This document shows positions 1 to 64,000 of a DNA stretch of 64,000 bases, piece by piece. The stretch spans positions 205,181 to 269,180 of the forward strand of contig JBMNIH010000010.1 of NCBI GenBank assembly GCA_050950825.1, written 5' to 3'. A program made the translations under genes and the position numbers. Below the pieces are notes generated by a model. The model ran no database searches. It had not been told where the DNA came from and saw only the letters and a list, made by a program, of their open reading frames with translations. Every line of letters begins with the position of its first letter. Within the stretch, counting starts at the first letter, position 1. This DNA comes from Clostridia bacterium. GTDB taxonomy: Bacteria > Bacillota > Clostridia > JAAYHZ01.

Positions 1-16
1 TACTTAAAAAAGCTGA

Positions 17-400
17 TCAAAGGTTCCTTACCTTAAAATCGTAAGGCATGGATTTTGTTGCAATCACATTTACGCCGGTATTTAAAATGTTTTCATAAAC
101 CACATCACCGGCATTTATCGGAGCCGTATAAACGGTTTTTCGAATCTCCTTTACGGCTTCTCGAAGCATTTCCAAAGGTATTTCCCCGTCGGTTTTCACC
201 GGCAAGGGGAAGATACCTTTTGTTGTTTTGCAGAAAACCGTGGATGTTAAAACGCGGTAGGAGCAGACAAACTCTTTTTTTGCATACGCTTCTCCCTTTT
301 TGCATCGGTTCCCGGTTATACTTATAATGCTGTCGCCTTCATATTCCACATTGACGGTGCATCCTATGGGACATTGTATGCAGATAATTTTTTTATCCAT
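17..400 (-). CDS. DUF1667-family small CxxC protein (glycerol-3-phosphate oxidation operon accessory subunit)
   Basis: CIQCPIGC...GNRCKKG motif; last gene of the GlpA-like/FAD oxidoreductase operon typical of Clostridia. Confidence 0.8.
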   Translation of the reverse strand: MDKKIICIQCPIGCTVNVEYEGDSIISITGNRCKKGEAYAKKEFVCSYRVLTSTVFCKTTKGIFPLPVKTDGEIPLEMLREAVKEIRKTVYTAPINAGDVVYENILNTGVNVIATKSMPYDFKVRNL

Positions 401-403
401 ACA

Positions 404-1225
404 TCACGCACCTTCCTTCAATATTTTGTAAAGATCCATGATGGAATCGAATACATAACTCGGTTTTATGGAGGATGCGGCCAAATCCTCTTTGCTTGTA
501 GCACCGGTGAGCATTAATATGGAGGTCACTCCGTGGTAAACGCCCAAGGCGATGTCGGTGGCTAATCGGTCGCCTACAACGGCGATATCTTCTTTGTGAA
601 GCCCGGTGACGCGTAAAATCGCTTCGATGGTTTCCGGTTGAGGCTTCCCTAAATATTTCGGGGACTTACCCGTTGAAGCTTCGATCATGGCGCACATGGC
701 ACCGCAGTCCGGCAAAAAGCCTTTTTCTACCGGGCAGTTCACGTCGGGATGGGTGGCGATAAACTCGGCGCCGTTTCTTATATAATGGCACATTTTATCG
801 ATTTTTTCGTAGGTTAAAGTCAAATCAAAGCCGATGACCACAATGTCCGGATTTTCATCGGTAAGAGGGATCCCGTTTTCTCGAAAGGATTTTTCTAAAG
901 CCGGCGTTCCGGATAAGTAGACGGTTTTTCCGGGGCGCAGGGTCTTTAAAAAGTTAATGGTCACGTCTCCGGACGTCATGATTTTTTCAGGAGGTGCGTA
1001 AAAACCCAATCGATTCAACTTTTCCACGTACATGGTTCCGTCTTTGGAAGAGTTGTTGGTAAAAAACAAATAGTCTTTTCCTTGCTCCCTCAGGGTGTTA
1101 ATAAATTCAATGGCACCGGGGATGACCGTCTCCTCCAAATAAATGGTGCCGTCCATATCCAAAACAAATAGCTTTTTATTTTTTAATTCCGAATGATTTT
1201 TCAACGTTAAAAACTCCTTTTCCAT
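404..1225 (-). CDS. HAD-IIA (NagD-like) phosphatase
   Basis: DMDGT motif I, TNNS motif II, GKP and GDRLATD motifs; start reset to ATG 1225 (MEKEF) next to the upstream stop. Confidence 0.85.
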   Translation of the reverse strand: MEKEFLTLKNHSELKNKKLFVLDMDGTIYLEETVIPGAIEFINTLREQGKDYLFFTNNSSKDGTMYVEKLNRLGFYAPPEKIMTSGDVTINFLKTLRPGKTVYLSGTPALEKSFRENGIPLTDENPDIVVIGFDLTLTYEKIDKMCHYIRNGAEFIATHPDVNCPVEKGFLPDCGAMCAMIEASTGKSPKYLGKPQPETIEAILRVTGLHKEDIAVVGDRLATDIALGVYHGVTSILMLTGATSKEDLAASSIKPSYVFDSIMDLYKILKEGA

Positions 1226-1227
1226 AT

Positions 1228-2490
1228 TTATTCCGTTACGCTTACGGTTATCGGGGTCTTTTTTTCCAAAACGGTTTTCACACGGTCTTCGGGAAGGGTA
1301 ATCCGTACGGATTCTCCCGGCGTACAGCGAGATCTTTTTAATGATAACAAAAGAATGCCGTCGGAGGCTACCGTTATTGTACAATCTTTCATGGGTTTTG
1401 TCACACGGAACATAAGGGTCAGGGCGCCTTTCCCGTCTTTGGATAGGTGGGAAGGAACGGTGTAGCGAACATTGTCGCCGCACAATACCGGTATGCCGGA
1501 GCTTTCCTTTTCTTTTTGACCGTAAAGCACGTATTCCGCCGCATTTTCTCCCGCCCTTTCGCTTTCGTCCGTTACGTAATCCACAAGGTCGTGAACATGA
1601 AGACAATTCCCGCAGGAAAAGATGCCCGGAACCTCCGTCATAAAGCGATTGTCAATGAAGGGCCCCCCTGTGACCTTATTCATGGAGATATTCGTACCGG
1701 ATAAAATGTCGTTTTCCGGGATAAGGCCTACCGAAAGGATGAGAGTATCGCATTCTACGATTTCTCGGCTTTCGGGGATCGGCTTTAGGCTTTGGTCTAC
1801 TCTGCATACCTCAACCGCTTCAATCCTTTTTCTTCCGAAAATTTTCGTAACCGTGTGGCTGAGCTTTAAAGGTATGTTGTAATCGTTTAAACATTGAACG
1901 ATGTTGCGGGTTAAGCCGGAGCTATAAGGCAGCAATTCGTATACTCCTTTAACCGTTGCTCCTTCTAAGGTCATTCTTCTTGCCATAATCAAACCGATAT
2001 CTCCGGAGCCCAATATGACGATGTTTTTGCCCGGCAATTTGCCTTCTATGTTTACCCACCGCTGTACCGTGCCGGCGGTGTAGATTCCGGCAGGCCTTGT
2101 GCCCGGGATGTTAATAGCTCCTCTCGGACGCTCTCTGCAGCCCATGGCGAGAATTACGGCTTTGGCTTGTATTTGGTATGCTCCTATATCCTCGTTTACC
2201 GCCGTTACCGTAAGATCGTCGGAGACTTTGGTTACCATGGTGTTTAAACGAATGTCTATATTTGTTTTTTTGATGCGGTCGATAAAAATTCCGGCATACT
2301 CCGGACCGGTCAACCGCGTTTTAAACAACTGCAATCCGAAACCGTCGTGAATGCACTGGTTTAAGATGCCTCCGAGCTCTTTATCCCGTTCAATCAATAG
2401 GATGTTTTTTACGCCTTTTTCGTAAGCGGATAGGGCGGCTGCAAGTCCTGCCGGTCCTCCCCCGATAACAACTATATCCGTTTTAATCAT
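1228..2490 (-). CDS. FAD/NAD(P)-dependent oxidoreductase (partner of GlpA-like dehydrogenase)
   Basis: GGGPAGLAAA FAD motif, LGGILNQCIHDGFG, GSGDIG second Rossmann motif. Confidence 0.85.
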   Translation of the reverse strand: MIKTDIVVIGGGPAGLAAALSAYEKGVKNILLIERDKELGGILNQCIHDGFGLQLFKTRLTGPEYAGIFIDRIKKTNIDIRLNTMVTKVSDDLTVTAVNEDIGAYQIQAKAVILAMGCRERPRGAINIPGTRPAGIYTAGTVQRWVNIEGKLPGKNIVILGSGDIGLIMARRMTLEGATVKGVYELLPYSSGLTRNIVQCLNDYNIPLKLSHTVTKIFGRKRIEAVEVCRVDQSLKPIPESREIVECDTLILSVGLIPENDILSGTNISMNKVTGGPFIDNRFMTEVPGIFSCGNCLHVHDLVDYVTDESERAGENAAEYVLYGQKEKESSGIPVLCGDNVRYTVPSHLSKDGKGALTLMFRVTKPMKDCTITVASDGILLLSLKRSRCTPGESVRITLPEDRVKTVLEKKTPITVSVTE

Positions 2491-3925
2491 GTTCGATTTC
2501 TCCTTCTTTCAGGATGTAGGAGCCTTTTTCGTTTTTGCAGATTTCATAGGGAGAGCATTGCAGCTCCCTTGCCAAAATCTCCAAAACCTTCGGCATACAA
2601 AAGCCTCCTTGGCACCGTCCCATACCGGCCCGAACTCTTCTTTTCACGCCGTCCACGGTTGTCGCTCCTGCCGGCCGCCGAATGCTGTCGATGATTTCGC
2701 CTTCCGTTACGGATTCGCAGCGGCAAATAATTTTTCCGTAAGCCTTGTTTTTTTGAATCCAACGGTTCTGCTCTTCCAAAGGAAGCTCCGCGATACGGGG
2801 AATGCCTTGTCGGATTCTTACGGAATTCGGGTTTTCTTCCAAAAGGATTCCTTTGCTTTTTATCATTTCAATAACATACAATGCGATAGCCGGTGCCGCC
2901 GTCAGGCCGGGAGATTCAATGCCCGCCGCATGAAAGAACCTCGGGTTTTTTTCCGATTCTCTAATGATAAAGTCGCCTGTATCGGGAGTCGCACGAATTC
3001 CGCTGAAGGAGGTAATGGTTTTGTTTAAACGGATATTCGGTACGGCCGCCATAGCGCCTTTGATGACCTCATCCAGCCCGGATGCGGTGGTGGAGGTATC
3101 TTCTTTATCTTCGATCACCGAAGCGGTGGGGCCTAAAAGGAGATTTCCGTCCGCCGTAGGAGAAACAAGGATTCCTTTTCCCTTTTCGGAAGGGGGTTGA
3201 AAGATGACCGTGTTCACCGTTTTCCCTTCGGTTTTGTCCAATATGATGTATTCTCCTCGCCTCGGGATAATGGTAAAGCTGTTGTCATCCGCCATGGCCG
3301 CGATTTTGTCGGCAAAAACCCCGGCGGCATTGATCACGCATCGGGCCTTTACCGTATCCTTCGCCGATTTTATCAAGTAAAGGTCCTCGGTTTTTTCTAT
3401 TTTTTCAACTTTAAAATTTAAACGCAATTCCGCCCCGTTGGAAACGGCGTTTTCCGCGGCGGCAATGGTTAATTGGTAAGGGCATACGATACCTGCCCCC
3501 TTCGCATACAAGGCTCCTTGTACCCCGGGGTGAATGTTAGGCTCTAAACGCATGGTCTCTTCGCGGTTTAACAAGAACAGCTCCGAAACTCCGTTTTCCA
3601 ATCCTCTTTGGTATAGCTTTCGGATGGAATCCGTGCCCTCTTGATCAAAGGCAGCGACAATGGAACCGCATTTTTTGTAGGGTACGTCCAGCTCTTGAAC
3701 GGTTTTTTCCATCAGAGCGCATCCTAAAACGTTCAATTTGGCCTTTAAAGTGCCTGGCTTCGCGTCGTAGCCTGCATGTACAATACCGCTGTTGGCCTTG
3801 CTGGATCCCGATGCCACGTCGTTTCCTTTCTCGAGCAGGCAGATTTTTGCTCGGTACATGGACAGCTCCCTTGCGATCATACAGCCGACAACTCCCGCAC
3901 CGATAATGACAAAATCGTAGATCAT
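2483..3925 (-). CDS. GlpA-like FAD-dependent glycerol-3-phosphate dehydrogenase with C-terminal BFD-like [2Fe-2S] domain
   Basis: GAGVVG, SKANSGIVHAG, C-terminal CRCE...GRCQGGFC cluster. Confidence 0.85.
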   Translation of the reverse strand: MIYDFVIIGAGVVGCMIARELSMYRAKICLLEKGNDVASGSSKANSGIVHAGYDAKPGTLKAKLNVLGCALMEKTVQELDVPYKKCGSIVAAFDQEGTDSIRKLYQRGLENGVSELFLLNREETMRLEPNIHPGVQGALYAKGAGIVCPYQLTIAAAENAVSNGAELRLNFKVEKIEKTEDLYLIKSAKDTVKARCVINAAGVFADKIAAMADDNSFTIIPRRGEYIILDKTEGKTVNTVIFQPPSEKGKGILVSPTADGNLLLGPTASVIEDKEDTSTTASGLDEVIKGAMAAVPNIRLNKTITSFSGIRATPDTGDFIIRESEKNPRFFHAAGIESPGLTAAPAIALYVIEMIKSKGILLEENPNSVRIRQGIPRIAELPLEEQNRWIQKNKAYGKIICRCESVTEGEIIDSIRRPAGATTVDGVKRRVRAGMGRCQGGFCMPKVLEILARELQCSPYEICKNEKGSYILKEGEIEHD

Positions 3926-3945
3926 GAAAAACCTCCGTTATTTAT

Positions 3946-4006
3946 AAAACAAAAGCACCAAAGAACCCCACGGTTGAGGTTATTTGGTGCGTCTCCTGAT
4001 CTCCAC
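3946..4006 (-). promoter_or_regulatory. 5' leader terminator of the glp operon, GlpP-antiterminator type
   Basis: On minus strand: TGGAGATCAGGAGAC, then hairpin GCACCAAATAACC/GGTTCTTTGGTGC (3955-3989) and U-tract, between promoter and RBS. Confidence 0.6.
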
Positions 4007-4032
4007 GCAAAAATATTTCTTTGTTACCTTTT

Positions 4033-4061
4033 ATTATATACCTTCAAAAGCAATATGACAA
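4033..4061 (-). promoter_or_regulatory. sigma-A type promoter of the glp operon
   Basis: TTGTCA-17 bp-TATAAT on minus strand. Confidence 0.6.
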
Positions 4062-4207
4062 CGGTTCTTTTTTACTTTTTCAAAGAGGGAAATGAAAAGG
4101 CTTTATGAAAAATCATCCGTATTTTATCTTTCGTAGTGATATAATAAACCAAAGCGGAAAAAAGGGATACCTTTCCGCCTCATTTCACCAAAAAACGAGG
4201 TGACGTT

Positions 4208-5059
4208 ATGAAGAAGATTGACTTTCACGTACATACCATGACTACGCGGATGGCTCATTGGAGAAGGGCGACTCCCGAAGAGCTGTTCGACATCTACGAA
4301 AAACTCGGTGTGGAAAAAGGGGTCATACTTCCTTCCGTTCAGCAGAACGAGGAAGCCATTGACATCGTAGAAAAATATCCGGACCGGTTTTATTGGTTTT
4401 GCAACATCGATCCTCGAATGGGAAGAAATCGACCGGACACCGACTTGTCCTACTTTATTTCCTACTACAAGTCCAAAGGGGCCAAAGGAGTAGGGGAAGT
4501 GACCTGCAACCTGTATTTCGACGATCCTTTTGTGGACAACCTGTTTTACCACTGCGAAAAAAATAAAATGCCTTTGTTGTTCCACATCGGACCTCAAATA
4601 GGGAATTGCTACGGTTTGGTGGATGATTTGGGCCTTCCGAGGTTGGAAAAGATGCTGGCCAAATATCCGGATTTGATTGTCATCGGTCATTCCCAGCCTT
4701 TCTGGGCGGAAATCAGCGCCGATGTCACAAACGAGAACCGCAACTCCTATCCGAAGGGAAAGGTCAAACCCGGGCGACTTTTAGAGCTTTTCCGAAAATA
4801 TCCGAACCTTTATGCGGATTTGTCTCCCGAAGCCGGAAGCGGCTTCAACGCCATTGCAAGAGATCCGGAGTTCGGTTATCAATTCTTAGAGGAATTTTCC
4901 GACCGACTGTTATACGGATCGGATATCTGCTCGCCTCATGACCGATTGGCTCTTGCCCAATGGTTGGACGATGCCGTTGCCAATAAAAAGATATCCCAAG
5001 AGGCTTATGAAAAAATCTGCAGGACAAATGCGCTCCGCATTCTGGAAGGGGGTCGTTGA
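4208..5059 (+). CDS. amidohydrolase_2 family protein (copy 1 of tandem duplicate)
   Basis: IDFHVH, LFHIG, IGHS, YGSD metal-ligand motifs; GAGGTG RBS. Confidence 0.85.
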   Translation: MKKIDFHVHTMTTRMAHWRRATPEELFDIYEKLGVEKGVILPSVQQNEEAIDIVEKYPDRFYWFCNIDPRMGRNRPDTDLSYFISYYKSKGAKGVGEVTCNLYFDDPFVDNLFYHCEKNKMPLLFHIGPQIGNCYGLVDDLGLPRLEKMLAKYPDLIVIGHSQPFWAEISADVTNENRNSYPKGKVKPGRLLELFRKYPNLYADLSPEAGSGFNAIARDPEFGYQFLEEFSDRLLYGSDICSPHDRLALAQWLDDAVANKKISQEAYEKICRTNALRILEGGR

Positions 5060-5060
5060 C

Positions 5061-5942
5061 ATGTTGAAGAAAATTGATATGCACGTTCATACCATTATGA
5101 GAAGAGGGATCTTGCGAATGGGAACGAACACGACCTTCGCAACGCCGGAAGAGCTGTCCCTTATGTATGAAAGATTAGGAATCGAAAAAGGCGTCATTCT
5201 CCCCGAGGTCAATTTTGAATGCGCAAGCCACATGCAGTCCAACGAGGATGCCATTCGCATCGTGGAAAAATACCCGGACATGTTTTATTGGTTCTGTAAT
5301 ATCGATCCGCGGATGGAGAGAAACGACATCCGTATGGACCTTTCGAGGGTCATCGAGAATTACAAAGCTCTAGGAGCAAAAGGGGTAGGAGAAGTATGCG
5401 CCAACCTGTATTTCGACGATCCTTTCATGGAAAACCTCTTTTACCATTGTGAAAAAACGGAGATGCCCGTTTTGTTCCATATAGGCCCCCAAGTCGGAGG
5501 CTGCTACGGTATTGTAGACGATTTGGGCTTACCTCGATTGGAAAAAATGCTGAAGAAATTCCCCGGACTGCAATTTATCGGCCATTCCCAGCCCTTCTGG
5601 GCGGAAATCGGTGCCGATGCGACGGAAGCCAACCGAAACTCCTATCCTACGGGGAAAGTGGTCCCGGGACGATTGATTGAGCTTTTCGAGCTTTATCCTA
5701 ATCTGTACGGGGATATGTCCGCAGGAAGTGGCTTCAATGCCGTAGCCCGCGATCCGGAGTTCGGATATGCCTTCATTGAAAAATACCAAGATCGCTTGTA
5801 CTTCGGTACGGATATTTGTGCACCGGAAAACGACATGCAATTGTCCTTCTGGCTGGATGAAGCGGTTCAAAACAAGAAAATTTCCCAAACGGCCTATGAA
5901 AAGGTTTGCAGGGGCAATGCCTTGAAGCTTTTAGAACGATAA
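5061..5942 (+). CDS. amidohydrolase_2 family protein (copy 2 of tandem duplicate)
   Basis: IDMHVH, LFHIG, IGHS, FGTD; start reset to ATG 5061 right after the upstream stop. Confidence 0.85.
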   Translation: MLKKIDMHVHTIMRRGILRMGTNTTFATPEELSLMYERLGIEKGVILPEVNFECASHMQSNEDAIRIVEKYPDMFYWFCNIDPRMERNDIRMDLSRVIENYKALGAKGVGEVCANLYFDDPFMENLFYHCEKTEMPVLFHIGPQVGGCYGIVDDLGLPRLEKMLKKFPGLQFIGHSQPFWAEIGADATEANRNSYPTGKVVPGRLIELFELYPNLYGDMSAGSGFNAVARDPEFGYAFIEKYQDRLYFGTDICAPENDMQLSFWLDEAVQNKKISQTAYEKVCRGNALKLLER

Positions 5943-5956
5943 AGGAGGATAGAGCC

Positions 5957-6922
5957 TTGAAATTCGGTATATTAGGTGCGGCACACGGACATATTGCCTC
6001 GTTTGCGGCGTCCATGATAAAAAAGGGGCATACCTTCGTCGGTATATACGACCCCGTGAAAAAAAGAACCGAATCCTATGTAACTCGTTTTTCGGTTCCC
6101 GTTTTCGACAGCCCGGAGGATTTATTAAAGACCGGGGCGGAGGTTATCGGAACCTCGGCGGTAAACAACACAAAAATCGATGTTTATGAATTATGCGAAT
6201 CCTATGGGGCTCATGTCATTGCGGACAAACCGGTTGTTACCGATTACGAGCAATACGAGCGCTTGAAAAAAATCATCGAAAGAGGAAGGATCCAAATCGG
6301 ACTGCTCTTGACGCTACGATTTTCCCCCCCTTATGTCCGTTTGAAAAGCCTTATTGATGAAGGCGCTTTAGGCGATCTTTTATCCTTTGAGTTTCATAAC
6401 CCTCACAACTTGAATCCTTCCGCTCGTGAGGACTGGCATTTTTCCAATACGGAAAACGGCGGGCTTATCATCGATTTGATCATACACTGCGCCGATTTGT
6501 TGAACTGGTACGTGGGCGATGTAAAGGATCCGGTGTATTCCGCAACGAAAAGAAAGACGGTATTGCCGGAAAAGGAAACCTTCTTCGATTACGCGGACGT
6601 GTATATGCAAACACAAGAGGGGATTACCGCTTTCTTTAAAACCGGTTGGCTCATGCCGGAGTGCGCTTCCGCCTCCGGGTACCGTGTGGTGGTGTCCGGG
6701 TCCAAGGGCACGGCGGTTATCGATAACGGTACGTTGAAGGTGTGCTGCAACGGCCGTCCCTTTGAGGAGGTTTCTTGTCCTTCCGTTGCCGAAGATCCTA
6801 CTGCGGATTTCCTTTTGGGTATCGAAGGAAAGGAACGGCTGATTACCCACGAAGCCATTTTAAAAGCAACGAAAATGACGCTGGATATGGACAAAGCGGC
6901 TCGGATTATAAAGAATTGCTAA
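5957..6922 (+). CDS. Gfo/Idh/MocA family oxidoreductase
   Basis: FGILGAAHGH N-terminus, DKP variant of EKP motif, DLIIHCAD; TTG start after AAGGAGG. Confidence 0.8.
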   Translation: MKFGILGAAHGHIASFAASMIKKGHTFVGIYDPVKKRTESYVTRFSVPVFDSPEDLLKTGAEVIGTSAVNNTKIDVYELCESYGAHVIADKPVVTDYEQYERLKKIIERGRIQIGLLLTLRFSPPYVRLKSLIDEGALGDLLSFEFHNPHNLNPSAREDWHFSNTENGGLIIDLIIHCADLLNWYVGDVKDPVYSATKRKTVLPEKETFFDYADVYMQTQEGITAFFKTGWLMPECASASGYRVVVSGSKGTAVIDNGTLKVCCNGRPFEEVSCPSVAEDPTADFLLGIEGKERLITHEAILKATKMTLDMDKAARIIKNC

Positions 6923-6944
6923 AAGATAAAATATGAAAAACGAT

Positions 6945-6975
6945 TAAAAAAGGGGCATCCGTTCGGATGCCCCTT
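6945..6975 (-). terminator. intrinsic terminator between convergent oxidoreductases
   Basis: AAGGGGCATCC-GTTC-GGATGCCCCTT hairpin with U-tract on minus strand. Confidence 0.75.
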
Positions 6976-6992
6976 ATCCTATGGAATAGGCT

Positions 6993-8066
6993 TTACTTGC
7001 AATCGTTTTTGTCCATGCCTCTTCGGTCCCAAGGTCTGTTTAATCCCAATCCTCTTAAATCGGCTACGATGCCCTTTTCCTCCGCATCGTACAAACGCCA
7101 GATAACCCGAAGTCCTTGGATGCTTTCCGGCCCGTCGGTGTTAGGACGTTTTCCGGTTCTTACGCATTCGAAGAAGTGTCGATTTTCTTCGTTGGTGTTT
7201 TTACCGGTGCTATTGTCTTCAAACACCAATTCCGTTTGGTTCTTGCCGTATTGTTCTCCTCGAAGGTTATTATGAACATATATTTTTCGTGCAACCAAGT
7301 CGGCCTCGATCATGCCTTCTCTGCAGTGGGCATGAATGCTGTACCTTAATTTGGAGCCTTTGGCTCCCCATGTTCCGAAATGATACCCCATGGCACCGTT
7401 TGCAAAAGTCATCGTGACGTTGCTGGTGCCTTCCTTTTCCATCCATTCCGTTCCGTAATTGCTGCCCATGTGGACGCCGCTGACGGGATCGCCTAAGAAC
7501 CAAAGCAGAAGGTCGATGTAGTGGCAGCCGTGGCTAAAAAGCTGTCCTCCTCCTAATGTGTCTTTACGGTGCATCCAGCTGCCGTCTTCTCTTCTCGTAT
7601 ATTGCTCGGTCCATATGGAAATTTGGAAGCAGTCGCCCAGCTCTTTTTTGTCCAGCATTTCCTTCAGCTTCAGCACCACCGGATTGTACCGCTGGACGTA
7701 GGCGGTCATTAAGACCAAATTTCTTCTCTGGGCGGTATGTATCAGGTCCAAGCATTCGTCTTCGGTATTGGCCAGCGGTTTTTCCATGAGAACATGCTTG
7801 CCGCTGTTTAAAAAATACATACCGCATTCGTAATGAAGATAATGAGGCAGCGCAATCAAGACCGCGTCCACTTTGTCTACAATATCTCTGTAATCGGTTA
7901 CATAGGTATCGCAATTCAAAGCGTCGGCCATTCTTTTTGCCCGTGCGATATCGATATCCACCGTGGCGGTTACCTGAACGTCTTCCGCAAATTGATCTTT
8001 CATATTCACTTGGTGAGCGGTTGCCATTCCGCCGCATCCCACAATTCCCAAACGTATGATACTCAT
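6993..8066 (-). CDS. Gfo/Idh/MocA family oxidoreductase
   Basis: GIVGCGGMA, HVLMEKPLA, GGGQLFSHGCHYID. Confidence 0.9.
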   Translation of the reverse strand: MSIIRLGIVGCGGMATAHQVNMKDQFAEDVQVTATVDIDIARAKRMADALNCDTYVTDYRDIVDKVDAVLIALPHYLHYECGMYFLNSGKHVLMEKPLANTEDECLDLIHTAQRRNLVLMTAYVQRYNPVVLKLKEMLDKKELGDCFQISIWTEQYTRREDGSWMHRKDTLGGGQLFSHGCHYIDLLLWFLGDPVSGVHMGSNYGTEWMEKEGTSNVTMTFANGAMGYHFGTWGAKGSKLRYSIHAHCREGMIEADLVARKIYVHNNLRGEQYGKNQTELVFEDNSTGKNTNEENRHFFECVRTGKRPNTDGPESIQGLRVIWRLYDAEEKGIVADLRGLGLNRPWDRRGMDKNDCK

Positions 8067-8213
8067 TGCAAACCTCCGGAGGTTATTGTTGCTTCCATTA
8101 TATACAAGTTATCGGCTCGTGTCGAACACAAAAATGCAAAACCGGCATAATTCCGGTTAGGATATGATATAATGTTTAAGCGGTAATACCTATGGATAGG
8201 GGGATATTTTCAT

Positions 8214-8795
8214 ATGCAGGACCAAGACCAAAGCAGAATCGACTTGACATCGGATGTGAAAAAAGCCAACAAAGCTTTATTCCCCATAATGCTGCTTTTG
8301 ATTGCCTTTATCTATTTTTTATACAACAACATCAACAACTCAAACCTTTATAACGATTTAAGATCCGCCGTAGGTTCTTACGATAATACATTTTTGTTTT
8401 TGCTGATATATTTGTTATGCCTTGTGTTCCTCATTATTTTCCATGCTTATCTTCACGCTTTTTTCCTAATTATTTTCGGACACTTGAAAAAAGAAAATAT
8501 TAAAGTGGTGATAGAGAATAAAAAGCTGATGCCTTTCGTAAGCCACGATGTTCCGGTTCAAGTAGCCGCTTATCGCAGGGCCTTGTTTTTGCCGTATCTT
8601 TTGTTGGGCTTGGCTCCTTTGGCTTACGGTATCATGGAGCGCTTGCCCTTGATCGTGTTTGCCGGCATGCTGATTTGCATATGCTATATGGGCGACATTC
8701 CTCTTTTGTTTAAATTGGCTAAGATCGATAAAGAATACATGGCCATATCCCATCCGGGAAAATACGGATGTTTTCTGTACAAGAAGAAAAAATAA
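8214..8795 (+). CDS. DUF3267-like membrane protein (metalloprotease-like; HExxH degenerate)
   Basis: several TM segments, HAYLH at the HExxH position, LPYLLLG and GD motifs, C-terminal HP..GC. Confidence 0.55.
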   Translation: MQDQDQSRIDLTSDVKKANKALFPIMLLLIAFIYFLYNNINNSNLYNDLRSAVGSYDNTFLFLLIYLLCLVFLIIFHAYLHAFFLIIFGHLKKENIKVVIENKKLMPFVSHDVPVQVAAYRRALFLPYLLLGLAPLAYGIMERLPLIVFAGMLICICYMGDIPLLFKLAKIDKEYMAISHPGKYGCFLYKKKK

Positions 8796-8875
8796 CTCGT
8801 TATTTACTACCGTTTACAATATTTTTGTGCAGTGTGATATAATAAGGCATACTGTTGATGATAGGAGGAATACAG

Positions 8876-9694
8876 ATGCAGTCATTTGCCGATAAACTAA
8901 AGATTTTTAAAGAAAATAAAGTCGTGAACTGGCACGAGCATGTTTGGGCGGATGCAAAGGGCAATCTCAATGTTGCCGATGCGGACAGGCTGGTAGAAGG
9001 TGCCAAAAAAGCAGGCTTCGATGTTCTGGTATGTTCTCTTCCCGTTACTCGAGGCAATCCGGCTCCGGAAATGTGCAAAAGGTATAACGACCTTGTTTAT
9101 GAAGCCATGAATCGATATCCCGGTATCATTCAAGGTATGTGCTATGTCAATCCCGGATACGCCAAGGAGGCTGTCAAGGAAATCGACCGTTGTATCAACG
9201 AATTGGGTATGATCGGCGTTAAGCTTTACAATCAATATTACCTTTCCGATCCTGCGGTACATAGCGTGATTGAAAAATGTATCGAATTGGATATCCCGAT
9301 TTTGGAGCATGCCGGTAAAATGCACCCCCGTTCGGAAGACCAACCGTTTATATCCGACGGAACCCACTTTGCCATGGCGGCGGAAAAGTTCCCCGAAGCC
9401 CTGTTCATATACGCCCATATCGGCGGAGGCGGGGACTATCATTGGTCCTTGAAAGCCATAGCCGATTATCCGAACATTTTCTTGGATATTAGCGGAAGTA
9501 TTTATGACGAGGACATAATCGAAGAAACCGTTCGTAAAATCGGTGTGGAACGGGTTATGTTCGGTACCGACGGTTCTTTCAGTTCCTCGATGGGGAAATT
9601 GTTAGGCTGCAAATTAAGCGAAGCCGAAAAGATCGCCATACTAAACAACAAGACCATGGAAAGGTACTTGGAGAGGGGGATGAAGAGATGTTAA
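8876..9694 (+). CDS. amidohydrolase_2 family protein, metal ligands intact
   Basis: HEH, LEHAG, YAHIGGG, FGTD; ATG 8876 after AGGAGG. Confidence 0.85.
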   Translation: MQSFADKLKIFKENKVVNWHEHVWADAKGNLNVADADRLVEGAKKAGFDVLVCSLPVTRGNPAPEMCKRYNDLVYEAMNRYPGIIQGMCYVNPGYAKEAVKEIDRCINELGMIGVKLYNQYYLSDPAVHSVIEKCIELDIPILEHAGKMHPRSEDQPFISDGTHFAMAAEKFPEALFIYAHIGGGGDYHWSLKAIADYPNIFLDISGSIYDEDIIEETVRKIGVERVMFGTDGSFSSSMGKLLGCKLSEAEKIAILNNKTMERYLERGMKRC

Positions 9695-10467
9695 TCGATA
9701 TGTGCGGATATTTGGGCCATTGGCCGTTTCGAAAAATCAACAACAACGATGTCGAAAGCTTTGTAAAAGTGATGGATGATTACAAAATCAATCTTTCGGT
9801 GGTCTCCTCGTTAAACGCCGTATTCTACAAAGACACCATGCAGGGCAATGAAGAAATCGCCGAAGAAATCAAACCCTATTCCGATCGTTTGGTCGCTTTT
9901 TGCGTGATTAATCCTGCGTACCCCGCTTGGGAAAAGGATTTCAGAACCTGTATTGAAAAGTTAGGTATGAAGGGTCTCATGATGTACCCCTATTATCATC
10001 CTTACCGATTAACGGAAGCCAATGCCATCCGTTTGGCTAACCTGGCCGGGGAAGCGGGAATTCCGGTTCATATCCCGGTATCCATCATTAACGTAAGGCA
10101 AAGGCACTGGCTGGATACCACGGAGATTTTAAACACCTCCGACTTTATTGCTTTAATAAAGAATGCTCCGAACACGGACTTTATCGTATCCAACGGAGCT
10201 ACCGACGCCATTGCGGCCGCCGCTAAAGACGCGGATTCCAAGAGAAAAGGGAAGGTCTATTACGACTTCCAGCGTGTCGAAGTATTCCTGCCTTCTTTTG
10301 AAAGATTGTTAGCTACCGTCGGACCGGAGCAGATCGTATTGGGAACGGGAAATCCGTTGCAGTATTTGGATACCCAGTTCGTCAAGCTCCATTATATGGA
10401 TGTATCCGACGAGGTAAAAGACTTGATTACGTACAAAAATGCCGCTCGATTGTTAAAGCTTGCATAA
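9688..10467 (+). CDS. amidohydrolase-fold protein lacking canonical metal ligands
   Basis: IDMCGYLGHWPF in place of DxHxH, LGTG in place of GT/SD, C-terminal NAARLL typical of the fold. Confidence 0.75.
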   Translation: MLIDMCGYLGHWPFRKINNNDVESFVKVMDDYKINLSVVSSLNAVFYKDTMQGNEEIAEEIKPYSDRLVAFCVINPAYPAWEKDFRTCIEKLGMKGLMMYPYYHPYRLTEANAIRLANLAGEAGIPVHIPVSIINVRQRHWLDTTEILNTSDFIALIKNAPNTDFIVSNGATDAIAAAAKDADSKRKGKVYYDFQRVEVFLPSFERLLATVGPEQIVLGTGNPLQYLDTQFVKLHYMDVSDEVKDLITYKNAARLLKLA

Positions 10468-10541
10468 ACGATTCCTATCGGCCCGATGATACGCTTTTTG
10501 CGATGATCGGGCCTTTGTCGTTACAAGGAGGCGATACAAAA

Positions 10542-11291
10542 GTGATTATCGATTGTCATTGGCATGTTCTCTTCGACGATTATGAAAGGGTTATTCAAAC
10601 AAGCATAAACGAATTGAAAAGATGCGGAATGGACCGCTGCGCGCTGATGTTCCATTTGGATCTTTATCAAAAGGAAGGCGATCTTCACAGGCAAGGGGAA
10701 GCTTTGAAAAAAGTGTTAAAGGACCGGAAAGAGTACTTTGTTCCTTTTTTGACCGTGGACCCTAACGTGGATTTCGGAATTGTTAAAGAAGGGGTGGAAG
10801 AATACGTGGTCAAAGGTCCCGCCGTGGCGGTAAAGGTCCATCATTCCATGAAGGCGGACCGTAAAGAATTCGAGCCCTTGGCAAATCTTCTTTCCATGCA
10901 CGGGATTCCCGTATTGATTCACTGCTGGTACAAAACGGTACAAAAATACGAAAACGAATCGGATCCTTCGAATATCGCAAATCTTGCGGCCAAATTTCCG
11001 GATTTGAAAATCATTATGGCTCACATAACGGGCTGCGGCTTCCGAGGGATTCAGGACATTGCTCCGTATCCGAACGTCTATGTGGATACCTCCGGATCAC
11101 AGCCGGAGGACGGCATTATGCAGTACGGGCTGGATTTGTTAGGAGCCGATCGAATCTTATTCGGTTCGGATTTCCCGGGAAGAGATCCGGCTACGCAGTT
11201 AGGCCGTATTTATTCTTTGGATATGTCGGAAGAAGACCGTAACAAGATTTTAGGCGGTAACTCCGTCCGGTTGTTTGGAGGTGCATTTTAA
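10542..11291 (+). CDS. amidohydrolase_2 family protein, metal ligands intact
   Basis: IDCHWH, LIHCW, MAHITG, FGSDFP; GTG start after AAGGAGG. Confidence 0.85.
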   Translation: MIIDCHWHVLFDDYERVIQTSINELKRCGMDRCALMFHLDLYQKEGDLHRQGEALKKVLKDRKEYFVPFLTVDPNVDFGIVKEGVEEYVVKGPAVAVKVHHSMKADRKEFEPLANLLSMHGIPVLIHCWYKTVQKYENESDPSNIANLAAKFPDLKIIMAHITGCGFRGIQDIAPYPNVYVDTSGSQPEDGIMQYGLDLLGADRILFGSDFPGRDPATQLGRIYSLDMSEEDRNKILGGNSVRLFGGAF

Positions 11292-12055
11292 TGATGAAGT
11301 TGAATCTTTGCGGGCTATATGACGCTTCCGCTTGGGTAGGAAATTGGCCTTTTGTTCCTTTAAGATACAACACACAGGATGCATTGAAAAAGAAGCTCTC
11401 CGAACAGGGAATTTGCAAGGCTATTTTATCGTCTTTGGATGCCGTATTTTCTCAAGATCCGACGCTCTGCGCACAAGAAATCCTCCGGGCCGACCGCGAA
11501 TTTTTCATACCGGCGCCCGTTACGGACCTGAGTCGTGCGAATTGGAATGAATGCATTTCTTGGATGGACCGAAACGACGTGAAGATCATCAAGCTTCTTC
11601 CGAATTACCATATGTATTCTCTTGAGGAGCAAATCGACAAATTGGTAGAAGAGACCGTAAAGAGGGACGCGGTGATATCCGTACAAGTGAGAATGCAGGA
11701 CGCAAGGGGACAATACCCTCTTCTTCAGGTCAAGGATGTGGACGTCAAAGAGCTTGAACGGGTCGTGAAAAAATACCCGGATCAAAAATTCTTGTTAAAC
11801 GGTATGTACATGGGTGAAATCAGGCCCTTTGCGAATATGGACAATGTCCGCATCGAAACCTCGGCCCTAGAGCTGAATGACGTTTTTCGGTCTTTGACGG
11901 AAGGATATCCGCAGGATCGCTTCGTATTCGGTACCCATACGCCTTTGTTTTTCCCGGAAGGCAACCTGTTCAAGCTGGGATACGCAAGCATATCGGATCA
12001 AGAGAAAAATAGGATCGGTCGGGAAAATTTAAGCCGATTTCTTGGGATCGAGTAG
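11291..12055 (+). CDS. amidohydrolase-fold protein lacking canonical metal ligands
   Basis: YDASAWVGNWPF, FGTH in place of GTD; TAATG coupling with upstream gene. Confidence 0.72.
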   Translation: MMKLNLCGLYDASAWVGNWPFVPLRYNTQDALKKKLSEQGICKAILSSLDAVFSQDPTLCAQEILRADREFFIPAPVTDLSRANWNECISWMDRNDVKIIKLLPNYHMYSLEEQIDKLVEETVKRDAVISVQVRMQDARGQYPLLQVKDVDVKELERVVKKYPDQKFLLNGMYMGEIRPFANMDNVRIETSALELNDVFRSLTEGYPQDRFVFGTHTPLFFPEGNLFKLGYASISDQEKNRIGRENLSRFLGIE

Positions 12056-12082
12056 AACCGTTTCAAATTTTTCGGCCGATTG

Positions 12083-12883
12083 CTATTGATAGATTTTGAT
12101 CTTGACCCGCAGTCGGCCTTTTCTTGTTTCGCCCATGATTTCGGATATTTCCGCCTTGCCATAGCCTCGTAAAGATAAAAGAGTGTTTTCGGGTATTTTC
12201 TTGGAAATATCCGTTGTTTCTTTGTAGTTGACAAAAGCCCTTCCGCTTTTGATCAACTCCGCCGCTTCGGAACGGGAAAGATGAAAAGCGGCGCCGACAA
12301 TACAGTCCAACCGCAGCGAGGATACGCTTTCCGTAAGCTCCTTGAAGCTTTCTTCGGGAACGATGATGTTGTCGAAGGATTCCGGTCGTGTATTTACCGA
12401 ATATTTCCCGACCTTTGTCAAGGATTGATGAATGGTTTCCGTTACGCTTTTTTTCCCTACGATCATACAGCCCTTCGGATTTAACAACAGGTCGCCGAAA
12501 AACTCTCTTTTTATGCCTAAATTCATAACGGCGCCCAAATAGTCTCGGTGGGTTAAAGAATCGGCGCCTGTAACGGGGATGATGGAAACGAGTGAAAACA
12601 TCCGGTCAATCTCGGCCGATTCTTCGGAGAAATCCTCCGGCATGATAACGAAGGATTTTCGGTCCGCCTTTTCATAGCCGCCGAATTCGAAATATTTCAC
12701 GTCCTTTATTTGAAACAACAGGTCTTTTACTACGGCTCTTTTAAAGGGATCCAAAAAATCGGTGCAAACATAGGTCCATGTTTTTGCCGCCGTTTGCGCC
12801 TTGTCCAAGACCTTTAAATAGGTGATGCGATCCTCGTCTTTGTATGTTAAGCTTACTTTTTCTCTTAATGTCCGGATGTCCAT
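12083..12883 (-). CDS. ylmH: YlmH/Sll1252-family S4 RNA-binding protein
   Basis: TDFLDP, FGGY..ADR, HRDYLGAVMNLG, SLRLD...SLRGYGK S4 domain. Confidence 0.85.
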   Translation of the reverse strand: MDIRTLREKVSLTYKDEDRITYLKVLDKAQTAAKTWTYVCTDFLDPFKRAVVKDLLFQIKDVKYFEFGGYEKADRKSFVIMPEDFSEESAEIDRMFSLVSIIPVTGADSLTHRDYLGAVMNLGIKREFFGDLLLNPKGCMIVGKKSVTETIHQSLTKVGKYSVNTRPESFDNIIVPEESFKELTESVSSLRLDCIVGAAFHLSRSEAAELIKSGRAFVNYKETTDISKKIPENTLLSLRGYGKAEISEIMGETRKGRLRVKIKIYQ

Positions 12884-13392
12884 TAGCTGTTCTCGGTCTC
12901 TTTGATGGGCTTTGAAAATAGAACGTTGTTAATGTATTCTAAAAACAGCTCCACGTCGGAGATTACGAAGCCTTTTACGGTAGAGTCGGTCATAAAAAGC
13001 TTCAAACCTGCAATGTTGCGAAACAAGGTTCCGTATGTGGCGTGTTTGATGTTTGTAAAAAGAATATCTTCTCGATGCAGCTCTTTTTTAATAAAAAACA
13101 AAAAGATGAGTCGGTCCTTCGTCAAGTAAAGCAGACCGTCCCTTATATACCGGTCGGAATAGTAGTTGGCAATATCTTTATGAATAATGTCTTGGTCAAT
13201 GGTTTGGTCTAAGTTCCTGTATTTTTTAAAGCTGATATCGGAAACCAGGCTTGTAATCAACGTAAACAGAGCAGCTGCCAAAATGCCGACGGCGAGTGCC
13301 CGACTTGGAGGTATGAAAAATACGGCTATTGCAAAAACAACAAATCCGAAAAAAATACCTGCGGTTACAGCTGTTCTTCTAAATTTGTCCAT
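12883..13392 (-). CDS. hypothetical membrane protein (two N-terminal TMs, PH/GRAM-like C-terminus)
   Basis: hydrophobic N-terminus, GLLYLTKDRLIF motif; coupled to ylmH. Confidence 0.55.
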   Translation of the reverse strand: MDKFRRTAVTAGIFFGFVVFAIAVFFIPPSRALAVGILAAALFTLITSLVSDISFKKYRNLDQTIDQDIIHKDIANYYSDRYIRDGLLYLTKDRLIFLFFIKKELHREDILFTNIKHATYGTLFRNIAGLKLFMTDSTVKGFVISDVELFLEYINNVLFSKPIKETENS

Positions 13393-13591
13393 AAAAAACT
13401 CCCTTGCTGAAATTGTGGCACACTTATTTTAACACATCTTAAGAATTCGTCAAAACCATGAACGGTTATAAAAGATAATAAAAATATTTCTTGATTTTCA
13501 CCCGGAATATTGTATAATCAGAAAATGTTTTTTGTGATAATTTTTGACGGCTGTTCATGATACGGCTGTTTTCATATACGGAGGGTTCTAT

Positions 13592-15409
13592 TTGAAAAAC
13601 GAAAAAATTAGAAACGTTGCCATCATAGCCCATGTCGACCATGGGAAAACCACGTTGGTTGACTGCATGCTGAAGCAAAGCGGTTTGTTTCGAAAAAACC
13701 AAGCGGTAACCGAAAGAATGCTGGACTCCAACGATATCGAAAGAGAAAGAGGCATTACGATTTTAGCCAAAAATACCGCCATTGAATACAAAGGCGTTAA
13801 AATCAATATTGTGGATACCCCGGGCCATGCGGACTTCGGCGGCGAGGTGGAACGAATTTTGAAGATGGTGGACGGCGTACTGCTTTTGGTAGACGCCTTT
13901 GAAGGCCCTATGCCCCAAACTCGATTTGTGCTGCGAAAAGCATTGGGTATGGGTTTAAAAACCATCGTGGTGATTAACAAAATCGATCGGCCGGATGCTC
14001 GATGCAGCCAAGTGGCCGATGAAATATTGGATTTGTTCATTGATTTGGATGCACCTTCGGATCTTTTGGAGTATCCTTTGGTTTATGCATCGTCCCGAGA
14101 CGGGTATGCGGTTTTGTCCTTAGAGGATCCGAAAGAAAACATTCTTCCTTTGCTTGATGTTATCTTAAAAGAAATACCGGCTCCGGAAGGAAATTCGGAG
14201 GAGCCCTTGCAGATGCTCATTTCCAGCATCGACTATGACGTTTACACCGGAAGAATCGGCATCGGGAAAATACAAAGAGGAAAAGCGCTCATTAACGGGA
14301 ACTATACCTTATGCAACTTATCCGGCAAAAGGGAAGAAATGAAAATCAGCGCCATGTACAGTTTCAAAGGGTTAAATCGAATTCCTTGCGAAGAAGCCTA
14401 CGCCGGAGACATCATTGCCATATCCGGTGTGGAAGGGATCGGCATCGGAGATACCATATGCGATCCGGATGTACCGGAGCCCTTGGAATTTGTGAAAATC
14501 GACGAGCCTTCCATTTCCATGATGTTCACGGTGAACGACAGTCCTTTTGCAGGCTTAGAAGGCGAATACGTCACGTCAAGGCATTTAAGAAGAAGGCTGT
14601 TCCGAGAACAGGAAAAAGACGTATCTCTTCGGGTTGCCGAAACCGATTCGGCGGATACGTTTCAAGTATTCGGAAGAGGAGAGCTTCATTTGTCGGTTTT
14701 AATCGAGACCATGCGAAGAGAAGGATACGAGTTTCAAGTGTCCAAGCCCTTTGCCGTTATTAAAGAAACACCGGAAGGTAAAATGGAGCCTTTTGAAATG
14801 GTATTTATTGAAGTACCGGATTCTTTTGTGGGAACGGTTATCGAAAAATTGGGATCCCGAAAGGGAGAGCTGGTTACCATGGAGGGAGGAGGCTCCGAAG
14901 GCTTTACCAGGCTTCAATTTATCATACCGGCTCGAGGATTGTTAGGGTATCGACAGGAATTTTTGACCGATACGCGGGGGTTAGGCGTTATGTATTCTTC
15001 TTTTCATGAATACGCTCCCTACAAAGGCGAGATTCCCACAAGAACCCGAGGTTCTTTGGTGGCCTGTGAAACCGGAACCGCCGTAACCTTCGGCTTGTTC
15101 AACGCCCAACAGAGGGGCCAGCTGATTATCGGACCCGGTACGGAGGTTTACGAAGGAATGGTGGTAGGCATCAACTCGCGAAGCGACGACATTGCGGTAA
15201 ACGTTTGCAAAAAGAAGCATTTGACTTCCATTCGAAACGTGCAATCGGAGGATCCCTTGCGTTTGGTTACTCCCGTTGATATGACATTGGAGCAAGCCAT
15301 CGAATTTATAAAAGAGGACGAGCTGATCGAGGTGACACCGAAGAATTTCAGGATACGTAAAAAAATACTGGATAAAGTGATGCGGGAACGAATGGCAAGA
15401 AGAGGATAA
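13592..15409 (+). CDS. typA: translational GTPase TypA/BipA
   Basis: [26 protein letters not shown]-terminal EVTP..RIRK; TTG start after GGAGG. Confidence 0.95.
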
Positions 15410-15419
15410 ATAAAGGGGC

Positions 15420-16730
15420 TTACAAGGCCCCTTCGCTTTTTATTGCTCCGAAAATTTTATCGTAGTAATCGGTCGTTTGCCCTTTTAACACGGACAGCGC
15501 TTTTATTGCTTTTTGGCTTCCGCGAAGAGCGTATTCCATAAGAATTCCTTCTTCCTTGCATAAATCGTCGTGAAGAGGAATGACTTCTCTTAACAAATAC
15601 ATGGTGTATTTCACAAGTCTTAAAGGACCGTATACGAAAGGCGCCGAGCCTCTAATCGGCATCACCACGACGGAATTCAATTTCTTGATATTATCAAACA
15701 GAGAATTTTCTTCGCAGCTTTCGGCAAAAACGACGGTGTGGAAGGTGCCGAAGAAGGTATGGTTAATTATGCCGTGAGCATCGGTGCCGGACACCAAAGG
15801 AATTTTGTATTGCTTGTACAGATCGTGATACAAGGCCAGCTGAATGGCGTTGATGTCCAAATAGTCTCCGTTAAAAAGCTCGAAGGCGTCGAAAATACCG
15901 GTTTTCAAAAAGGCTTCCGTCAAGGGAGTGGACACATTGTAACGGTCTCCCGCCGCCCAATAGGGATGGGCAAAGATGCAGATGCCTCCTTCCTGTCGTA
16001 CTTTTTCGATGACGTAGAGGCAGGAAGCGTATTCGTATCTTTCTTTTTCCGTTTCCAAAAAATCAACGGACCGGCTTTTTTCTTTAATGAAGGAAACGTA
16101 CTCTTCTTCGCTTCCGTAATATTTCTTTACCGTGTCCTTGTTCCCGAAGCCTACCATGTGGGTGCTTGTTCGAGGCGGATGGATTTCTTCTCCTCGGAAT
16201 ATTTTCAAATCGATATCCATACCGGCGAATGCTTCTTGGGCTTCGACGGAGGGGCTGTATTCCCGATGGTCGGTAATGGCCATAAAATCAAGCCCGACTT
16301 TTCGGCAGGCTGCGGCTATATACCCGGGCGTGTTTCTCCCGTCGGAGTAATGGCTGTGAAGATGGAAATCCCCTTTGTAGGGTCTTAAGGAATAAAGATC
16401 TTGATCGACGCAATAAAGATGGAAAACGGCGATCGTATCTTGAAAATCGTTGTCTTCACAAGACAAAAGCAGCCGGTATTCTTGCTCGTGATCAAAAACA
16501 AAGGAGCAGGTCAGCGTCTGATTGATGCATTTTGCCATCCGGTACGGCCGCTTTTCCTTATCGTAGGTATCGATTTCCATCGGTGCCGCCGTAATTTTAT
16601 ACATTCCGCCTTCCAAAAGAGGTGTCCCGAACAGGGATTTAATGCGAATGGTCGTATTTTCATTTTTTAATACGACCTTCGGATAGACGTCAAAAATTAA
16701 AGCCGTGTTTTCATAAACTCGTGGTGCCAT
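15420..16730 (-). CDS. PHP-domain metal-dependent hydrolase
   Basis: HLHSHYSDG, AITDH, GEE, AHP, GTDAH motifs. Confidence 0.75.
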   Translation of the reverse strand: MAPRVYENTALIFDVYPKVVLKNENTTIRIKSLFGTPLLEGGMYKITAAPMEIDTYDKEKRPYRMAKCINQTLTCSFVFDHEQEYRLLLSCEDNDFQDTIAVFHLYCVDQDLYSLRPYKGDFHLHSHYSDGRNTPGYIAAACRKVGLDFMAITDHREYSPSVEAQEAFAGMDIDLKIFRGEEIHPPRTSTHMVGFGNKDTVKKYYGSEEEYVSFIKEKSRSVDFLETEKERYEYASCLYVIEKVRQEGGICIFAHPYWAAGDRYNVSTPLTEAFLKTGIFDAFELFNGDYLDINAIQLALYHDLYKQYKIPLVSGTDAHGIINHTFFGTFHTVVFAESCEENSLFDNIKKLNSVVVMPIRGSAPFVYGPLRLVKYTMYLLREVIPLHDDLCKEEGILMEYALRGSQKAIKALSVLKGQTTDYYDKIFGAIKSEGAL

Positions 16731-16771
16731 GACAATTCCTTTCCGTAATTTTATTATATTCGTTTAAAATA

Positions 16772-17533
16772 TTAATCTCCGCCTAAGAAGCCTCGCAGCA
16801 AGGGGCCTCCCATGCCGGATTCTCCGCGGTTTCTGTCGGACCCTAGGCCTGTCGCCGATACGATTCTTTGTGCAAGTCGAGACAAAGGCAACGTTTGTAA
16901 GTATACCGTCCCCGGCCCATCCAAGGTGGCAAGGAAGAGGCCCTCGCCTCCGAACAAAACGTTTTTGAATCCGCCCACAAATTGAATATCGTAATGCACG
17001 GAGGGCTCGAAGCCCACGATACATCCGGTATCGATGCGGAGTCTTTCGCCGCTCGAAAGATCTTTACGGACAACGGTGCCGCCGGCATGGATAAAGGAAA
17101 GGCCGGATCCGGTAAGCTTCTGCAGGATAAAGCCTTCGCCGCCGAAAAAGCCGGCTCCCAATCTTTTTGTAAAGGCGATATTAATATCGATATTGTCGGA
17201 AGCACATAAAAAAGAATCCTTCTGGCATAGAAACGAACCGCCGTACAAGTCCAGGTCGATGGGGATGATTTTGCCGGGATATGCGGCGGCAAATGCAACT
17301 TGGCTGTTTTTGCCGCTTGTATTGGAGAAGGTGGTAATGAAAAAGCTTTCTCCGGTTAACATCCTTTTGAAGCCTTTTAATAGTCCGCCTCCCGTGCCGG
17401 TTTGCATTACAATACCGTCAGCCATATACATCATGGCTCCTACTTCCGCTCTCACCGTCCCGCCGGGGAACAAATCGATTTCCACCATTTGCAAATCGTC
17501 CCCGTATATTCGGTACTTCAAACTCTCTGACAT
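16772..17533 (-). CDS. TIGR00266/AIM24 family protein
   Basis: GDDLQMVEI, AEVGAM, GESFF, FFGGEGF, GGEGLF motifs. Confidence 0.88.
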   Translation of the reverse strand: MSESLKYRIYGDDLQMVEIDLFPGGTVRAEVGAMMYMADGIVMQTGTGGGLLKGFKRMLTGESFFITTFSNTSGKNSQVAFAAAYPGKIIPIDLDLYGGSFLCQKDSFLCASDNIDINIAFTKRLGAGFFGGEGFILQKLTGSGLSFIHAGGTVVRKDLSSGERLRIDTGCIVGFEPSVHYDIQFVGGFKNVLFGGEGLFLATLDGPGTVYLQTLPLSRLAQRIVSATGLGSDRNRGESGMGGPLLRGFLGGD

Positions 17534-17646
17534 AGTATCCTCCGAAAGACTTTTCGCTTTGATCCATTATACCACACCGAGAAAAGGACACAAAACTATC
17601 TTTTTCGGTTATTTCCGAAATTTATCAAATATACTGAAAAATTAGA

Positions 17647-17675
17647 TTGACAAGCATTAACTTTGCCGGTACAAT
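17647..17675 (+). promoter_or_regulatory. sigma-A promoter of veg
   Basis: TTGACA-17 bp-TACAAT, the classic veg promoter pattern. Confidence 0.75.
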
Positions 17676-17705
17676 AAAGAAAACACAGGGGGAAGGTGAA
17701 TACTT

Positions 17706-17972
17706 TTGATTCAAAAAAAAGACTTTTCGCAAATTAAGAGAGATATTGAAACCTGTGTAGGAGAACGGATCAAGCTGAAGGCAAACAAAGGCAGAAGCAA
17801 GACCTTTGAAAGAGAGGGAATCATCGAGCAGTCTTATCCTTCCGTGTTTGTGGTGCGGCTCGATTTCGATTGCCGGTCCGCTCGAAGAATTTCATACAGC
17901 TATACCGATGTTTTAACGAAATCGGTGGAAATTGTATTGTTGAAGGACAACAGAGCCATTGAAGTTTGCTAG
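17706..17972 (+). CDS. veg: Veg family protein
   Basis: LKANKGRSK, YPSVF, SYSYTDVLT motifs. Confidence 0.9.
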   Translation: MIQKKDFSQIKRDIETCVGERIKLKANKGRSKTFEREGIIEQSYPSVFVVRLDFDCRSARRISYSYTDVLTKSVEIVLLKDNRAIEVC

Positions 17973-18204
17973 TTCTTAAGTGATATACAAACCCAAAATG
18001 GTTTTTTTTATGTATATCATGTTTGTTGTGACCAAAAAATATTCTCTTACAAAAGCGGTTATGGGGCATAATGATATTTTGCAAGAAAACTATTTTATAT
18101 GAAAGTATAAAATAGTTTTTTTTGATTTCTTTTTTATCAAAACGCATATTCCCCGCCTTGGACAAATATATATGAATAAACGTATACCGCCAAGGAGGAT
18201 ATGT

Positions 18205-19740
18205 ATGGAGATAAACTATTTGTCTGAAAATATAAAGCTATACAATTTGTCGAAGGCTATCAAAAAGACTGTTTTTATGGAATACGAACACGTCATATCC
18301 GATTCGAGGGCCGATGTAGCCTCGGTCATTAAAGGGAATGCCCACGTTACCGAAGATAATGTTGTATTGGACAACGGTTTGCTTAAGCTCAAAGGCAAGC
18401 TGAAGACCGTTGTTTGCTTGAAAAGTGTCAACGGAAGCTTGTTCAGCGTTCAGCAGGTGTTGGACATCGACGAAAAACTGGACACTTTCGAGGGAGGCGA
18501 CGAAATCACCATCGCATCCTCTTGCGTCGTGGAAAAAGTCGAATGCCGGATCATAAACGAAAGAAAAATCGGGGTTCGGGTTCGGTTTGATGTATTTGTA
18601 GACTGCAACGGAGTAAAAAGCGTGGATGTCATTTCCGGGCTGGAGGAAAATCAGAATGCGGAAGTGAGAACCAAAGAGCTGCAGGTGAACCGATTTGCAG
18701 GAAACATCGATAAAAACATAGAAGTGTCGGATACCTTCTTGATTCCCAATGATTTTCCGGAAGTGTTCGAATTGCTGGATTATGAAGCGGTGTTAAAAAA
18801 CGTGGAAAGCGTCATTAGCGAAGGCACCCTTCTTTTCAAAGGAGATATCTGCTTCAGACTGTATTATTCCTGCGGATCTGTCGGCGAAAACATTCACTAC
18901 ATCGAAAACAACGTTCCCTTCAGCGAAACGGAGGACATCAGCGACATGAGGCCGACCAAAATGCTGTGCAATGTCAAACCGGTGAACTTCTCCATGGATG
19001 TAGCCCAAGACGGGGACGGAGAATATCGGTTGATTAACGGCAGCGCTTTGGTGAACGTATCGGCCTTTTGCTTCGAAGAAACAACCGTGGAAACCATTGA
19101 GGACCTTTACGGAATCGACAGAATGCTGACTCCGGAGACGAGAAGAGTAGCCTATACCTACCCTGTACATGTTAGCAGAAGCACTTGCCAAACCACGGAA
19201 ACCATGAATATCGGGGAAAACAGCCAAATTGCGGAAGTTATCGGCATGGACGCTAATGCTTACATAACGGAGCAGACCTATGATAACAGCGGCGTATTAA
19301 GCGTAAAAGGAGACATTCCGGTTACAATGGTGTATAAAGATGCAAACGGTGAAATCAATTCCCATCATCATGTCATTCCTTTTAAGTACGACGAAAAAAT
19401 GCTCGTAAACCCCAACATGTCGGTGAAAGTATGGGTGGAACAAACCCATGCCGCTTACAATTTGCTCTCCGGAAACGAACCGGACGTAAGAGTCAATGTC
19501 AATTTAAGCTTTAAAGTGTATGGGACGGATATGCTGAACTATGTGGAAGACATCAAAGAAAGCGAATACGCCGACGAAAACATGCGTGCAAGCCTTGTCC
19601 TTCACTACTGCTCATCGGATGACACCGTTTGGAAGCTTGCGAAAAAATTCCGTATTCCTCAAATAACCTTAAGACAGATGAACGACTTGGGTGAGGAGGA
19701 TCGTTTGGAGGAAGGCCGTCAAATCATTATTCCGCTATAA
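18205..19740 (+). CDS. SPOCS (DUF3794) repeat spore-coat protein with C-terminal LysM (SipL-like)
   Basis: three repeated beta-rich domains, C-terminal DTVWKLAKKF LysM; veg-sipL-ispE synteny typical of Clostridia; ATG after AAGGAGG. Confidence 0.8.
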   Translation: MEINYLSENIKLYNLSKAIKKTVFMEYEHVISDSRADVASVIKGNAHVTEDNVVLDNGLLKLKGKLKTVVCLKSVNGSLFSVQQVLDIDEKLDTFEGGDEITIASSCVVEKVECRIINERKIGVRVRFDVFVDCNGVKSVDVISGLEENQNAEVRTKELQVNRFAGNIDKNIEVSDTFLIPNDFPEVFELLDYEAVLKNVESVISEGTLLFKGDICFRLYYSCGSVGENIHYIENNVPFSETEDISDMRPTKMLCNVKPVNFSMDVAQDGDGEYRLINGSALVNVSAFCFEETTVETIEDLYGIDRMLTPETRRVAYTYPVHVSRSTCQTTETMNIGENSQIAEVIGMDANAYITEQTYDNSGVLSVKGDIPVTMVYKDANGEINSHHHVIPFKYDEKMLVNPNMSVKVWVEQTHAAYNLLSGNEPDVRVNVNLSFKVYGTDMLNYVEDIKESEYADENMRASLVLHYCSSDDTVWKLAKKFRIPQITLRQMNDLGEEDRLEEGRQIIIPL

Positions 19741-19782
19741 AGATAGGCTTGTTGTTCACAATAGAAAATAGAAAAAAACGCT

Positions 19783-19816
19783 AAAAAAGCTTTTCGCCGG
19801 GCCGAAAGGCTTTTTT
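19783..19816 (+). terminator. intrinsic terminator
   Basis: AAAAAAGCTTTTCG...CGAAAGGCTTTTTT hairpin plus T-tract. Confidence 0.7.
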
Positions 19817-19859
19817 GATGTTCATCATTAAAGTTTTTGTAATACTGTATACAAAACTA

Positions 19860-19888
19860 TTGAAACCCGGCGACGTTTCCTATATAAT
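19860..19888 (+). promoter_or_regulatory. sigma-A type promoter upstream of ispE
   Basis: TTGAAA-17 bp-TATAAT. Confidence 0.55.
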
Positions 19889-20033
19889 TTGTAAGAAACG
19901 GAAAAAGGGTTTTTTAAAAAAACAAGATCCCTAGGACCGGTCAAAAAGAAAAAAGGGATCGTAAAAAAGCGTGTCGATGCTTTTTTGTTTTGCAAGGAAA
20001 AGCGTCAACACGGTTACCCTATTGAGGTAGTTT

Positions 20034-20912
20034 ATGCAAGCGAAAGCTTATGCAAAGATCAATTTATGCTTGGACGTCGTAAACAAAAGGGCGGACGGAT
20101 ACCATGATTTGAAAACCGTTATGCAAACGGTAGATTTATACGATTCTCTTACTTTTCAAATAAAAGAATCGAAAGAAAAAAAGATAAAGCTTACTTCAAA
20201 TCATCCGGGCTTGCCTTTGGACTGTCGGAATTTGGTGTGTAGGGCGGCGGAGTTGTTTATGAAGCTGACAGGCATTTGTTTGGATATAGAGGTTCATATA
20301 CAGAAACGTATTCCGGTGGCAGCCGGCTTGGGAGGAGGGAGCAGCGATGCAGGATGCACCCTTCGTGTTCTGAACCGGTGGGCCGGAGAACCTTTGGATT
20401 GGGCATATTTAAGCGTCGAATCCAAGGCAATCGGTGCGGACGTCCCCTTTGCGGTATACGGCGGTACCGCTTTGGTGGAGGGTATCGGCGAGCAGGTATT
20501 TCCGATACCGAAAAAGGAAAACATAGGGCTCGTTCTGGTTTGCCCTCGAATTTCCGTGTCAACGAAAAGCGTATTCCAAAGGTACGTATTGGACGATCCT
20601 ATGGAAGAGAAGGTCCTTGGAGTGGCGGAAGCCTTAAAAAAAGGAGATATCCGACTTTTAGGACAAAATTTGTTTAATAAGCTTGAAAGAGTGACAATAA
20701 AGGATTATCCTTTAATTGGGGAAATTAAGAATATGCTAATGAATGCAGGGGCGTTCGGGGCTGTCATGAGCGGAAGCGGTCCTTCGGTTTTCGGGGTTTT
20801 TCCCGACCTTGACGAGGCTCGAAAGGCGGAGCAAAATATCGCATATCGATTAGGGCGGAGTGTCCGGACTTTTTGCATAAAGACGGTAGAAGGAGTCATT
20901 TATGAGCAATAA
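20034..20912 (+). CDS. ispE: 4-diphosphocytidyl-2-C-methyl-D-erythritol kinase
   Basis: AKINL, DGYH, IPVAAGLGGGSSDA, MSGSGP GHMP motifs. Confidence 0.95.
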   Translation: MQAKAYAKINLCLDVVNKRADGYHDLKTVMQTVDLYDSLTFQIKESKEKKIKLTSNHPGLPLDCRNLVCRAAELFMKLTGICLDIEVHIQKRIPVAAGLGGGSSDAGCTLRVLNRWAGEPLDWAYLSVESKAIGADVPFAVYGGTALVEGIGEQVFPIPKKENIGLVLVCPRISVSTKSVFQRYVLDDPMEEKVLGVAEALKKGDIRLLGQNLFNKLERVTIKDYPLIGEIKNMLMNAGAFGAVMSGSGPSVFGVFPDLDEARKAEQNIAYRLGRSVRTFCIKTVEGVIYEQ

Positions 20913-21582
20913 ATTATCGAAAATAGACTTTAATGATTATAAACCTTTAAGAGAGGTCATCTTTAACAGCATACGTGAAGCCATTATACTCGGAGAATTG
21001 AAGCCCGGGGAACGCTTGATGGAAGTGCAATTGGCGGAAAAATTGGGTGTCAGCAGAACTCCTATACGAGAAGCCATCCGCAAGCTGGAGCTGGAGGGCC
21101 TTGTGGTGATGATTCCGAGAAAAGGGGCGTATGTAGCGGATTTGACCAAAAAAGACATTATCGACGTTTTGGAGGTTCGTGCGGCGCTAGACGGTTTGGC
21201 AACCCAGCTTGCGGCGGAGCGAATTACCGATAACGAGTTGAAGGATCTTCAGAAAATTACGGAGCAATTCGCCGCTTATGTAGAGAAAAATAACCTTCAG
21301 GGGATTATAAAAAAGGATATCGAATTCCACGACCTTATTTACAGAGCGTCGCGGAACGAAAAGCTGTACCAAATCAATAACAATATACAGGAAATGATCT
21401 ATCGTTTCCGTGTGATCTATCTGAAGAACTACAATCCTTTCCGAGACGTAAGCAAGGAACACGGCAGGATTGTTGCGGCCATTTCGGAAAAAAATCCTAC
21501 GGAAGCCCAAAAGTGGGCGATTATGCACATAAAGAACCAAGAGTATACCATTATTAAAGAATTAAAGGATTCTACCCAATGA
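20902..21582 (+). CDS. GntR family regulator with FCD domain
   Basis: LKPGERLME.QLAEKLGVSRTPIREA wHTH; DIEFH...SRN, EH FCD motifs. Confidence 0.9.
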   Translation: MSNKLSKIDFNDYKPLREVIFNSIREAIILGELKPGERLMEVQLAEKLGVSRTPIREAIRKLELEGLVVMIPRKGAYVADLTKKDIIDVLEVRAALDGLATQLAAERITDNELKDLQKITEQFAAYVEKNNLQGIIKKDIEFHDLIYRASRNEKLYQINNNIQEMIYRFRVIYLKNYNPFRDVSKEHGRIVAAISEKNPTEAQKWAIMHIKNQEYTIIKELKDSTQ

Positions 21583-21968
21583 AAATTGCCGCCGGCGTTG
21601 ATATCGTGGAAATCGATCGGGTAAGAAGCTTGGTTGAAAAGTATTTAAGCGACCCGGCTTTAGAAAGAATTTTTCATAAGGATGAAATAGCGTACTGCAT
21701 ATCAAAGGGCCGTTTAAGTATGGAAAGCTTTGCCGCAAGGTTTGCTGCAAAGGAAGCGGTGGCCAAGGCCTTAGGTACCGGTTTCGGGGAAAAATGCCTG
21801 TGGAACGAGATCATTATTAAAAACGACGATGCCGGTGCACCTTATGTGGAATTGACGGGAACTACGAAAAAAACATTTGAAGAGCAAAAGGGAAAAGACC
21901 TGTCTTTATCGGTTTCCCATTGCAAGGATTATGCCGTGGCAATGGTGGTCTTTTTGAAAGGCGGATGA
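21579..21968 (+). CDS. acpS: holo-ACP synthase
   Basis: GVDIVEI, AARFAAKEAVAKALGTG, LSVSH. Confidence 0.93.
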   Translation: MKIAAGVDIVEIDRVRSLVEKYLSDPALERIFHKDEIAYCISKGRLSMESFAARFAAKEAVAKALGTGFGEKCLWNEIIIKNDDAGAPYVELTGTTKKTFEEQKGKDLSLSVSHCKDYAVAMVVFLKGG

Positions 21969-21972
21969 TACA

Positions 21973-23121
21973 TTGAGTAAAATTCGATTTGTACAATGCG
22001 GGGACATCCATATCGGTATGCCCTTTTCTTCGTTTAAGGGAATTTTCGGGCTGCCCGAAAAAAGAAGGCGCCACATCGAAGAAACCTTCGAGAAAATCAT
22101 CGGAATCGCCGCCGATACAAAGTCCGATTTTTTGATAATCTGCGGCGATTTGTTCGAAGAAAAGTACGCGACCCGGTCCGTTATCGAGAATATGAATTAT
22201 GAATTCGGAAAAGTATCCCGAGTCGTTATGATCCCCGGAAATCACGATCCTTTTAACAAAGGATCCTTTTATCACCGTTTTCCTTGGCGGGAAAACGTAT
22301 TTGTTTTGTCTCCCGAAAGGCCTTTTATCGAATTTCCCGACCTGTCCGTCGCTTTCTATCATTACAATTCCCTCCGGGAATCGGATTCTCTCGGGCAATT
22401 AAATCTGCAAAAAGACCGGATCAACATCTTAATGTTTCACGGAACCATTGATACCATATGTACGGAGGACCGCTACCTTCCGGTAACTTCGGAGGAGCTG
22501 GAAAGGTACGGTTTCGACTATATAGCCGCCGGGCATTTTCACAACACCTTTCTTCAATACGGAAAAAACAAAACCATTCATAATGCGGGAAGCCCGGAGC
22601 CTTTAGGGTTCGACGAAGAAGGTATACATTCGATCATAACCGGGGAAATAACGAAGGAGATGGGCCATGTTGAATGCCGTGCGGAAAAAGTGCAGGTATC
22701 GAATCGCTTCTACAAAACCTTGGAAATTACCACGGATCCGGAGATGTCCTTGAATGAAATCATTTCTTTTGTACGGCAAACCCTACAATCCGTAGAAGGG
22801 CATAAGGACATGCTGGCAAGAATCCTTTTAAAAGGAAGAAGGGACCCGAAAATGTACTTGGACACGCTGAAAATTCAAGAAAGCCTTGTCGGCTTAACCC
22901 TTTATGCAAAAGTCACGGACGAGACTCTTCCCGATTTCGACATATCTCAAATTTCAAAAGAACAGGGAATACGAGGCGTGTTTGTTCGAAATGTGCTGGA
23001 AAAGATGGAACAGGAGCCTCATTTAAGCTCCTTTTACCGATCCGTGATGATTTACGGGTTGGAGGCCTTGTCCGGCAACAGACCGTCTCTGACGGACCCG
23101 ACGGAAGAAGGGGGGCGGTGA
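21973..23121 (+). CDS. SbcD/Mre11-like metallophosphoesterase (YhaO-like)
   Basis: DIHIG, GDLFE, PGNHD, FHG, GHFH, GSPE motifs. Confidence 0.88.
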   Translation: MSKIRFVQCGDIHIGMPFSSFKGIFGLPEKRRRHIEETFEKIIGIAADTKSDFLIICGDLFEEKYATRSVIENMNYEFGKVSRVVMIPGNHDPFNKGSFYHRFPWRENVFVLSPERPFIEFPDLSVAFYHYNSLRESDSLGQLNLQKDRINILMFHGTIDTICTEDRYLPVTSEELERYGFDYIAAGHFHNTFLQYGKNKTIHNAGSPEPLGFDEEGIHSIITGEITKEMGHVECRAEKVQVSNRFYKTLEITTDPEMSLNEIISFVRQTLQSVEGHKDMLARILLKGRRDPKMYLDTLKIQESLVGLTLYAKVTDETLPDFDISQISKEQGIRGVFVRNVLEKMEQEPHLSSFYRSVMIYGLEALSGNRPSLTDPTEEGGR

Positions 23122-23125
23122 AGGC

Positions 23126-25730
23126 ATGATTATTAAAAAAGCCGTGATTAAAGGATTCGGTAAATACAGCCAAAAAGAATTTTTGTTTGACCGCGGTTTA
23201 AACTGTGTATTCGGCGAAAACGAGGCCGGAAAATCGACCCTGCTTTGGTTCATCCGCGGAATGCTTTACGGTTTAAAAGGAGGCAGAGCAAAAACAACCG
23301 GAGAACAGGCGCCCTTAAAAAAATTTCAGCCCTGGTCCGATAACACGTATTCGGGATCCTTGGAAATCGAAACCGACAAGGGAGAAACCTTTTACATATA
23401 TAGGGATTTTAATAAAAAGACCTTGAACATCTATAACGATCGATACGAAGACGTTACGAGCCTTCTGTTGACCTCTTCCGATATGCAGCCCGGAGAAGTC
23501 TTTACGGGTATGAGCGAAGACTTGTTTTGAGAGCACCTGCTTCATCGATTCCGCCGGCAGCTGTCTTACCGTTGACGATCGAAAAGGAATTGAAAGCAGG
23601 TTGATTGAAGTAAGCGAAACCGGCTTTTTCGACGTTTCCTTGACCCATGCCTTATCCTTGCTGGAGGATATCCGTAAAAAAGAAATCGGTGCGGCGGCGG
23701 ACCGTAGAACCCTAAGAGATCGCCCTTTACCGAAAACCTTGGACCGAATCACGGAGCTGGAAGAAAAAACGGCTCGGTTTGAAAAGATAAGAGAAGAAAT
23801 CACTTCGCTCCACGAGCGCTTAGACCAAGTTCAAATACAAATCAAGGAATACGAAGGGACAATCGCTTTGTTAAACCGAGAAGAAGAGGTTTTGGACGAA
23901 GCCGCCTCCTTGCTGAAGGACTTGATAAAAGTAAGCATTCTCAACGATATGATGGAATCGTATAAGGAAAATGTAAAAGCTCTTGAAAAAGCGAAGACCA
24001 AGAAAACGGAATGCCAAAACGCCCTTTCGGAGCTTTCGGTTTACGAAGGAGAAACGGCGGAATCCGTAAAAATCCCCGGCCAATTGTACGACCGAAAAAG
24101 GCTGTATCGATCGGACTATGAGAAAGCCTTGCGGGCTTTAGAGCAATACAAAGAAGAAAAGACCCTTTTGGAAAAACAGCTGAAAGAATACGAAGCGTTT
24201 TTAGATAACAAAGGAGCCGTCGATACCGTATTGGATCTGCAGCGTATTCTGCCGGTGTATAAAAAGGATGCGGAGCAAAGCGCCGCAAAGAGAAAGGAAG
24301 AAAGGAAAGCGGAGCAAGAGGTTATTGCAAAGAAAATAAAAAGGACAAACCTTCTTTTCATACCGATTCTTTTAGCCTTTGTTATATTCGGCATGTTTTC
24401 CTATATAGAACAAAACATCATAGGCGCCCTTCTTCTTGTGCCTTGCGTAGCCGCGTTCGTCCTTTTATTTCTTAAGAAAAAGAGCATGCAAAAAGAAATA
24501 TATCACGAAGGGGATGATCAAGCTCGGATTACCCCGGAAATGGAGCGGTATCAAGAGGCGGAAAGCCGGCTTGCACAAGCCCTGAAGTTGTTGTCCTGCT
24601 CCGATTTTGATGAATTTAAAAGACGCTTGAACGATTTTAATGCCCTTGTCCATAAAACGGATGCCATTACCTACGGGGAAAGGCTGCAAAACGAAGCGGT
24701 GCAGGAAAAGCACGATTGGCTGACTCGAGCCGAATCGGAATTTAAAGAAGCCATAGCCAAGTTCAAGAGAGAAGAGGCGGAGGACAAGGAAAAGATAGCG
24801 GCCATCGAAAGAGGATGGAATCGATACGTCGGTATTAAAATGGAACTGGAGCAGTGGGAAAGAAGAGAAAAAGAGCTTTCGGAAGCTTTGTCCGCCCTTT
24901 TAATGAAGCTGAAGGACCAAGGCTATTCCGATTTCGATGAGCTTTACCGAGCCTATCCTTCGTTGACGGAATCTCTTCAAAAAAAGGCGGCCTATGTCAA
25001 GGAAAAAGCACAAGGACTCGAAAGCCCGGAATTGGACCGGGGAATTTCCTTATTGAGCAAGCAGGACATAAAAGCCGTAGGCTCTTTGTTCGAGACCTTG
25101 TCCCAAGAAAACAAAAGAAAGCGGGAGCAGGTCATACCGGCCCACGGCGATCTGAAAGTAACCGAAACCCGAATTCAAAGGGATTTGGATAACCTTTGGG
25201 AGGAATACGAGGATTACAAAAGCGCATCGGAAGAGCTTTTGATGCTGTATGAGAAAAAGGAAAGGCTGATGCTTCAGGATCGGATCTTGAATGAAACGAT
25301 AAGCATGCTTCGAATGGCCGGAGACGACGTGAAAAACAACTTTTATCGGCCTATGTCCGAAAAGCTGAATATGTATGTAAGCTTGATCACATCCGGAAAA
25401 CACGGCGATATGAAGGTAGGAGAAACGCTGCAGATTAACGCCTCCGGAGAATCCGGCATCCGAAGCGTCATGGATTACAGTACCGGCACCATCGAGCAGA
25501 TTTTCTTCGCTTTAAGGCTTGCCTGTGCGGAGTTAATGGAAGGAGAAGAAACCTGTCCTTTGTTTGCCGATGAGATTTTCGCCTCTTACGATGACCAAAG
25601 GGTGTTCCGGACGCTGAGGCTAATAGCCGAAACGGCGACGAAGCGGCAAGTTTTTTTGTTTACCTGCCGCAAAAGAGAACCGGATATGATAGTCCAAGTG
25701 CTGCCGAATGTCCCCGTGATTCTTCTTTGA
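23126..25730 (+). pseudogene. YhaN/SbcC-like AAA ATPase, split by a +1 frameshift at about 23525-23530
   Basis: Walker A GENEAGKST in 23126-23530; coiled coil, YSTGT signature and ADE Walker B in 23601-25730; deleting one T of TTTTGA gives a continuous LFESTCFID... frame. Confidence 0.8.
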
Positions 25731-25830
25731 ACAATAGCTTCGTGAAAACGTATTTGAATACATAATTTTTGTTTTCCGGCAAAAAATATGATTAATCAAA
25801 TTCGAATCATACGTTTTTTCCGGAGTTGTT

Positions 25831-27243
25831 ATGAGTATAAAAGGTAAGTTAAAAGATTTCAAATATCGTCTCACCGACAGAAGAATGTATACCATCGTCA
25901 GCTTGACGTTGATCGGCGTTTTGCTGTGGGGAGTCTACCAGAACCGGCGGGCTACCGATTACAAGAACTTGCTGAACAACCAATACAACCGAATGTTTTT
26001 CGACTTGACGGACAATGTCAATAACATCGAGTCTCTTTTAGCCAAATCCTTGATCAGCGCATCTCCCGCCAAAACCTCCAAAACGCTGCAGGAGGCTTGG
26101 GCTCAGGCAAACATGGCTCAAATGAACATCATTCAGCTGCCCATTTCCCAACCCTATTTGGACGGTACCTCCAAGTTTCTAACCCAAGTAGGGGATTTGG
26201 CTTTTGCTTTGAATGAGCAGACCAATCGAGGAAAAGAGATCTCGGAAGAGCAGTATAACAATATTAAAATGATGTATGAGTACTCAAAAGAAGTGAACAA
26301 TAGCATTAAAGCCATGCAGGAAGAGCTGTTTTCCGGAAGGATTCGGTGGAATACCATCGAAAAGAAGGGAAAAGCCTTTTTAGGCAAGCAGGACGAGAAT
26401 TTGCCCGGCGACCTTTTTGCCGATTTAAACAAGTCCTTTGAAGGCTTCCCCACCTTAATTTACGACGGTCCCTTCTCCGACCATATAACGCAAATCGAGC
26501 CCGTAGCGTTAGGAGATAAGGAAATCACGCAAGAAGAAGCCCAAGAAATCGCTCTTCAATTTTTCGGAAAAGATCGTGTTGAAAAAATCGAGTTTTTCGG
26601 AGCCATTCAAGAGGATGCCATCGAATCCTACACCTTTGAGGTGATTTTCAAGGATACGGACAAAGATGCCACGGGGACGATCGATATAACGAAAATCGGA
26701 GGGTATCCTTTATGGGCCATAAGCTCAAGACCGGTTTACGAATCCGCCATAAATATGGACCAAGCGAAGCAAATCGGAAGAGATTTTCTGACGAAGATGG
26801 GCTTTGAAAATATGACGGACACCTACTATATTGTGAGCGGGAATGTGGCTACCATCAATTATGCCGCCAAACAAGGGGAATACATCCTGTATCCGGATTT
26901 AATCAAGCTTCAGGTGGCGTTAGACAACGGTGAAATCATGGGAATCGAATCGAAAGGGTACCTTTACTCCCATAAAGAAAGAAAGATCCCGGAACCGACC
27001 GTAACCATTGACGAAGCTCGCAAATTGATCTCTCCGCGTGTAACGATCGTCGGGGAGGGGCATGCCGTGATTCCCACTCCTTTTAAGACGGAGGTTTTCA
27101 CCTACGAATTCAAAGTGAAACTGGAGGACCGGGATTGTCTTGTGTATATCGGAACCACAAGCGGAATCGAAGAGGAGATTCTTCTTATCATCGATACCGA
27201 CCAAGGGGTTCTCACCGTTGACAACGGTCCGTATTATCGATGA
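25831..27243 (+). CDS. ypeB: spore germination protein YpeB
   Basis: N-terminal TM, LNNQYNR, QLP, TSKFLTQVGD, PTLIYDGPFSDH, YPDLIKLQVALDNG. Confidence 0.9.
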   Translation: MSIKGKLKDFKYRLTDRRMYTIVSLTLIGVLLWGVYQNRRATDYKNLLNNQYNRMFFDLTDNVNNIESLLAKSLISASPAKTSKTLQEAWAQANMAQMNIIQLPISQPYLDGTSKFLTQVGDLAFALNEQTNRGKEISEEQYNNIKMMYEYSKEVNNSIKAMQEELFSGRIRWNTIEKKGKAFLGKQDENLPGDLFADLNKSFEGFPTLIYDGPFSDHITQIEPVALGDKEITQEEAQEIALQFFGKDRVEKIEFFGAIQEDAIESYTFEVIFKDTDKDATGTIDITKIGGYPLWAISSRPVYESAINMDQAKQIGRDFLTKMGFENMTDTYYIVSGNVATINYAAKQGEYILYPDLIKLQVALDNGEIMGIESKGYLYSHKERKIPEPTVTIDEARKLISPRVTIVGEGHAVIPTPFKTEVFTYEFKVKLEDRDCLVYIGTTSGIEEEILLIIDTDQGVLTVDNGPYYR

Positions 27244-27456
27244 AATTAATGCAAAGCAATTCATCCTATATTCGTTTTTTCGACAGTTAATAGGATCAAT
27301 AGAGGCGAAAAACCGCGATATCATGCGGACTTTTGCCTCTATTTTTTGCTTTTTAAAATTATTTATATATTGACAATGCTTTAAAGCAACGAATACACTT
27401 AATTTAAGCCGTCATACGGCCGGTCCGATCATGAAAAAGGAGTATCGATTCGATCT

Positions 27457-28245
27457 ATGAATATCTTGAAAGAAAAAATTAAGAAAAAGATGCGTATTTG
27501 CGGTACCCATGTTCATTTAAGCGATCCGAGTATTTGTGAAATTATGGGGAATGTCGGCTTTGACTATATCTGGATTGATATGGAGCATACTTATATTGAT
27601 TATAAGACTCTGTTTGTGCATCTGAATGCCGCAAAGGCTGCCGGGGTACCGGCAGTTGTCAGAGTGCCGCAAGACGATCTGACGGCTACAAAAAAGGTCC
27701 TCGAAATGGGCGTAGACGGGATTATCTTTCCCATGATTAAGAATGCCGAGCAAGCGAACAGGCTTATCGGCTACACGCTGTATCCTCCCGTCGGTACAAG
27801 GGGTTTCGGACCCATGCGAGCGATTCGGTACGGCTTGGATGATGTGAACGAATACATTCATCATTCGTCTTTGGATATTTGCCGATTTATTCAGATTGAA
27901 AATATCGAGGCGGTAGATCATCTGCCGGAAATCATTCAAAATACATATATCGACGGATATATTTTCGGACCCTATGATTTATCGGGCTCGGTCGGAGAGC
28001 TAGGCAACATTACCGGTGAGAAAACGATCAATTTGATAAAAAAATCAATCGAGATACTTGAACCGACCGGAAAAGCGATCGGTCTGTCAACGGGAGATAC
28101 GGATATTCGAATGCTAAAATTTTGGAATGACATGGGTATCCATATGATTTCGGCAGGCGTCGATTACGGCTATATTTTATCCGGCTCCATGGAAACGCTT
28201 CGTAAATTGCGGGAAGTGCAAAAAACGAAAGGCGAAGGAAATTAA
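27457..28245 (+). CDS. HpcH/HpaI-family class II aldolase
   Basis: DMEH, VRVP, YPPVGTRG, QIE, GPYDLS; TTGACA/TACACT promoter upstream. Confidence 0.88.
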   Translation: MNILKEKIKKKMRICGTHVHLSDPSICEIMGNVGFDYIWIDMEHTYIDYKTLFVHLNAAKAAGVPAVVRVPQDDLTATKKVLEMGVDGIIFPMIKNAEQANRLIGYTLYPPVGTRGFGPMRAIRYGLDDVNEYIHHSSLDICRFIQIENIEAVDHLPEIIQNTYIDGYIFGPYDLSGSVGELGNITGEKTINLIKKSIEILEPTGKAIGLSTGDTDIRMLKFWNDMGIHMISAGVDYGYILSGSMETLRKLREVQKTKGEGN

Positions 28246-28309
28246 AAAAGAAAATCGTGTTGCAGTACTTATAAAGCCGTTTAAAATAAATTAGATTAAG
28301 GAGAGAACG

Positions 28310-29779
28310 ATGGTTATAAATATCGGATCGAGACGTGAAGTTTTTTGGGATGAATTTATCATCGACACCACCCGTACGACGGCATACGAGCTGATGCATC
28401 ATCCCGTACGGCGTGAAGCGGTTATGATAAACGATGCTCCTTGGGAAGGCAACGGATGGATACATACGTGTGTACTTGAGGATAACGGTATCTTTCGGAT
28501 GTATTATATAACCATGCCCATGTGGAATGAAGAGCTTACGGCATACGGTCCTCCGTTTCGACACAGCTGCTATGCGGAAAGCACGGACGGTATACATTGG
28601 ACGAAGCCGAGGGTTGGCGACTTTATGTTTCGGGGCAGCTATGACAACAATATTATAACCGATAAAAGCCTTACTTCTTTTGATGTACTGATTGATCCGA
28701 ATCCCGATTGTCCCCCGGATGAAAAGTATAAGGCGATTATTGCAAAAAAGGCGGAAAAAGGATCCGAGCTTTATTGCATGTTTAGCGGAGACGGGGTCCA
28801 TTTTCGCGACGGCTATATGATTTCGAATAAAGGTTGGGTTAATCCTTTTGATTCGCATAACACGCTGAATTGGGATCCCCATCGAAAAAAATACGTTTGT
28901 TATTGTCGGGATGTTCAGGTTACGGATCGTGTGATTGTTCATGACTTTTTTCCGTTTAACGAATGGATGCGTAACAAAAGAGCGATCTGGCGTATTGAAT
29001 CCGATGATTTTCGTAACTGGAGCGATCCCGAATTCATCGATTACGGAGATTCGCCTTACGGTTTCGAAATGTACACAAACGGAATTATGCCTTATCCTCG
29101 TGCCGACCACATTTATATCGGTTTGCCCATGCGATATTATGAACGCCCGGAATGGACTCCGACTTATGACCGATTATGCGGCAGCGAGCATCGCAAGTGG
29201 CGTATGCAGCGCGGCAAACGTTTCGGCTTGGCCCTTACCGACGCATTATTCATGTGCTCTCGAGACGGAAAAACTTTTAAGCGGTGGGATCAAGCCTTCA
29301 TGACACCGGGTCCGGAAAGCCCGTATGCTTGGATTTACGGCGATTGCAGCTTAACTCACGGTATTTTGGCAACGGACACGATTGTAAAAGGTGAGGACAA
29401 AGAGCTGTCCATGTATGTCACGGTCAATAACTGGACGGATCAACCGCAGCAAATGTATCGCTATACGCTGCGTATAGACGGATTTATAAGCCGCCGAGCC
29501 GATTTTGAAAAGCGTTTGCTGGTCACCAAGGCCTTTACCTTCGAGGGCAGTAAATTATCCGTAAACTTTTCCACCTCAGCCATAGGCTATATCCGAATTA
29601 TAATCGAAGATATTTACGGAAATCCCATAGACGGTTATACCGGTTACGAGCTTTTTGGAGACAGTACGGACCGTTATGTAGACTTTCCTTCGCCTCTTGA
29701 AGCCTTAAACGGGAAACCCATACGAATGAGGATAGAAATGCGCGATGCGGATATCTATTCGTTTAAATTTGACAAGTAA
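28310..29779 (+). CDS. beta-propeller glycosidase-like protein
   Basis: repeated S-x-D-G-x-x-W/F boxes (STDGIHW, SGDGVHF, SRDGKTF), C-terminal LRIDGF beta-sandwich. Confidence 0.55.
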   Translation: MVINIGSRREVFWDEFIIDTTRTTAYELMHHPVRREAVMINDAPWEGNGWIHTCVLEDNGIFRMYYITMPMWNEELTAYGPPFRHSCYAESTDGIHWTKPRVGDFMFRGSYDNNIITDKSLTSFDVLIDPNPDCPPDEKYKAIIAKKAEKGSELYCMFSGDGVHFRDGYMISNKGWVNPFDSHNTLNWDPHRKKYVCYCRDVQVTDRVIVHDFFPFNEWMRNKRAIWRIESDDFRNWSDPEFIDYGDSPYGFEMYTNGIMPYPRADHIYIGLPMRYYERPEWTPTYDRLCGSEHRKWRMQRGKRFGLALTDALFMCSRDGKTFKRWDQAFMTPGPESPYAWIYGDCSLTHGILATDTIVKGEDKELSMYVTVNNWTDQPQQMYRYTLRIDGFISRRADFEKRLLVTKAFTFEGSKLSVNFSTSAIGYIRIIIEDIYGNPIDGYTGYELFGDSTDRYVDFPSPLEALNGKPIRMRIEMRDADIYSFKFDK

Positions 29780-29800
29780 CGGCCGAATACACCGATATGG

Positions 29801-29829
29801 AAAAAGGGGGAATTTTCATCCCCCTTTTC
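29801..29829. terminator. bidirectional intrinsic terminator
   Basis: AAAAGGGGGA...TCCCCCTTTT hairpin between convergent genes. Confidence 0.7.
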
Positions 29830-29851
29830 AAATTTATTCACATTCTTTCGA

Positions 29852-31024
29852 TTAAACCTTGTCTACATCCACCCATGTTCTTTCTGCCGCGGACAACTGT
29901 ACGGCGTCCAAGATTTGGCAGCACTTGACTCCGTCATAAAAGTTCGGAACGCAAGGCTTATCATGGTAAACGCTTTGAATAAATTCGTACAATTCGTGAA
30001 CAAAGGTGTGCTCATAGCCGATGACATGCCCTACCGGCCACCAATGGCCTGCATAAGGATGAACGGCTTCCGTAGCCTGAATCAAACGGAAGCCTTGAAG
30101 GCCTGCAGGGTCGCTTACGTTGTAATATTGCAGCTCGTTCATTCTTTCGAATTCAAACCGAACGCTGCCTTCGGACCCGTTGACTTCAAAAGCCATGCCG
30201 TTTTTATGTCCCGCCGCGAAACGAGTGGCTTCAAAGGTACCCAACGCACCGTTTTCAAATTCGCACAGGAACAAGGAAGCATCGTCCACCGTTACCGGCA
30301 GCTTTTTCTCTTGCCCCGTTTTCGTTGCGGACAAGCCGGTCATGTTTAAGGCCTCCGGACGTTCCTTTACGAAGGTTTTGGTAATTCCAATCACCGATTT
30401 GAAATCTCCTACCAAGAAACGTGCCAAATCGATGAGATGGGATCCCAAATCTCCGTGAGAGCCGGATCCGGCGACGTTTTTGTCCGTTCTCCAGGCGGCC
30501 GGAAATTCCGGGTCCAAAAGCCAGTCCTGAAGATACGTTCCTCGGAAATGATATATTTTCCCCAGCTTTCCTTCCGCGATTAACTGCTTGGCCAATTGAA
30601 CCGCCGGTGCAAAGCGATAGTTGAAACCGATTTGGTGCTTAATACCGGCCTTTTCCGCTTCCTTCAGCATTACTCGCGCTTCGGTAACGTTCATGGCTAG
30701 CGGTTTTTCGCAAAAGATGTGCTTTTTGTTCTTGGCCGCTTCAACGGCAATGTCTTTATGGGTATTGTTGGGCGTGGTTATGTCGATGACGTCAATGTCG
30801 TCTCTTTTTATAAGGGCTTCCCAAGAGGTCTCGTAGCTTGCCCAACCGAATTTTTCGGCGGCTTGCTTTACGCCGGCTTCGTCTCTGCCGCATATGGCCG
30901 TAAGATTTGCTTGAAGGGTAGGATCAAAAAACATATTGACCTTCTTCAGGGCGTTGCTGTGGGCTTTCCCCATAAATTTGTATCCGATCAAACCGAAATT
31001 CAAACCGTTTTTTGCTACGCCCAT
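29852..31024 (-). CDS. Gfo/Idh/MocA family sugar dehydrogenase
   Basis: GYKFMGKAHS, CEKPLA, GFNYR, GDLGSHLID. Confidence 0.9.
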   Translation of the reverse strand: MGVAKNGLNFGLIGYKFMGKAHSNALKKVNMFFDPTLQANLTAICGRDEAGVKQAAEKFGWASYETSWEALIKRDDIDVIDITTPNNTHKDIAVEAAKNKKHIFCEKPLAMNVTEARVMLKEAEKAGIKHQIGFNYRFAPAVQLAKQLIAEGKLGKIYHFRGTYLQDWLLDPEFPAAWRTDKNVAGSGSHGDLGSHLIDLARFLVGDFKSVIGITKTFVKERPEALNMTGLSATKTGQEKKLPVTVDDASLFLCEFENGALGTFEATRFAAGHKNGMAFEVNGSEGSVRFEFERMNELQYYNVSDPAGLQGFRLIQATEAVHPYAGHWWPVGHVIGYEHTFVHELYEFIQSVYHDKPCVPNFYDGVKCCQILDAVQLSAAERTWVDVDKV

Positions 31025-31980
31025 GTCATCTCACCTTTCCCTCTGAATACCAAAACTTCTTTTAAGAAGCGGACGGCTTTTTCCAAGCCTTCTTCCGGAC
31101 TCATGAGGCTGTCTTCGTGTTCGATGCTCAGTACGTCGTCGTAGCCGATCATTCGCAGATTGCTGATGATGTCGTTCCATACTTGGTAGCTGTGTCCGTA
31201 TCCTACGGAACGGAAAATCCAAGAACGGTTGATTTCGTCGGAATAGTGTTTGGTATCTAATACGCCGTTCACTGCGGTATTATACGGATCAACACCGGTA
31301 TCTTTGGCATGGAAATGATATATGGCGCCTTTCAGTTTCCTAATGGAAGCCACCGGATCGATTCCTTGCCAGAAAAGATGGCTCGGATCGTAGTTGGCTC
31401 CGATGGTTTCTCCTACGGCGTTTCTTAACTTCAAAAGGGTTTCGGGATTGTATACGCAAAAGCCGGGATGCATTTCCAGAGCGATTCTTGTAACACCGTG
31501 GTCGTTGGCAAACTTCACGGCTTTTTCCCAGTAAGGTATTAAAACTTCGTTCCATTGGTATTCCAAGATCTTCAGAAAATCATCCGGCCAAGGGCAGGTT
31601 ACCCAGTTGGGATACTTTGCACCCGGATGATCTCCCGGGCATCCGGAGAAGGTGATCACACGATCAATACCCAGCTTTTCCGCCAAAAGAACCGTCTTTT
31701 CAAAATCGTGGTTGAACTTGCCTGCAATATCCTTTTGAGGATGTACGGGATTTCCGTGGCAGCTTAATGCACTGATCTCCAAGTCGTATTTTTTTACGGT
31801 ATCCAAGAATTGCGTGCACAGTTTGTCGTCCTTCAGCAAGACTTCGGGATTGCAGTGAGCATTGCCCGGATATCCGCCGGCTCCGATTTCCACTGCCTGA
31901 ACACCCAGACCCGATAAATATTCCAATGTCTGCTCAAAAGGTTTACCCGAGAACAGAACGGTAAAAACACCTAGCTTCAT
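31015..31980 (-). CDS. sugar phosphate isomerase/epimerase (IolE/AP-endonuclease-2 TIM barrel)
   Basis: LEMHPG, DPSHL, HAKD, SIEHED metal ligands. Confidence 0.88.
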   Translation of the reverse strand: MKLGVFTVLFSGKPFEQTLEYLSGLGVQAVEIGAGGYPGNAHCNPEVLLKDDKLCTQFLDTVKKYDLEISALSCHGNPVHPQKDIAGKFNHDFEKTVLLAEKLGIDRVITFSGCPGDHPGAKYPNWVTCPWPDDFLKILEYQWNEVLIPYWEKAVKFANDHGVTRIALEMHPGFCVYNPETLLKLRNAVGETIGANYDPSHLFWQGIDPVASIRKLKGAIYHFHAKDTGVDPYNTAVNGVLDTKHYSDEINRSWIFRSVGYGHSYQVWNDIISNLRMIGYDDVLSIEHEDSLMSPEEGLEKAVRFLKEVLVFRGKGEMTWA

Positions 31981-31993
31981 AAAAAAACCCTCC

Positions 31994-32986
31994 TTATTTT
32001 ATCATTCTAATATCATTCCCAATAAATCGGTAAGCTAAAAAATCCCCTGCAATACGAGAAGCGATTCTTTCGGTATACATGGTGTACAAGTCCTTGATAC
32101 CGCTGTTGGTGACCAAAATCATTTTGCAAGGGAATGAAAGGTCGTTGTTTTTACGGATTTCCAAAATACTGAGAAGCTGCGCATATCTGGATTCGGTTAG
32201 CTTCTCGGTTCCCATATCGTCCACAACCAACAGATTGCACTGCTTGATTGCGGTATAGTCTTCGGAATCGATATCCTTGTTCAATAAATAGCTTTGGGTA
32301 ATTTCAAAAAGCATGGGAGCGGTGGTTACATAGGCGGAGTAGCCTTTTAAAAGCACTTCATATACTACACAGTTGGCCATGAACGTTTTACCGAGCCCCG
32401 TGCCCCCGGTAAAAAGCATGTTTTTCGTTTCGGGCTTGTGAATGCCGTTAATAAATTCATGGCATTTTTCCCGAATGGCCATGATGTGTTCCCGAGGAGA
32501 TTTTTTCGTTCCGTAAAGCTCCGGATTCGGCTCGTTAGAAAAAAGCTCCGGATTGAATTTTGTAAAGTTTTGAATACCGAATATCTTGTAATCCGGCTCC
32601 TTTTCAATAACCCGTTTGACGATATCCGTATAGCAGGAACAGCGGTCCCCGGATCTTTCAATAAAGCCGGTGTCTTGGCACTTCCCGCAGTTGTATTGGA
32701 CATTCAAATAGTCTTCCGGATAAGAATGCTCCTTCAGCAGCTCTTTTATCTTGGTCTCGTTCTTTTGAAAAGCCAATTGCGTAATTTTTTCGGCTTCTTC
32801 CGCGGAGATCTCACCTTTTAGAATCTGCTTGGAGTAGTCAATACCGATACGGGACAAATCGAAAAAAGCCGATTTTAATTCCGGAATTTCTTTTATCAAT
32901 TGCTTTTTTCTTTTTTCAGCCGACTCAATGGCTTGCTTTTGCAGTCGCCGATACTCCTCGTTGACTAATCGGTGAATCAATCTCAT
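31994..32986 (-). CDS. DnaC/IstB-like ATPase (helicase-loader family)
   Basis: CGKCQDTG...CSC zinc motif, GGTGLGKT Walker A, VVDDMGTE Walker B, RIASR. Confidence 0.85.
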   Translation of the reverse strand: MRLIHRLVNEEYRRLQKQAIESAEKRKKQLIKEIPELKSAFFDLSRIGIDYSKQILKGEISAEEAEKITQLAFQKNETKIKELLKEHSYPEDYLNVQYNCGKCQDTGFIERSGDRCSCYTDIVKRVIEKEPDYKIFGIQNFTKFNPELFSNEPNPELYGTKKSPREHIMAIREKCHEFINGIHKPETKNMLFTGGTGLGKTFMANCVVYEVLLKGYSAYVTTAPMLFEITQSYLLNKDIDSEDYTAIKQCNLLVVDDMGTEKLTESRYAQLLSILEIRKNNDLSFPCKMILVTNSGIKDLYTMYTERIASRIAGDFLAYRFIGNDIRMIK

Positions 32987-32989
32987 TCC

Positions 32990-33979
32990 TTATAGCTCCT
33001 CATACAAACTCTCAAGAAATTCTTTATCGTACTGTCTTTGAGCGAAATTATCCATTTGCTGCGGTTTTTTCGCAGCATCGGCTTTGGTATCCTCCGGCTT
33101 GTCCTTTTGCTTTTTCAAGCCTTCGGCTTCCAACATATCCTGAATAGATTTTACGTCCTTTAGGTTTTTCTCGTACCAGTCGGAAATAATCTTGTCAAAG
33201 TAATTAATATTCGGATTGGTGATTTTCGCCGTGTTTTGCAAAGCCAAGTCAATCACGTCAAAATCGTATCCGTAATCCATAATCCATTTTTCAACGATTT
33301 TCTCCTCGTATTCCGTCAAATTCCTGTAAAGACGAAGCTTTTTGGATATTCGTTCGGATATTTGGGACACTTTGCTTCGTGATTTTAAATAGCTTTGCAA
33401 ATCCAAATCCGTTTTGATATTTCTGGAATACCAGTCCTCCGCCACTTTGGAGATATAGCTGTTGTTGCTCAATGCGTTTCTTTCATGGCATATGTGAAAC
33501 AGCTGGTACATGACATCGGCATCGAATTTGTATTTTTCAAACCAAGTCCCGATATCGCTGTACCAGGAAATACCCATAACACCTTGAAAAAACTCGTTGT
33601 TAATGGCCCGAATAACCATTTCCTGCTCTTTTGTCATTTTCCACTTGGCTTTCTTGGTATCCTGCTTATTCTCAATGTACTTTTGGACCTCTTTGTCTTT
33701 TATGTCGGTAAGGACGTAAATTTTCTTGTCCAATGCAGCCAAGCCGTTTTCCAAAAAGAAGACAAAAGCGTCTTTTACCTTCTCGATGCTCATGTTCAGA
33801 CCGCAGGCAATGGCGTTTTCGTTTATGGGTTTATTGTATTTGTCTAGGAACAAGCAATATATGTACACCTTAAAATAGTCGGAGTCCATTTGCGATGCGT
33901 ATTGATTGATAAAAATATCCGGAACCGGGGTATCGGAATACAGCATCTTTTTTGCAATATTAAAACCTTTTATTTCCAT
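32990..33979 (-). CDS. DnaD-domain protein (two DnaD/DnaB_2 domains)
   Basis: T.VPDIFI N-terminus; YISKVAEDW and YFDKIISDW motifs; NFAQRQY tail. Confidence 0.85.
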   Translation of the reverse strand: MEIKGFNIAKKMLYSDTPVPDIFINQYASQMDSDYFKVYIYCLFLDKYNKPINENAIACGLNMSIEKVKDAFVFFLENGLAALDKKIYVLTDIKDKEVQKYIENKQDTKKAKWKMTKEQEMVIRAINNEFFQGVMGISWYSDIGTWFEKYKFDADVMYQLFHICHERNALSNNSYISKVAEDWYSRNIKTDLDLQSYLKSRSKVSQISERISKKLRLYRNLTEYEEKIVEKWIMDYGYDFDVIDLALQNTAKITNPNINYFDKIISDWYEKNLKDVKSIQDMLEAEGLKKQKDKPEDTKADAAKKPQQMDNFAQRQYDKEFLESLYEEL

Positions 33980-34034
33980 TTATACCACCCTACTAAATAA
34001 AATGACTGAAGAAGCAAGTAAACGTACACCCGAT

Positions 34035-35147
34035 TTATATTCTAATGCTTTTCTTAAAGTTTTCCGGATTCAATCCGCTTAAGGCTTCGTCTGTAAACAA
34101 TCCGTCTTTTCTAATCAGCTTTCCGTCAAAATAAATGGAGCCTCCTCCGTAAGCGGGAGTATGGCATTGAATAATATCCCAATGGATGGAAGAAACATTA
34201 TCACCGCCGGAACCGGGTGTGAAGTGAATGCTTCCGGTCATTTTTTCATCGAACAAAGTGTCCGTTATGTGTCGGTCCATATAGGGGTTGACGCCGATGG
34301 CAAACTCTCCGATATACCTTGCACCGGGGTCAATGTCCAACACTTTATTTATGCGCTCCGTATCGTTGGCGGTCGCACGAACGATTTTACCGTCCTTAAA
34401 GGTAAAGGATATGTTTTGGTAGGTAAAGCCGTGAAAATTGCTGGGTACGTTATACGTAATCGTTCCGTTTACCGACTCTTTGATCGGTGCCAAGCAAATT
34501 TCTCCGTCGGGAATATTGGCTTTTCCGCAGCATATGCCGCTTTCCCTGCCTTTAATGGAAAATTCCAAATCCGTATCCTTTGCAACGATTCGTACACGGT
34601 CGGTTTTGTCCATCAATTCTTTTAACGGCAGCATGAGCTCTCTTAGCTTTTCATAGTCCAAGCCGCATACGGCAAAATAGTAGTCCTCGAAAGCCTCCGT
34701 ACTCATGCCCGCCTGCTGGGCCATAGAAGATGAAGGATAGCGCAGTACGCACCATTTCGTATGCTTTACCCGATGTTCAAGATGAAGCCTGCCGTAAAAT
34801 TCGTTGTATAAATTCATTTTATCTTCGGGGACATCGGACAATTCCGTAATGTTGTTCGATTTTCTTACGGCGATATAGGCGTTCATATCCTGCATACGCA
34901 AAAGCTCGTATTTGAATAAAGCGTCCATCTGTTCTTTTGTAGCGTTCATTAAAAGAGCTCTTTTGATGGTATTGGATTCCTGATTGACAAAAGGAATACC
35001 GCCCGCCTCGTAAGCGGCCTCCACCAAAGCCACCGCAAAATCGTCGGCATGGTCGTATATGTCGATGAGTATTTTCTCACCTTTTTGTAAGTTAACCGAA
35101 TACCGGATCAATCGTTGGGCCAGCTGCTGAATTCTCGGGTCACGCAT
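34035..35147 (-). CDS. aminopeptidase, peptidase M29 family
   Basis: NIPDGE, GEFAIG, LFDEK, SIHWD motifs. Confidence 0.9.
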   Translation of the reverse strand: MRDPRIQQLAQRLIRYSVNLQKGEKILIDIYDHADDFAVALVEAAYEAGGIPFVNQESNTIKRALLMNATKEQMDALFKYELLRMQDMNAYIAVRKSNNITELSDVPEDKMNLYNEFYGRLHLEHRVKHTKWCVLRYPSSSMAQQAGMSTEAFEDYYFAVCGLDYEKLRELMLPLKELMDKTDRVRIVAKDTDLEFSIKGRESGICCGKANIPDGEICLAPIKESVNGTITYNVPSNFHGFTYQNISFTFKDGKIVRATANDTERINKVLDIDPGARYIGEFAIGVNPYMDRHITDTLFDEKMTGSIHFTPGSGGDNVSSIHWDIIQCHTPAYGGGSIYFDGKLIRKDGLFTDEALSGLNPENFKKSIRI

Positions 35148-35405
35148 AAATAAATCTCCTTTATAAGCCTTTTCCTGCTAGACAAGCGCTAATATTATAC
35201 TATCACAATCGAATTCCGTGTGCAATTCGCCCGGTCTTTTTTGTCATAACGGTGCGAATTCACGAGAAAGGAGTTGAAAAAAAGGGGGAAATGATGTTTT
35301 GACGGTAAAAATCTAAAGGAAAAGCGAAATGAAATATAATGGAAATCAAAAAAAACAATTGATTTTTTTTTGGTTTTGTATTATTATAATCCATGCCGTT
35401 ATCAT

Positions 35406-35482
35406 GTGCCCATGGCTCAATTGGATAGAGCACTCGGCTACGGACCGAGGGATTAGGGGTTCAAGTCCTCTTGGGCACGCCA
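35406..35482 (+). tRNA. tRNA-Arg(ACG)
   Basis: acceptor GTGCCCA/TGGGCAC, anticodon loop CT-ACG-GA, TTCAAGT T-loop, encoded CCA. Confidence 0.95.
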
Positions 35483-35484
35483 CG

Positions 35485-35517
35485 AAAAGAGAAGCAAAAC
35501 ATGTGCTTCTCTTTTTT
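35485..35517 (+). terminator. terminator after tRNA-Arg
   Basis: AAAAGAGAAGCA...TGCTTCTCTTTTTT. Confidence 0.75.
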
Positions 35518-35753
35518 GCTATAAAAAATCTTTAATAGACCGGTTTGAAGATCGGTTCCGCAAATATAGAGAAATAATGATTACCGTTCCGCGATTCTCA
35601 CAGGCAATAAAAGAGGTCAAAAAAATGATGCAAACGAACAGCCGTCTTTTCATTCTGAAAGATACCATATCGAATCATCCTTTTTTGTATGATATATGTT
35701 AACATGAAGGTGTATTCGATACTATGAAAGCTGTCAATATATCGGAAGAAAGG

Positions 35754-38700
35754 ATGGGTTTTACGATGAATATCCGTATTTTAACCATCTCGCCTACCGT
35801 GTTTCTTAAGACGATTAACGGCGAGCTCAAGCAGTTGATCAGGATAACCTTTTGGAACGGCCAAGAAGCGGCAAAAGGCAATTTGTCGGTTCATGTCGGC
35901 CGCGAGCACTTAATATATCCTCTATCCGATATCAAGCAAGGGGAATGCGTTCAAGAGGTCTTTATCCCGCTTTTAAAAGAAAAAACAAAGGTCGTATTCC
36001 TATTGGCAATTAACGATTCGGTGGCGGACCGTAAAGAAATATGTATGGATCCTCCGAGAAAATGGGTTGTCCATGTGGTACAGCTTTCACACCACGACGC
36101 GGGATATACCGATTTGCCTTCAAGAGTTTTAAAGGAGCATTACGAGATCGCTGGACAAGGCCATCGATATGGCGGAGAGCACCGAGGATTTTCCCGATGA
36201 TGCAAAATTCAGAATTGTGATTGAGCAAGCATGGTCGATCGACCGTTTCATCAAGAATGCTCCCGATTCAAGAAAAGCAAAAATGATAGAGCTGTTACGT
36301 TCCGGAAGATTTGAGCTTACGGCATTGTTCGGCAATATGACCACCGAAATTTGCGGCCACGAGGTGTTAGCAAGATCCGTTTACCATGCTTTCGGACTTC
36401 AAAGAAAATACGGCATTCCCATTGTTTCTGCGGAGCACAACGATATTACGGGGATAAGCCGGGGTTTATCCCAAGTACTTACCGAGGCGGGCATAAAAAT
36501 ATTCTGTCCGGGCATTCCGAATTACTACGATTGGGGATCCATGAAGCTGCAATCCATTTGGGATCAAAAAAGAATTTTCGGACATGAAGGACCCGGCGCC
36601 TTTTGGTGGGAGGCTCCTTCCGGTAAAAGGGTACTTTTTTGGTGCAACAACTCCGGCAACGGAGGCGACGTAAGGGCATCCATGCCGGATCTGGCGGGGC
36701 GGCTTTGGGAGCTTTCGGCTTCCGATTATCCGTATTCCGTCATTCGCTGGCCGGTGACAAGCGGCGCCAGAGACAATGCTCCGTATATCGAAGGATATGC
36801 CCAAAAGATAAAAGAATGGAATGAAAAGTGGGATTATCCGCACCTGATATGCAGCACCAATGCCAAATTTTACGAAGATATTAAAAACCGGCTGACTGAG
36901 GATCTTCCGGTTTTCCGCGGTGAGCTTGCGGGGCAGGACTATCCCGTAGGGGCGATTTCCACCGCCGCGGCAACGGCCGTTGCCAGGCAAACGCATTCGT
37001 CGTTGATATCCGCCGAGAAATTGGCAACCGCTGCGACACTTTGTATAAATTGGCCCGACCAAAGCGAGCAAATATCCGAAGCGTACGAGGATGCGCTTTG
37101 GTACGGCGAGCATACATGGGGTTATCACTTTCCGTGCGGTCCCGCCGTGAAGGCTTCGGAATACGAAAAAACTCTTCATGCTTATAAATCGGCGGCATTG
37201 GCTCACGAGGTACTGAACAAGGCCATGGCCGGCATCGCGGATGCGGTAAAAAAAGAAGAGGACGGCCTTTATCTTGTGGTTTTCAATACACTGTCCTTTG
37301 AAAGAACCGCTCCCGTACGCGCTCCTTTAAGAGAATTCGATAACATCGGAAGCACCATGAAGACCGTTCCTCCCGAAGAGGATGAAAAAGGAGCGGGCTA
37401 CCAAAAGGGAGTCCTTTTATATGTGCGCTGGCATGTAAACCCGGGATTGTTCGTTACGGAAGGAAAATTCGACCTTGTTGACGTATCGACCGGTGAAATC
37501 GTACCCTTTCAAATATTGGATATTGAAGATTCTTCGGATACGGTGCCTTATGCGGCGGAACGGACGGGATTAGGCTCCGGAACAAAAAGATTAGGCCTGT
37601 TTGAGGATCCCATAGGGTTGAAAAAGGACCTGTGCTTTATCGCAAAAAACGTACCTCCGATGGGATATAAGGCTTATCGATTGACGCCGAGGACAACACG
37701 GCCTGTTTTTAAGAATAGCCTAATGAAAGCTTCTCCTTTCGTCATTGAGAACGAGTATTACCGGGTGGAAGTCGATGAAAGGACGGGAAATGTAACGAGC
37801 ATTACGGACAAGACTATGGCACGGGAGTTGGTTGAACAATGCTCCTACGGGTTTTTCGATATGATCGTAAGAGAGAAAAATTCTTTGGAGGAGCACCGTA
37901 CCCGATGCATAAGCGTTCGAAAAAAGGCGGAGGGACCCGTTTGCGCTTCCATCGAAATGAAAAAAACCGTATACGGCCATCCTGCAATCACCTCCACCGT
38001 TACATTATACGAAGAGATAAAACAAATCCGATTTGATACAAGGATTCTAAAAGACGCCGTTCCTTTGCTGAATGCACATATCGCTTTTCCTTTCCGTATG
38101 GATAACCCGAAATTTAGGTATGAGGGGGTTTTGTCCGACATGAATCCCATTGAGGACTATCTTCCCGGTTCCTACTCGGATACGATTGCGGTACAAAACG
38201 CAGCGAAAATTACGGACGGAAGGTACAGCATTCTTTGGTCAAGCCTTGATGCACCCATTGTCGAGTTCGGCGGATTATGGCAAGGGTATACTTCTCCCGC
38301 CCACCGGTGTGTATGCGACGAAAGCCTCAAACGTCCGCCCTTAACAACGGAGGATTTGAAAAAGGGTTTTATCTTTTCCCAGGTTTTTAACAACAACTTC
38401 GGTACCAATTTTTACGTATCCCAAACAGGGGACGTTTTGTTCCGATATTGCATTACCACCGAAGAAGGCGATGTTTCCGACGCCCAAGGGGCGGCATTCG
38501 GTTGGCAGGCGGTAACGGGACTCGAGCAGATATTCACCGACAGCGGGAAATACGGTTTGCTGCCACCGGCTTTCGGCTTTATGGAAGTTGATAATGACAA
38601 TGCGGTAATCTTAAGCTATAAAAAAGCGGAGGACGGAAACGGAATCATCATCCGCATATGGAACAAAAGCGATAACGAGGAAACGGTTCGTATCGGCTTG

Positions 38701-38847
38701 AAATATTTCCGGATCCGTGACGTGAAAAGGACAAGTATTGCCGAAATCGATCTTGATGAAAGATTAAAGCACGATGAAAACAGCTTTACGGCCGTACTTC
38801 CGAAAAATTCCGTTATTACCGTACGGGCGGAAGGTAAGCCTTTCTAA
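35754..38847 (+). pseudogene. GH38-like glycoside hydrolase, split by a +1 frameshift at about 36144-36150
   Basis: SHHDAGY zinc motif in upstream piece; EHTWG, FNTLSFER and C-terminal KKAED..IIRIWN in downstream piece; removing one base gives HYEMLDKAIDMAE. Confidence 0.75.
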
Positions 38848-38921
38848 ATTTTATTTACCCCGTAACCTTGTTATGGTACAATGTGCATATTAACGAGAAA
38901 CAGTTTTTAAGCGAAAGGGTT

Positions 38922-39785
38922 ATGATGGAAACGGGAAAGAAAAAAAGAAGATCGATTTGGTGGAGCTTGCTTCTTGTTTTTATCTATTTATGGATGCAAG
39001 TAATGACGGCTCTTGCTTTCGCATTGTTTGCGGGAGTTCGCTATGCTCTGAAGCTTAATAAAGGAGATTCCGACCTCGTTTTCGGAATCGACCCGATCCC
39101 CACGGAATTATCCGCCGAATTCATACTGCTCATTCTTTTTGTTTCGGCCGTTTTGTCTTTAGCGCTGTGTTTTTTGGTATACAAATTGCGCAAAATCCCT
39201 ATAGCGGACCATCTAAAATGGAGAATTCCGCCTGCAAGGCTGATTTTTTCGGCCATTCCTACGGGCTTGTCCATCGAATTTGTCTCCATCTTTTTATTCT
39301 CCATTACGGCGATTTTCTTCAAAAAATCGGCGGAATCCTATGAGTCCATGGTTCAGGGGCTGGTAGAATCGCCTTTTGCATTTATCGTTATCGGTATTAT
39401 TGCTCCCATTGTTGAAGATCTCATCTTCCGGGGCTTTATACTTAACGAGCTTCGTAAAGACTATTCTTTGAAAACCGCATTGATTATCCAAGCGGTGCTT
39501 TTCGGTGTCATGCATTTGAATGTTGCCCAAGGTCTGTATGCCGTATTGGCAGGCCTGGTTTTAGGGCTGATTGCCGTAGAAGCCAAGTCGGTCATTCCCG
39601 CCATTATCGGACATATCGTCATGAACAGCTCGGCACTATTGTTGTCGAATGTCCAAGAAGACACCTTGGCGACTTTGTTCCTTCCTATCGTCATGATGTC
39701 GGTATTCTTTATGTTTTTTGCCGTCCGCAGAGCCGTTCGCGGTATCAAGGCATCCGCAGTCGAGAATGCGGAAACGGCGGAATAG
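38922..39785 (+). CDS. CPBP (CAAX/Abi) intramembrane metalloprotease
   Basis: APIVEDLIFRG, FGVMH, HIVMN motifs; multi-TM. Confidence 0.88.
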   Translation: MMETGKKKRRSIWWSLLLVFIYLWMQVMTALAFALFAGVRYALKLNKGDSDLVFGIDPIPTELSAEFILLILFVSAVLSLALCFLVYKLRKIPIADHLKWRIPPARLIFSAIPTGLSIEFVSIFLFSITAIFFKKSAESYESMVQGLVESPFAFIVIGIIAPIVEDLIFRGFILNELRKDYSLKTALIIQAVLFGVMHLNVAQGLYAVLAGLVLGLIAVEAKSVIPAIIGHIVMNSSALLLSNVQEDTLATLFLPIVMMSVFFMFFAVRRAVRGIKASAVENAETAE

Positions 39786-39935
39786 CATTTTTTAATCGTA
39801 ACCCATGAAAAAACGGATTAGCGTAAAGTAAGTTTCGGATAATAATCAATGGAAGAATATAACAAATAGAAAGAGGACCCCGATTGTGATATGATTAAAT
39901 TTCCATACAAAAAATCACAAAGGAAGGTGTCCTCT

Positions 39936-41420
39936 ATGTATAAAAGTATACTACATTTTATTGAAAATGGGTTAGTCGAAATTGAAAAAATGATGGGTGA
40001 TATTCTGGCAGGTAAAAAAGATGCCGATGATTTGACTGCACTCGTTAATAAAGTTACGTCAACGTTAGCGGTCAGCCTTATAGCGGATTTGTACGAGAAA
40101 GCTGATAACGATATACGAGAAAGCAGCGTGAGAAAAAAGTATTGGAATGTCGAGCACAGGAACAAAAAGAAAACCATCGTAGATGTCATGGGTAAGGTTG
40201 AATTCTGCCGAACCGGATATTGTGCGAAAGGAACGGGTGAGTATGTATATCTTTTGGATCAGGTGCTCGGATTTGAACCGCACCAGAAGGTAACGCTAGG
40301 CGCAGCTGCGAGAGCCTTGGAAGAAAGTATAGACAGCAGTTACCGCAAAGGCGGAGAGAATGCAAGCATAAAAGCGGAAGAAGGCATTAGCAAACAAGCC
40401 GTGATGGATCTGGTACATGAGATTGAGGCGGACATGCCGATGCCGGAACCGGAAGGAAAGAAGAAGATAAAAAGGCTTCATGTCATAGCCGATGAAGATC
40501 ATGTGGCGGCACAGTTTTGGAATGAAAAGGGCGATTTGAAGCGAGATGCGAGGGGCCATAAGATTAATACCCTGATGCCTAAGCTTGTTTGTGTATTCGA
40601 GGATATTATCAATGAATCGGGGGAAGCATCCAAGAATCCCAGATATAAGCTGATCGGAAAAAAATACTTTTGCGGTATTTACGAGGGTGGCAAAGGCAAC
40701 GAAAAGCTTTGGATGGAGGTTGCCGAATACATAGAAAAAACATACGATACGGACTATCTTGAGAGAATATACGTAGTCGGAGACGGAGCTTCGTGGATAA
40801 AAAAAGGATGCGAATATTTGGAGAACAGCAAATATGTCCTTGATAAATACCATATGATGAAATATATAAACAGGTCAGTGGCGCATCTTTACGATAGCGC
40901 GGACGAGGTGAAAGACTGGATTTGGGGAGCCTTGAATCGTTTGGACAAAAAGGAATTGAAGAATATCTATGAGCAGATCCTGAAGGTTACGGAAAGTGAA
41001 AACAAGAAGCAAGAAGTGGAAGATGCGTTAAGATATTTTCTAAATCATTGGCAAGGGATAAAAACCCGAGTGGAAGAAACAAGCGGCTGGACATATTGCA
41101 TAGAAGGGCAAATAAGCCATGTATTGTCGGCAAGAATGAGCAGCAGACCAATGGGATGGAGCGAATTGGGTTGCGACCGCATGGCAAGGCTCAGAGCGTA
41201 CAAAAGAAACGGCGGTAAGATTCTTGACTTGCTAAAATATCAAAAACAACGAAAAAAGCAAAAGGAAAGGCGTGAAGCACAAGAAGAATTGATAAGAGAT
41301 CTGAGAAGAAGACATTCAAAATGGACGTATGCGGAAGATACCAGACGTCACATACATGGTTTGGAAAGGAGCAGTATGAAGTGGCTAAAGAATATGACCA
41401 CACTGGCTTGGGACGCATAA
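39936..41420 (+). CDS. ISLre2-family (UPF0236) transposase
   Basis: ADEDHV, GDGASWI, LDKYH, IEGQISHVLSARMSSRPMGWS motifs; ATG after AGGAAGGTG. Confidence 0.9.
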   Translation: MYKSILHFIENGLVEIEKMMGDILAGKKDADDLTALVNKVTSTLAVSLIADLYEKADNDIRESSVRKKYWNVEHRNKKKTIVDVMGKVEFCRTGYCAKGTGEYVYLLDQVLGFEPHQKVTLGAAARALEESIDSSYRKGGENASIKAEEGISKQAVMDLVHEIEADMPMPEPEGKKKIKRLHVIADEDHVAAQFWNEKGDLKRDARGHKINTLMPKLVCVFEDIINESGEASKNPRYKLIGKKYFCGIYEGGKGNEKLWMEVAEYIEKTYDTDYLERIYVVGDGASWIKKGCEYLENSKYVLDKYHMMKYINRSVAHLYDSADEVKDWIWGALNRLDKKELKNIYEQILKVTESENKKQEVEDALRYFLNHWQGIKTRVEETSGWTYCIEGQISHVLSARMSSRPMGWSELGCDRMARLRAYKRNGGKILDLLKYQKQRKKQKERREAQEELIRDLRRRHSKWTYAEDTRRHIHGLERSSMKWLKNMTTLAWDA

Positions 41421-41463
41421 GCAGCTTGAACCGCTATGACTTTGTAACCGTGTGACGGTAGGC

Positions 41464-41627
41464 TTTATGCCGCGAAAGTCGCTTTACGATGAGTAGACGG
41501 CATGTTAGGCTTGTCTGCCTGGCATCAAACACACAAAGCCGTATCCGGCTTCACCCTGTAGGAAGATGCCGCAGAGGCCACTAAACATGCCGGCAGAGGC
41601 TCGTCGTAAAGCGAACCGTGGAATAAA
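41464..41627 (+). ncRNA. putative structured RNA in the ISLre2 3' non-coding end
   Basis: nested helices 41479-41493/41600-41614 (15 bp, one G-U), 41498-41506/41584-41592, 41514-41518/41571-41575, 41521-41526/41565-41570 and apical hairpin 41536-41551. Confidence 0.45.
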
Positions 41628-41884
41628 TGAGTACTTTACTTGTGCATTTGCTATTGTCTTCATGAATTCTTGAATAGGGGTGATGTGTAATAATCAATTA
41701 AAAAAACAAATGTGGAAAAATTGATGGAAATGATATATGATACAGACAAGATTTAATCTTATCATAAGGGTGAACTCTCTCTTTTTATTTCCGAATGTAT
41801 ATTGACGCTATCAAAAAACGGTAAATGTTTGTATTTATCATTCTTTTGAGGTAGAATAAATACAACACAGCAAGGAGGAAAATC

Positions 41885-42931
41885 ATGATTCAATACAATC
41901 CCGATTTGTACGGTTTGGAATTTACTTATGACGAATTCCACGGAATGCCGTGGAAACAGGTAGGCAATTCCGGATTAAGAGCTCCTGTTATCGGACTGGG
42001 TACGTGGAAATTCGGATACCCGGAAACGGGAGACGGAGCTCGTGTCGGTGAAAAAGAAGCCTTCACCATTTTGGACAAAGCCTGGGAGGAAGGCGTTCTG
42101 CTGTGGGATACCGCCAACAGATACAACGCGTCTTCCGGTAACTCCGAACGCGTCTTGGGAAAATGGTTCGCGAAGAATCCCGAGAAAAGACGAGACGTGA
42201 TTCTTGCCACCAAAATGTTCGGAGCCATGGATGGAAAAACACCCAACCACTGCAGACTGTCCCGTAACAATATCAAGGATGCGGTTTATGCTTGCTTGGA
42301 TAGGCTGCAAACCGAATACATCGATTTGCTGTATTTCCATCGATTTGATCCCTCTACTCCGGTAGAAGAAAGCTTGTCGGCAATTGAGGACCTGGTGGCC
42401 GGCGACTATATCCGTTATTTAGGCGTTTCCAACTTCTCCAAAGAGAATTTGGAGCTTTACAAAAAGGTAGGCGAAAGCATGTCCATACGGACAAAGGTGG
42501 TCGCCGTTCAGAACAAATATGACCTATTGCACGGAGAATACGCTCCGAACGAAGGCGTTTTGCAATACTGCGCCGAAAACGGTATTTCCTTCATACCCCA
42601 CGGACCTTTGGCATCGGGGCTTTTAACCGACCGCTATTTGGATGCATCCAAGGTAGGCAAAGGGGACCGTTTGTATGACGAAGGAACGTACGATCCCGTT
42701 AAATTAAAAACGGAGCTTGAAAAAGTGGCTGCCATTAAAGAATTGGCAGGCCGATACGATTTGACGGTAAGCGAAATGGCTTTAGCCTATATGCTTACAT
42801 TAGACGGTATGGGGAGCCAGATACCGGGTGCATCGTCGGTAGCCCAATTGGTTTCCAACGCGAAGGCCGGGAAAGTCGTTTTGCCCGACGAAGCCAAGGA
42901 AGCCATGAAAAAGATCACCGGTATAGGCTAA
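41885..42931 (+). CDS. aldo/keto reductase
   Basis: IGLGTW, DTANRY, LATK, IDLLYFHRFD, LGVSN, PLASGLL. Confidence 0.92.
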   Translation: MIQYNPDLYGLEFTYDEFHGMPWKQVGNSGLRAPVIGLGTWKFGYPETGDGARVGEKEAFTILDKAWEEGVLLWDTANRYNASSGNSERVLGKWFAKNPEKRRDVILATKMFGAMDGKTPNHCRLSRNNIKDAVYACLDRLQTEYIDLLYFHRFDPSTPVEESLSAIEDLVAGDYIRYLGVSNFSKENLELYKKVGESMSIRTKVVAVQNKYDLLHGEYAPNEGVLQYCAENGISFIPHGPLASGLLTDRYLDASKVGKGDRLYDEGTYDPVKLKTELEKVAAIKELAGRYDLTVSEMALAYMLTLDGMGSQIPGASSVAQLVSNAKAGKVVLPDEAKEAMKKITGIG

Positions 42932-42965
42932 AACCGAAAAAATCCTTTTGGAGTATAGAGAAAGT

Positions 42966-43808
42966 ATGAGCGTAACGATTGGTATTGATATAGGGGGGAG
43001 CACAACAAAAATTGTCGGATTCGTAAATCGGACAATGATAACCCCCTTTTTTGTAAAAGCGGATGATCCCATTGCATCGCTATACGGTGCATTCGGGAAA
43101 TTTCTATCGCAAGAGAATATTATGATTGCCGACGTGGATCGAGTCATTATGACGGGAGTCGGCGCTTCCTATCTGGCGAAACCGATTTACGGCATTCCCA
43201 CGGGCAGAGTCCAAGAATTTATCGCCACCGGTTTAGGAGGCCAATACATCAGCCGGCTGGACCGCGTAATTGTGGTCAGCATGGGCACCGGTACGGCTTT
43301 AATTAAGGCCGACAAGAAAAACATATTCCATATGGGCGGTTCCGGTGTTGGCGGAGGTACGATTTTAGGTCTTGCCGATCGAATGCTAAAAATTCGAGAT
43401 ATTTATTCTCTGATTAATTTGGCCGAAGAAGGAGATTTGTCGAAGGTAGATCTTTTGGTACGAGATATTTCACGAGACGAAATTCCCGGTTTGCCCCCGG
43501 ATACCACGGCGGCGAATTTCGGCAGAATCAACGATATGGCCAATTCCTCGGATTTGGCATTGGGAATTCTAAACTTGGTGTTCCAAACCATTGGAATCAT
43601 TGCGAATTTTGCGTCAAAAAGCGGGGATATCAAGGACATTGTCTTAACCGGTAATTTGACCACCATTCCCCAAGCGAAAAAAATAATGAACAATTTGTCC
43701 GCTCTGTACGGAATCAACTTCATTATTCCCGAGCATTCCGAGTACGCAACGGCGGTTGGAGCGGCCTTGGCATACAAGTACGATGTACCCATAGAAAAAA
43801 TAGAGTAA
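42966..43808 (+). CDS. type II pantothenate kinase-like (ASKHA) kinase
   Basis: GIDIGGSTTK, TGVG, EF.A..LG, VSMGTG, GGSGVGGGT, TAANFG. Confidence 0.75.
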   Translation: MSVTIGIDIGGSTTKIVGFVNRTMITPFFVKADDPIASLYGAFGKFLSQENIMIADVDRVIMTGVGASYLAKPIYGIPTGRVQEFIATGLGGQYISRLDRVIVVSMGTGTALIKADKKNIFHMGGSGVGGGTILGLADRMLKIRDIYSLINLAEEGDLSKVDLLVRDISRDEIPGLPPDTTAANFGRINDMANSSDLALGILNLVFQTIGIIANFASKSGDIKDIVLTGNLTTIPQAKKIMNNLSALYGINFIIPEHSEYATAVGAALAYKYDVPIEKIE

Positions 43809-43819
43809 AGAGAGGACTT

Positions 43820-45181
43820 ATGAGACGGACTGTCAGTTTAATATTGACCTTGGCTTTGGTTTTTCTTTTGTTCAGCCCGGTCAGCGCATTGACTCATCCG
43901 CCTATATATGTTTCCGGTGCCGACGCTTATGTTTTGATAGATGCAAAATCCGGAACGGTTTTGGCTTCTTATGAAGGCGATAAAAAAATATATCCGGCCA
44001 GTACCACGAAAATATTGACGGCTATTGTGGCCTTGGAAAAGGGAAGCTTGGATATGAAAATGACCGCGTCGGTGGCGGCGGTCCATGATATAGGCAAAGA
44101 CGGGATGAATATCGGAATTCAAGCCGGGGAAGTTATGACCATGGAGGATTTGCTGAACGCCATGCTGGTGGTTTCGGCAAACGAAACGGCGAATATTATC
44201 GCGGAAAATATATGCGAAACAAGACAAGAATTCATGGACCTTTGCAACCAAAAGGCTGCAGAAATCGGAGCAACCGACACCCATTATACCAATCCGTGCG
44301 GTATGCATGAGGACAGCCATTATACCACGGCCATGGATTTGGCGAAGATTGCAAGGCACGCCATGCAGAACGAGGTTTTTCGATCCATTGTAAGGAAAAC
44401 GAGCATTCAATTGTCGCCTACAAACAAGCATTCCTCATGGAATACTTTGTACACCAGTAATATTTTGTTACGAAGCAACAATTTCGAAGGCTACGAAATT
44501 ACCGGTATCAAAAGCGGGTATACCGACCCTGCCGGGCGCTGCCTTATTACAAGCGCAAGAAATCACGCGGGAGAAGAGCTTATTGCCGTAGTGATGGGTG
44601 TACGTGCACCGAACAGCGGGGAAGTAATAACGGATATCACCACCAAGCTGTTTGAATACGGCTTTAATAATTTCAAATCCTTGAATTTGGTACGTAAAAA
44701 TGTTTACTTAGGACTTCATTCCGTGGAGAATGCACGGGACAACATGCCTTTGGTTCTTGTCGCCCAAGAAGACTTGGATGTGTTTACCTTGGCGAGTTTG
44801 GACTTGGATAAGGTAGAGGTCAAGCTCAATATCAATGCGGAATTGGAATTGCCCGTTAAAGCAAACGATCCGGTAGGAACCGCCGATTATTATTACGAAA
44901 ATGAATTGTTAGGCTCGGTAAACATCGCGGCGGGAAATAACGTATATGCGGAAGTGAAGAAGGATCCGGATCCGAAGGAACGGCCGGAAAATCCGGATGA
45001 TATGAATGAGCCTTCGGAGGAGATCCAAGACGACGAAAAAAGCGTGATTCAAAAGATTCTCCAAATAGGGAAAATCGTGATCGTTATTGTCGGGGCTCTT
45101 TTGTTGGTTTACTTGTTTTTAGCCCTTATGGTGAATATCCAAAAAAGAAAAAGAAACGGCAGAAGAAGAAGGAATCCGTAA
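43820..45181 (+). CDS. D-alanyl-D-alanine carboxypeptidase (peptidase S11)
   Basis: signal peptide, PASTTK (SxxK), SAN, KSG, C-terminal TM anchor. Confidence 0.92.
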   Translation: MRRTVSLILTLALVFLLFSPVSALTHPPIYVSGADAYVLIDAKSGTVLASYEGDKKIYPASTTKILTAIVALEKGSLDMKMTASVAAVHDIGKDGMNIGIQAGEVMTMEDLLNAMLVVSANETANIIAENICETRQEFMDLCNQKAAEIGATDTHYTNPCGMHEDSHYTTAMDLAKIARHAMQNEVFRSIVRKTSIQLSPTNKHSSWNTLYTSNILLRSNNFEGYEITGIKSGYTDPAGRCLITSARNHAGEELIAVVMGVRAPNSGEVITDITTKLFEYGFNNFKSLNLVRKNVYLGLHSVENARDNMPLVLVAQEDLDVFTLASLDLDKVEVKLNINAELELPVKANDPVGTADYYYENELLGSVNIAAGNNVYAEVKKDPDPKERPENPDDMNEPSEEIQDDEKSVIQKILQIGKIVIVIVGALLLVYLFLALMVNIQKRKRNGRRRRNP

Positions 45182-45291
45182 AAGTATTTGCATGGAAATA
45201 AAACGTTCCTTCGGAACGATTGATAAATTAAATATAACAGGATAAGGAGGAAATGCTACTCCCTTTGTCTTTTAAGTAGCACATAACGGCC

Positions 45292-48200
45292 ATGTATTTC
45301 ATTGAAGAAAAAGTCGGTAAAACGTGTAGGGACCTTGAAGATTTTACGATCGTGAAATTGGCGGATATATATCCTGTCTATTATTCGAAAGGCAGGTACA
45401 AGAATGTACAGGAGGCATCGGATCCTTCTATTGCCTGGGAGGTGTACCAAAACGGCACCCCGTGGGCGGAAAGAGACTCCCATGCGTGGTTCAAGTTCGA
45501 AGTCCGCGTTCCCGAAGAGTACGAAGGAAAATCGCTGTCCGTCTATATCATGTCCTACCAAAAAGGATGGGACGCTACGAATCCCCAATTCATGGTATAT
45601 TTGAACGGACGACCGGTCCAAGGAGTAGACGTTAACCACACCCGTATCGTATTGACCCGCAATGCTCGCCCCGGAGATATCTTTAAAATCGATATGCACG
45701 CCTACAGCGGCATGGTGGCAGGGCAGGACAAGTTTTTGCCCGTTTTAGCGGAAGTCCGTGAAGACGTAAAGGCCTTGTATTACGATATCAAGGTGCCCTT
45801 GGACATCATTAAGTTCATGGACGATAACGATAAAGACAAGCATGACATGCTGACGGTTTTGAATCAAACCTGCAATATCATTGATTTTAGAAAACCCGGA
45901 AGCTCTCTCTTCTATGAATCCGTAAAGAATGCTACCGCCTTTATACGCACCGAGCTTTATGAAAAAATGAAAGATAAGTCGGACGTCATTGCTACCTGCG
46001 TCGGTCACACCCATATCGACGTTGCTTGGCTGTGGACGGTAGAGCAGACCCGTGAAAAAACCGGAAGAAGCTTTTCCACGGTTATAAAGCTCATGGAGGA
46101 TTATCCGGAATACATCTTTATGTCCAGCCAGCCTCAGCTGTACAAATTCCTTAAAGAAGACTATCCGGAAGTTTACGAACAAGTAAAGGAAAAAGTAAAA
46201 GAGGGAAGATGGGAAGCGGAAGGCGGTATGTGGCTGGAAGCGGATTGCAACGTAACCTCCGGCGAATCCTTGGTAAGACAATTCTTGTTCGGCAAAACCT
46301 TTTTCAAAAACGAATTCGGCGTGGACAACAAAATCCTTTGGCTGCCGGACGTGTTCGGATACAATGCCGCACTGCCCCAGATTATGAAAAAATGCGGTAT
46401 CGACTACTTTATGACCACAAAAATCAACTGGAACAGGCATAACAAGATGCCCTACGATACGTTCTTATGGCAAGGGTTGGACGGAACGGAGGTTTTGACC
46501 CATTTTATCACAACCCAAAGCGCCGATGAGAAAAAGTTCTTCACCACATACAACGGCATGCTGAATCCCAGCTCCGTGATCGGAGCATGGAGACGGTACA
46601 GCCATAAGGATATGCACGACGACGTGCTGATCTCTTACGGCTACGGAGACGGCGGCGGCGGTCCTACCGAAGAAATGCTGGAAAATATCCGCAGAATGGA
46701 AAAAGGCTTGCCCGGCTGCCCGAGGACAGTCCAAGGAAGAGCTTTAGACTACTTCAAGCGCTTGGAAAAAAGCTTTATTGAAAACAAGCCCAAAGAAAAA
46801 GTGCTGCCGAAGTGGATCGGCGAGCTGTATTTGGAATACCATCGAGGAACCTACACCTCCATGGGAAGAAACAAGCGTGCAAATCGTAAGTGCGAGCTGA
46901 TGCTTCATGATATCGAAACCTTGTATGCGCTTTTGATGCAGGACGGCGTGGATTATCCTCAAGAACAAATCAATGCGATGTGGGAGAATGTTTTGTTGAA
47001 CCAATTCCACGACATTTTGCCCGGCTCTTCCATTAAGGAAGTTTATGACGTAACCCTGAAAGAGTACAACGAATTGCAAAGACAAGGCGGAGAATTGATT
47101 CAAAAGGCCCTGAATATCATTAAAGAAAGGGTCGGCTGCGAAACCGATTCCGTCATTGCCGTGAACACGTTAGGAAAGAAAAGAAACGACCTTATCGAAT
47201 TCGAGTCGGATAACACCGTAGAATCCTTAAAGGATCCTATTGAAAACAAGGCTTATCCGGTTCAAAAGGTGTCTTCGAATAAATACTTGGCATATGTCGA
47301 AGACGTTCCCTCGAAGGGATACAAAGCCTATGCGTTGAGCGCGGATAAGATTCCGGGAAATACCGGTATGGTTGTTACCGAAAAACGGATGGAAAACAAG
47401 TTCTTTGATATTGTTTTCAACGAAAAAGGAAATATTCAATCCATTTACGACAAGGTCAACAAAAGAAACGTTTTAAAGCCGGGACAGGCAGGAAACGTGC
47501 TGCAGGTATTCGAGGATCGTCCTCGGTCCGATGAAAACTGGAACATTGAAATTTACTATCCGCAAAAGATGTATGAAATCGACGATGTGAAGTCCGTTGA
47601 AGTCATCGAGGAAGGACCGGTAAGAGGCGGAGTAAGAATCGTATGGAAATTCTTCGATTCCACCGTTACCCAAAACATCTATATCTACGAAAACATTCCT
47701 CGAATCGACTTTGACTGCGTCATCGACTGGAAGGAACAGCGGCTGCTTTTGAAAACCGCATTCCCGGTTCAAGTTCATGCGGAAAGAGCGACCTACGACA
47801 TTCAATTCGGTAATATCGAACGGACGGCTCATACCAATACCTCTTGGGATATTGCCCGATACGAAATGGTTGCACATAAATGGGCGGATTATTCGCAATA
47901 CGACTACGGCGTGGCTTTGTTGAACGACTGCAAATACGGACATGACATCCGCGAAGGAAACATGCGGTTGACCTTATTAAAGAGCGGCATGCATCCCAAT
48001 CCGGAAGCGGATAAGGAAGTCCACTACATGAAGTATTCCTTGGTTCCTCATGCAGGAACTTGGAGAGATGCCAACATTCCCGCATTGGGCTACGACTTTA
48101 ACGTTCCCATGTACGCCGTAACAAAGGAAGGATCCGATAAGGGCTGTGCTCCTTGTTCGCTTTCTCTGTTCGAAACGAACATTTCCGACCGCGTGGTCAT

Positions 48201-48426
48201 GGAAACGGTGAAAAAGTGCGAAGCTTCCGACGAATATGTCATTCGTTTGTACGAGTGCTACAACTCCGATATCACTTGTACGTTGACATCCTTCAAGAGC
48301 TTTGCTTATGCATACGAATGCAACATGCTGGAAGAAAACATTTGTGAAATTCCCGTTGATGCAAACCGTATAACCTTTAAGATGGGTCCTTATGAAATAA
48401 AGACCTTGAAGGTGAAGCTCGTATAA
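45292..48426 (+). CDS. alpha-mannosidase, GH38
   Basis: GHTHIDVAWLW, WLPDVFGY, GYGDGGGGP, ELYLEYHRGTYT, NQFHDILPGS. Confidence 0.93.
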   Translation: MYFIEEKVGKTCRDLEDFTIVKLADIYPVYYSKGRYKNVQEASDPSIAWEVYQNGTPWAERDSHAWFKFEVRVPEEYEGKSLSVYIMSYQKGWDATNPQFMVYLNGRPVQGVDVNHTRIVLTRNARPGDIFKIDMHAYSGMVAGQDKFLPVLAEVREDVKALYYDIKVPLDIIKFMDDNDKDKHDMLTVLNQTCNIIDFRKPGSSLFYESVKNATAFIRTELYEKMKDKSDVIATCVGHTHIDVAWLWTVEQTREKTGRSFSTVIKLMEDYPEYIFMSSQPQLYKFLKEDYPEVYEQVKEKVKEGRWEAEGGMWLEADCNVTSGESLVRQFLFGKTFFKNEFGVDNKILWLPDVFGYNAALPQIMKKCGIDYFMTTKINWNRHNKMPYDTFLWQGLDGTEVLTHFITTQSADEKKFFTTYNGMLNPSSVIGAWRRYSHKDMHDDVLISYGYGDGGGGPTEEMLENIRRMEKGLPGCPRTVQGRALDYFKRLEKSFIENKPKEKVLPKWIGELYLEYHRGTYTSMGRNKRANRKCELMLHDIETLYALLMQDGVDYPQEQINAMWENVLLNQFHDILPGSSIKEVYDVTLKEYNELQRQGGELIQKALNIIKERVGCETDSVIAVNTLGKKRNDLIEFESDNTVESLKDPIENKAYPVQKVSSNKYLAYVEDVPSKGYKAYALSADKIPGNTGMVVTEKRMENKFFDIVFNEKGNIQSIYDKVNKRNVLKPGQAGNVLQVFEDRPRSDENWNIEIYYPQKMYEIDDVKSVEVIEEGPVRGGVRIVWKFFDSTVTQNIYIYENIPRIDFDCVIDWKEQRLLLKTAFPVQVHAERATYDIQFGNIERTAHTNTSWDIARYEMVAHKWADYSQYDYGVALLNDCKYGHDIREGNMRLTLLKSGMHPNPEADKEVHYMKYSLVPHAGTWRDANIPALGYDFNVPMYAVTKEGSDKGCAPCSLSLFETNISDRVVMETVKKCEASDEYVIRLYECYNSDITCTLTSFKSFAYAYECNMLEENICEIPVDANRITFKMGPYEIKTLKVKLV

Positions 48427-48456
48427 TTTTTCGGGTATGTTTAAGGAGATGATTTT

Positions 48457-49188
48457 GTGGCTATTGGGAAAATCAGCTTTTTGTCCGGCACGTTAGGGTT
48501 TACCACATCCTTTAATGTGCTTTTGCCGGATACCGTTCAAAAAGGCGAGAAGGTGCCGGTTTTGTATTTGCTCCACGGCCTGTCCGACGACCACAATATG
48601 TGGCTGGTTCGCACCTCCATCGAGATGTACGTGCGTTTGAAGAAGATTGTCGTGATTATGCCGGAAGTACAAAAAAGCTTCTATTTGGACATGTACTACG
48701 GAGACGCTTACCATACGTATATCACCAAGGAACTGCCCGAAGTTTCGAGTAAATTTTTCCCGATCGACCCTGCCCGGCAATATATTGCCGGGCTTTCCAT
48801 GGGAGGCTACGGAGCTTTGAAGGCGGCTCTTTGCCATCCGGAGCAATACATGGCGGTAGGAAGCTTCAGCGGCGTAACCGACATTGTGGCTTTTGCCAAG
48901 GATGCCAATAAAAGCGAGAAGTTTTTGATCAGTCTTTTCGGTCCGGACCTCAAAGTGAAGGATACGGATAACGACTTGTTTTATGTGGCCGAAGGCTTGA
49001 AAGGTAAGGTTCCTTCCATCTACCTGTCCTGCGGCACCGAGGATTTTTTATACTATCAGAATATTCGATTTAAGGAACACTGCTTAAAATTAGGTCTTCC
49101 CGTAACCTACTACGAGGAACCGGCGAGTCATACTTGGGATTTTTGGGATCGGCAAATCAAACGCTTTTTGGAGTTTATAGGAATATAA
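48457..49188 (+). CDS. alpha/beta-hydrolase esterase (tributyrin esterase/FrmB-like)
   Basis: YLLHGL, GLSMGG nucleophile elbow, CGTED, HTWDFW. Confidence 0.88.
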   Translation: MAIGKISFLSGTLGFTTSFNVLLPDTVQKGEKVPVLYLLHGLSDDHNMWLVRTSIEMYVRLKKIVVIMPEVQKSFYLDMYYGDAYHTYITKELPEVSSKFFPIDPARQYIAGLSMGGYGALKAALCHPEQYMAVGSFSGVTDIVAFAKDANKSEKFLISLFGPDLKVKDTDNDLFYVAEGLKGKVPSIYLSCGTEDFLYYQNIRFKEHCLKLGLPVTYYEEPASHTWDFWDRQIKRFLEFIGI

Positions 49189-49236
49189 AGAGCGGTTGAT
49201 TCATAAATTTATATAATAAGCCAAAGGGGTGAGGGT

Positions 49237-51045
49237 ATGAGGAAAGCAAGATTTTGGATACTCCTGTTCATACCTATTTGCTTGCTGTTCCTAATATCGT
49301 CTTGTGTCGGTTCGCAAATCGATATGGAGGAAAGCGAGTCAAAAGAACCGGAAACGGCCGGAGAAACGGAAAAACAAACGGTTGTTGCTTCCGAGTCGGT
49401 AACCGAAAAGAAGGAAACGACGACGGAGCAAAGGGAGACGACGACCGTCAAAGTCACGGAAACGACGGCGGCCAAAACCGAGACTACGACTTTGGTTACG
49501 ACAACGGCGAAGCCGGACTTCTCCAAGATGACCGAATTGGAAAAGTATCGCTACGAAAGGGAGCTGCTGAAAAACGATCCCGACAGAAAGTTTTTGTATG
49601 ACAACGACGGCTGCGAAATCGTGTATTATACCAACGAAGTGTCGGTAGACGGCGTATTGGCACCTCGATTTTACCCTTTAAAGGATACGGCCGTGGATGC
49701 GGTACTTTATACGCCTTGGTCTTCCGGATTCGGCATGTTTACTCACAACACCAAAATCGGGCAGCTTTTCGACTGTACCGAATCCAATTTCAGCAACAAC
49801 AAAGCTCGACAGCTTATTGAGGCGGGGATCGACTTTTTGACGGAAATGGTGAGATTTTGCCATGAAAACGACATGGAATTCTTTTTCTCCATGCGGATGA
49901 ACGATACCCACGACAACCAAGGCGATTGGTACGGCGACATCATGTTCGAATACAACAAGCTGAAAACGAGCCGGCCGGATCTGTTGGTAGGAACGAAGGA
50001 GAATCCCCCCAAATACGGAACCTGGACCTCGGTGGACTATACCAAGCAAGAGATTCGAGATATGGCTTACGCCATATTCGAAGAAGCCTGCCAAAACTAC
50101 GATATTGACGGAATCCATTTGGACTTTTTCAGGCACCCCTGCTTTTTTAAGGATGCCGCCGAAGGCAAAGTGTTGCCCCAAGAAACCTTGGACCTTATGA
50201 CCGATATGGTCCGTAAAATACGGGAAATGACGGAAATAGAAGGAATGAAACGGGGAAGGCCCATCTTGGTATCGATACGGGTTCCCGACAGCGTGGAGTT
50301 TTGCAGGGCAATCGGGTTGGACATCGAAAAATGGATGGAAGAAGACCTTGTGGATATCTTGTGTACCTCCAGCTACACCCAATTGAATTATTGGGAATAC
50401 AGCGTGGAGTTAGGCCATAAATACGGGGTGCGGGTGTATCCTTCCGTAGACGAAACCCGAGTTCGAGACGATAACGCCAATGCGACGCGCATGTCTTTGG
50501 AAAGCTATGCTGCACGTCTTACCAATGTTTGGAACTCCGGGGCGGACGGATTTTTGCTCTTCAATTACTATAGCTATAACTCTCCCATATTTAAGGTGGG
50601 AGACGACACCGAAAAGCTTTTAAACTACAACAAACACTATTTCGCTTCTTACCGCGGAGTCGGCTACTTTTCGAGGACATGGCCTCACAGAGAATTTATC
50701 AATATACCTACCGTGAATCCCTATGACAAAATGGAATTAAAGAAGGGTCAGCCGGTGACGGTTGTATTCCCCATCGGAGAGGATTTGGAAAAGGCCATTG
50801 AAAAAGGGAAAACACCCTCCGTCAATTTACGGATTTCCTTGTCCCAAGCAAAGCAAAAGGACAAAATTGTTGTAGAGCTCAACGGCAAGGTTATGGAAAA
50901 GCCTTTGAATGTTCCGAGCATCTTATCCTACCGTCTAGAGCCCAACAACATTGTAAAGGGCATGAACACGCTAAAGCTCATGATTCTTCCGGAAGGAGAC
51001 GATTTGGTTTACATAACGGATATCGTGGTGGATATTTATTATTGA
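49237..51045 (+). CDS. lipoprotein with Thr/Glu-rich linker and glycoside-hydrolase-like TIM barrel (GHL10-like)
   Basis: lipobox ISSC, T-rich linker, YDNDG, SMRMNDTH, DGIHLDFFR. Confidence 0.65.
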   Translation: MRKARFWILLFIPICLLFLISSCVGSQIDMEESESKEPETAGETEKQTVVASESVTEKKETTTEQRETTTVKVTETTAAKTETTTLVTTTAKPDFSKMTELEKYRYERELLKNDPDRKFLYDNDGCEIVYYTNEVSVDGVLAPRFYPLKDTAVDAVLYTPWSSGFGMFTHNTKIGQLFDCTESNFSNNKARQLIEAGIDFLTEMVRFCHENDMEFFFSMRMNDTHDNQGDWYGDIMFEYNKLKTSRPDLLVGTKENPPKYGTWTSVDYTKQEIRDMAYAIFEEACQNYDIDGIHLDFFRHPCFFKDAAEGKVLPQETLDLMTDMVRKIREMTEIEGMKRGRPILVSIRVPDSVEFCRAIGLDIEKWMEEDLVDILCTSSYTQLNYWEYSVELGHKYGVRVYPSVDETRVRDDNANATRMSLESYAARLTNVWNSGADGFLLFNYYSYNSPIFKVGDDTEKLLNYNKHYFASYRGVGYFSRTWPHREFINIPTVNPYDKMELKKGQPVTVVFPIGEDLEKAIEKGKTPSVNLRISLSQAKQKDKIVVELNGKVMEKPLNVPSILSYRLEPNNIVKGMNTLKLMILPEGDDLVYITDIVVDIYY

Positions 51046-51073
51046 CAAAAAGGATACGGAAAATTTTTAACAA

Positions 51074-51108
51074 AGAAGCGGCAGCTCACCGAGTGATCTG
51101 CCGCTTCT
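51074..51108. terminator. terminator hairpin between convergent genes
   Basis: AGAAGCGGCAG...CTGCCGCTTCT. Confidence 0.7.
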
Positions 51109-51132
51109 GTCACTTCTTTTTGATTGATTCTT

Positions 51133-53160
51133 CTATTCCAATACCAATACGGCGTAATCATCCAAGCGGTCGATACGGATGGTTTGGGTATCTTTATCCA
51201 ATTCGGCCGATAGGGTATTGTCCAAAACCGATACTTTGCTTATGGTATCCGGCAGGCTTAGCTTAATGTCGAAATCCGTAATGGGAATCAAGCGTTCCAT
51301 AGGTCGAATCATTTCCCCTGTCATATTGATTAAGTGCAGCATATACCGGCCGGGTTCTTTTTGGTAGCGTACAACCATTTCTACGCTTTGAGGCGCGGTA
51401 CTTTTTACAAGGGTATTTGCATGTTCGGCGACAAGGCGGTAAACCAATTTGATGTTGTCCGAGTAGCCGTGGGAATGGATGAACTCGTCCGGATTGCCGG
51501 CACAATAAACGGCTTTTCCTTTTCCGTAGCTGTTAATGGTAATGAACTCCAATTCCATATCCGGGAAAGCTACATAGCGGCCTTCCATGGGTCTGTTGAC
51601 TTTTGCCACCGATTCTACGCCTTCTTTGAAGGTACATTCGACCAATTTGAAGGGACCCGGAATGACGTTGGCGTTTAAACCTTCCGCGTATTTTTCCGAT
51701 ACGGTGGGATAGGACAATCCTATTTCGTATTTTAACGTACCCTTCATGGACTCGATTCCGAAGAGGTCCTTGATGCGATCGGCTCCTTTTCGTCTGCCTT
51801 TTTCGTCGTAGCAGCCGGTGTCGTAGGTGGCAAAGATATTACCGCCGTTCTTCACGTAAGCTTTAACCTTTTCCACGACTTCATCGCTCATGCATGCGCA
51901 AACGGGGAACAGGATCATTTCGTATTTGTTGATGTCGTCGGAAATTAAGGTTTGTTCGTCTATAACGTCAAATTGAACGTGGTTGCGCTGCAGGGCTTCG
52001 CAGAAACCGTAGAAGGAAGCGGAGTGGTTCCCTTTTTCCACGCTGAATCCGATTTGTGCCCCTTGGGTAAAGTCGCTTTCGGCTACGCTGGATGCATAGT
52101 AGTTGGCCGTATCGGCGGACCATACCACGGCGATCTTGTTGCGGGGAACGGTTTTGAGATAGTAATCGGAATATTTTTCGTGGAAGCGGTTGCATTCGTA
52201 TGCCGCTTGTCCTCCCGGTGTTTTCATAATATACGTAGGAGCGTGGATTCCGTACCAAATGTTGGCGCCGTGGGCGACGGAACGATAATACAGGATTTTC
52301 GTTTCAACGGCGGTGTGCATGTAGTAGGAGTTGGGCTTGTTGTCCCCTGCGGTAAATATGACGTAGGGTTTTCCCTTGGCCTTGGTTTCGATGTATTTGA
52401 TATGGGGCGTCATATGGGTGATGGAGTAGCTTTTGTTGATATAGGCGAAACCGGCTTCGGTTCCTACCATCTCTACGTAAGGCTCCACTTGGGTGGTGTT
52501 GCTCCCGGTGACGTCCGCTCGAAGGGACGAGTTGTTCAAGTACACCAATATGTTGGGATTGATGCTGTTTTTCAATTCGTGGGTCTTTCTTACGTATTCG
52601 GTAACGGAAGAGACCTTAAACTCTACCATTTCATGGTAGGTTGCATCGAAAATCGATTTCCCGTACTTTTCGTAAAACTTCTTTTGGCAAGCTTCGCAGT
52701 GGCAGCCTTGGGCATTCACCACCGGTCCGTCGAGGAAAATACCGTCAAGATCCAACGTGCATACCTTTTCGAAATTTTCCATGAAATCGTCAACCCAAGG
52801 GCTGTTGATGCAAATGAGATACTTGTTGGAGTATGCCGTTACTTCGTCGCCGTTTTTCAGTTTTTGAATCCATTCGGGATGGGCATCCCGGTCCGGCTTT
52901 TCCACGCAGTGGGTGTTCCAATAGAGGATTATGCGGATGTTTCTTTTACGAGCCTCCTCTATGTATTTTTTCAGCTTTTCAGCGTCTCGCTCGTGCTTGT
53001 AGAAGGATGTGTGTCCTTCCGCATTCAGATGAAGCAATTGTTCCGTATTAAAATGTCCTTTGAAAACATGGTTCTCCAGAATATCAAAACTGTCTTCGCC
53101 GTAATTGCATTGAACTGCAGCTATTCTCAGAGGTTTTTCATACCATTTTAATTGATCCAT
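51133..53160 (-). CDS. glycoside-hydrolase-like protein with GH42-type trimerisation/GATase-like domain
   Basis: HPEW, CINSP, DGIFLDGP, CHCEAC zinc motif, VKAYVKNGG.IFAT domain; start reset to ATG 53160 after GGAGG. Confidence 0.7.
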   Translation of the reverse strand: MDQLKWYEKPLRIAAVQCNYGEDSFDILENHVFKGHFNTEQLLHLNAEGHTSFYKHERDAEKLKKYIEEARKRNIRIILYWNTHCVEKPDRDAHPEWIQKLKNGDEVTAYSNKYLICINSPWVDDFMENFEKVCTLDLDGIFLDGPVVNAQGCHCEACQKKFYEKYGKSIFDATYHEMVEFKVSSVTEYVRKTHELKNSINPNILVYLNNSSLRADVTGSNTTQVEPYVEMVGTEAGFAYINKSYSITHMTPHIKYIETKAKGKPYVIFTAGDNKPNSYYMHTAVETKILYYRSVAHGANIWYGIHAPTYIMKTPGGQAAYECNRFHEKYSDYYLKTVPRNKIAVVWSADTANYYASSVAESDFTQGAQIGFSVEKGNHSASFYGFCEALQRNHVQFDVIDEQTLISDDINKYEMILFPVCACMSDEVVEKVKAYVKNGGNIFATYDTGCYDEKGRRKGADRIKDLFGIESMKGTLKYEIGLSYPTVSEKYAEGLNANVIPGPFKLVECTFKEGVESVAKVNRPMEGRYVAFPDMELEFITINSYGKGKAVYCAGNPDEFIHSHGYSDNIKLVYRLVAEHANTLVKSTAPQSVEMVVRYQKEPGRYMLHLINMTGEMIRPMERLIPITDFDIKLSLPDTISKVSVLDNTLSAELDKDTQTIRIDRLDDYAVLVLE

Positions 53161-53177
53161 TTTTTGCCCTCCTGTTT

Positions 53178-53846
53178 TCATGACAATGTTTTTCTTATTA
53201 TAGCATATTGCCGTATTTCATATGTAAGCATCTTGAACAATGAATTGAGAAAGAATATCATGGCGGTTGTTTCTAAAATCTCTTCGATATATTGCTGAAG
53301 GCGCTGAAATTCGATGCTGTAATCTTTGACGGGTATAGAATCCGCAATAACGGCCAAAGCGGCTATAAAAAAGCCGGTAAGGAACAAGGCAAAGGACGCC
53401 TTGCGCACTTTAAACAGCTTTATATACACCGGAAGGAAAAACAAAGCGATGAGCAAAAGGGTAATTAAAACAAAATCTCCGGCTTCGGTCCAAAAGAAAA
53501 GAGGATTCTTGATGTCTTTTGGCGCTAAGAGGAGAGTGCGAATTCGCTCGTGTAATGCAAACCGTTCATCAAGGGATAAGCCTATGAAAAAGACGCTCAA
53601 AAGCCCCCAAAGAACGAAAGGCTTTTTTTCGTTATTTAAGTAAAAAAGCATGGATATGAGAAAGGAAAATACGCCGCAGGTGAACAAGAGAACGCTTTCA
53701 TACCAAGTTAAGGGCGTGTTTTCAAAAATGACGTAGGACCACCAGTCCGGATATTTCGCAAACGTAAGCAAAAGGATGAATAAAAAGGAAAGAAAAAAGG
53801 TGCCCAATAAAAAAAGATTTTCGATTTTTTTCATCGGATCTTTCAC
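53178..53846 (-). CDS. hypothetical multi-pass membrane protein
   Basis: about six TM segments, LSLDE...HE and EE..E motifs. Confidence 0.6.
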   Translation of the reverse strand: MKDPMKKIENLFLLGTFFLSFLFILLLTFAKYPDWWSYVIFENTPLTWYESVLLFTCGVFSFLISMLFYLNNEKKPFVLWGLLSVFFIGLSLDERFALHERIRTLLLAPKDIKNPLFFWTEAGDFVLITLLLIALFFLPVYIKLFKVRKASFALFLTGFFIAALAVIADSIPVKDYSIEFQRLQQYIEEILETTAMIFFLNSLFKMLTYEIRQYAIIRKTLS

Positions 53847-53847
53847 A

Positions 53848-54813
53848 TCAATCCCCCCATTCTCTTATGAGATTTATCGGTTGTCCGCACGACGCGGCCG
53901 TCATGCAATTTACCCAGTCTTCGGCTCCTCTTATTAAAGCTTCCGTGGTATACCATGCGGTATGAGCCGTCATCACGATTCGTCCCGGTTCGATGGTTTT
54001 ATCGTTTAAAACCTCCGGCAGAATATCGTCTACGGCATATCCGTAAACCCTTTTTTCCTTAACGGCTTTGATCATAGCAACATGATCCACATGGTCCGCT
54101 CGGGCGGTATTGATGATAAAGCAATCCTTTTTGACTATGGAAAGCTCTTTTTCGGTAAGTATGGGAGGAGCGTTTCGAACCTTATTGGCTAAAAGAAGGA
54201 TGTAGTCGGAGTTTTTTAACAAATCCTCGAAGGGTGTGAATCGGGCGACCGCCGATTCTTTCTTTTTGATGTCGTAATACAAAAGCTTCATACCGAAGGG
54301 AGTCAAAAGCTCGGATACTCTCTTTCCGATTCTTCCAAAGCCGATAATGCCTGCCGTTTTGTCTTTTAACTCAAACCCGCGTAAGGATACCCCCTTCGGA
54401 ATCATTCCTCTTGCATGGTCCATGGCAAGATGAAGCCTTGCAGCGAACATCAATACCAATCCCACGGTATGCTCCGCCACCGCTTGGGTGCAATAATTCG
54501 GAAGGTTGCTCAGCAGAATATTTTTTTCATTGAGGTAATCCAAGTCCACCCATTCGTATCCGGTAGAATAGATGATAAGGTGTTTTAAGCCCTTTAACCC
54601 GTCGATGATCTCCCGATCAATGTCCTTTATCGTTCTTCTTGTCACGGAAACGATATCGAAACCGGATGCTGTTTTGATAAAGGTTTCCTTATCAAGAGGC
54701 TCCAAGCTTTCATAGAAAGTCGCATTGCAGCGTGTTTTCAGTCTTTCAAGCTGTTCTTTTGTAAAGCTTTTTTCACCTAAAGCGGAAAAGATGATCATTT
54801 TGTTTTGCTGCAT
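53848..54813 (-). CDS. D-2-hydroxyacid dehydrogenase family protein
   Basis: AVAEH, GIIGFGRIG, INTAR, TAHTAWYT. Confidence 0.88.
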   Translation of the reverse strand: MQQNKMIIFSALGEKSFTKEQLERLKTRCNATFYESLEPLDKETFIKTASGFDIVSVTRRTIKDIDREIIDGLKGLKHLIIYSTGYEWVDLDYLNEKNILLSNLPNYCTQAVAEHTVGLVLMFAARLHLAMDHARGMIPKGVSLRGFELKDKTAGIIGFGRIGKRVSELLTPFGMKLLYYDIKKKESAVARFTPFEDLLKNSDYILLLANKVRNAPPILTEKELSIVKKDCFIINTARADHVDHVAMIKAVKEKRVYGYAVDDILPEVLNDKTIEPGRIVMTAHTAWYTTEALIRGAEDWVNCMTAASCGQPINLIREWGD

Positions 54814-55067
54814 ACACTTGCCCTTTCTGTTGCTTTCTCGTTATTTTAGTTTGTTCACCGCAAATCATCGTTATCCGTTCCAATAAATAGTATCATAAAT
54901 GATAGACGTACAAAAAGAAGGTATGTTACACAATAGTTACAAGAATTTTAAAGTATTGATTTGATTGGGCGGACGGATTGAAGAAAAAGACAAGTTATGG
55001 TAAACTGAATTGGACAAAGGTGAAAAAACGGACAATATATAGAAAATGAGTTAAGGGAAGCATCGGT

Positions 55068-55688
55068 ATGGATAAAATTTATGAAGAATTATACGATGAG
55101 GACCTTGTACAATTGGGACGTGACGGAGATCCGATGGCTTTTGAACAGCTGTTTTCAAGGTACAAAACCATGGTGAATTCGAAAGCCAGGGCATACTTTT
55201 TGGCGGGAGCGGACAAAGACGACCTTCTGCAGGAAGGTATGATCGGATTGTTTAAAGCCATGCGAGATTTTGACGGAACAAAGGAATGCAAATTCGGAAC
55301 GTTTGCGGAAATCTGCGTCACCCGCCAGATTATTACGGCGGTGAGCGCGGCTGCTCGACGGAAGCACACCCCTTTGAATACCTATGTTTCATTGAACAAG
55401 CCCGTATTCGAAGACGAATCCCAAACTACATACATCGATTTGATTCCAAGCGGCGATTGCGATCCCGAAGTACTTGTTTTGGAAAACGAAAGAAGAGAGT
55501 ACATGAAAAATTTCATTCTCAATTACTTAAGCGATATGGAAAAAAAGGTTCTGCACTATTATCTTAACGGATTATCTTATTCGGAGATCGCGAATAAAGC
55601 TTGTATTTCCGTCAAGTCCACGGACAATGCCCTGCAGCGGATAAAAAGAAAATTAGGTCGTGTTTTAGCCGGAATGAAAAATTCATAA
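55068..55688 (+). CDS. sigH: RNA polymerase sigma factor SigH
   Basis: YFLAGADKDDLLQEGMIGL, CVTRQIITA, KHTPLN.YVSL, KS.DNALQRIKRKL. Confidence 0.93.
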   Translation: MDKIYEELYDEDLVQLGRDGDPMAFEQLFSRYKTMVNSKARAYFLAGADKDDLLQEGMIGLFKAMRDFDGTKECKFGTFAEICVTRQIITAVSAAARRKHTPLNTYVSLNKPVFEDESQTTYIDLIPSGDCDPEVLVLENERREYMKNFILNYLSDMEKKVLHYYLNGLSYSEIANKACISVKSTDNALQRIKRKLGRVLAGMKNS

Positions 55689-55695
55689 AAAGGAC

Positions 55696-55724
55696 TAGAC
55701 TTTCTAAAAAACCTGTGCTATAAT
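55696..55724 (+). promoter_or_regulatory. promoter of the tRNA pair
   Basis: TAGACT-17 bp-TATAAT with extended TG. Confidence 0.6.
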
Positions 55725-55757
55725 CTCACATGTTCTGTTGAAAATGTCTGCGGTTTT

Positions 55758-55831
55758 GCGGATGTAATTCAATGGTAGAATGCCAGCTTCCCAAGCTGAC
55801 TACGCGGGTTCGATTCCCGTCATCCGCTCCA
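55758..55831 (+). tRNA. tRNA-Gly(CCC)
   Basis: GCGGATG/CATCCGC acceptor, loop TT-CCC-AA, TTCGATT, CCA. Confidence 0.95.
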
Positions 55832-55844
55832 GTTTGCGAGCAAT

Positions 55845-55920
55845 GCCGCTATAGCTCAGAAGGCAGAGCACTTCCATGGTAAGGAAGGGGTCATCGGTTC
55901 GACTCCGATTAGCGGCTCCA
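55845..55920 (+). tRNA. tRNA-Thr(GGT)
   Basis: GCCGCTA/TAGCGGC acceptor, loop AT-GGT-AA, TTCGACT, CCA. Confidence 0.95.
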
Positions 55921-55926
55921 AAATAC

Positions 55927-55966
55927 AAATCCTTCAAGCACTTGAAGAGTGTTTGAAGGATTTTTT
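55927..55966 (+). terminator. terminator after tRNA-Thr
   Basis: AAATCCTTCAAGCACT...AGTGTTTGAAGGATTT plus T-tract. Confidence 0.8.
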
Positions 55967-55983
55967 GTTGTAAGGAAATCCGT

Positions 55984-56946
55984 TTATTTGCCGGCCATCA
56001 TATCGTAAAAAACGTTTTCGGATATGATTTCAATACCTGCACCCGACAGCTTTAATTGCTCGGCTTTTTTGAGCTTTGAGCTTTTTCCGCCTTTTATATT
56101 TTTGTTGTAATCCAAGTTCCCTAAAACGAGGTAATCCGTTTTCGCCGTTACCGTATCGGCGCAAATTCCGCCTACATTCACCACGATTTGAGCGGCTTCT
56201 CTTCGTAACATTTTCTCTAAGGTACCGGTAAATACAATGACTTTGCCGTAAAACGGGTGCGATTCGTCAAAATCCGTTTCGGTAGCGGTAACATCGCCGA
56301 CTTTAAAATAAGAGCCGTATTTTGATTGCTTTTTGGCTCGGTCGTTTATGTCGATTCCGGTTTCCGATGCATACTTTTTCATATGCTCGTAGCATCGAGC
56401 GGCGTTTAATGCATCGGAATAGGAGCGATGCTCTACCTGTTCGCATATTCCGAAATGCTGCAGCAAGGTATTCAGCTTATAATTCGGTAATCCTCTATAC
56501 AACAGGCGGCATAATCTCATGGTGTCAATAAAATCGTTTTTGAGAGGTATTCCCAGATGATACATGCAGTTATCATACAAAAAATTGATATCGAAATTTG
56601 CATTATGGGCGACAAGTACACGATCCTTTAAAAATTCGATAAAGCCGGGCAATACATCCTGTATTTTCGGTGCATTTTGCAGCATTTCGTTGGTAATTCC
56701 GGTTAAATCGGTTATGAATTTGCTTATTTCATACCCCGGATTGATTAGGGATTGGAACTCGGCAATTACGGAGCCGTCTTTGATATGTACGGCGGCCACT
56801 TCGATAATATCGTCATATCGAGGATCAAGACCCGTTGTTTCCAAGTCGACGGCAACGTATTCGTTGACAAAGTCCGCAAGGCTTTTGCCTTTTCGGTCCC
56901 GTTTGTTTTCCATATCTTCATGTTTTAAGTTTACTGTAAAACTCAT
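55984..56946 (-). CDS. DnaQ-like DEDDh 3'-5' exonuclease with C-terminal BRCT domain
   Basis: DLETTG, HNANFD, DTM, HRSYSDA; VFTGTL...GG...TDYLV BRCT. Confidence 0.88.
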   Translation of the reverse strand: MSFTVNLKHEDMENKRDRKGKSLADFVNEYVAVDLETTGLDPRYDDIIEVAAVHIKDGSVIAEFQSLINPGYEISKFITDLTGITNEMLQNAPKIQDVLPGFIEFLKDRVLVAHNANFDINFLYDNCMYHLGIPLKNDFIDTMRLCRLLYRGLPNYKLNTLLQHFGICEQVEHRSYSDALNAARCYEHMKKYASETGIDINDRAKKQSKYGSYFKVGDVTATETDFDESHPFYGKVIVFTGTLEKMLRREAAQIVVNVGGICADTVTAKTDYLVLGNLDYNKNIKGGKSSKLKKAEQLKLSGAGIEIISENVFYDMMAGK

Positions 56947-57096
56947 AATAACAGCCCCCCCATATTCCCATTATTCCATCCGTTTTGATCGGCGTCAAGA
57001 ATAGAAGATATGAAAAAAGAACCTCATGGTACGTCTCATGAGGCTAAATAATTATATATAACTAAAGGGAGGTTATTTTGCTACTCAAATAAACCG

Positions 57097-58368
57097 TTAA
57101 ACAAACACTTCGTAGATATATGCGTTTGTTCGGTTGTAGGGGTCGTTTTTCACGACATGGTACGGAGTTATGTTAATTTCGATATTTTTCGTTACGCGGT
57201 TTTCCTTTGCGTAAAAGTTGGAATAGGTAACCCACTCGGATTGGTCTTCCTCTCGTGTTGCCACAACGGATACGGAATCCTTTTTCAATAACAAGGATTC
57301 GGGGTCCACCTCACCGATGACCAAAGGATAGCGGGGCATGTTACCGAAGGGGTTGCTTTCCGAGATGTTGCCGATCCAATAAAGCTTTCCATTGGAATGC
57401 CACAACAGCTGGGAACAGGACGAAGGAGAATAGAAGTTTTCTTGGGTATCGTATAACCAAGGCTTTGCTTCGCTCCATGTATATCCTCCGTCGGAGGAAA
57501 CGGAATACCAACGGTAGCCCGGGATGGCGGTTGTCGGATTGTCATTTCTTCCTTGGTTGCTTCCTCTCATCACCATTAATATGCGTCCGTCCGGCATTTC
57601 CGCTATGGCAGGCTCGATTAAGCCTCTTCGTGAAAGATCCGGGGAAATTTTTATCGGTTCCGAAAGATCCCACTGCAGTTGCGAGTTTTCATCCCATTTT
57701 CCGTGGAGCAGAGCGCAGTAGGTAAAGGTGAATCCGGATCCGGGGTTGTAGTAGTTCCCGTTCTCGTCGGTATTGGATATTTGAACGCCTAATATGATCT
57801 TGTTGTTTTCTTTCGGATCCTTTTGATACTTCGTAAGGCAAGGAAGCTCGGTGTGATCCCCTAACATGATGCAGTTTTTCCCGGTATTCACGCCTCGCAA
57901 GGAATGCATGGCGTTGTATTCGTCACCTTTTTGAATCACTTGCTTTTCGTAAGCAATGGTTCTTCCGCCGTCAAAGGAAACTTGGTACCACAATGTCCAA
58001 TTCATCATGCCTTCCAAAGGATTGTCCGTCGGCAAAAGGGCCTTGGTGGAAAACATCACCAAACGTTCTCGTCCGTCCGGAACGACGGAGCCGGGACATA
58101 CAAGACTGACTCGATAGTAGTCTCTCACCGTGCCTTGAGGGATGGTTTTAACCGGTACCAAATCTCGTATTCTTTCGTAATGCTCACCGTCTTCGGTAAT
58201 GCTTAATATGGAGGTGTCGACGGTGTCCGAACGGCTTGCGGTACTTGATACCTTGATCATGGAAACGCCTTCACTTTTGTTGTAAAAAGTGATGATGGAA
58301 GGTGCTACGCCGGGTGCAGGCGCGGCTTCCGCTAAAATCTTATTGACTTTTCTCTTGCATGCGAACAT
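57097..58368 (-). CDS. sialidase/BNR-repeat beta-propeller protein (no signal peptide)
   Basis: Asp-boxes SFDGGRT and SSDGGYTW, EPAIAEM, PRYPL; start reset to ATG 58368 after GAGGT. Confidence 0.7.
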   Translation of the reverse strand: MFACKRKVNKILAEAAPAPGVAPSIITFYNKSEGVSMIKVSSTASRSDTVDTSILSITEDGEHYERIRDLVPVKTIPQGTVRDYYRVSLVCPGSVVPDGRERLVMFSTKALLPTDNPLEGMMNWTLWYQVSFDGGRTIAYEKQVIQKGDEYNAMHSLRGVNTGKNCIMLGDHTELPCLTKYQKDPKENNKIILGVQISNTDENGNYYNPGSGFTFTYCALLHGKWDENSQLQWDLSEPIKISPDLSRRGLIEPAIAEMPDGRILMVMRGSNQGRNDNPTTAIPGYRWYSVSSDGGYTWSEAKPWLYDTQENFYSPSSCSQLLWHSNGKLYWIGNISESNPFGNMPRYPLVIGEVDPESLLLKKDSVSVVATREEDQSEWVTYSNFYAKENRVTKNIEINITPYHVVKNDPYNRTNAYIYEVFV

Positions 58369-58378
58369 GAATTTTACC

Positions 58379-60064
58379 TCATTTCTCCCCGTTTTTTCTT
58401 TTATTATCATGGCTAAAGAACCTTTCCATTAACTGTTCATAAGCCATGCCGTATTTATACGCAATATCGTAAGCATAACTTTTTCCGTCGGTTACGGCGG
58501 GAATGATCTTGTAGGTGCTGACATGTTTGATCTTGCCGTTTTCTTCAATTTTTTTGATTTGGGAAACAAGACCGATAACGGTACTGCTTCCTTCCACCTC
58601 CGAATTGATGTTATCGATTTCATAAGCCAGTTCGTGAAGGTGGGTGGAAAACACCACTCGAAGTCCGATGGAGCGGAAGGCCTTCATCAAGTTTGCGCAA
58701 ATCACCAAGCTGTCGTAAGCGCTGGTGGAAGACAACGATTCGTTGAGAAGAACCATGCTGTAGCGGGTGACGGAATCCATCATGCCGGAAAGCTCTCTTA
58801 ATTCTTCTCCTAAGCGGCCTTCGTCCACCCTTCTTTCTTCTTCCTTCGGAAAGTGGGTAAACAGTTTATCCACGGGACTCATTTTCGCTTTGGTACCGGG
58901 GACGTATAAACCGGCTTGGAACAAAACCTGCGCCATACCAATGGCTCGCGTATAGGTGGTTTTGCCTCCTTGGTTGGGACCGGTGATGATAAAGATTCGG
59001 CCTTGATCGTTCATGGCAACGTCATTTTTCACAATGACATCTCCGGGACGGCTCAGCTTGCTGTTTTCCTTCCTCATGCGGACGGCTAAGGATATGTCGC
59101 AAGTATTTTCGATTTCGCAGATTCTTTCCTCCTTATCCGCAACCTCCGGTCGGGTCATGGGAATACCCATTTCTTGGGCTCGATCGACCAAATGGTACCC
59201 GGCCATGTAAAAGTCGATTTCCAAATCGTATTCCAGCAATTCTTCGATACCGGAAGTAAAGTATTCGTCCAATAGCTCCGCGACCTTTTCTAAGCCCATA
59301 CGAATGACTTCGCCGAGGTCCTTTAAAAAAGCCGCTTCGATTCCGCTTTTGGATACTTTGGCAAGGCTGTAGAACTGGGACTTTTTCAGTATTTCTTCCG
59401 CATTGTCTTTTGTTTGAAAAAAGTCCGATAAAAAGGATCTTTTTTTGAAAGGCTTCGGTTCGAAGGTTAAAATCATTGCTTCGGTGGGCTCTAAAAGCTT
59501 GTTCATGTTGATGCCGACGGTGATGCCTTTCATATTATCGATGGCTTTTTGATGTTCGGGGAGTTTTTCGACAATGAATTTATAACTTTCGCTGCGATAA
59601 ATGTCGTCGATGTATTTGATGAAATTCTGCAATCCTTCGCTTTTCACGTCGTTTTTACAATCTTCCAGGATTTCACGGATTTCCTTGATGCACTTGACAT
59701 AGGACTGCATTACACTGAATTTCCAAAGAATGTCCTTGTGGGTTTCGTCAAATCGAAAGGTTTTAACGCCGTATTCGTTTTTTAAGGCGATTAATTTCAT
59801 AAGAATGTTGGCGGCACACTGTCTTACGGATTTATTCTGCATGAAGTCTTCGAGAATTTCGGAACGGTAGGCGATGTTTTCACCGCTTGTTTGCATGACA
59901 GACAAAAGCTTCATGCAATTGAATGCATTTCTGTCGGTGTTACGGAACATATAGTCTATGTCATCAATACCTAAATCCTTTACGATATTTCCTTCCAACA
60001 CATAGACTTGTTCTCGGTGAATATCGTCTTTGTATAACAAAGATGGTCTTTTCGGTATATCCAT
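58379..60064 (-). CDS. stand-alone MutS-family ATPase (domain V, no mismatch-binding domain)
   Basis: ITGPNQGGKTT, GRLGEE, LLNESLSST, STHLHEL, SYA; start reset to ATG 60064 after AGGGAGG. Confidence 0.85.
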   Translation of the reverse strand: MDIPKRPSLLYKDDIHREQVYVLEGNIVKDLGIDDIDYMFRNTDRNAFNCMKLLSVMQTSGENIAYRSEILEDFMQNKSVRQCAANILMKLIALKNEYGVKTFRFDETHKDILWKFSVMQSYVKCIKEIREILEDCKNDVKSEGLQNFIKYIDDIYRSESYKFIVEKLPEHQKAIDNMKGITVGINMNKLLEPTEAMILTFEPKPFKKRSFLSDFFQTKDNAEEILKKSQFYSLAKVSKSGIEAAFLKDLGEVIRMGLEKVAELLDEYFTSGIEELLEYDLEIDFYMAGYHLVDRAQEMGIPMTRPEVADKEERICEIENTCDISLAVRMRKENSKLSRPGDVIVKNDVAMNDQGRIFIITGPNQGGKTTYTRAIGMAQVLFQAGLYVPGTKAKMSPVDKLFTHFPKEEERRVDEGRLGEELRELSGMMDSVTRYSMVLLNESLSSTSAYDSLVICANLMKAFRSIGLRVVFSTHLHELAYEIDNINSEVEGSSTVIGLVSQIKKIEENGKIKHVSTYKIIPAVTDGKSYAYDIAYKYGMAYEQLMERFFSHDNKRKNGEK

Positions 60065-60322
60065 TTTTTCCTCCCTAAATTTATACACCACACAACCAAT
60101 GGATTCCATAAAAGAACCGAATCCCACGGGGGTATACCTTAACACATCTTATACTAAATATATATCTACCGTATTTGAATATGCCGGCGTTGAATGACTT
60201 AGGAATATTATACCATGGTAAACCTCGGATGTCCGGTGTTTTTCACAAAAATTTTAGATATAATCAATCTTTTGGTAAATAAAAACGAATTCTGTAAACA
60301 TTGCCCGCAGCTCGTATATCGT

Positions 60323-60351
60323 TTGCACAAATGAAACACACTTGGTATAAT
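60323..60351 (+). promoter_or_regulatory. sigma-A promoter of ybaB-recR
   Basis: TTGCAC-17 bp-TATAAT with extended TG. Confidence 0.65.
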
Positions 60352-60386
60352 ACAAGTGCTTAAACCCTAATTAGGAGGAAGAATAC

Positions 60387-60728
60387 ATGGCCAGAGGCAG
60401 AATGAGTAATTTTGGCGGAAGCAATATGAATAACTTAATGAAGCAAGCGAAAAAGATGCAGCAGGATATGCAGCAAGCGCAAGAAGAGCTGGAAGCAAAA
60501 ACCTTTGAAGCCACGGTGGGCGGCGGTATGGTTACGGTGGTAGCCAACGGAAAAAGGGAAATATTAGAAGTGAATATTCAGCCGGACGCCATCGATCCGG
60601 ACGATGTGGAAATGCTGCAAGACATGATCGTAGCGGCCGTCAATGAAGTATTGAGAAAAATTGACGATGCGGCGCAAAGCATTATGGGTAAGTTCACGGG
60701 CGGTTTCGGTTTGCCCGGAATGTTTTAA
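60387..60728 (+). CDS. ybaB: YbaB/EbfC nucleoid-associated protein
   Basis: [30 protein letters not shown]; upstream of recR. Confidence 0.93.
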
Positions 60729-60741
60729 GCATCGAGGCTTT

Positions 60742-61344
60742 ATGATTCGATACACTTCATCCATTGAAAAACTCATAGAATCGTTTATGAAGCTGCCCGG
60801 AATCGGAAGAAAAACGGCAAAGCGTTTGGCCTTTCATATTTTGGAGATGCCGAAAGAGAAGGCCGAGGAAATCGCTCAATCCATTTTGGACGCAAGAAAA
60901 AACATCATTACTTGTTCGGTATGCGGGGACTTGACCGATACCGATCCTTGCCGTATTTGTTCCGATAAACGCAGGGATTCCGCTCTCATTTGCGTCGTAC
61001 AGGAACCGGGCGACATCATGGCGATGGAGCGCACCGGGCAGTACTTCGGATACTACCACGTTTTACACGGGGTGATTTCGCCTATGGACGGAATCGGTCC
61101 TAATGATATTAATCTTAAATCCTTGCTTACACGGGTTTCCGAAAACGATATTAAAGAAGTCATTTTGGCCGTGAATCCTACCGTGGAAGGCGAAGCGACA
61201 GCCATGTATATTTCCAAGCTATTGGCACCTTTTGGCGTTACGGTGTCCCGAATCGCCCATGGAATTCCCGTAGGAAGCGATATCGAATATACGGATGAAG
61301 TTACCTTGGCGAAGGCCATCGAGGGAAGAAGAGTTATTCGTTAA
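60742..61344 (+). CDS. recR: recombination mediator RecR
   Basis: LPGIGRKTA HhH, CSVC..C.IC zinc finger, YHVLHG, Toprim [18 protein letters not shown]. Confidence 0.96.
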
Positions 61345-61423
61345 AAGAAGAATATTTGTCTACATCAAATAAACTCCTTTCATTTTTCAAATGTATGAAA
61401 CGGGGTAAATAAAGTAGTATTAG

Positions 61424-61473
61424 AAAACATGGTTTATTAGGGAGAAGAAAAGCCCTGTAGGCCATGTTTTTTT
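61424..61473 (+). terminator. terminator inside the element end that can terminate ybaB-recR
   Basis: AAAACATGGTTTATTAGGG...CCCTGTAGGCCATGTTTT plus T-tract. Confidence 0.65.
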
Positions 61474-62008
61474 ATGTATTAGTTTTAAGGGATAAGGAAC
61501 AAGGAATAAGGCTAAAAGCCAGAAAAATCAATGGATTAGAAGATTGAATGGAAAAGAAAATGGAATGAAAAATGGGTAAAATCTCTCCTTAACCCTTCCC
61601 CCTTAACCCTCAATCCTAAAAGCACTTTATTTTCATTTTTTGCCCTAAAAATTGAGGAATGAAAGGACTTTAGGAAGTAAGGAATAAGGAAAAAGGAATT
61701 AAATGGGAAATTGGAAGAGAATAACAAGCCAGTATTTTCAAGGGTTTGAGGGGTGTTTGTGAAAGGAGTTTATTTGAAAAAGGAAAGAAGTTTGTTTGGG
61801 TTACATATAGTTAGGATTAAGGAAAAAGGGGTAAGGAAAATAGGAAATAATTTTAGGCTTAAAATAGGGCTTAATTAGTTGTTGTCAAAAATAAAATAAA
61901 GTAGTTGTAGTTAAAGGAATAAGGAATCAGGGAAAGTATTGATAATACAAGGTTTAGATTAGGTTTTAAGGATAAAGGTATATGGTATTAAAGGGAATTC
62001 GTGAAAGT

Positions 62009-62587
62009 ACTTTATTTACTTTTTCTATACAACATAGGCCTTTTTTTCTGTTTCAAAAAATAGCATAGTTAAAATTGTAAGAAACAAAAAAGTCCTTTTA
62101 TCGCAGAAAAGTAGTTGCAAAAAGAAAATAAAGTTCTTGTATTAGGATTTTATCCACATTTTATGAAACAGGGATGGGGATAAAGCATATAAAATATAGC
62201 ATAAATGTGGATAAAAGGAAAAAGGAACAAGGACATTATTTTATTTTTACAAGAACTTAGTGTATTTTTTCTGTTTCAGAAATTGTAATTAATGAATTCT
62301 GAAAATAAAAAAGTATTTTTAAGGACGATAAAGTTCTTTTATTTTTAAAATAAAGTTGTTATATTGAAAAGTTTAAGAAATAAGGGGAAACATTGAAAAT
62401 ACGAGGTTTGATATGGGTTCGGAGTATAATAAGGCTGGTAATCATAGGAGATTTATACAACGACTTTATTTGCATTTTATATAGAACATACGCTGTATTT
62501 TCTGTTTCAAAATATAAACATAAAAATTTTTGAAAAAGAAAAATAAAATTGCAACCGATAAAGTTCTATCAGAATAAAAAATAAAGT
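62009..62587. repeat. three degenerate ~125-bp quasi-palindromic units at ~225-230-bp period
   Basis: units 62009-62134, 62233-62356, 62463-62587, each AC(T/A)TTATT...TTTTCTGTTTCA...AAAGT...AATAAAGT. Confidence 0.75.
62148..62216. promoter_or_regulatory. inverted pair of consensus DnaA boxes
   Basis: TTATCCACA 62150-62158 and TGTGGATAA 62206-62214 within a 14-bp perfect IR; 1-mismatch box TGGGGATAA 62175-62183. Confidence 0.5.
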
Positions 62588-62741
62588 TGTATCATGAGAT
62601 GAATGCTTTTTTATATAAACTGTTAATAAATACTACAAAAGCATTTGCTGGCATTGAAATAACAATAGGAATTATGCTATATTGCAAATAAATAGGGAGG
62701 CTTATGAGTATGAATAGGTTTCATGTGAAAGGGTGAAAGTT

Positions 62742-62993
62742 ATGGAAAGAAAAAAAGTCATAACTTTTTCGGACAGGTTTTTTAGTAATTTAAGAGAATT
62801 TGGTTTGGATTTTAATAAGACAAAACAAAATATCCTTTCCCACATTGAGGAAAAGGAAAAAGACTTAAGTTTGGATAAAAGGATGTTATTTTATACGCCA
62901 TATATAAATGAAGGCAAAAAATATATGCTGGTTGGATATGCAACTAAAAAAGGAAAAATCTATTCTTATAGAAGCCACCAGCATATGGGATAG
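62742..62993 (+). CDS. small hypothetical protein (possibly frameshifted, continuing to 63051)
   Basis: ORF with GGGTGA RBS and upstream TTGAAA/TATATT promoter; no recognisable motif. Confidence 0.4.
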   Translation: MERKKVITFSDRFFSNLREFGLDFNKTKQNILSHIEEKEKDLSLDKRMLFYTPYINEGKKYMLVGYATKKGKIYSYRSHQHMG

Positions 62994-63247
62994 AGGGTTT
63001 AATCCTGAAGACATAATTGTTAAAGAAACAAATATTAGAATTATTAAATAGTAAAAGATAAAATCAAGAGTGGTTTTTAGGTATAAAACGATAAAACGTA
63101 AATATTTACTAAAAAACAAGTTCTAAATGTAAAAAACTATTTGGATTATAAGTTTAACAGTAGATTAGAAAATAAAATAAAGGTAAATAAAGTTGTTCCT
63201 TTTACAGGGGAAAAGGGCAAGGAAAAAGGAATAAAGAGGGCAATATA

Positions 63248-63299
63248 AAATCCTTTGTAATCTGCATCAAAAGCGGATTACAAAGGATTTGTTTGTTTT
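63248..63299. terminator. long terminator-like hairpin
   Basis: AAATCCTTTGTAATCTGC...GCGGATTACAAAGGATTT followed by T-rich tail. Confidence 0.7.
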
Positions 63300-63774
63300 A
63301 TTGGATAATATCCTTATTGCTTAAACCTATTCCCTTGAGACTATTCCGAAAGAATAACTTTTATTTATATTAGAACGAGTTATTTGTAAGAGAAAGAGTT
63401 TATTTGATGCTTATACAGAAGTTAAAAATGAGAGTGTAAGAGGAGTAAGGAGATGGTAAAAGATATGATTACAATATAATATTATAGATAAGATATCATT
63501 TATGTGGTTTTTTATGGAAAATGAAGGGATTTGGAAAATTATATCGAATTTTATATATAAATGTGTTTTTATCACTAACTTAATATAGGGGGGATTGAAA
63601 TGGATGAAAAATCTTTTGCCTGCCGAAATCCTGAAAAAAACGATAGAAAAACTAAACTCACAGCAAGATTGGACTGAAGAGTATAGTGGAACTTTCAAAG
63701 ATTTATTTGAACAGGGAAAAGTATGATAGCCAGGAGGAGATATCCAGGGCTATTGGGCAGGTGAGTAGAAAACC

Positions 63775-64000
63775 ATGATAAGAAGTATTAATATTGAAAA
63801 TCTAAGAGGAATTAGGTTTAATACGAACATTGATTTAGATAAAAAATCTCTAATTATTTTTGGGGAGAATGGAAAAGGAAAAAGTTCAATTGTTGATGGA
63901 ATTGAATATGCAATTACTGGGGATATTAAGCATATTTCTTCAACATGTAGAGAAGTATCATTAAAAAAACACGCCCCTCATATATACGCAGATTTTCAAG
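63775..64000 (+). CDS. SMC/Rad50/RecN-type ABC ATPase, N-terminus only (truncated by window)
   Basis: MIRSINIENLRGI...LIIFGENGKGKSSIVDGIEYAITG Walker A; AGGTGA RBS; not in the supplied ORF track. Confidence 0.8.
   Translation, partial: MIRSINIENLRGIRFNTNIDLDKKSLIIFGENGKGKSSIVDGIEYAITGDIKHISSTCREVSLKKHAPHIYADFQ

What the first reader, a model, noticed from the sequence alone, without database searches (positions are those of the whole stretch)
61345..61480. Candidate Tn7-like transposon end using recR as its attachment site
Seen: 12 bp after the recR stop the DNA becomes very AT-rich and begins TGTCTACA-TCAAATAAACT (61357). A second box AATAAAGT follows at 61408 and an intrinsic terminator at 61424-61473. 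Known: Tn7 ends start with an 8-bp TGT-initiated terminus directly followed by a TnsB site (TGTGGGCG-GACAATAAAGT), the same register as here. Tn7 inserts just downstream of glmS through TnsD, makes a 5-bp duplication and supplies a replacement terminator. Inference: a Tn7-like element targets the 3' end of recR, a safe site I do not recall being described. The predicted target duplication is ATATT (61352-61356).
Basis: partly seen in the sequence, partly recalled or inferred. Interest (0 to 1): 0.75.

Follow-up and report, generated by a model that had tools for sequence, protein, structure and literature searches.

The report
Tn7-like transposon end beside recR
The DNA just after the recR repair gene is the end of a Tn7-type jumping gene that lands at this exact spot in dozens of anaerobic bacteria, a landing site I could not find described in print.

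Summary
recR ends at 61344. At 61357 a mobile-element end begins: an 8-bp TGT terminus, two ~20-bp AAATAAA(C/G)T boxes and a strong terminator. The same end lies beside recR in 32 other species-level genomes. It starts 30 nt after the first Arg codon of the conserved EGRR motif in 25 of 31 measurable cases. Only the coding bases are conserved; the last 15 nt before the element are not.

Against one isolate genome (contig C29 of G043), recR is 60% identical but the element is 90-97% identical. There the same end opens a 58-kb element with intact tnsA, tnsB, tnsC and tnsD. Its TnsB matches Tn7 TnsB at E 7.7e-110, and the element is flanked by a 5-bp duplication.

In this genome the contig stops 2.6 kb into the element. 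No tns gene is in the assembly, so this copy is either a relic or incompletely assembled. The predicted ATATT duplication could not be verified. Six full-text searches found no paper naming recR as a Tn7-family attachment site. Verdict: a new member of a known kind, well supported and moderately interesting.

The parts
60742..61344 (+). recR, the target (attachment-site) gene. It is intact, with stop TAA at 61342-61344.
   Evidence: Pfam RecR_HhH, RecR_ZnF, Toprim_4 and RecR_C. It is 60.1% nt identical to recR of G043 C29.
61282..61341 (+). Inferred TnsD recognition region: the last ~20 recR codons ([20 protein letters not shown]), at -75 to -16 from the insertion point.
   Evidence: In 24 distinct occupied sites aligned on the TGT, conserved bases lie only at -75 to -16 in a codon-like pattern. 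TnsD binding is inferred and was not tested.
61345..61356 (+). Non-conserved spacer between the stop codon and the element. 61352-61356 (ATATT) is the predicted copy of the 5-bp target duplication.
   Evidence: The last 15 nt before the TGT carry about zero information across sites. The spacer is 7 of 15 columns identical to G043. No second ATATT copy was found.
61357..61466 (+). recR-proximal transposon end ('end A'). It comprises the 8-bp terminus TGTCTACA (61357-61364), box 1 TCAAATAAACTCCTTTCATT (61365-61384) and box 2 GTAAATAAAGTAGTATTAGA (61406-61425).
   Evidence: nhmmer with a model of 25 distinct end-A copies gives E 1.3e-30. The first 38 nt are identical in G023 although its recR differs. 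Homology of G040:C21 starts exactly at 61357. Contig loose ends lie just before 61357 in runs X3 and X4.
61422..61479 (+). Intrinsic terminator inside the element, facing transcription that comes from recR.
   Evidence: It folds at -25 kcal/mol, z -5.84, followed by U7. It lies within the 110-nt stretch of end A shared by 25 distinct copies.
61357..61807 (+). 451-bp 'mini-element' module: end A plus an inverted second end ('B2'). B2 has boxes on the minus strand at 61761-61775 and 61783-61797 and the terminus ...GGTTACATA at 61799-61807.
   Evidence: The same module is a free-standing unit of about 455 bp flanked by GGAGT on both sides in L093. It is 90.5% identical to G043 C29:5994-6445. Summed contig depth is 175-9400 in the four bins 61368-61851, against 2.5-5.8 in the recR bins 61005-61246, in runs X1-X4.
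61808..61812 (+). TAGTT, a junction pentamer conserved behind B2 in many genomes. It is part of the longer element and is not this copy's target duplication.
   Evidence: B2 followed by TAGTT and then AGGATT(A/G)AGG recurs in G000, L029, L060, L067, L073, L076, L091, L092 and others.
61813..63307 (+). AT-rich, ORF-poor interior (GC 0.23-0.31). It holds further boxes in both orientations, GGA-rich tracts and two tandem units spaced 454 bp (61892-62062 and 62346-62516, 73-75% alike). It also holds an 86-aa ORF (62733-62993) with no Pfam match and a hairpin at 63248-63290.
   Evidence: Repeats, boxes, composition, ORFs and Pfam, hairpin. No Rfam family matched. 61808-63149 is 96.1% identical to G043 C29:6446-7785. 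The function of these repeats is unknown.
63308..63417 (-). Degenerate copy of the far-type end ('B1'): three boxes about 20 bp apart, ending ...CTTATACA at 63417. It is internal, because conserved element sequence continues beyond it.
   Evidence: nhmmer end-B model E 1.3e-13. It is 75% identical to C10:1353-1588. G043 C29 has the same degenerate end, with the same sequence beyond it, at 7816.
63775..64000 (+). First 75 codons of a cargo gene for an SMC-like AAA ATPase, cut by the contig end.
   Evidence: Pfam AAA_23, AAA_15 and SMC_N. 63384-64000 is 96.6% identical to G043 C29:7785-8398, where the ORF is 800 aa. The window end is the contig end.

Best explanation
Position 61357 is the recR-proximal terminus of a Tn7-family transposon, from a lineage close to prototypic Tn7, whose attachment site is the 3' end of recR.

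Inferred mechanism, by analogy with Tn7 TnsD at glmS:
1. The element's TnsD binds the conserved last ~20 codons of recR.
2. It recruits TnsC and the TnsA/TnsB transposase.
3. The element is joined in one orientation into the non-conserved spacer, 30 nt after the first Arg codon of EGRR. That is 12-16 nt after the stop, so recR stays intact.
4. A 5-bp duplication is made.

TnsB is expected to bind the ~20-bp AAATAAA(C/G)T boxes. Two spaced boxes lie at the recR-proximal end, and two or three contiguous boxes lie at the far ends. A terminator 65 nt inside the end stops recR read-through.

Repeated hits on the same site, together with 450-bp non-autonomous mini-elements, have built a nested array. 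In this genome only the first 2.6 kb of that island is assembled, and no transposition genes are. The copy is therefore either a relic or the edge of an element whose remainder was not assembled.

Shown here: the boundary, the ends, the recR linkage, the fixed distance, and the Tns genes and duplications in relatives. Inferred: binding by TnsD and TnsB, current activity, and the order of insertions.
For: 1. Sharp boundary. Against G043 C29, identity is 60.1% in recR and 7 of 15 columns in the spacer. From 61357 onward it is 90.5%, 96.1% and 96.6% in three successive blocks. Relatives G001 and G002, of the same genus and family, align only to query positions 952 and 960, which is the recR stop. 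G040:C21 aligns from exactly 61357.

2. recR linkage. Of 43 end-A copies (42 in the 67 genome-contig loci, plus G000), 31 are recR-adjacent by motif. L034 and L063 add two more by tblastn, giving 33 in 33 species-level assemblies. The distance from the first Arg codon to the TGT is 30 nt in 25, 29 in 4, 31 in 1 and 27 in 1. G000 and L089 have a recR one codon longer and still show 30.

3. Target conservation. Conserved bases lie only at -75 to -16, and there are none in the last 15 nt (24 distinct sites).

4. Orientation. Zero of 20 far-type ends abut recR.

5. End architecture. Both ends have TGT termini and ~20-bp boxes, and a partner end at C10:1590 has three boxes spaced 20 bp.

6. Transposition genes in related copies. 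In G043 C29, Pfam finds TnsA (PF08722 and PF08721), TnsB (PF09299), TnsC (AAA_22 and TniB) and TnsD (PF06527 and PF15978). TnsB matches Tn7 TnsB 7pik at E 7.7e-110 over residues 25-678. TnsD residues 2-286 match Tn7 TnsD 8glu at E 1.3e-30. TnsD or TniQ is also found in L037, L060 and L091 and in G041:C5. PF15978 is present in 4 of 5 carrier genomes tested.

7. In 7 of 55 metagenome loci that encode a TnsA relative, tnsABCD or its two downstream ORFs are followed by the end-A module. In L140 the operon is followed by a B1 end at E 2.9e-32.

8. Five-bp duplications. TTTGC flanks the 58,354-bp element at G043 C29:5994-64347. GGAGT flanks the mini-element of about 455 bp in L093.

9. In four metagenome runs, summed contig depth rises from 2.5-5.8 in recR to 539-6120 in the first bin after 61357. 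Contigs with unlike sequence just before 61357 occur in X3 (2 contigs) and X4 (3 contigs).
Against: - No TnsA, TnsB, TnsC or TnsD is in this genome's assembly. Pfam PF06527, PF08722 and PF09299 gave 0 matches, but those searches also rang in 0 of 14 control genomes, so they are weak negatives. tblastn with the four G043 proteins gave no hit at E <= 1e-3.
- The predicted ATATT duplication is not confirmed. The one strong far end in the genome (C10:1590) is followed by ACAGA.
- Evidence for target duplications is thin. Five mini-modules could be read on both sides and were followed by something other than the conserved TAGTT junction. Only L093 shows matching pentamers. L063, L044, L075 and L089 do not, although L089 shares 4 nt at an offset.
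- The B2 terminus ends ...CATA rather than ...ACA.
- Only one contiguous sequence (G043 C29) links a recR-adjacent end to an intact tnsABCD operon. There tnsA lies 49 kb from that end, which is unlike Tn7.
- Five other carrier genomes gave at most a TnsD fragment (1 of 5).
- Nothing here is experimental. TnsD binding to recR is inferred.
Confidence: 0.88

Rival explanations
1. It is a native recR terminator and intergenic region, and its resemblance to a Tn7 end is chance.
For: G001 (same genus) has a hairpin with the same ACATGG...CCATGT stem 37 nt after its recR stop. AT-rich DNA yields AATAAAGT-like words easily.
Against: The G001 similarity to the end model is not significant (E 1.7, model positions 57-86 only). 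Identity to G043 steps from 60% to above 90% exactly at 61357. The end is near-identical beside recR genes that are only 38-65% identical in protein. An inverted partner end exists. The box motif is enriched, 13 against 2.2 expected. Contig depth rises roughly 100- to 1000-fold at 61357.
Confidence: 0.02
2. It is the edge of a genomic island integrated by a tyrosine or serine recombinase at an att core that overlaps the recR 3' end.
For: Islands next to conserved genes are usually of this kind. The far side of this island is not assembled. Not every ORF of the related 58-kb island was scanned.
Against: The 12-16 nt between the stop codon and the element are not conserved, so there is no shared att core. 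The ends are inverted, have TGT termini and carry several boxes. The duplications are 5 bp long and differ between genomes: TTTGC and GGAGT. Related copies carry tnsABCD.
Confidence: 0.03
3. It is the end of a different DDE transposon with multi-site ends (Mu-like, Tn552-like or Tn5053/TniABQ-like). The Tn7-type genes in related loci would then belong to other, merely neighbouring elements.
For: Multi-box TG...CA ends are shared by these families (recalled, not tested here). In G043, tnsA is 49 kb from the recR-proximal end. G000 holds many rve-type IS copies and TniB-like ATPases.
Against: tnsABCD and the end modules travel together in 7 of 55 independent metagenome loci, and also in L140 and L037. 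The 58-kb unit that carries them is bounded by end A, by B2 and by a TTTGC duplication. TnsA is present and TnsB is closest to Tn7 TnsB. No Tns homologue lies among the G000 IS copies.
Confidence: 0.05

Closest known systems
Tn7 of Escherichia coli (TnsABC plus TnsD pathway, attTn7 downstream of glmS)
   Same: - The gene set tnsA-tnsB-tnsC-tnsD is present in related copies.
- TnsB matches Tn7 TnsB at E 7.7e-110 over nearly full length.
- The TnsD N-terminal ~285 residues match Tn7 TnsD.
- The ends have a TGT terminus and several ~20-bp boxes.
- Five-bp duplications are seen in two relatives.
- Insertion is in one orientation, a fixed distance downstream of a conserved coding sequence, and the gene stays intact.
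- The tns operon reads away from the target gene.
The Tn7 properties used for this comparison are recalled textbook knowledge. One passage of PMC10293859 on glmS targeting was seen.
   Different: - The target gene is recR, not glmS.
- TnsD beyond residue ~286 has no match to the solved Tn7 TnsD chain, which is 318 residues long.
- No tnsE was identified. Two conserved ORFs without any Pfam or NCBIfam match follow tnsD.
- In G043 most cargo lies between the target-proximal end and tnsA, so the tns operon sits near the far end.
- The element is bracketed by two direct copies of a 450-bp mini-element module.
- The hosts are anaerobic Bacillota, according to the record titles.
Tn7-like elements with other protein target selectors, such as Tn6022-type elements whose TnsF targets comM, and type I-B CASTs whose TnsD homes to glmS
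   Same: They use a dedicated selector that recognises a conserved region of a housekeeping gene, which lets the element spread across species (passages of PMC10293859).
   Different: The selector here carries TniQ and TnsD domains and is not a tyrosine-recombinase-like TnsF. No CRISPR component was seen, though none was specifically searched for. The insertion lies after the stop codon, not inside the gene.
Non-autonomous miniature derivatives of transposons (MITE-like elements, laboratory mini-Tn7)
   Same: The 451-bp module at 61357-61807 consists of both ends with no gene. In L093 it sits alone in the recR site, flanked by a 5-bp duplication.
   Different: These are natural and highly abundant in digester metagenomes. 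They appear to serve as the outer ends of the large autonomous element, which is an inference. The comparison with mini-Tn7 is recalled, not tested.

Membership tests
Tn7 family (heteromeric TnsA/TnsB transposase, TnsC, TnsD/TniQ) | Ends with a TGT...ACA-type terminus and several ~20-bp transposase-binding repeats, inverted between the two ends | tested here: met
   In G000, end A at 61357 has two boxes and end B1 at C10:1590 has three boxes spaced 20 bp. The terminal 26-mers agree at 22 positions. The boxes are enriched. Binding by TnsB was not tested. The B2 terminus reads ...CATA.
Tn7 family | tnsA, tnsB, tnsC and tnsD/tniQ genes in the copy in this genome | tested here: inconclusive
   None was found in the G000 assembly, either by Pfam (where the controls rang in 0 of 14 genomes) or by tblastn with the G043 proteins. 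However, the contig ends 2.6 kb into the element, and the rest of the cut cargo gene is also missing from the assembly.
Tn7 family | tnsA, tnsB, tnsC and tnsD/tniQ genes in related copies that carry the same ends | tested here: met
   G043 C29 has TnsA (PF08722 and PF08721), TnsB (PF09299; Tn7 TnsB 7pik at E 7.7e-110), TnsC (AAA_22 and TniB) and TnsD (PF06527 and PF15978; Tn7 TnsD 8glu at E 1.3e-30). TnsD or TniQ is also found in L037, L060, L091 and G041:C5.
Tn7 family | 5-bp target-site duplication | tested here: inconclusive
   In G000, ATATT precedes end A, but the only far end is followed by ACAGA. In relatives, TTTGC flanks the 58-kb element of G043 and GGAGT flanks the L093 mini-element. 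Four other mini-modules show no matching pentamers.
Tn7 family | Site- and orientation-specific insertion at a fixed distance downstream of a conserved gene (TnsD-type pathway) | tested here: met
   Thirty-three of 43 end-A copies are recR-adjacent. Distances are 30 nt in 25 of 31, and 29, 31 or 27 in the other six. Zero of 20 far ends abut recR. Conserved bases lie only at -75 to -16. TnsD binding itself was not tested.
Integrase-type genomic island | Recombinase gene at the island edge and a direct repeat of an att core shared with the target gene | tested here: not met
   There is no conserved sequence between the stop codon and the element. The ORFs in 61357-64000 are an 86-aa and a 43-aa ORF without Pfam matches, and an AAA ATPase. 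The far boundary is unassembled, so this test is incomplete.
Tn5053/Tn402-type (TniABQ, no TnsA) | Absence of a TnsA endonuclease | tested here: not met
   Related copies encode TnsA with both Pfam domains. Fifty-five metagenome loci encode relatives of it.

The most novel reading that the evidence does not exclude
This is a previously undescribed lineage of prototypic-Tn7 relatives in anaerobic, largely thermophilic Bacillota. Its TnsD has been retargeted from glmS to the conserved C-terminal codons of recR, and it inserts 30 nt past the EGRR Arg codon. The lineage has spread across at least 33 species. It builds defence-gene islands by repeated insertion into the same site. It has also spawned natural 450-bp mini-Tn7-like elements that reach roughly 100 to 1000 times the summed contig depth of this organism's recR flank in digester metagenomes, and these now serve as the outer ends of the autonomous element.
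Probability: 0.5. Interest if true: 0.65.

Novelty: new member of a known kind. Interest (0 to 1): 0.6.

Why it matters
- It adds recR to the list of conserved 'safe sites' used by Tn7-family elements. It also gives a natural pair, the TnsD C-terminal region and the recR 3' end, for studying how TnsD is retargeted.
- The system comes from thermophilic, cellulolytic and digester Clostridia, which have few genetic tools. A TnsABCD set with a defined and universally present target 30 nt from a conserved codon could become a single-copy integration tool for them.
- It explains why assemblies of these organisms so often break just after recR. Many of the 67 loci end about 100 nt into the element.
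- It marks the recR flank as a place to look for defence-system cargo. The related island carries an OLD-family nuclease, type I restriction-modification genes, a HerA-type ATPase and an SMC-like ATPase.

Tried and rejected
- **Continuation of the contig.** The last 300 nt of C10 share no 21-, 31- or 55-mer with any other contig end. The rest of the cut ATPase gene is nowhere in the assembly.
- **Structured RNA.** I considered reading the repeats as an RNA gene or a CsrA-sponge-like GGA-rich RNA. No Rfam family matched 60000-64000 at E <= 1. Promoter-like sites are not enriched, 9 against 13.6 expected. I dropped the idea because the sequence is conserved as a block inside a mobile element.
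- **Integron-like cassette array.** I considered this for the 227- and 454-bp periodicity. It was not pursued, because no integrase was seen and the boxes match the transposon-end model.
- **Co-transfer of the recR 3' half with the element.** The blastn alignment began inside recR and suggested this. It is rejected: recR is about 60% identical throughout.
- **One circle closed by a single element.** Both ends of contig C10 end in element DNA, but the flanking pentamers differ (ATATT and ACAGA). In G001 the C10-start neighbour, a GNAT gene, lies next to a methyltransferase and not next to recR. This remains unresolved.
- **Synteny downstream of recR.** It is not conserved among G000, G001 and G002, so no simple empty-site alignment spanning both flanks could be made.
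- **A second contiguous example.** I looked for another sequence with recR, end A, intact tnsABCD and a far end. Five further carrier genomes gave at most a TnsD fragment. In metagenome loci, no end A or recR lies within 10 kb upstream of tnsA.
- **NCBIfam.** It gave no informative name for the Tns proteins.
- **Sequencing runs.** No run held more than 0.61 of the sampled words, so this genome's own gap could not be examined.
- **Literature.** The full-text searches were 'Tn7-like' + recR + 'attachment site' (matched on word starts and so mostly 'recruit...'), recR + TnsD (1 paper, the hit being a reference title), recR + Tn7 (8 papers, none relevant judging by title and abstract start), 'downstream of recR' (1 unrelated paper) and recR + TniQ (2 papers, none relevant). 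I read passages of PMC8649781 and PMC10293859. Neither main text names recR as a target.
Full report
**Observation**

The window is G000:C10:205181-269180, and contig C10 is 269,180 bp long. The window's last base is therefore the contig's last base.

recR runs from 60742 to 61344 (Pfam RecR_HhH, RecR_ZnF, Toprim_4 and RecR_C). It follows ybaB (60387-60728, PF02575). After the TAA stop come 12 nt, AAGAAGAATATT. TGTCTACATCAAATAAACTCCTTTCA then begins at 61357, and AATAAAGT lies at 61408-61415.

The hairpin at about 61422-61472 plus U7 folds at -25 kcal/mol. This is z -5.84, and 0 of 200 shuffles folded as well. GC drops from 0.45-0.49 in recR to 0.23-0.33 downstream.

**More than chance**

- A box motif, AAATAAASTNNTTNC with up to 1 mismatch, occurs 13 times in the window against 2.2 expected. 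None of 100 shuffles reached 13, and 12 of the 13 matches lie in 61367-63405, on both strands.
- A fuzzy search of the whole genome for the terminal 26-mer, allowing up to 6 substitutions, found exactly one other copy. It is inverted at C10:1590 and differs at 4 positions. It is followed inward by three boxes spaced exactly 20 bp apart.
- Profile models of the two end types found one end A in the genome (C10:266537, which is window 61357; E 1.3e-30). They found one strong far end B1 (C10:1590; E 2.3e-30). They also found one degenerate B1 copy at window 63308-63413 (E 1.3e-13).

**A sharp mobile-element boundary at 61357**

Among 40 relatives, G001 (same genus) and G002 (same family) align with the query only up to positions 952 and 960, which is the recR stop. 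G040:C21 aligns from query position 971, which is window 61357, at 72% identity. G023 aligns through to 61481.

In G023 the 38 nt from the TGT onward are identical to G000, while the spacer before the TGT and recR itself differ.

Against contig C29 of G043, nucleotide identity falls into two groups. The tool titles the loci of this contig as a Herbinix hemicellulosilytica isolate.

| Stretch (window coordinates) | Identity to G043 C29 |
|---|---|
| recR coding sequence | 60.1% |
| Spacer, stop codon to TGT | 7 of 15 columns |
| 61357-61807 | 90.5% |
| 61808-63149 | 96.1% |
| 63384-64000 | 96.6% |

recR is about 60% identical along its whole length, so it was not transferred together with the element.

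In contigs of four metagenome runs (three biogas-fermenter, one landfill; X1-X4), summed contig depth is 2.5-5.8 over recR (61005-61246). It is 539-6120 in 61368-61488 and 324-8294 in 61731-61851, then falls about 3- to 8-fold after 61852. Contigs that match from 61357 onward but carry unlike sequence before it occur in X3 (2 contigs) and X4 (3 contigs). Summed contig depth is not a copy number. It does show that the module at 61357-61851 is present in far more DNA than this organism's recR.

**recR is the attachment site**

The pattern TGTNNACATCAAATAAACTC found 67 loci with 70 matches among the species-representative genomes. By my classification:

- 42 matches are end A.
- 20 matches are the far end B1.
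- 8 loci are unrelated hits (Polaromonas, Marinicella, three Methylococcales, Vibrio, a Flavobacteriaceae MAG and a Christensenellaceae MAG). About that number is expected by chance for 18 fixed bases in 596 Gb, which is my own estimate.

With G000 there are 43 end-A copies. Thirty-one are recR-adjacent by a C-terminal motif test. L034 and L063 are recR-adjacent by tblastn, giving 33 copies in 33 different assemblies. The remaining ten are:

- six nested copies preceded by ...CCTG(C/T)ATCTA;
- three copies lying behind a mini-element;
- one other copy.

The RecR proteins next to these ends are only 38-65% identical to that of G000. The record titles span Lachnospiraceae, Tissierellaceae, Caldicoprobacterales, Acetivibrionales, Thermoclostridium, Tepidanaerobacter and others.

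The distance from the first Arg codon of the conserved EGRR motif to the TGT is 30 nt in 25 of 31 cases, 29 in 4, 31 in 1 and 27 in 1. G000 and L089 have a recR one codon longer, with 12 rather than 15 nt after the stop, and they still show 30. The ruler therefore runs from the coding sequence and not from the stop codon.

In 24 distinct sites aligned on the TGT, conserved bases lie at -75 to -16 in a codon-like pattern. The last 15 nt carry almost no information. None of the 20 B1 ends abuts recR, so the insertion is orientation-specific.

**The element is a Tn7 relative**

In G043 C29 the layout is as follows:

| Feature | Coordinates on C29 |
|---|---|
| recR | 5379-5978 |
| End A | 5994 |
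| tnsA | 55232-56089 |
| tnsB | 56064-58232 |
| tnsC | 58204-59868 |
| tnsD | 59865-61577 |

The four tns genes lie on the same strand as recR. Pfam finds TnsA (PF08722 and PF08721), TnsB (PF09299), TnsC (AAA_22 and TniB) and TnsD (PF06527 and PF15978).

Against solved structures, TnsB matches Tn7 TnsB (7pik) at E 7.7e-110 over residues 25-678. TnsD residues 2-286 match Tn7 TnsD (8glu) at E 1.3e-30. Nothing beyond residue 286 matches. That solved chain has only 318 residues, so the C-terminal half was simply not comparable.

TnsD or TniQ domains also lie inside the ends in L037, L060 and L091. A 641-aa TnsD with a TnsC-like ATPase lies 6 kb from a B1 end in G041:C5, where an unrelated IS has replaced what was upstream. 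PF15978 was found in 4 of 5 carrier genomes. A TnsD protein search of five others found only one fragment. Most copies are therefore relics.

Fifty-five metagenome loci encode relatives of this TnsA. In 7 of them tnsABCD, or the two ORFs that follow it, is followed within 1-3 kb by the end-A module. In L140 a more distant operon (TnsA 52% identical) is followed by a B1 end at E 2.9e-32.

**Target duplications and nesting**

In G043 C29 the pentamer TTTGC precedes end A at 5994. It recurs at 64348-64352, directly after a second kind of terminus, B2 (...GAAAGAAGTTTGTTTGAGGTGCATA). Directly after that second TTTGC an older, degenerate element begins. It runs from 64353 to 68204 and contains a TnsD fragment and a B1 end. 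The unit 5994-64347, which is 58,354 bp, is thus bracketed by a 5-bp duplication.

In L093 a module of about 455 bp, from end A to B2, sits between recR and an older end A, with GGAGT on both sides.

Four other modules that could be read on both sides (L063, L044, L075 and L089) show no matching pentamers. The duplication evidence is real but thin.

In G000 the same module occupies 61357-61807. It is followed by TAGTT and a GGA-rich tract. That junction recurs in at least eight other loci, so it is part of the larger element and not this copy's duplication.

The large element carries the module in direct orientation at both of its edges. I infer that two mini-element insertions captured the interior, and that the outer end A and the outer B2 now act as its termini. 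This is inference only.

**What is in this genome**

The window from 61357 to 64000 is the first 2.6 kb of such an element. It contains:

- end A with its terminator;
- the mini-module;
- an ORF-poor, AT-rich stretch with further boxes and two tandem units spaced 454 bp apart;
- a degenerate internal B1 copy at 63308-63417;
- the first 75 codons of an SMC-like AAA ATPase, which is 800 aa long in G043.

No TnsA, TnsB, TnsC or TnsD homologue is in the 3.55-Mb, 97%-complete assembly. The remainder of the cut ATPase gene is also missing, so sequence is evidently absent from the assembly. Whether this copy is autonomous cannot be decided.

The far end at C10:1590 belongs to the B1 type and abuts a GNAT gene. 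Its flank is ACAGA, not ATATT, so it is not the simple partner of end A.

**How it most likely works**

By analogy with the Tn7 TnsD pathway (recalled textbook knowledge, plus passages in PMC10293859):

1. TnsD binds the conserved recR codons.
2. TnsC and the TnsA/TnsB transposase are recruited.
3. The element is joined 30 nt downstream in one orientation, with a 5-bp duplication. recR stays intact.

TnsB would bind the ~20-bp boxes. The element's own terminator replaces whatever ended the recR transcript before. Repeated use of one site, together with trans-mobilised mini-elements, explains the array.

Shown here are the boundary, the linkage, the distance, the orientation, the genes and two duplications. 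Protein-DNA binding and present-day activity are inferred.

**Comparison and novelty**

The element works like Tn7, and in its complete copies it meets the family's defining features. It differs in three ways: the target gene, the position of the cargo (mostly between the target-proximal end and tnsA), and the mini-element-bracketed architecture.

Six full-text searches and passages of two survey papers gave no report of recR as a Tn7-family target.

**Verdict**

This is a new member of a known kind, with interest 0.6.

Noticed in passing
G000:C10:1-1590 (locus L021, outside the window): The other end of the same contig also ends in element DNA. A far-type end has its terminus at C10:1590 and three boxes 20 bp apart, and an inward-facing end-like site lies at C10:1217. 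The adjacent GNAT acetyltransferase ORF (1555-2103, minus strand) takes its last 11 codons and its stop from the element end. The flank is ACAGA, not ATATT. In G001 the homologous GNAT is followed by a methyltransferase and is not near recR. The topology linking the two contig ends is unresolved.
   Followed up: partly
window 61486-61507, 61676-61699, 61809-61842, 62214-62235 and 63211-63232; also outside many element ends in L028, L039, L046, L060, L088 and L091: GGA-rich tracts such as TAAGGGATAAGGAACAAGGAAT recur inside the element. In other genomes a similar tract lies just outside nested ends, in the pattern end + 5 nt (TAGAT, CAGAA or TAGTT) + (G)CAGGA(A/T)TAAGG. This may be a preferred secondary insertion site or a structural part of the ends. 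It is unexplained.
   Followed up: partly
window 61892-62062 and 62346-62516; also 62031, 62254 and 62485: Two tandem units spaced 454 bp are 73-75% alike. A 29-nt motif (AACATAGGCCTTTTTTTCTGTTTCAAAAA) is repeated every 223-231 bp, and each unit holds oppositely oriented boxes. They may be decayed mini-elements. No Rfam match was found and their function is unknown.
   Followed up: partly
G043 contig C29:8173-54881 (loci L102, L100, L098, L097): The related 58-kb element carries defence-like cargo. It includes an 800-aa SMC-like ATPase, an actin-like ParM-type protein, a Toprim/primase-like protein and type I restriction-modification methylase and specificity subunits. It also includes a HerA-type ATPase, a Ser/Thr kinase with TPR repeats and an OLD-family nuclease just upstream of tnsA. 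The OLD gene and a 173-aa ORF precede tnsA in many metagenome loci.
   Followed up: partly
G043 contig C29:61743-62981 and 63046-63846 (L097:11744-12979 and 13047-13844): Two conserved ORFs (412 and 266 aa) directly after tnsD have no Pfam or NCBIfam match. They recur at 99-100% identity in metagenome locus L134. Their position is where Tn7 has tnsE, so they may be a second target selector. This is pure speculation.
   Followed up: no
G001 contig C13 (L026:2940-2840, minus strand): G001 lacks the element end but has a hairpin with the same ACATGG...CCATGT stem 37 nt after its recR stop. Similarity to the end model is not significant (E 1.7). It may be a very old relic whose terminator was kept, or it may be coincidence.
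   Followed up: partly
G000 contig ends (for example C1:786-6494, C6:1638-1943, C7:304374-304676, C8:175109-175414, C9:252957-260648): Many identical rve-type IS copies lie near contig ends, and IS21-like pairs (rve plus a TniB-like ATPase) occur in three copies. They probably cause most contig breaks. None is related to the Tns proteins.
   Followed up: no
Genome-contig loci L033, L040, L047, L057, L068, L069 and others: In many short-read assemblies the contig stops about 100-130 nt into end A. The element is a systematic assembly breakpoint just downstream of recR in digester MAGs.
   Followed up: no
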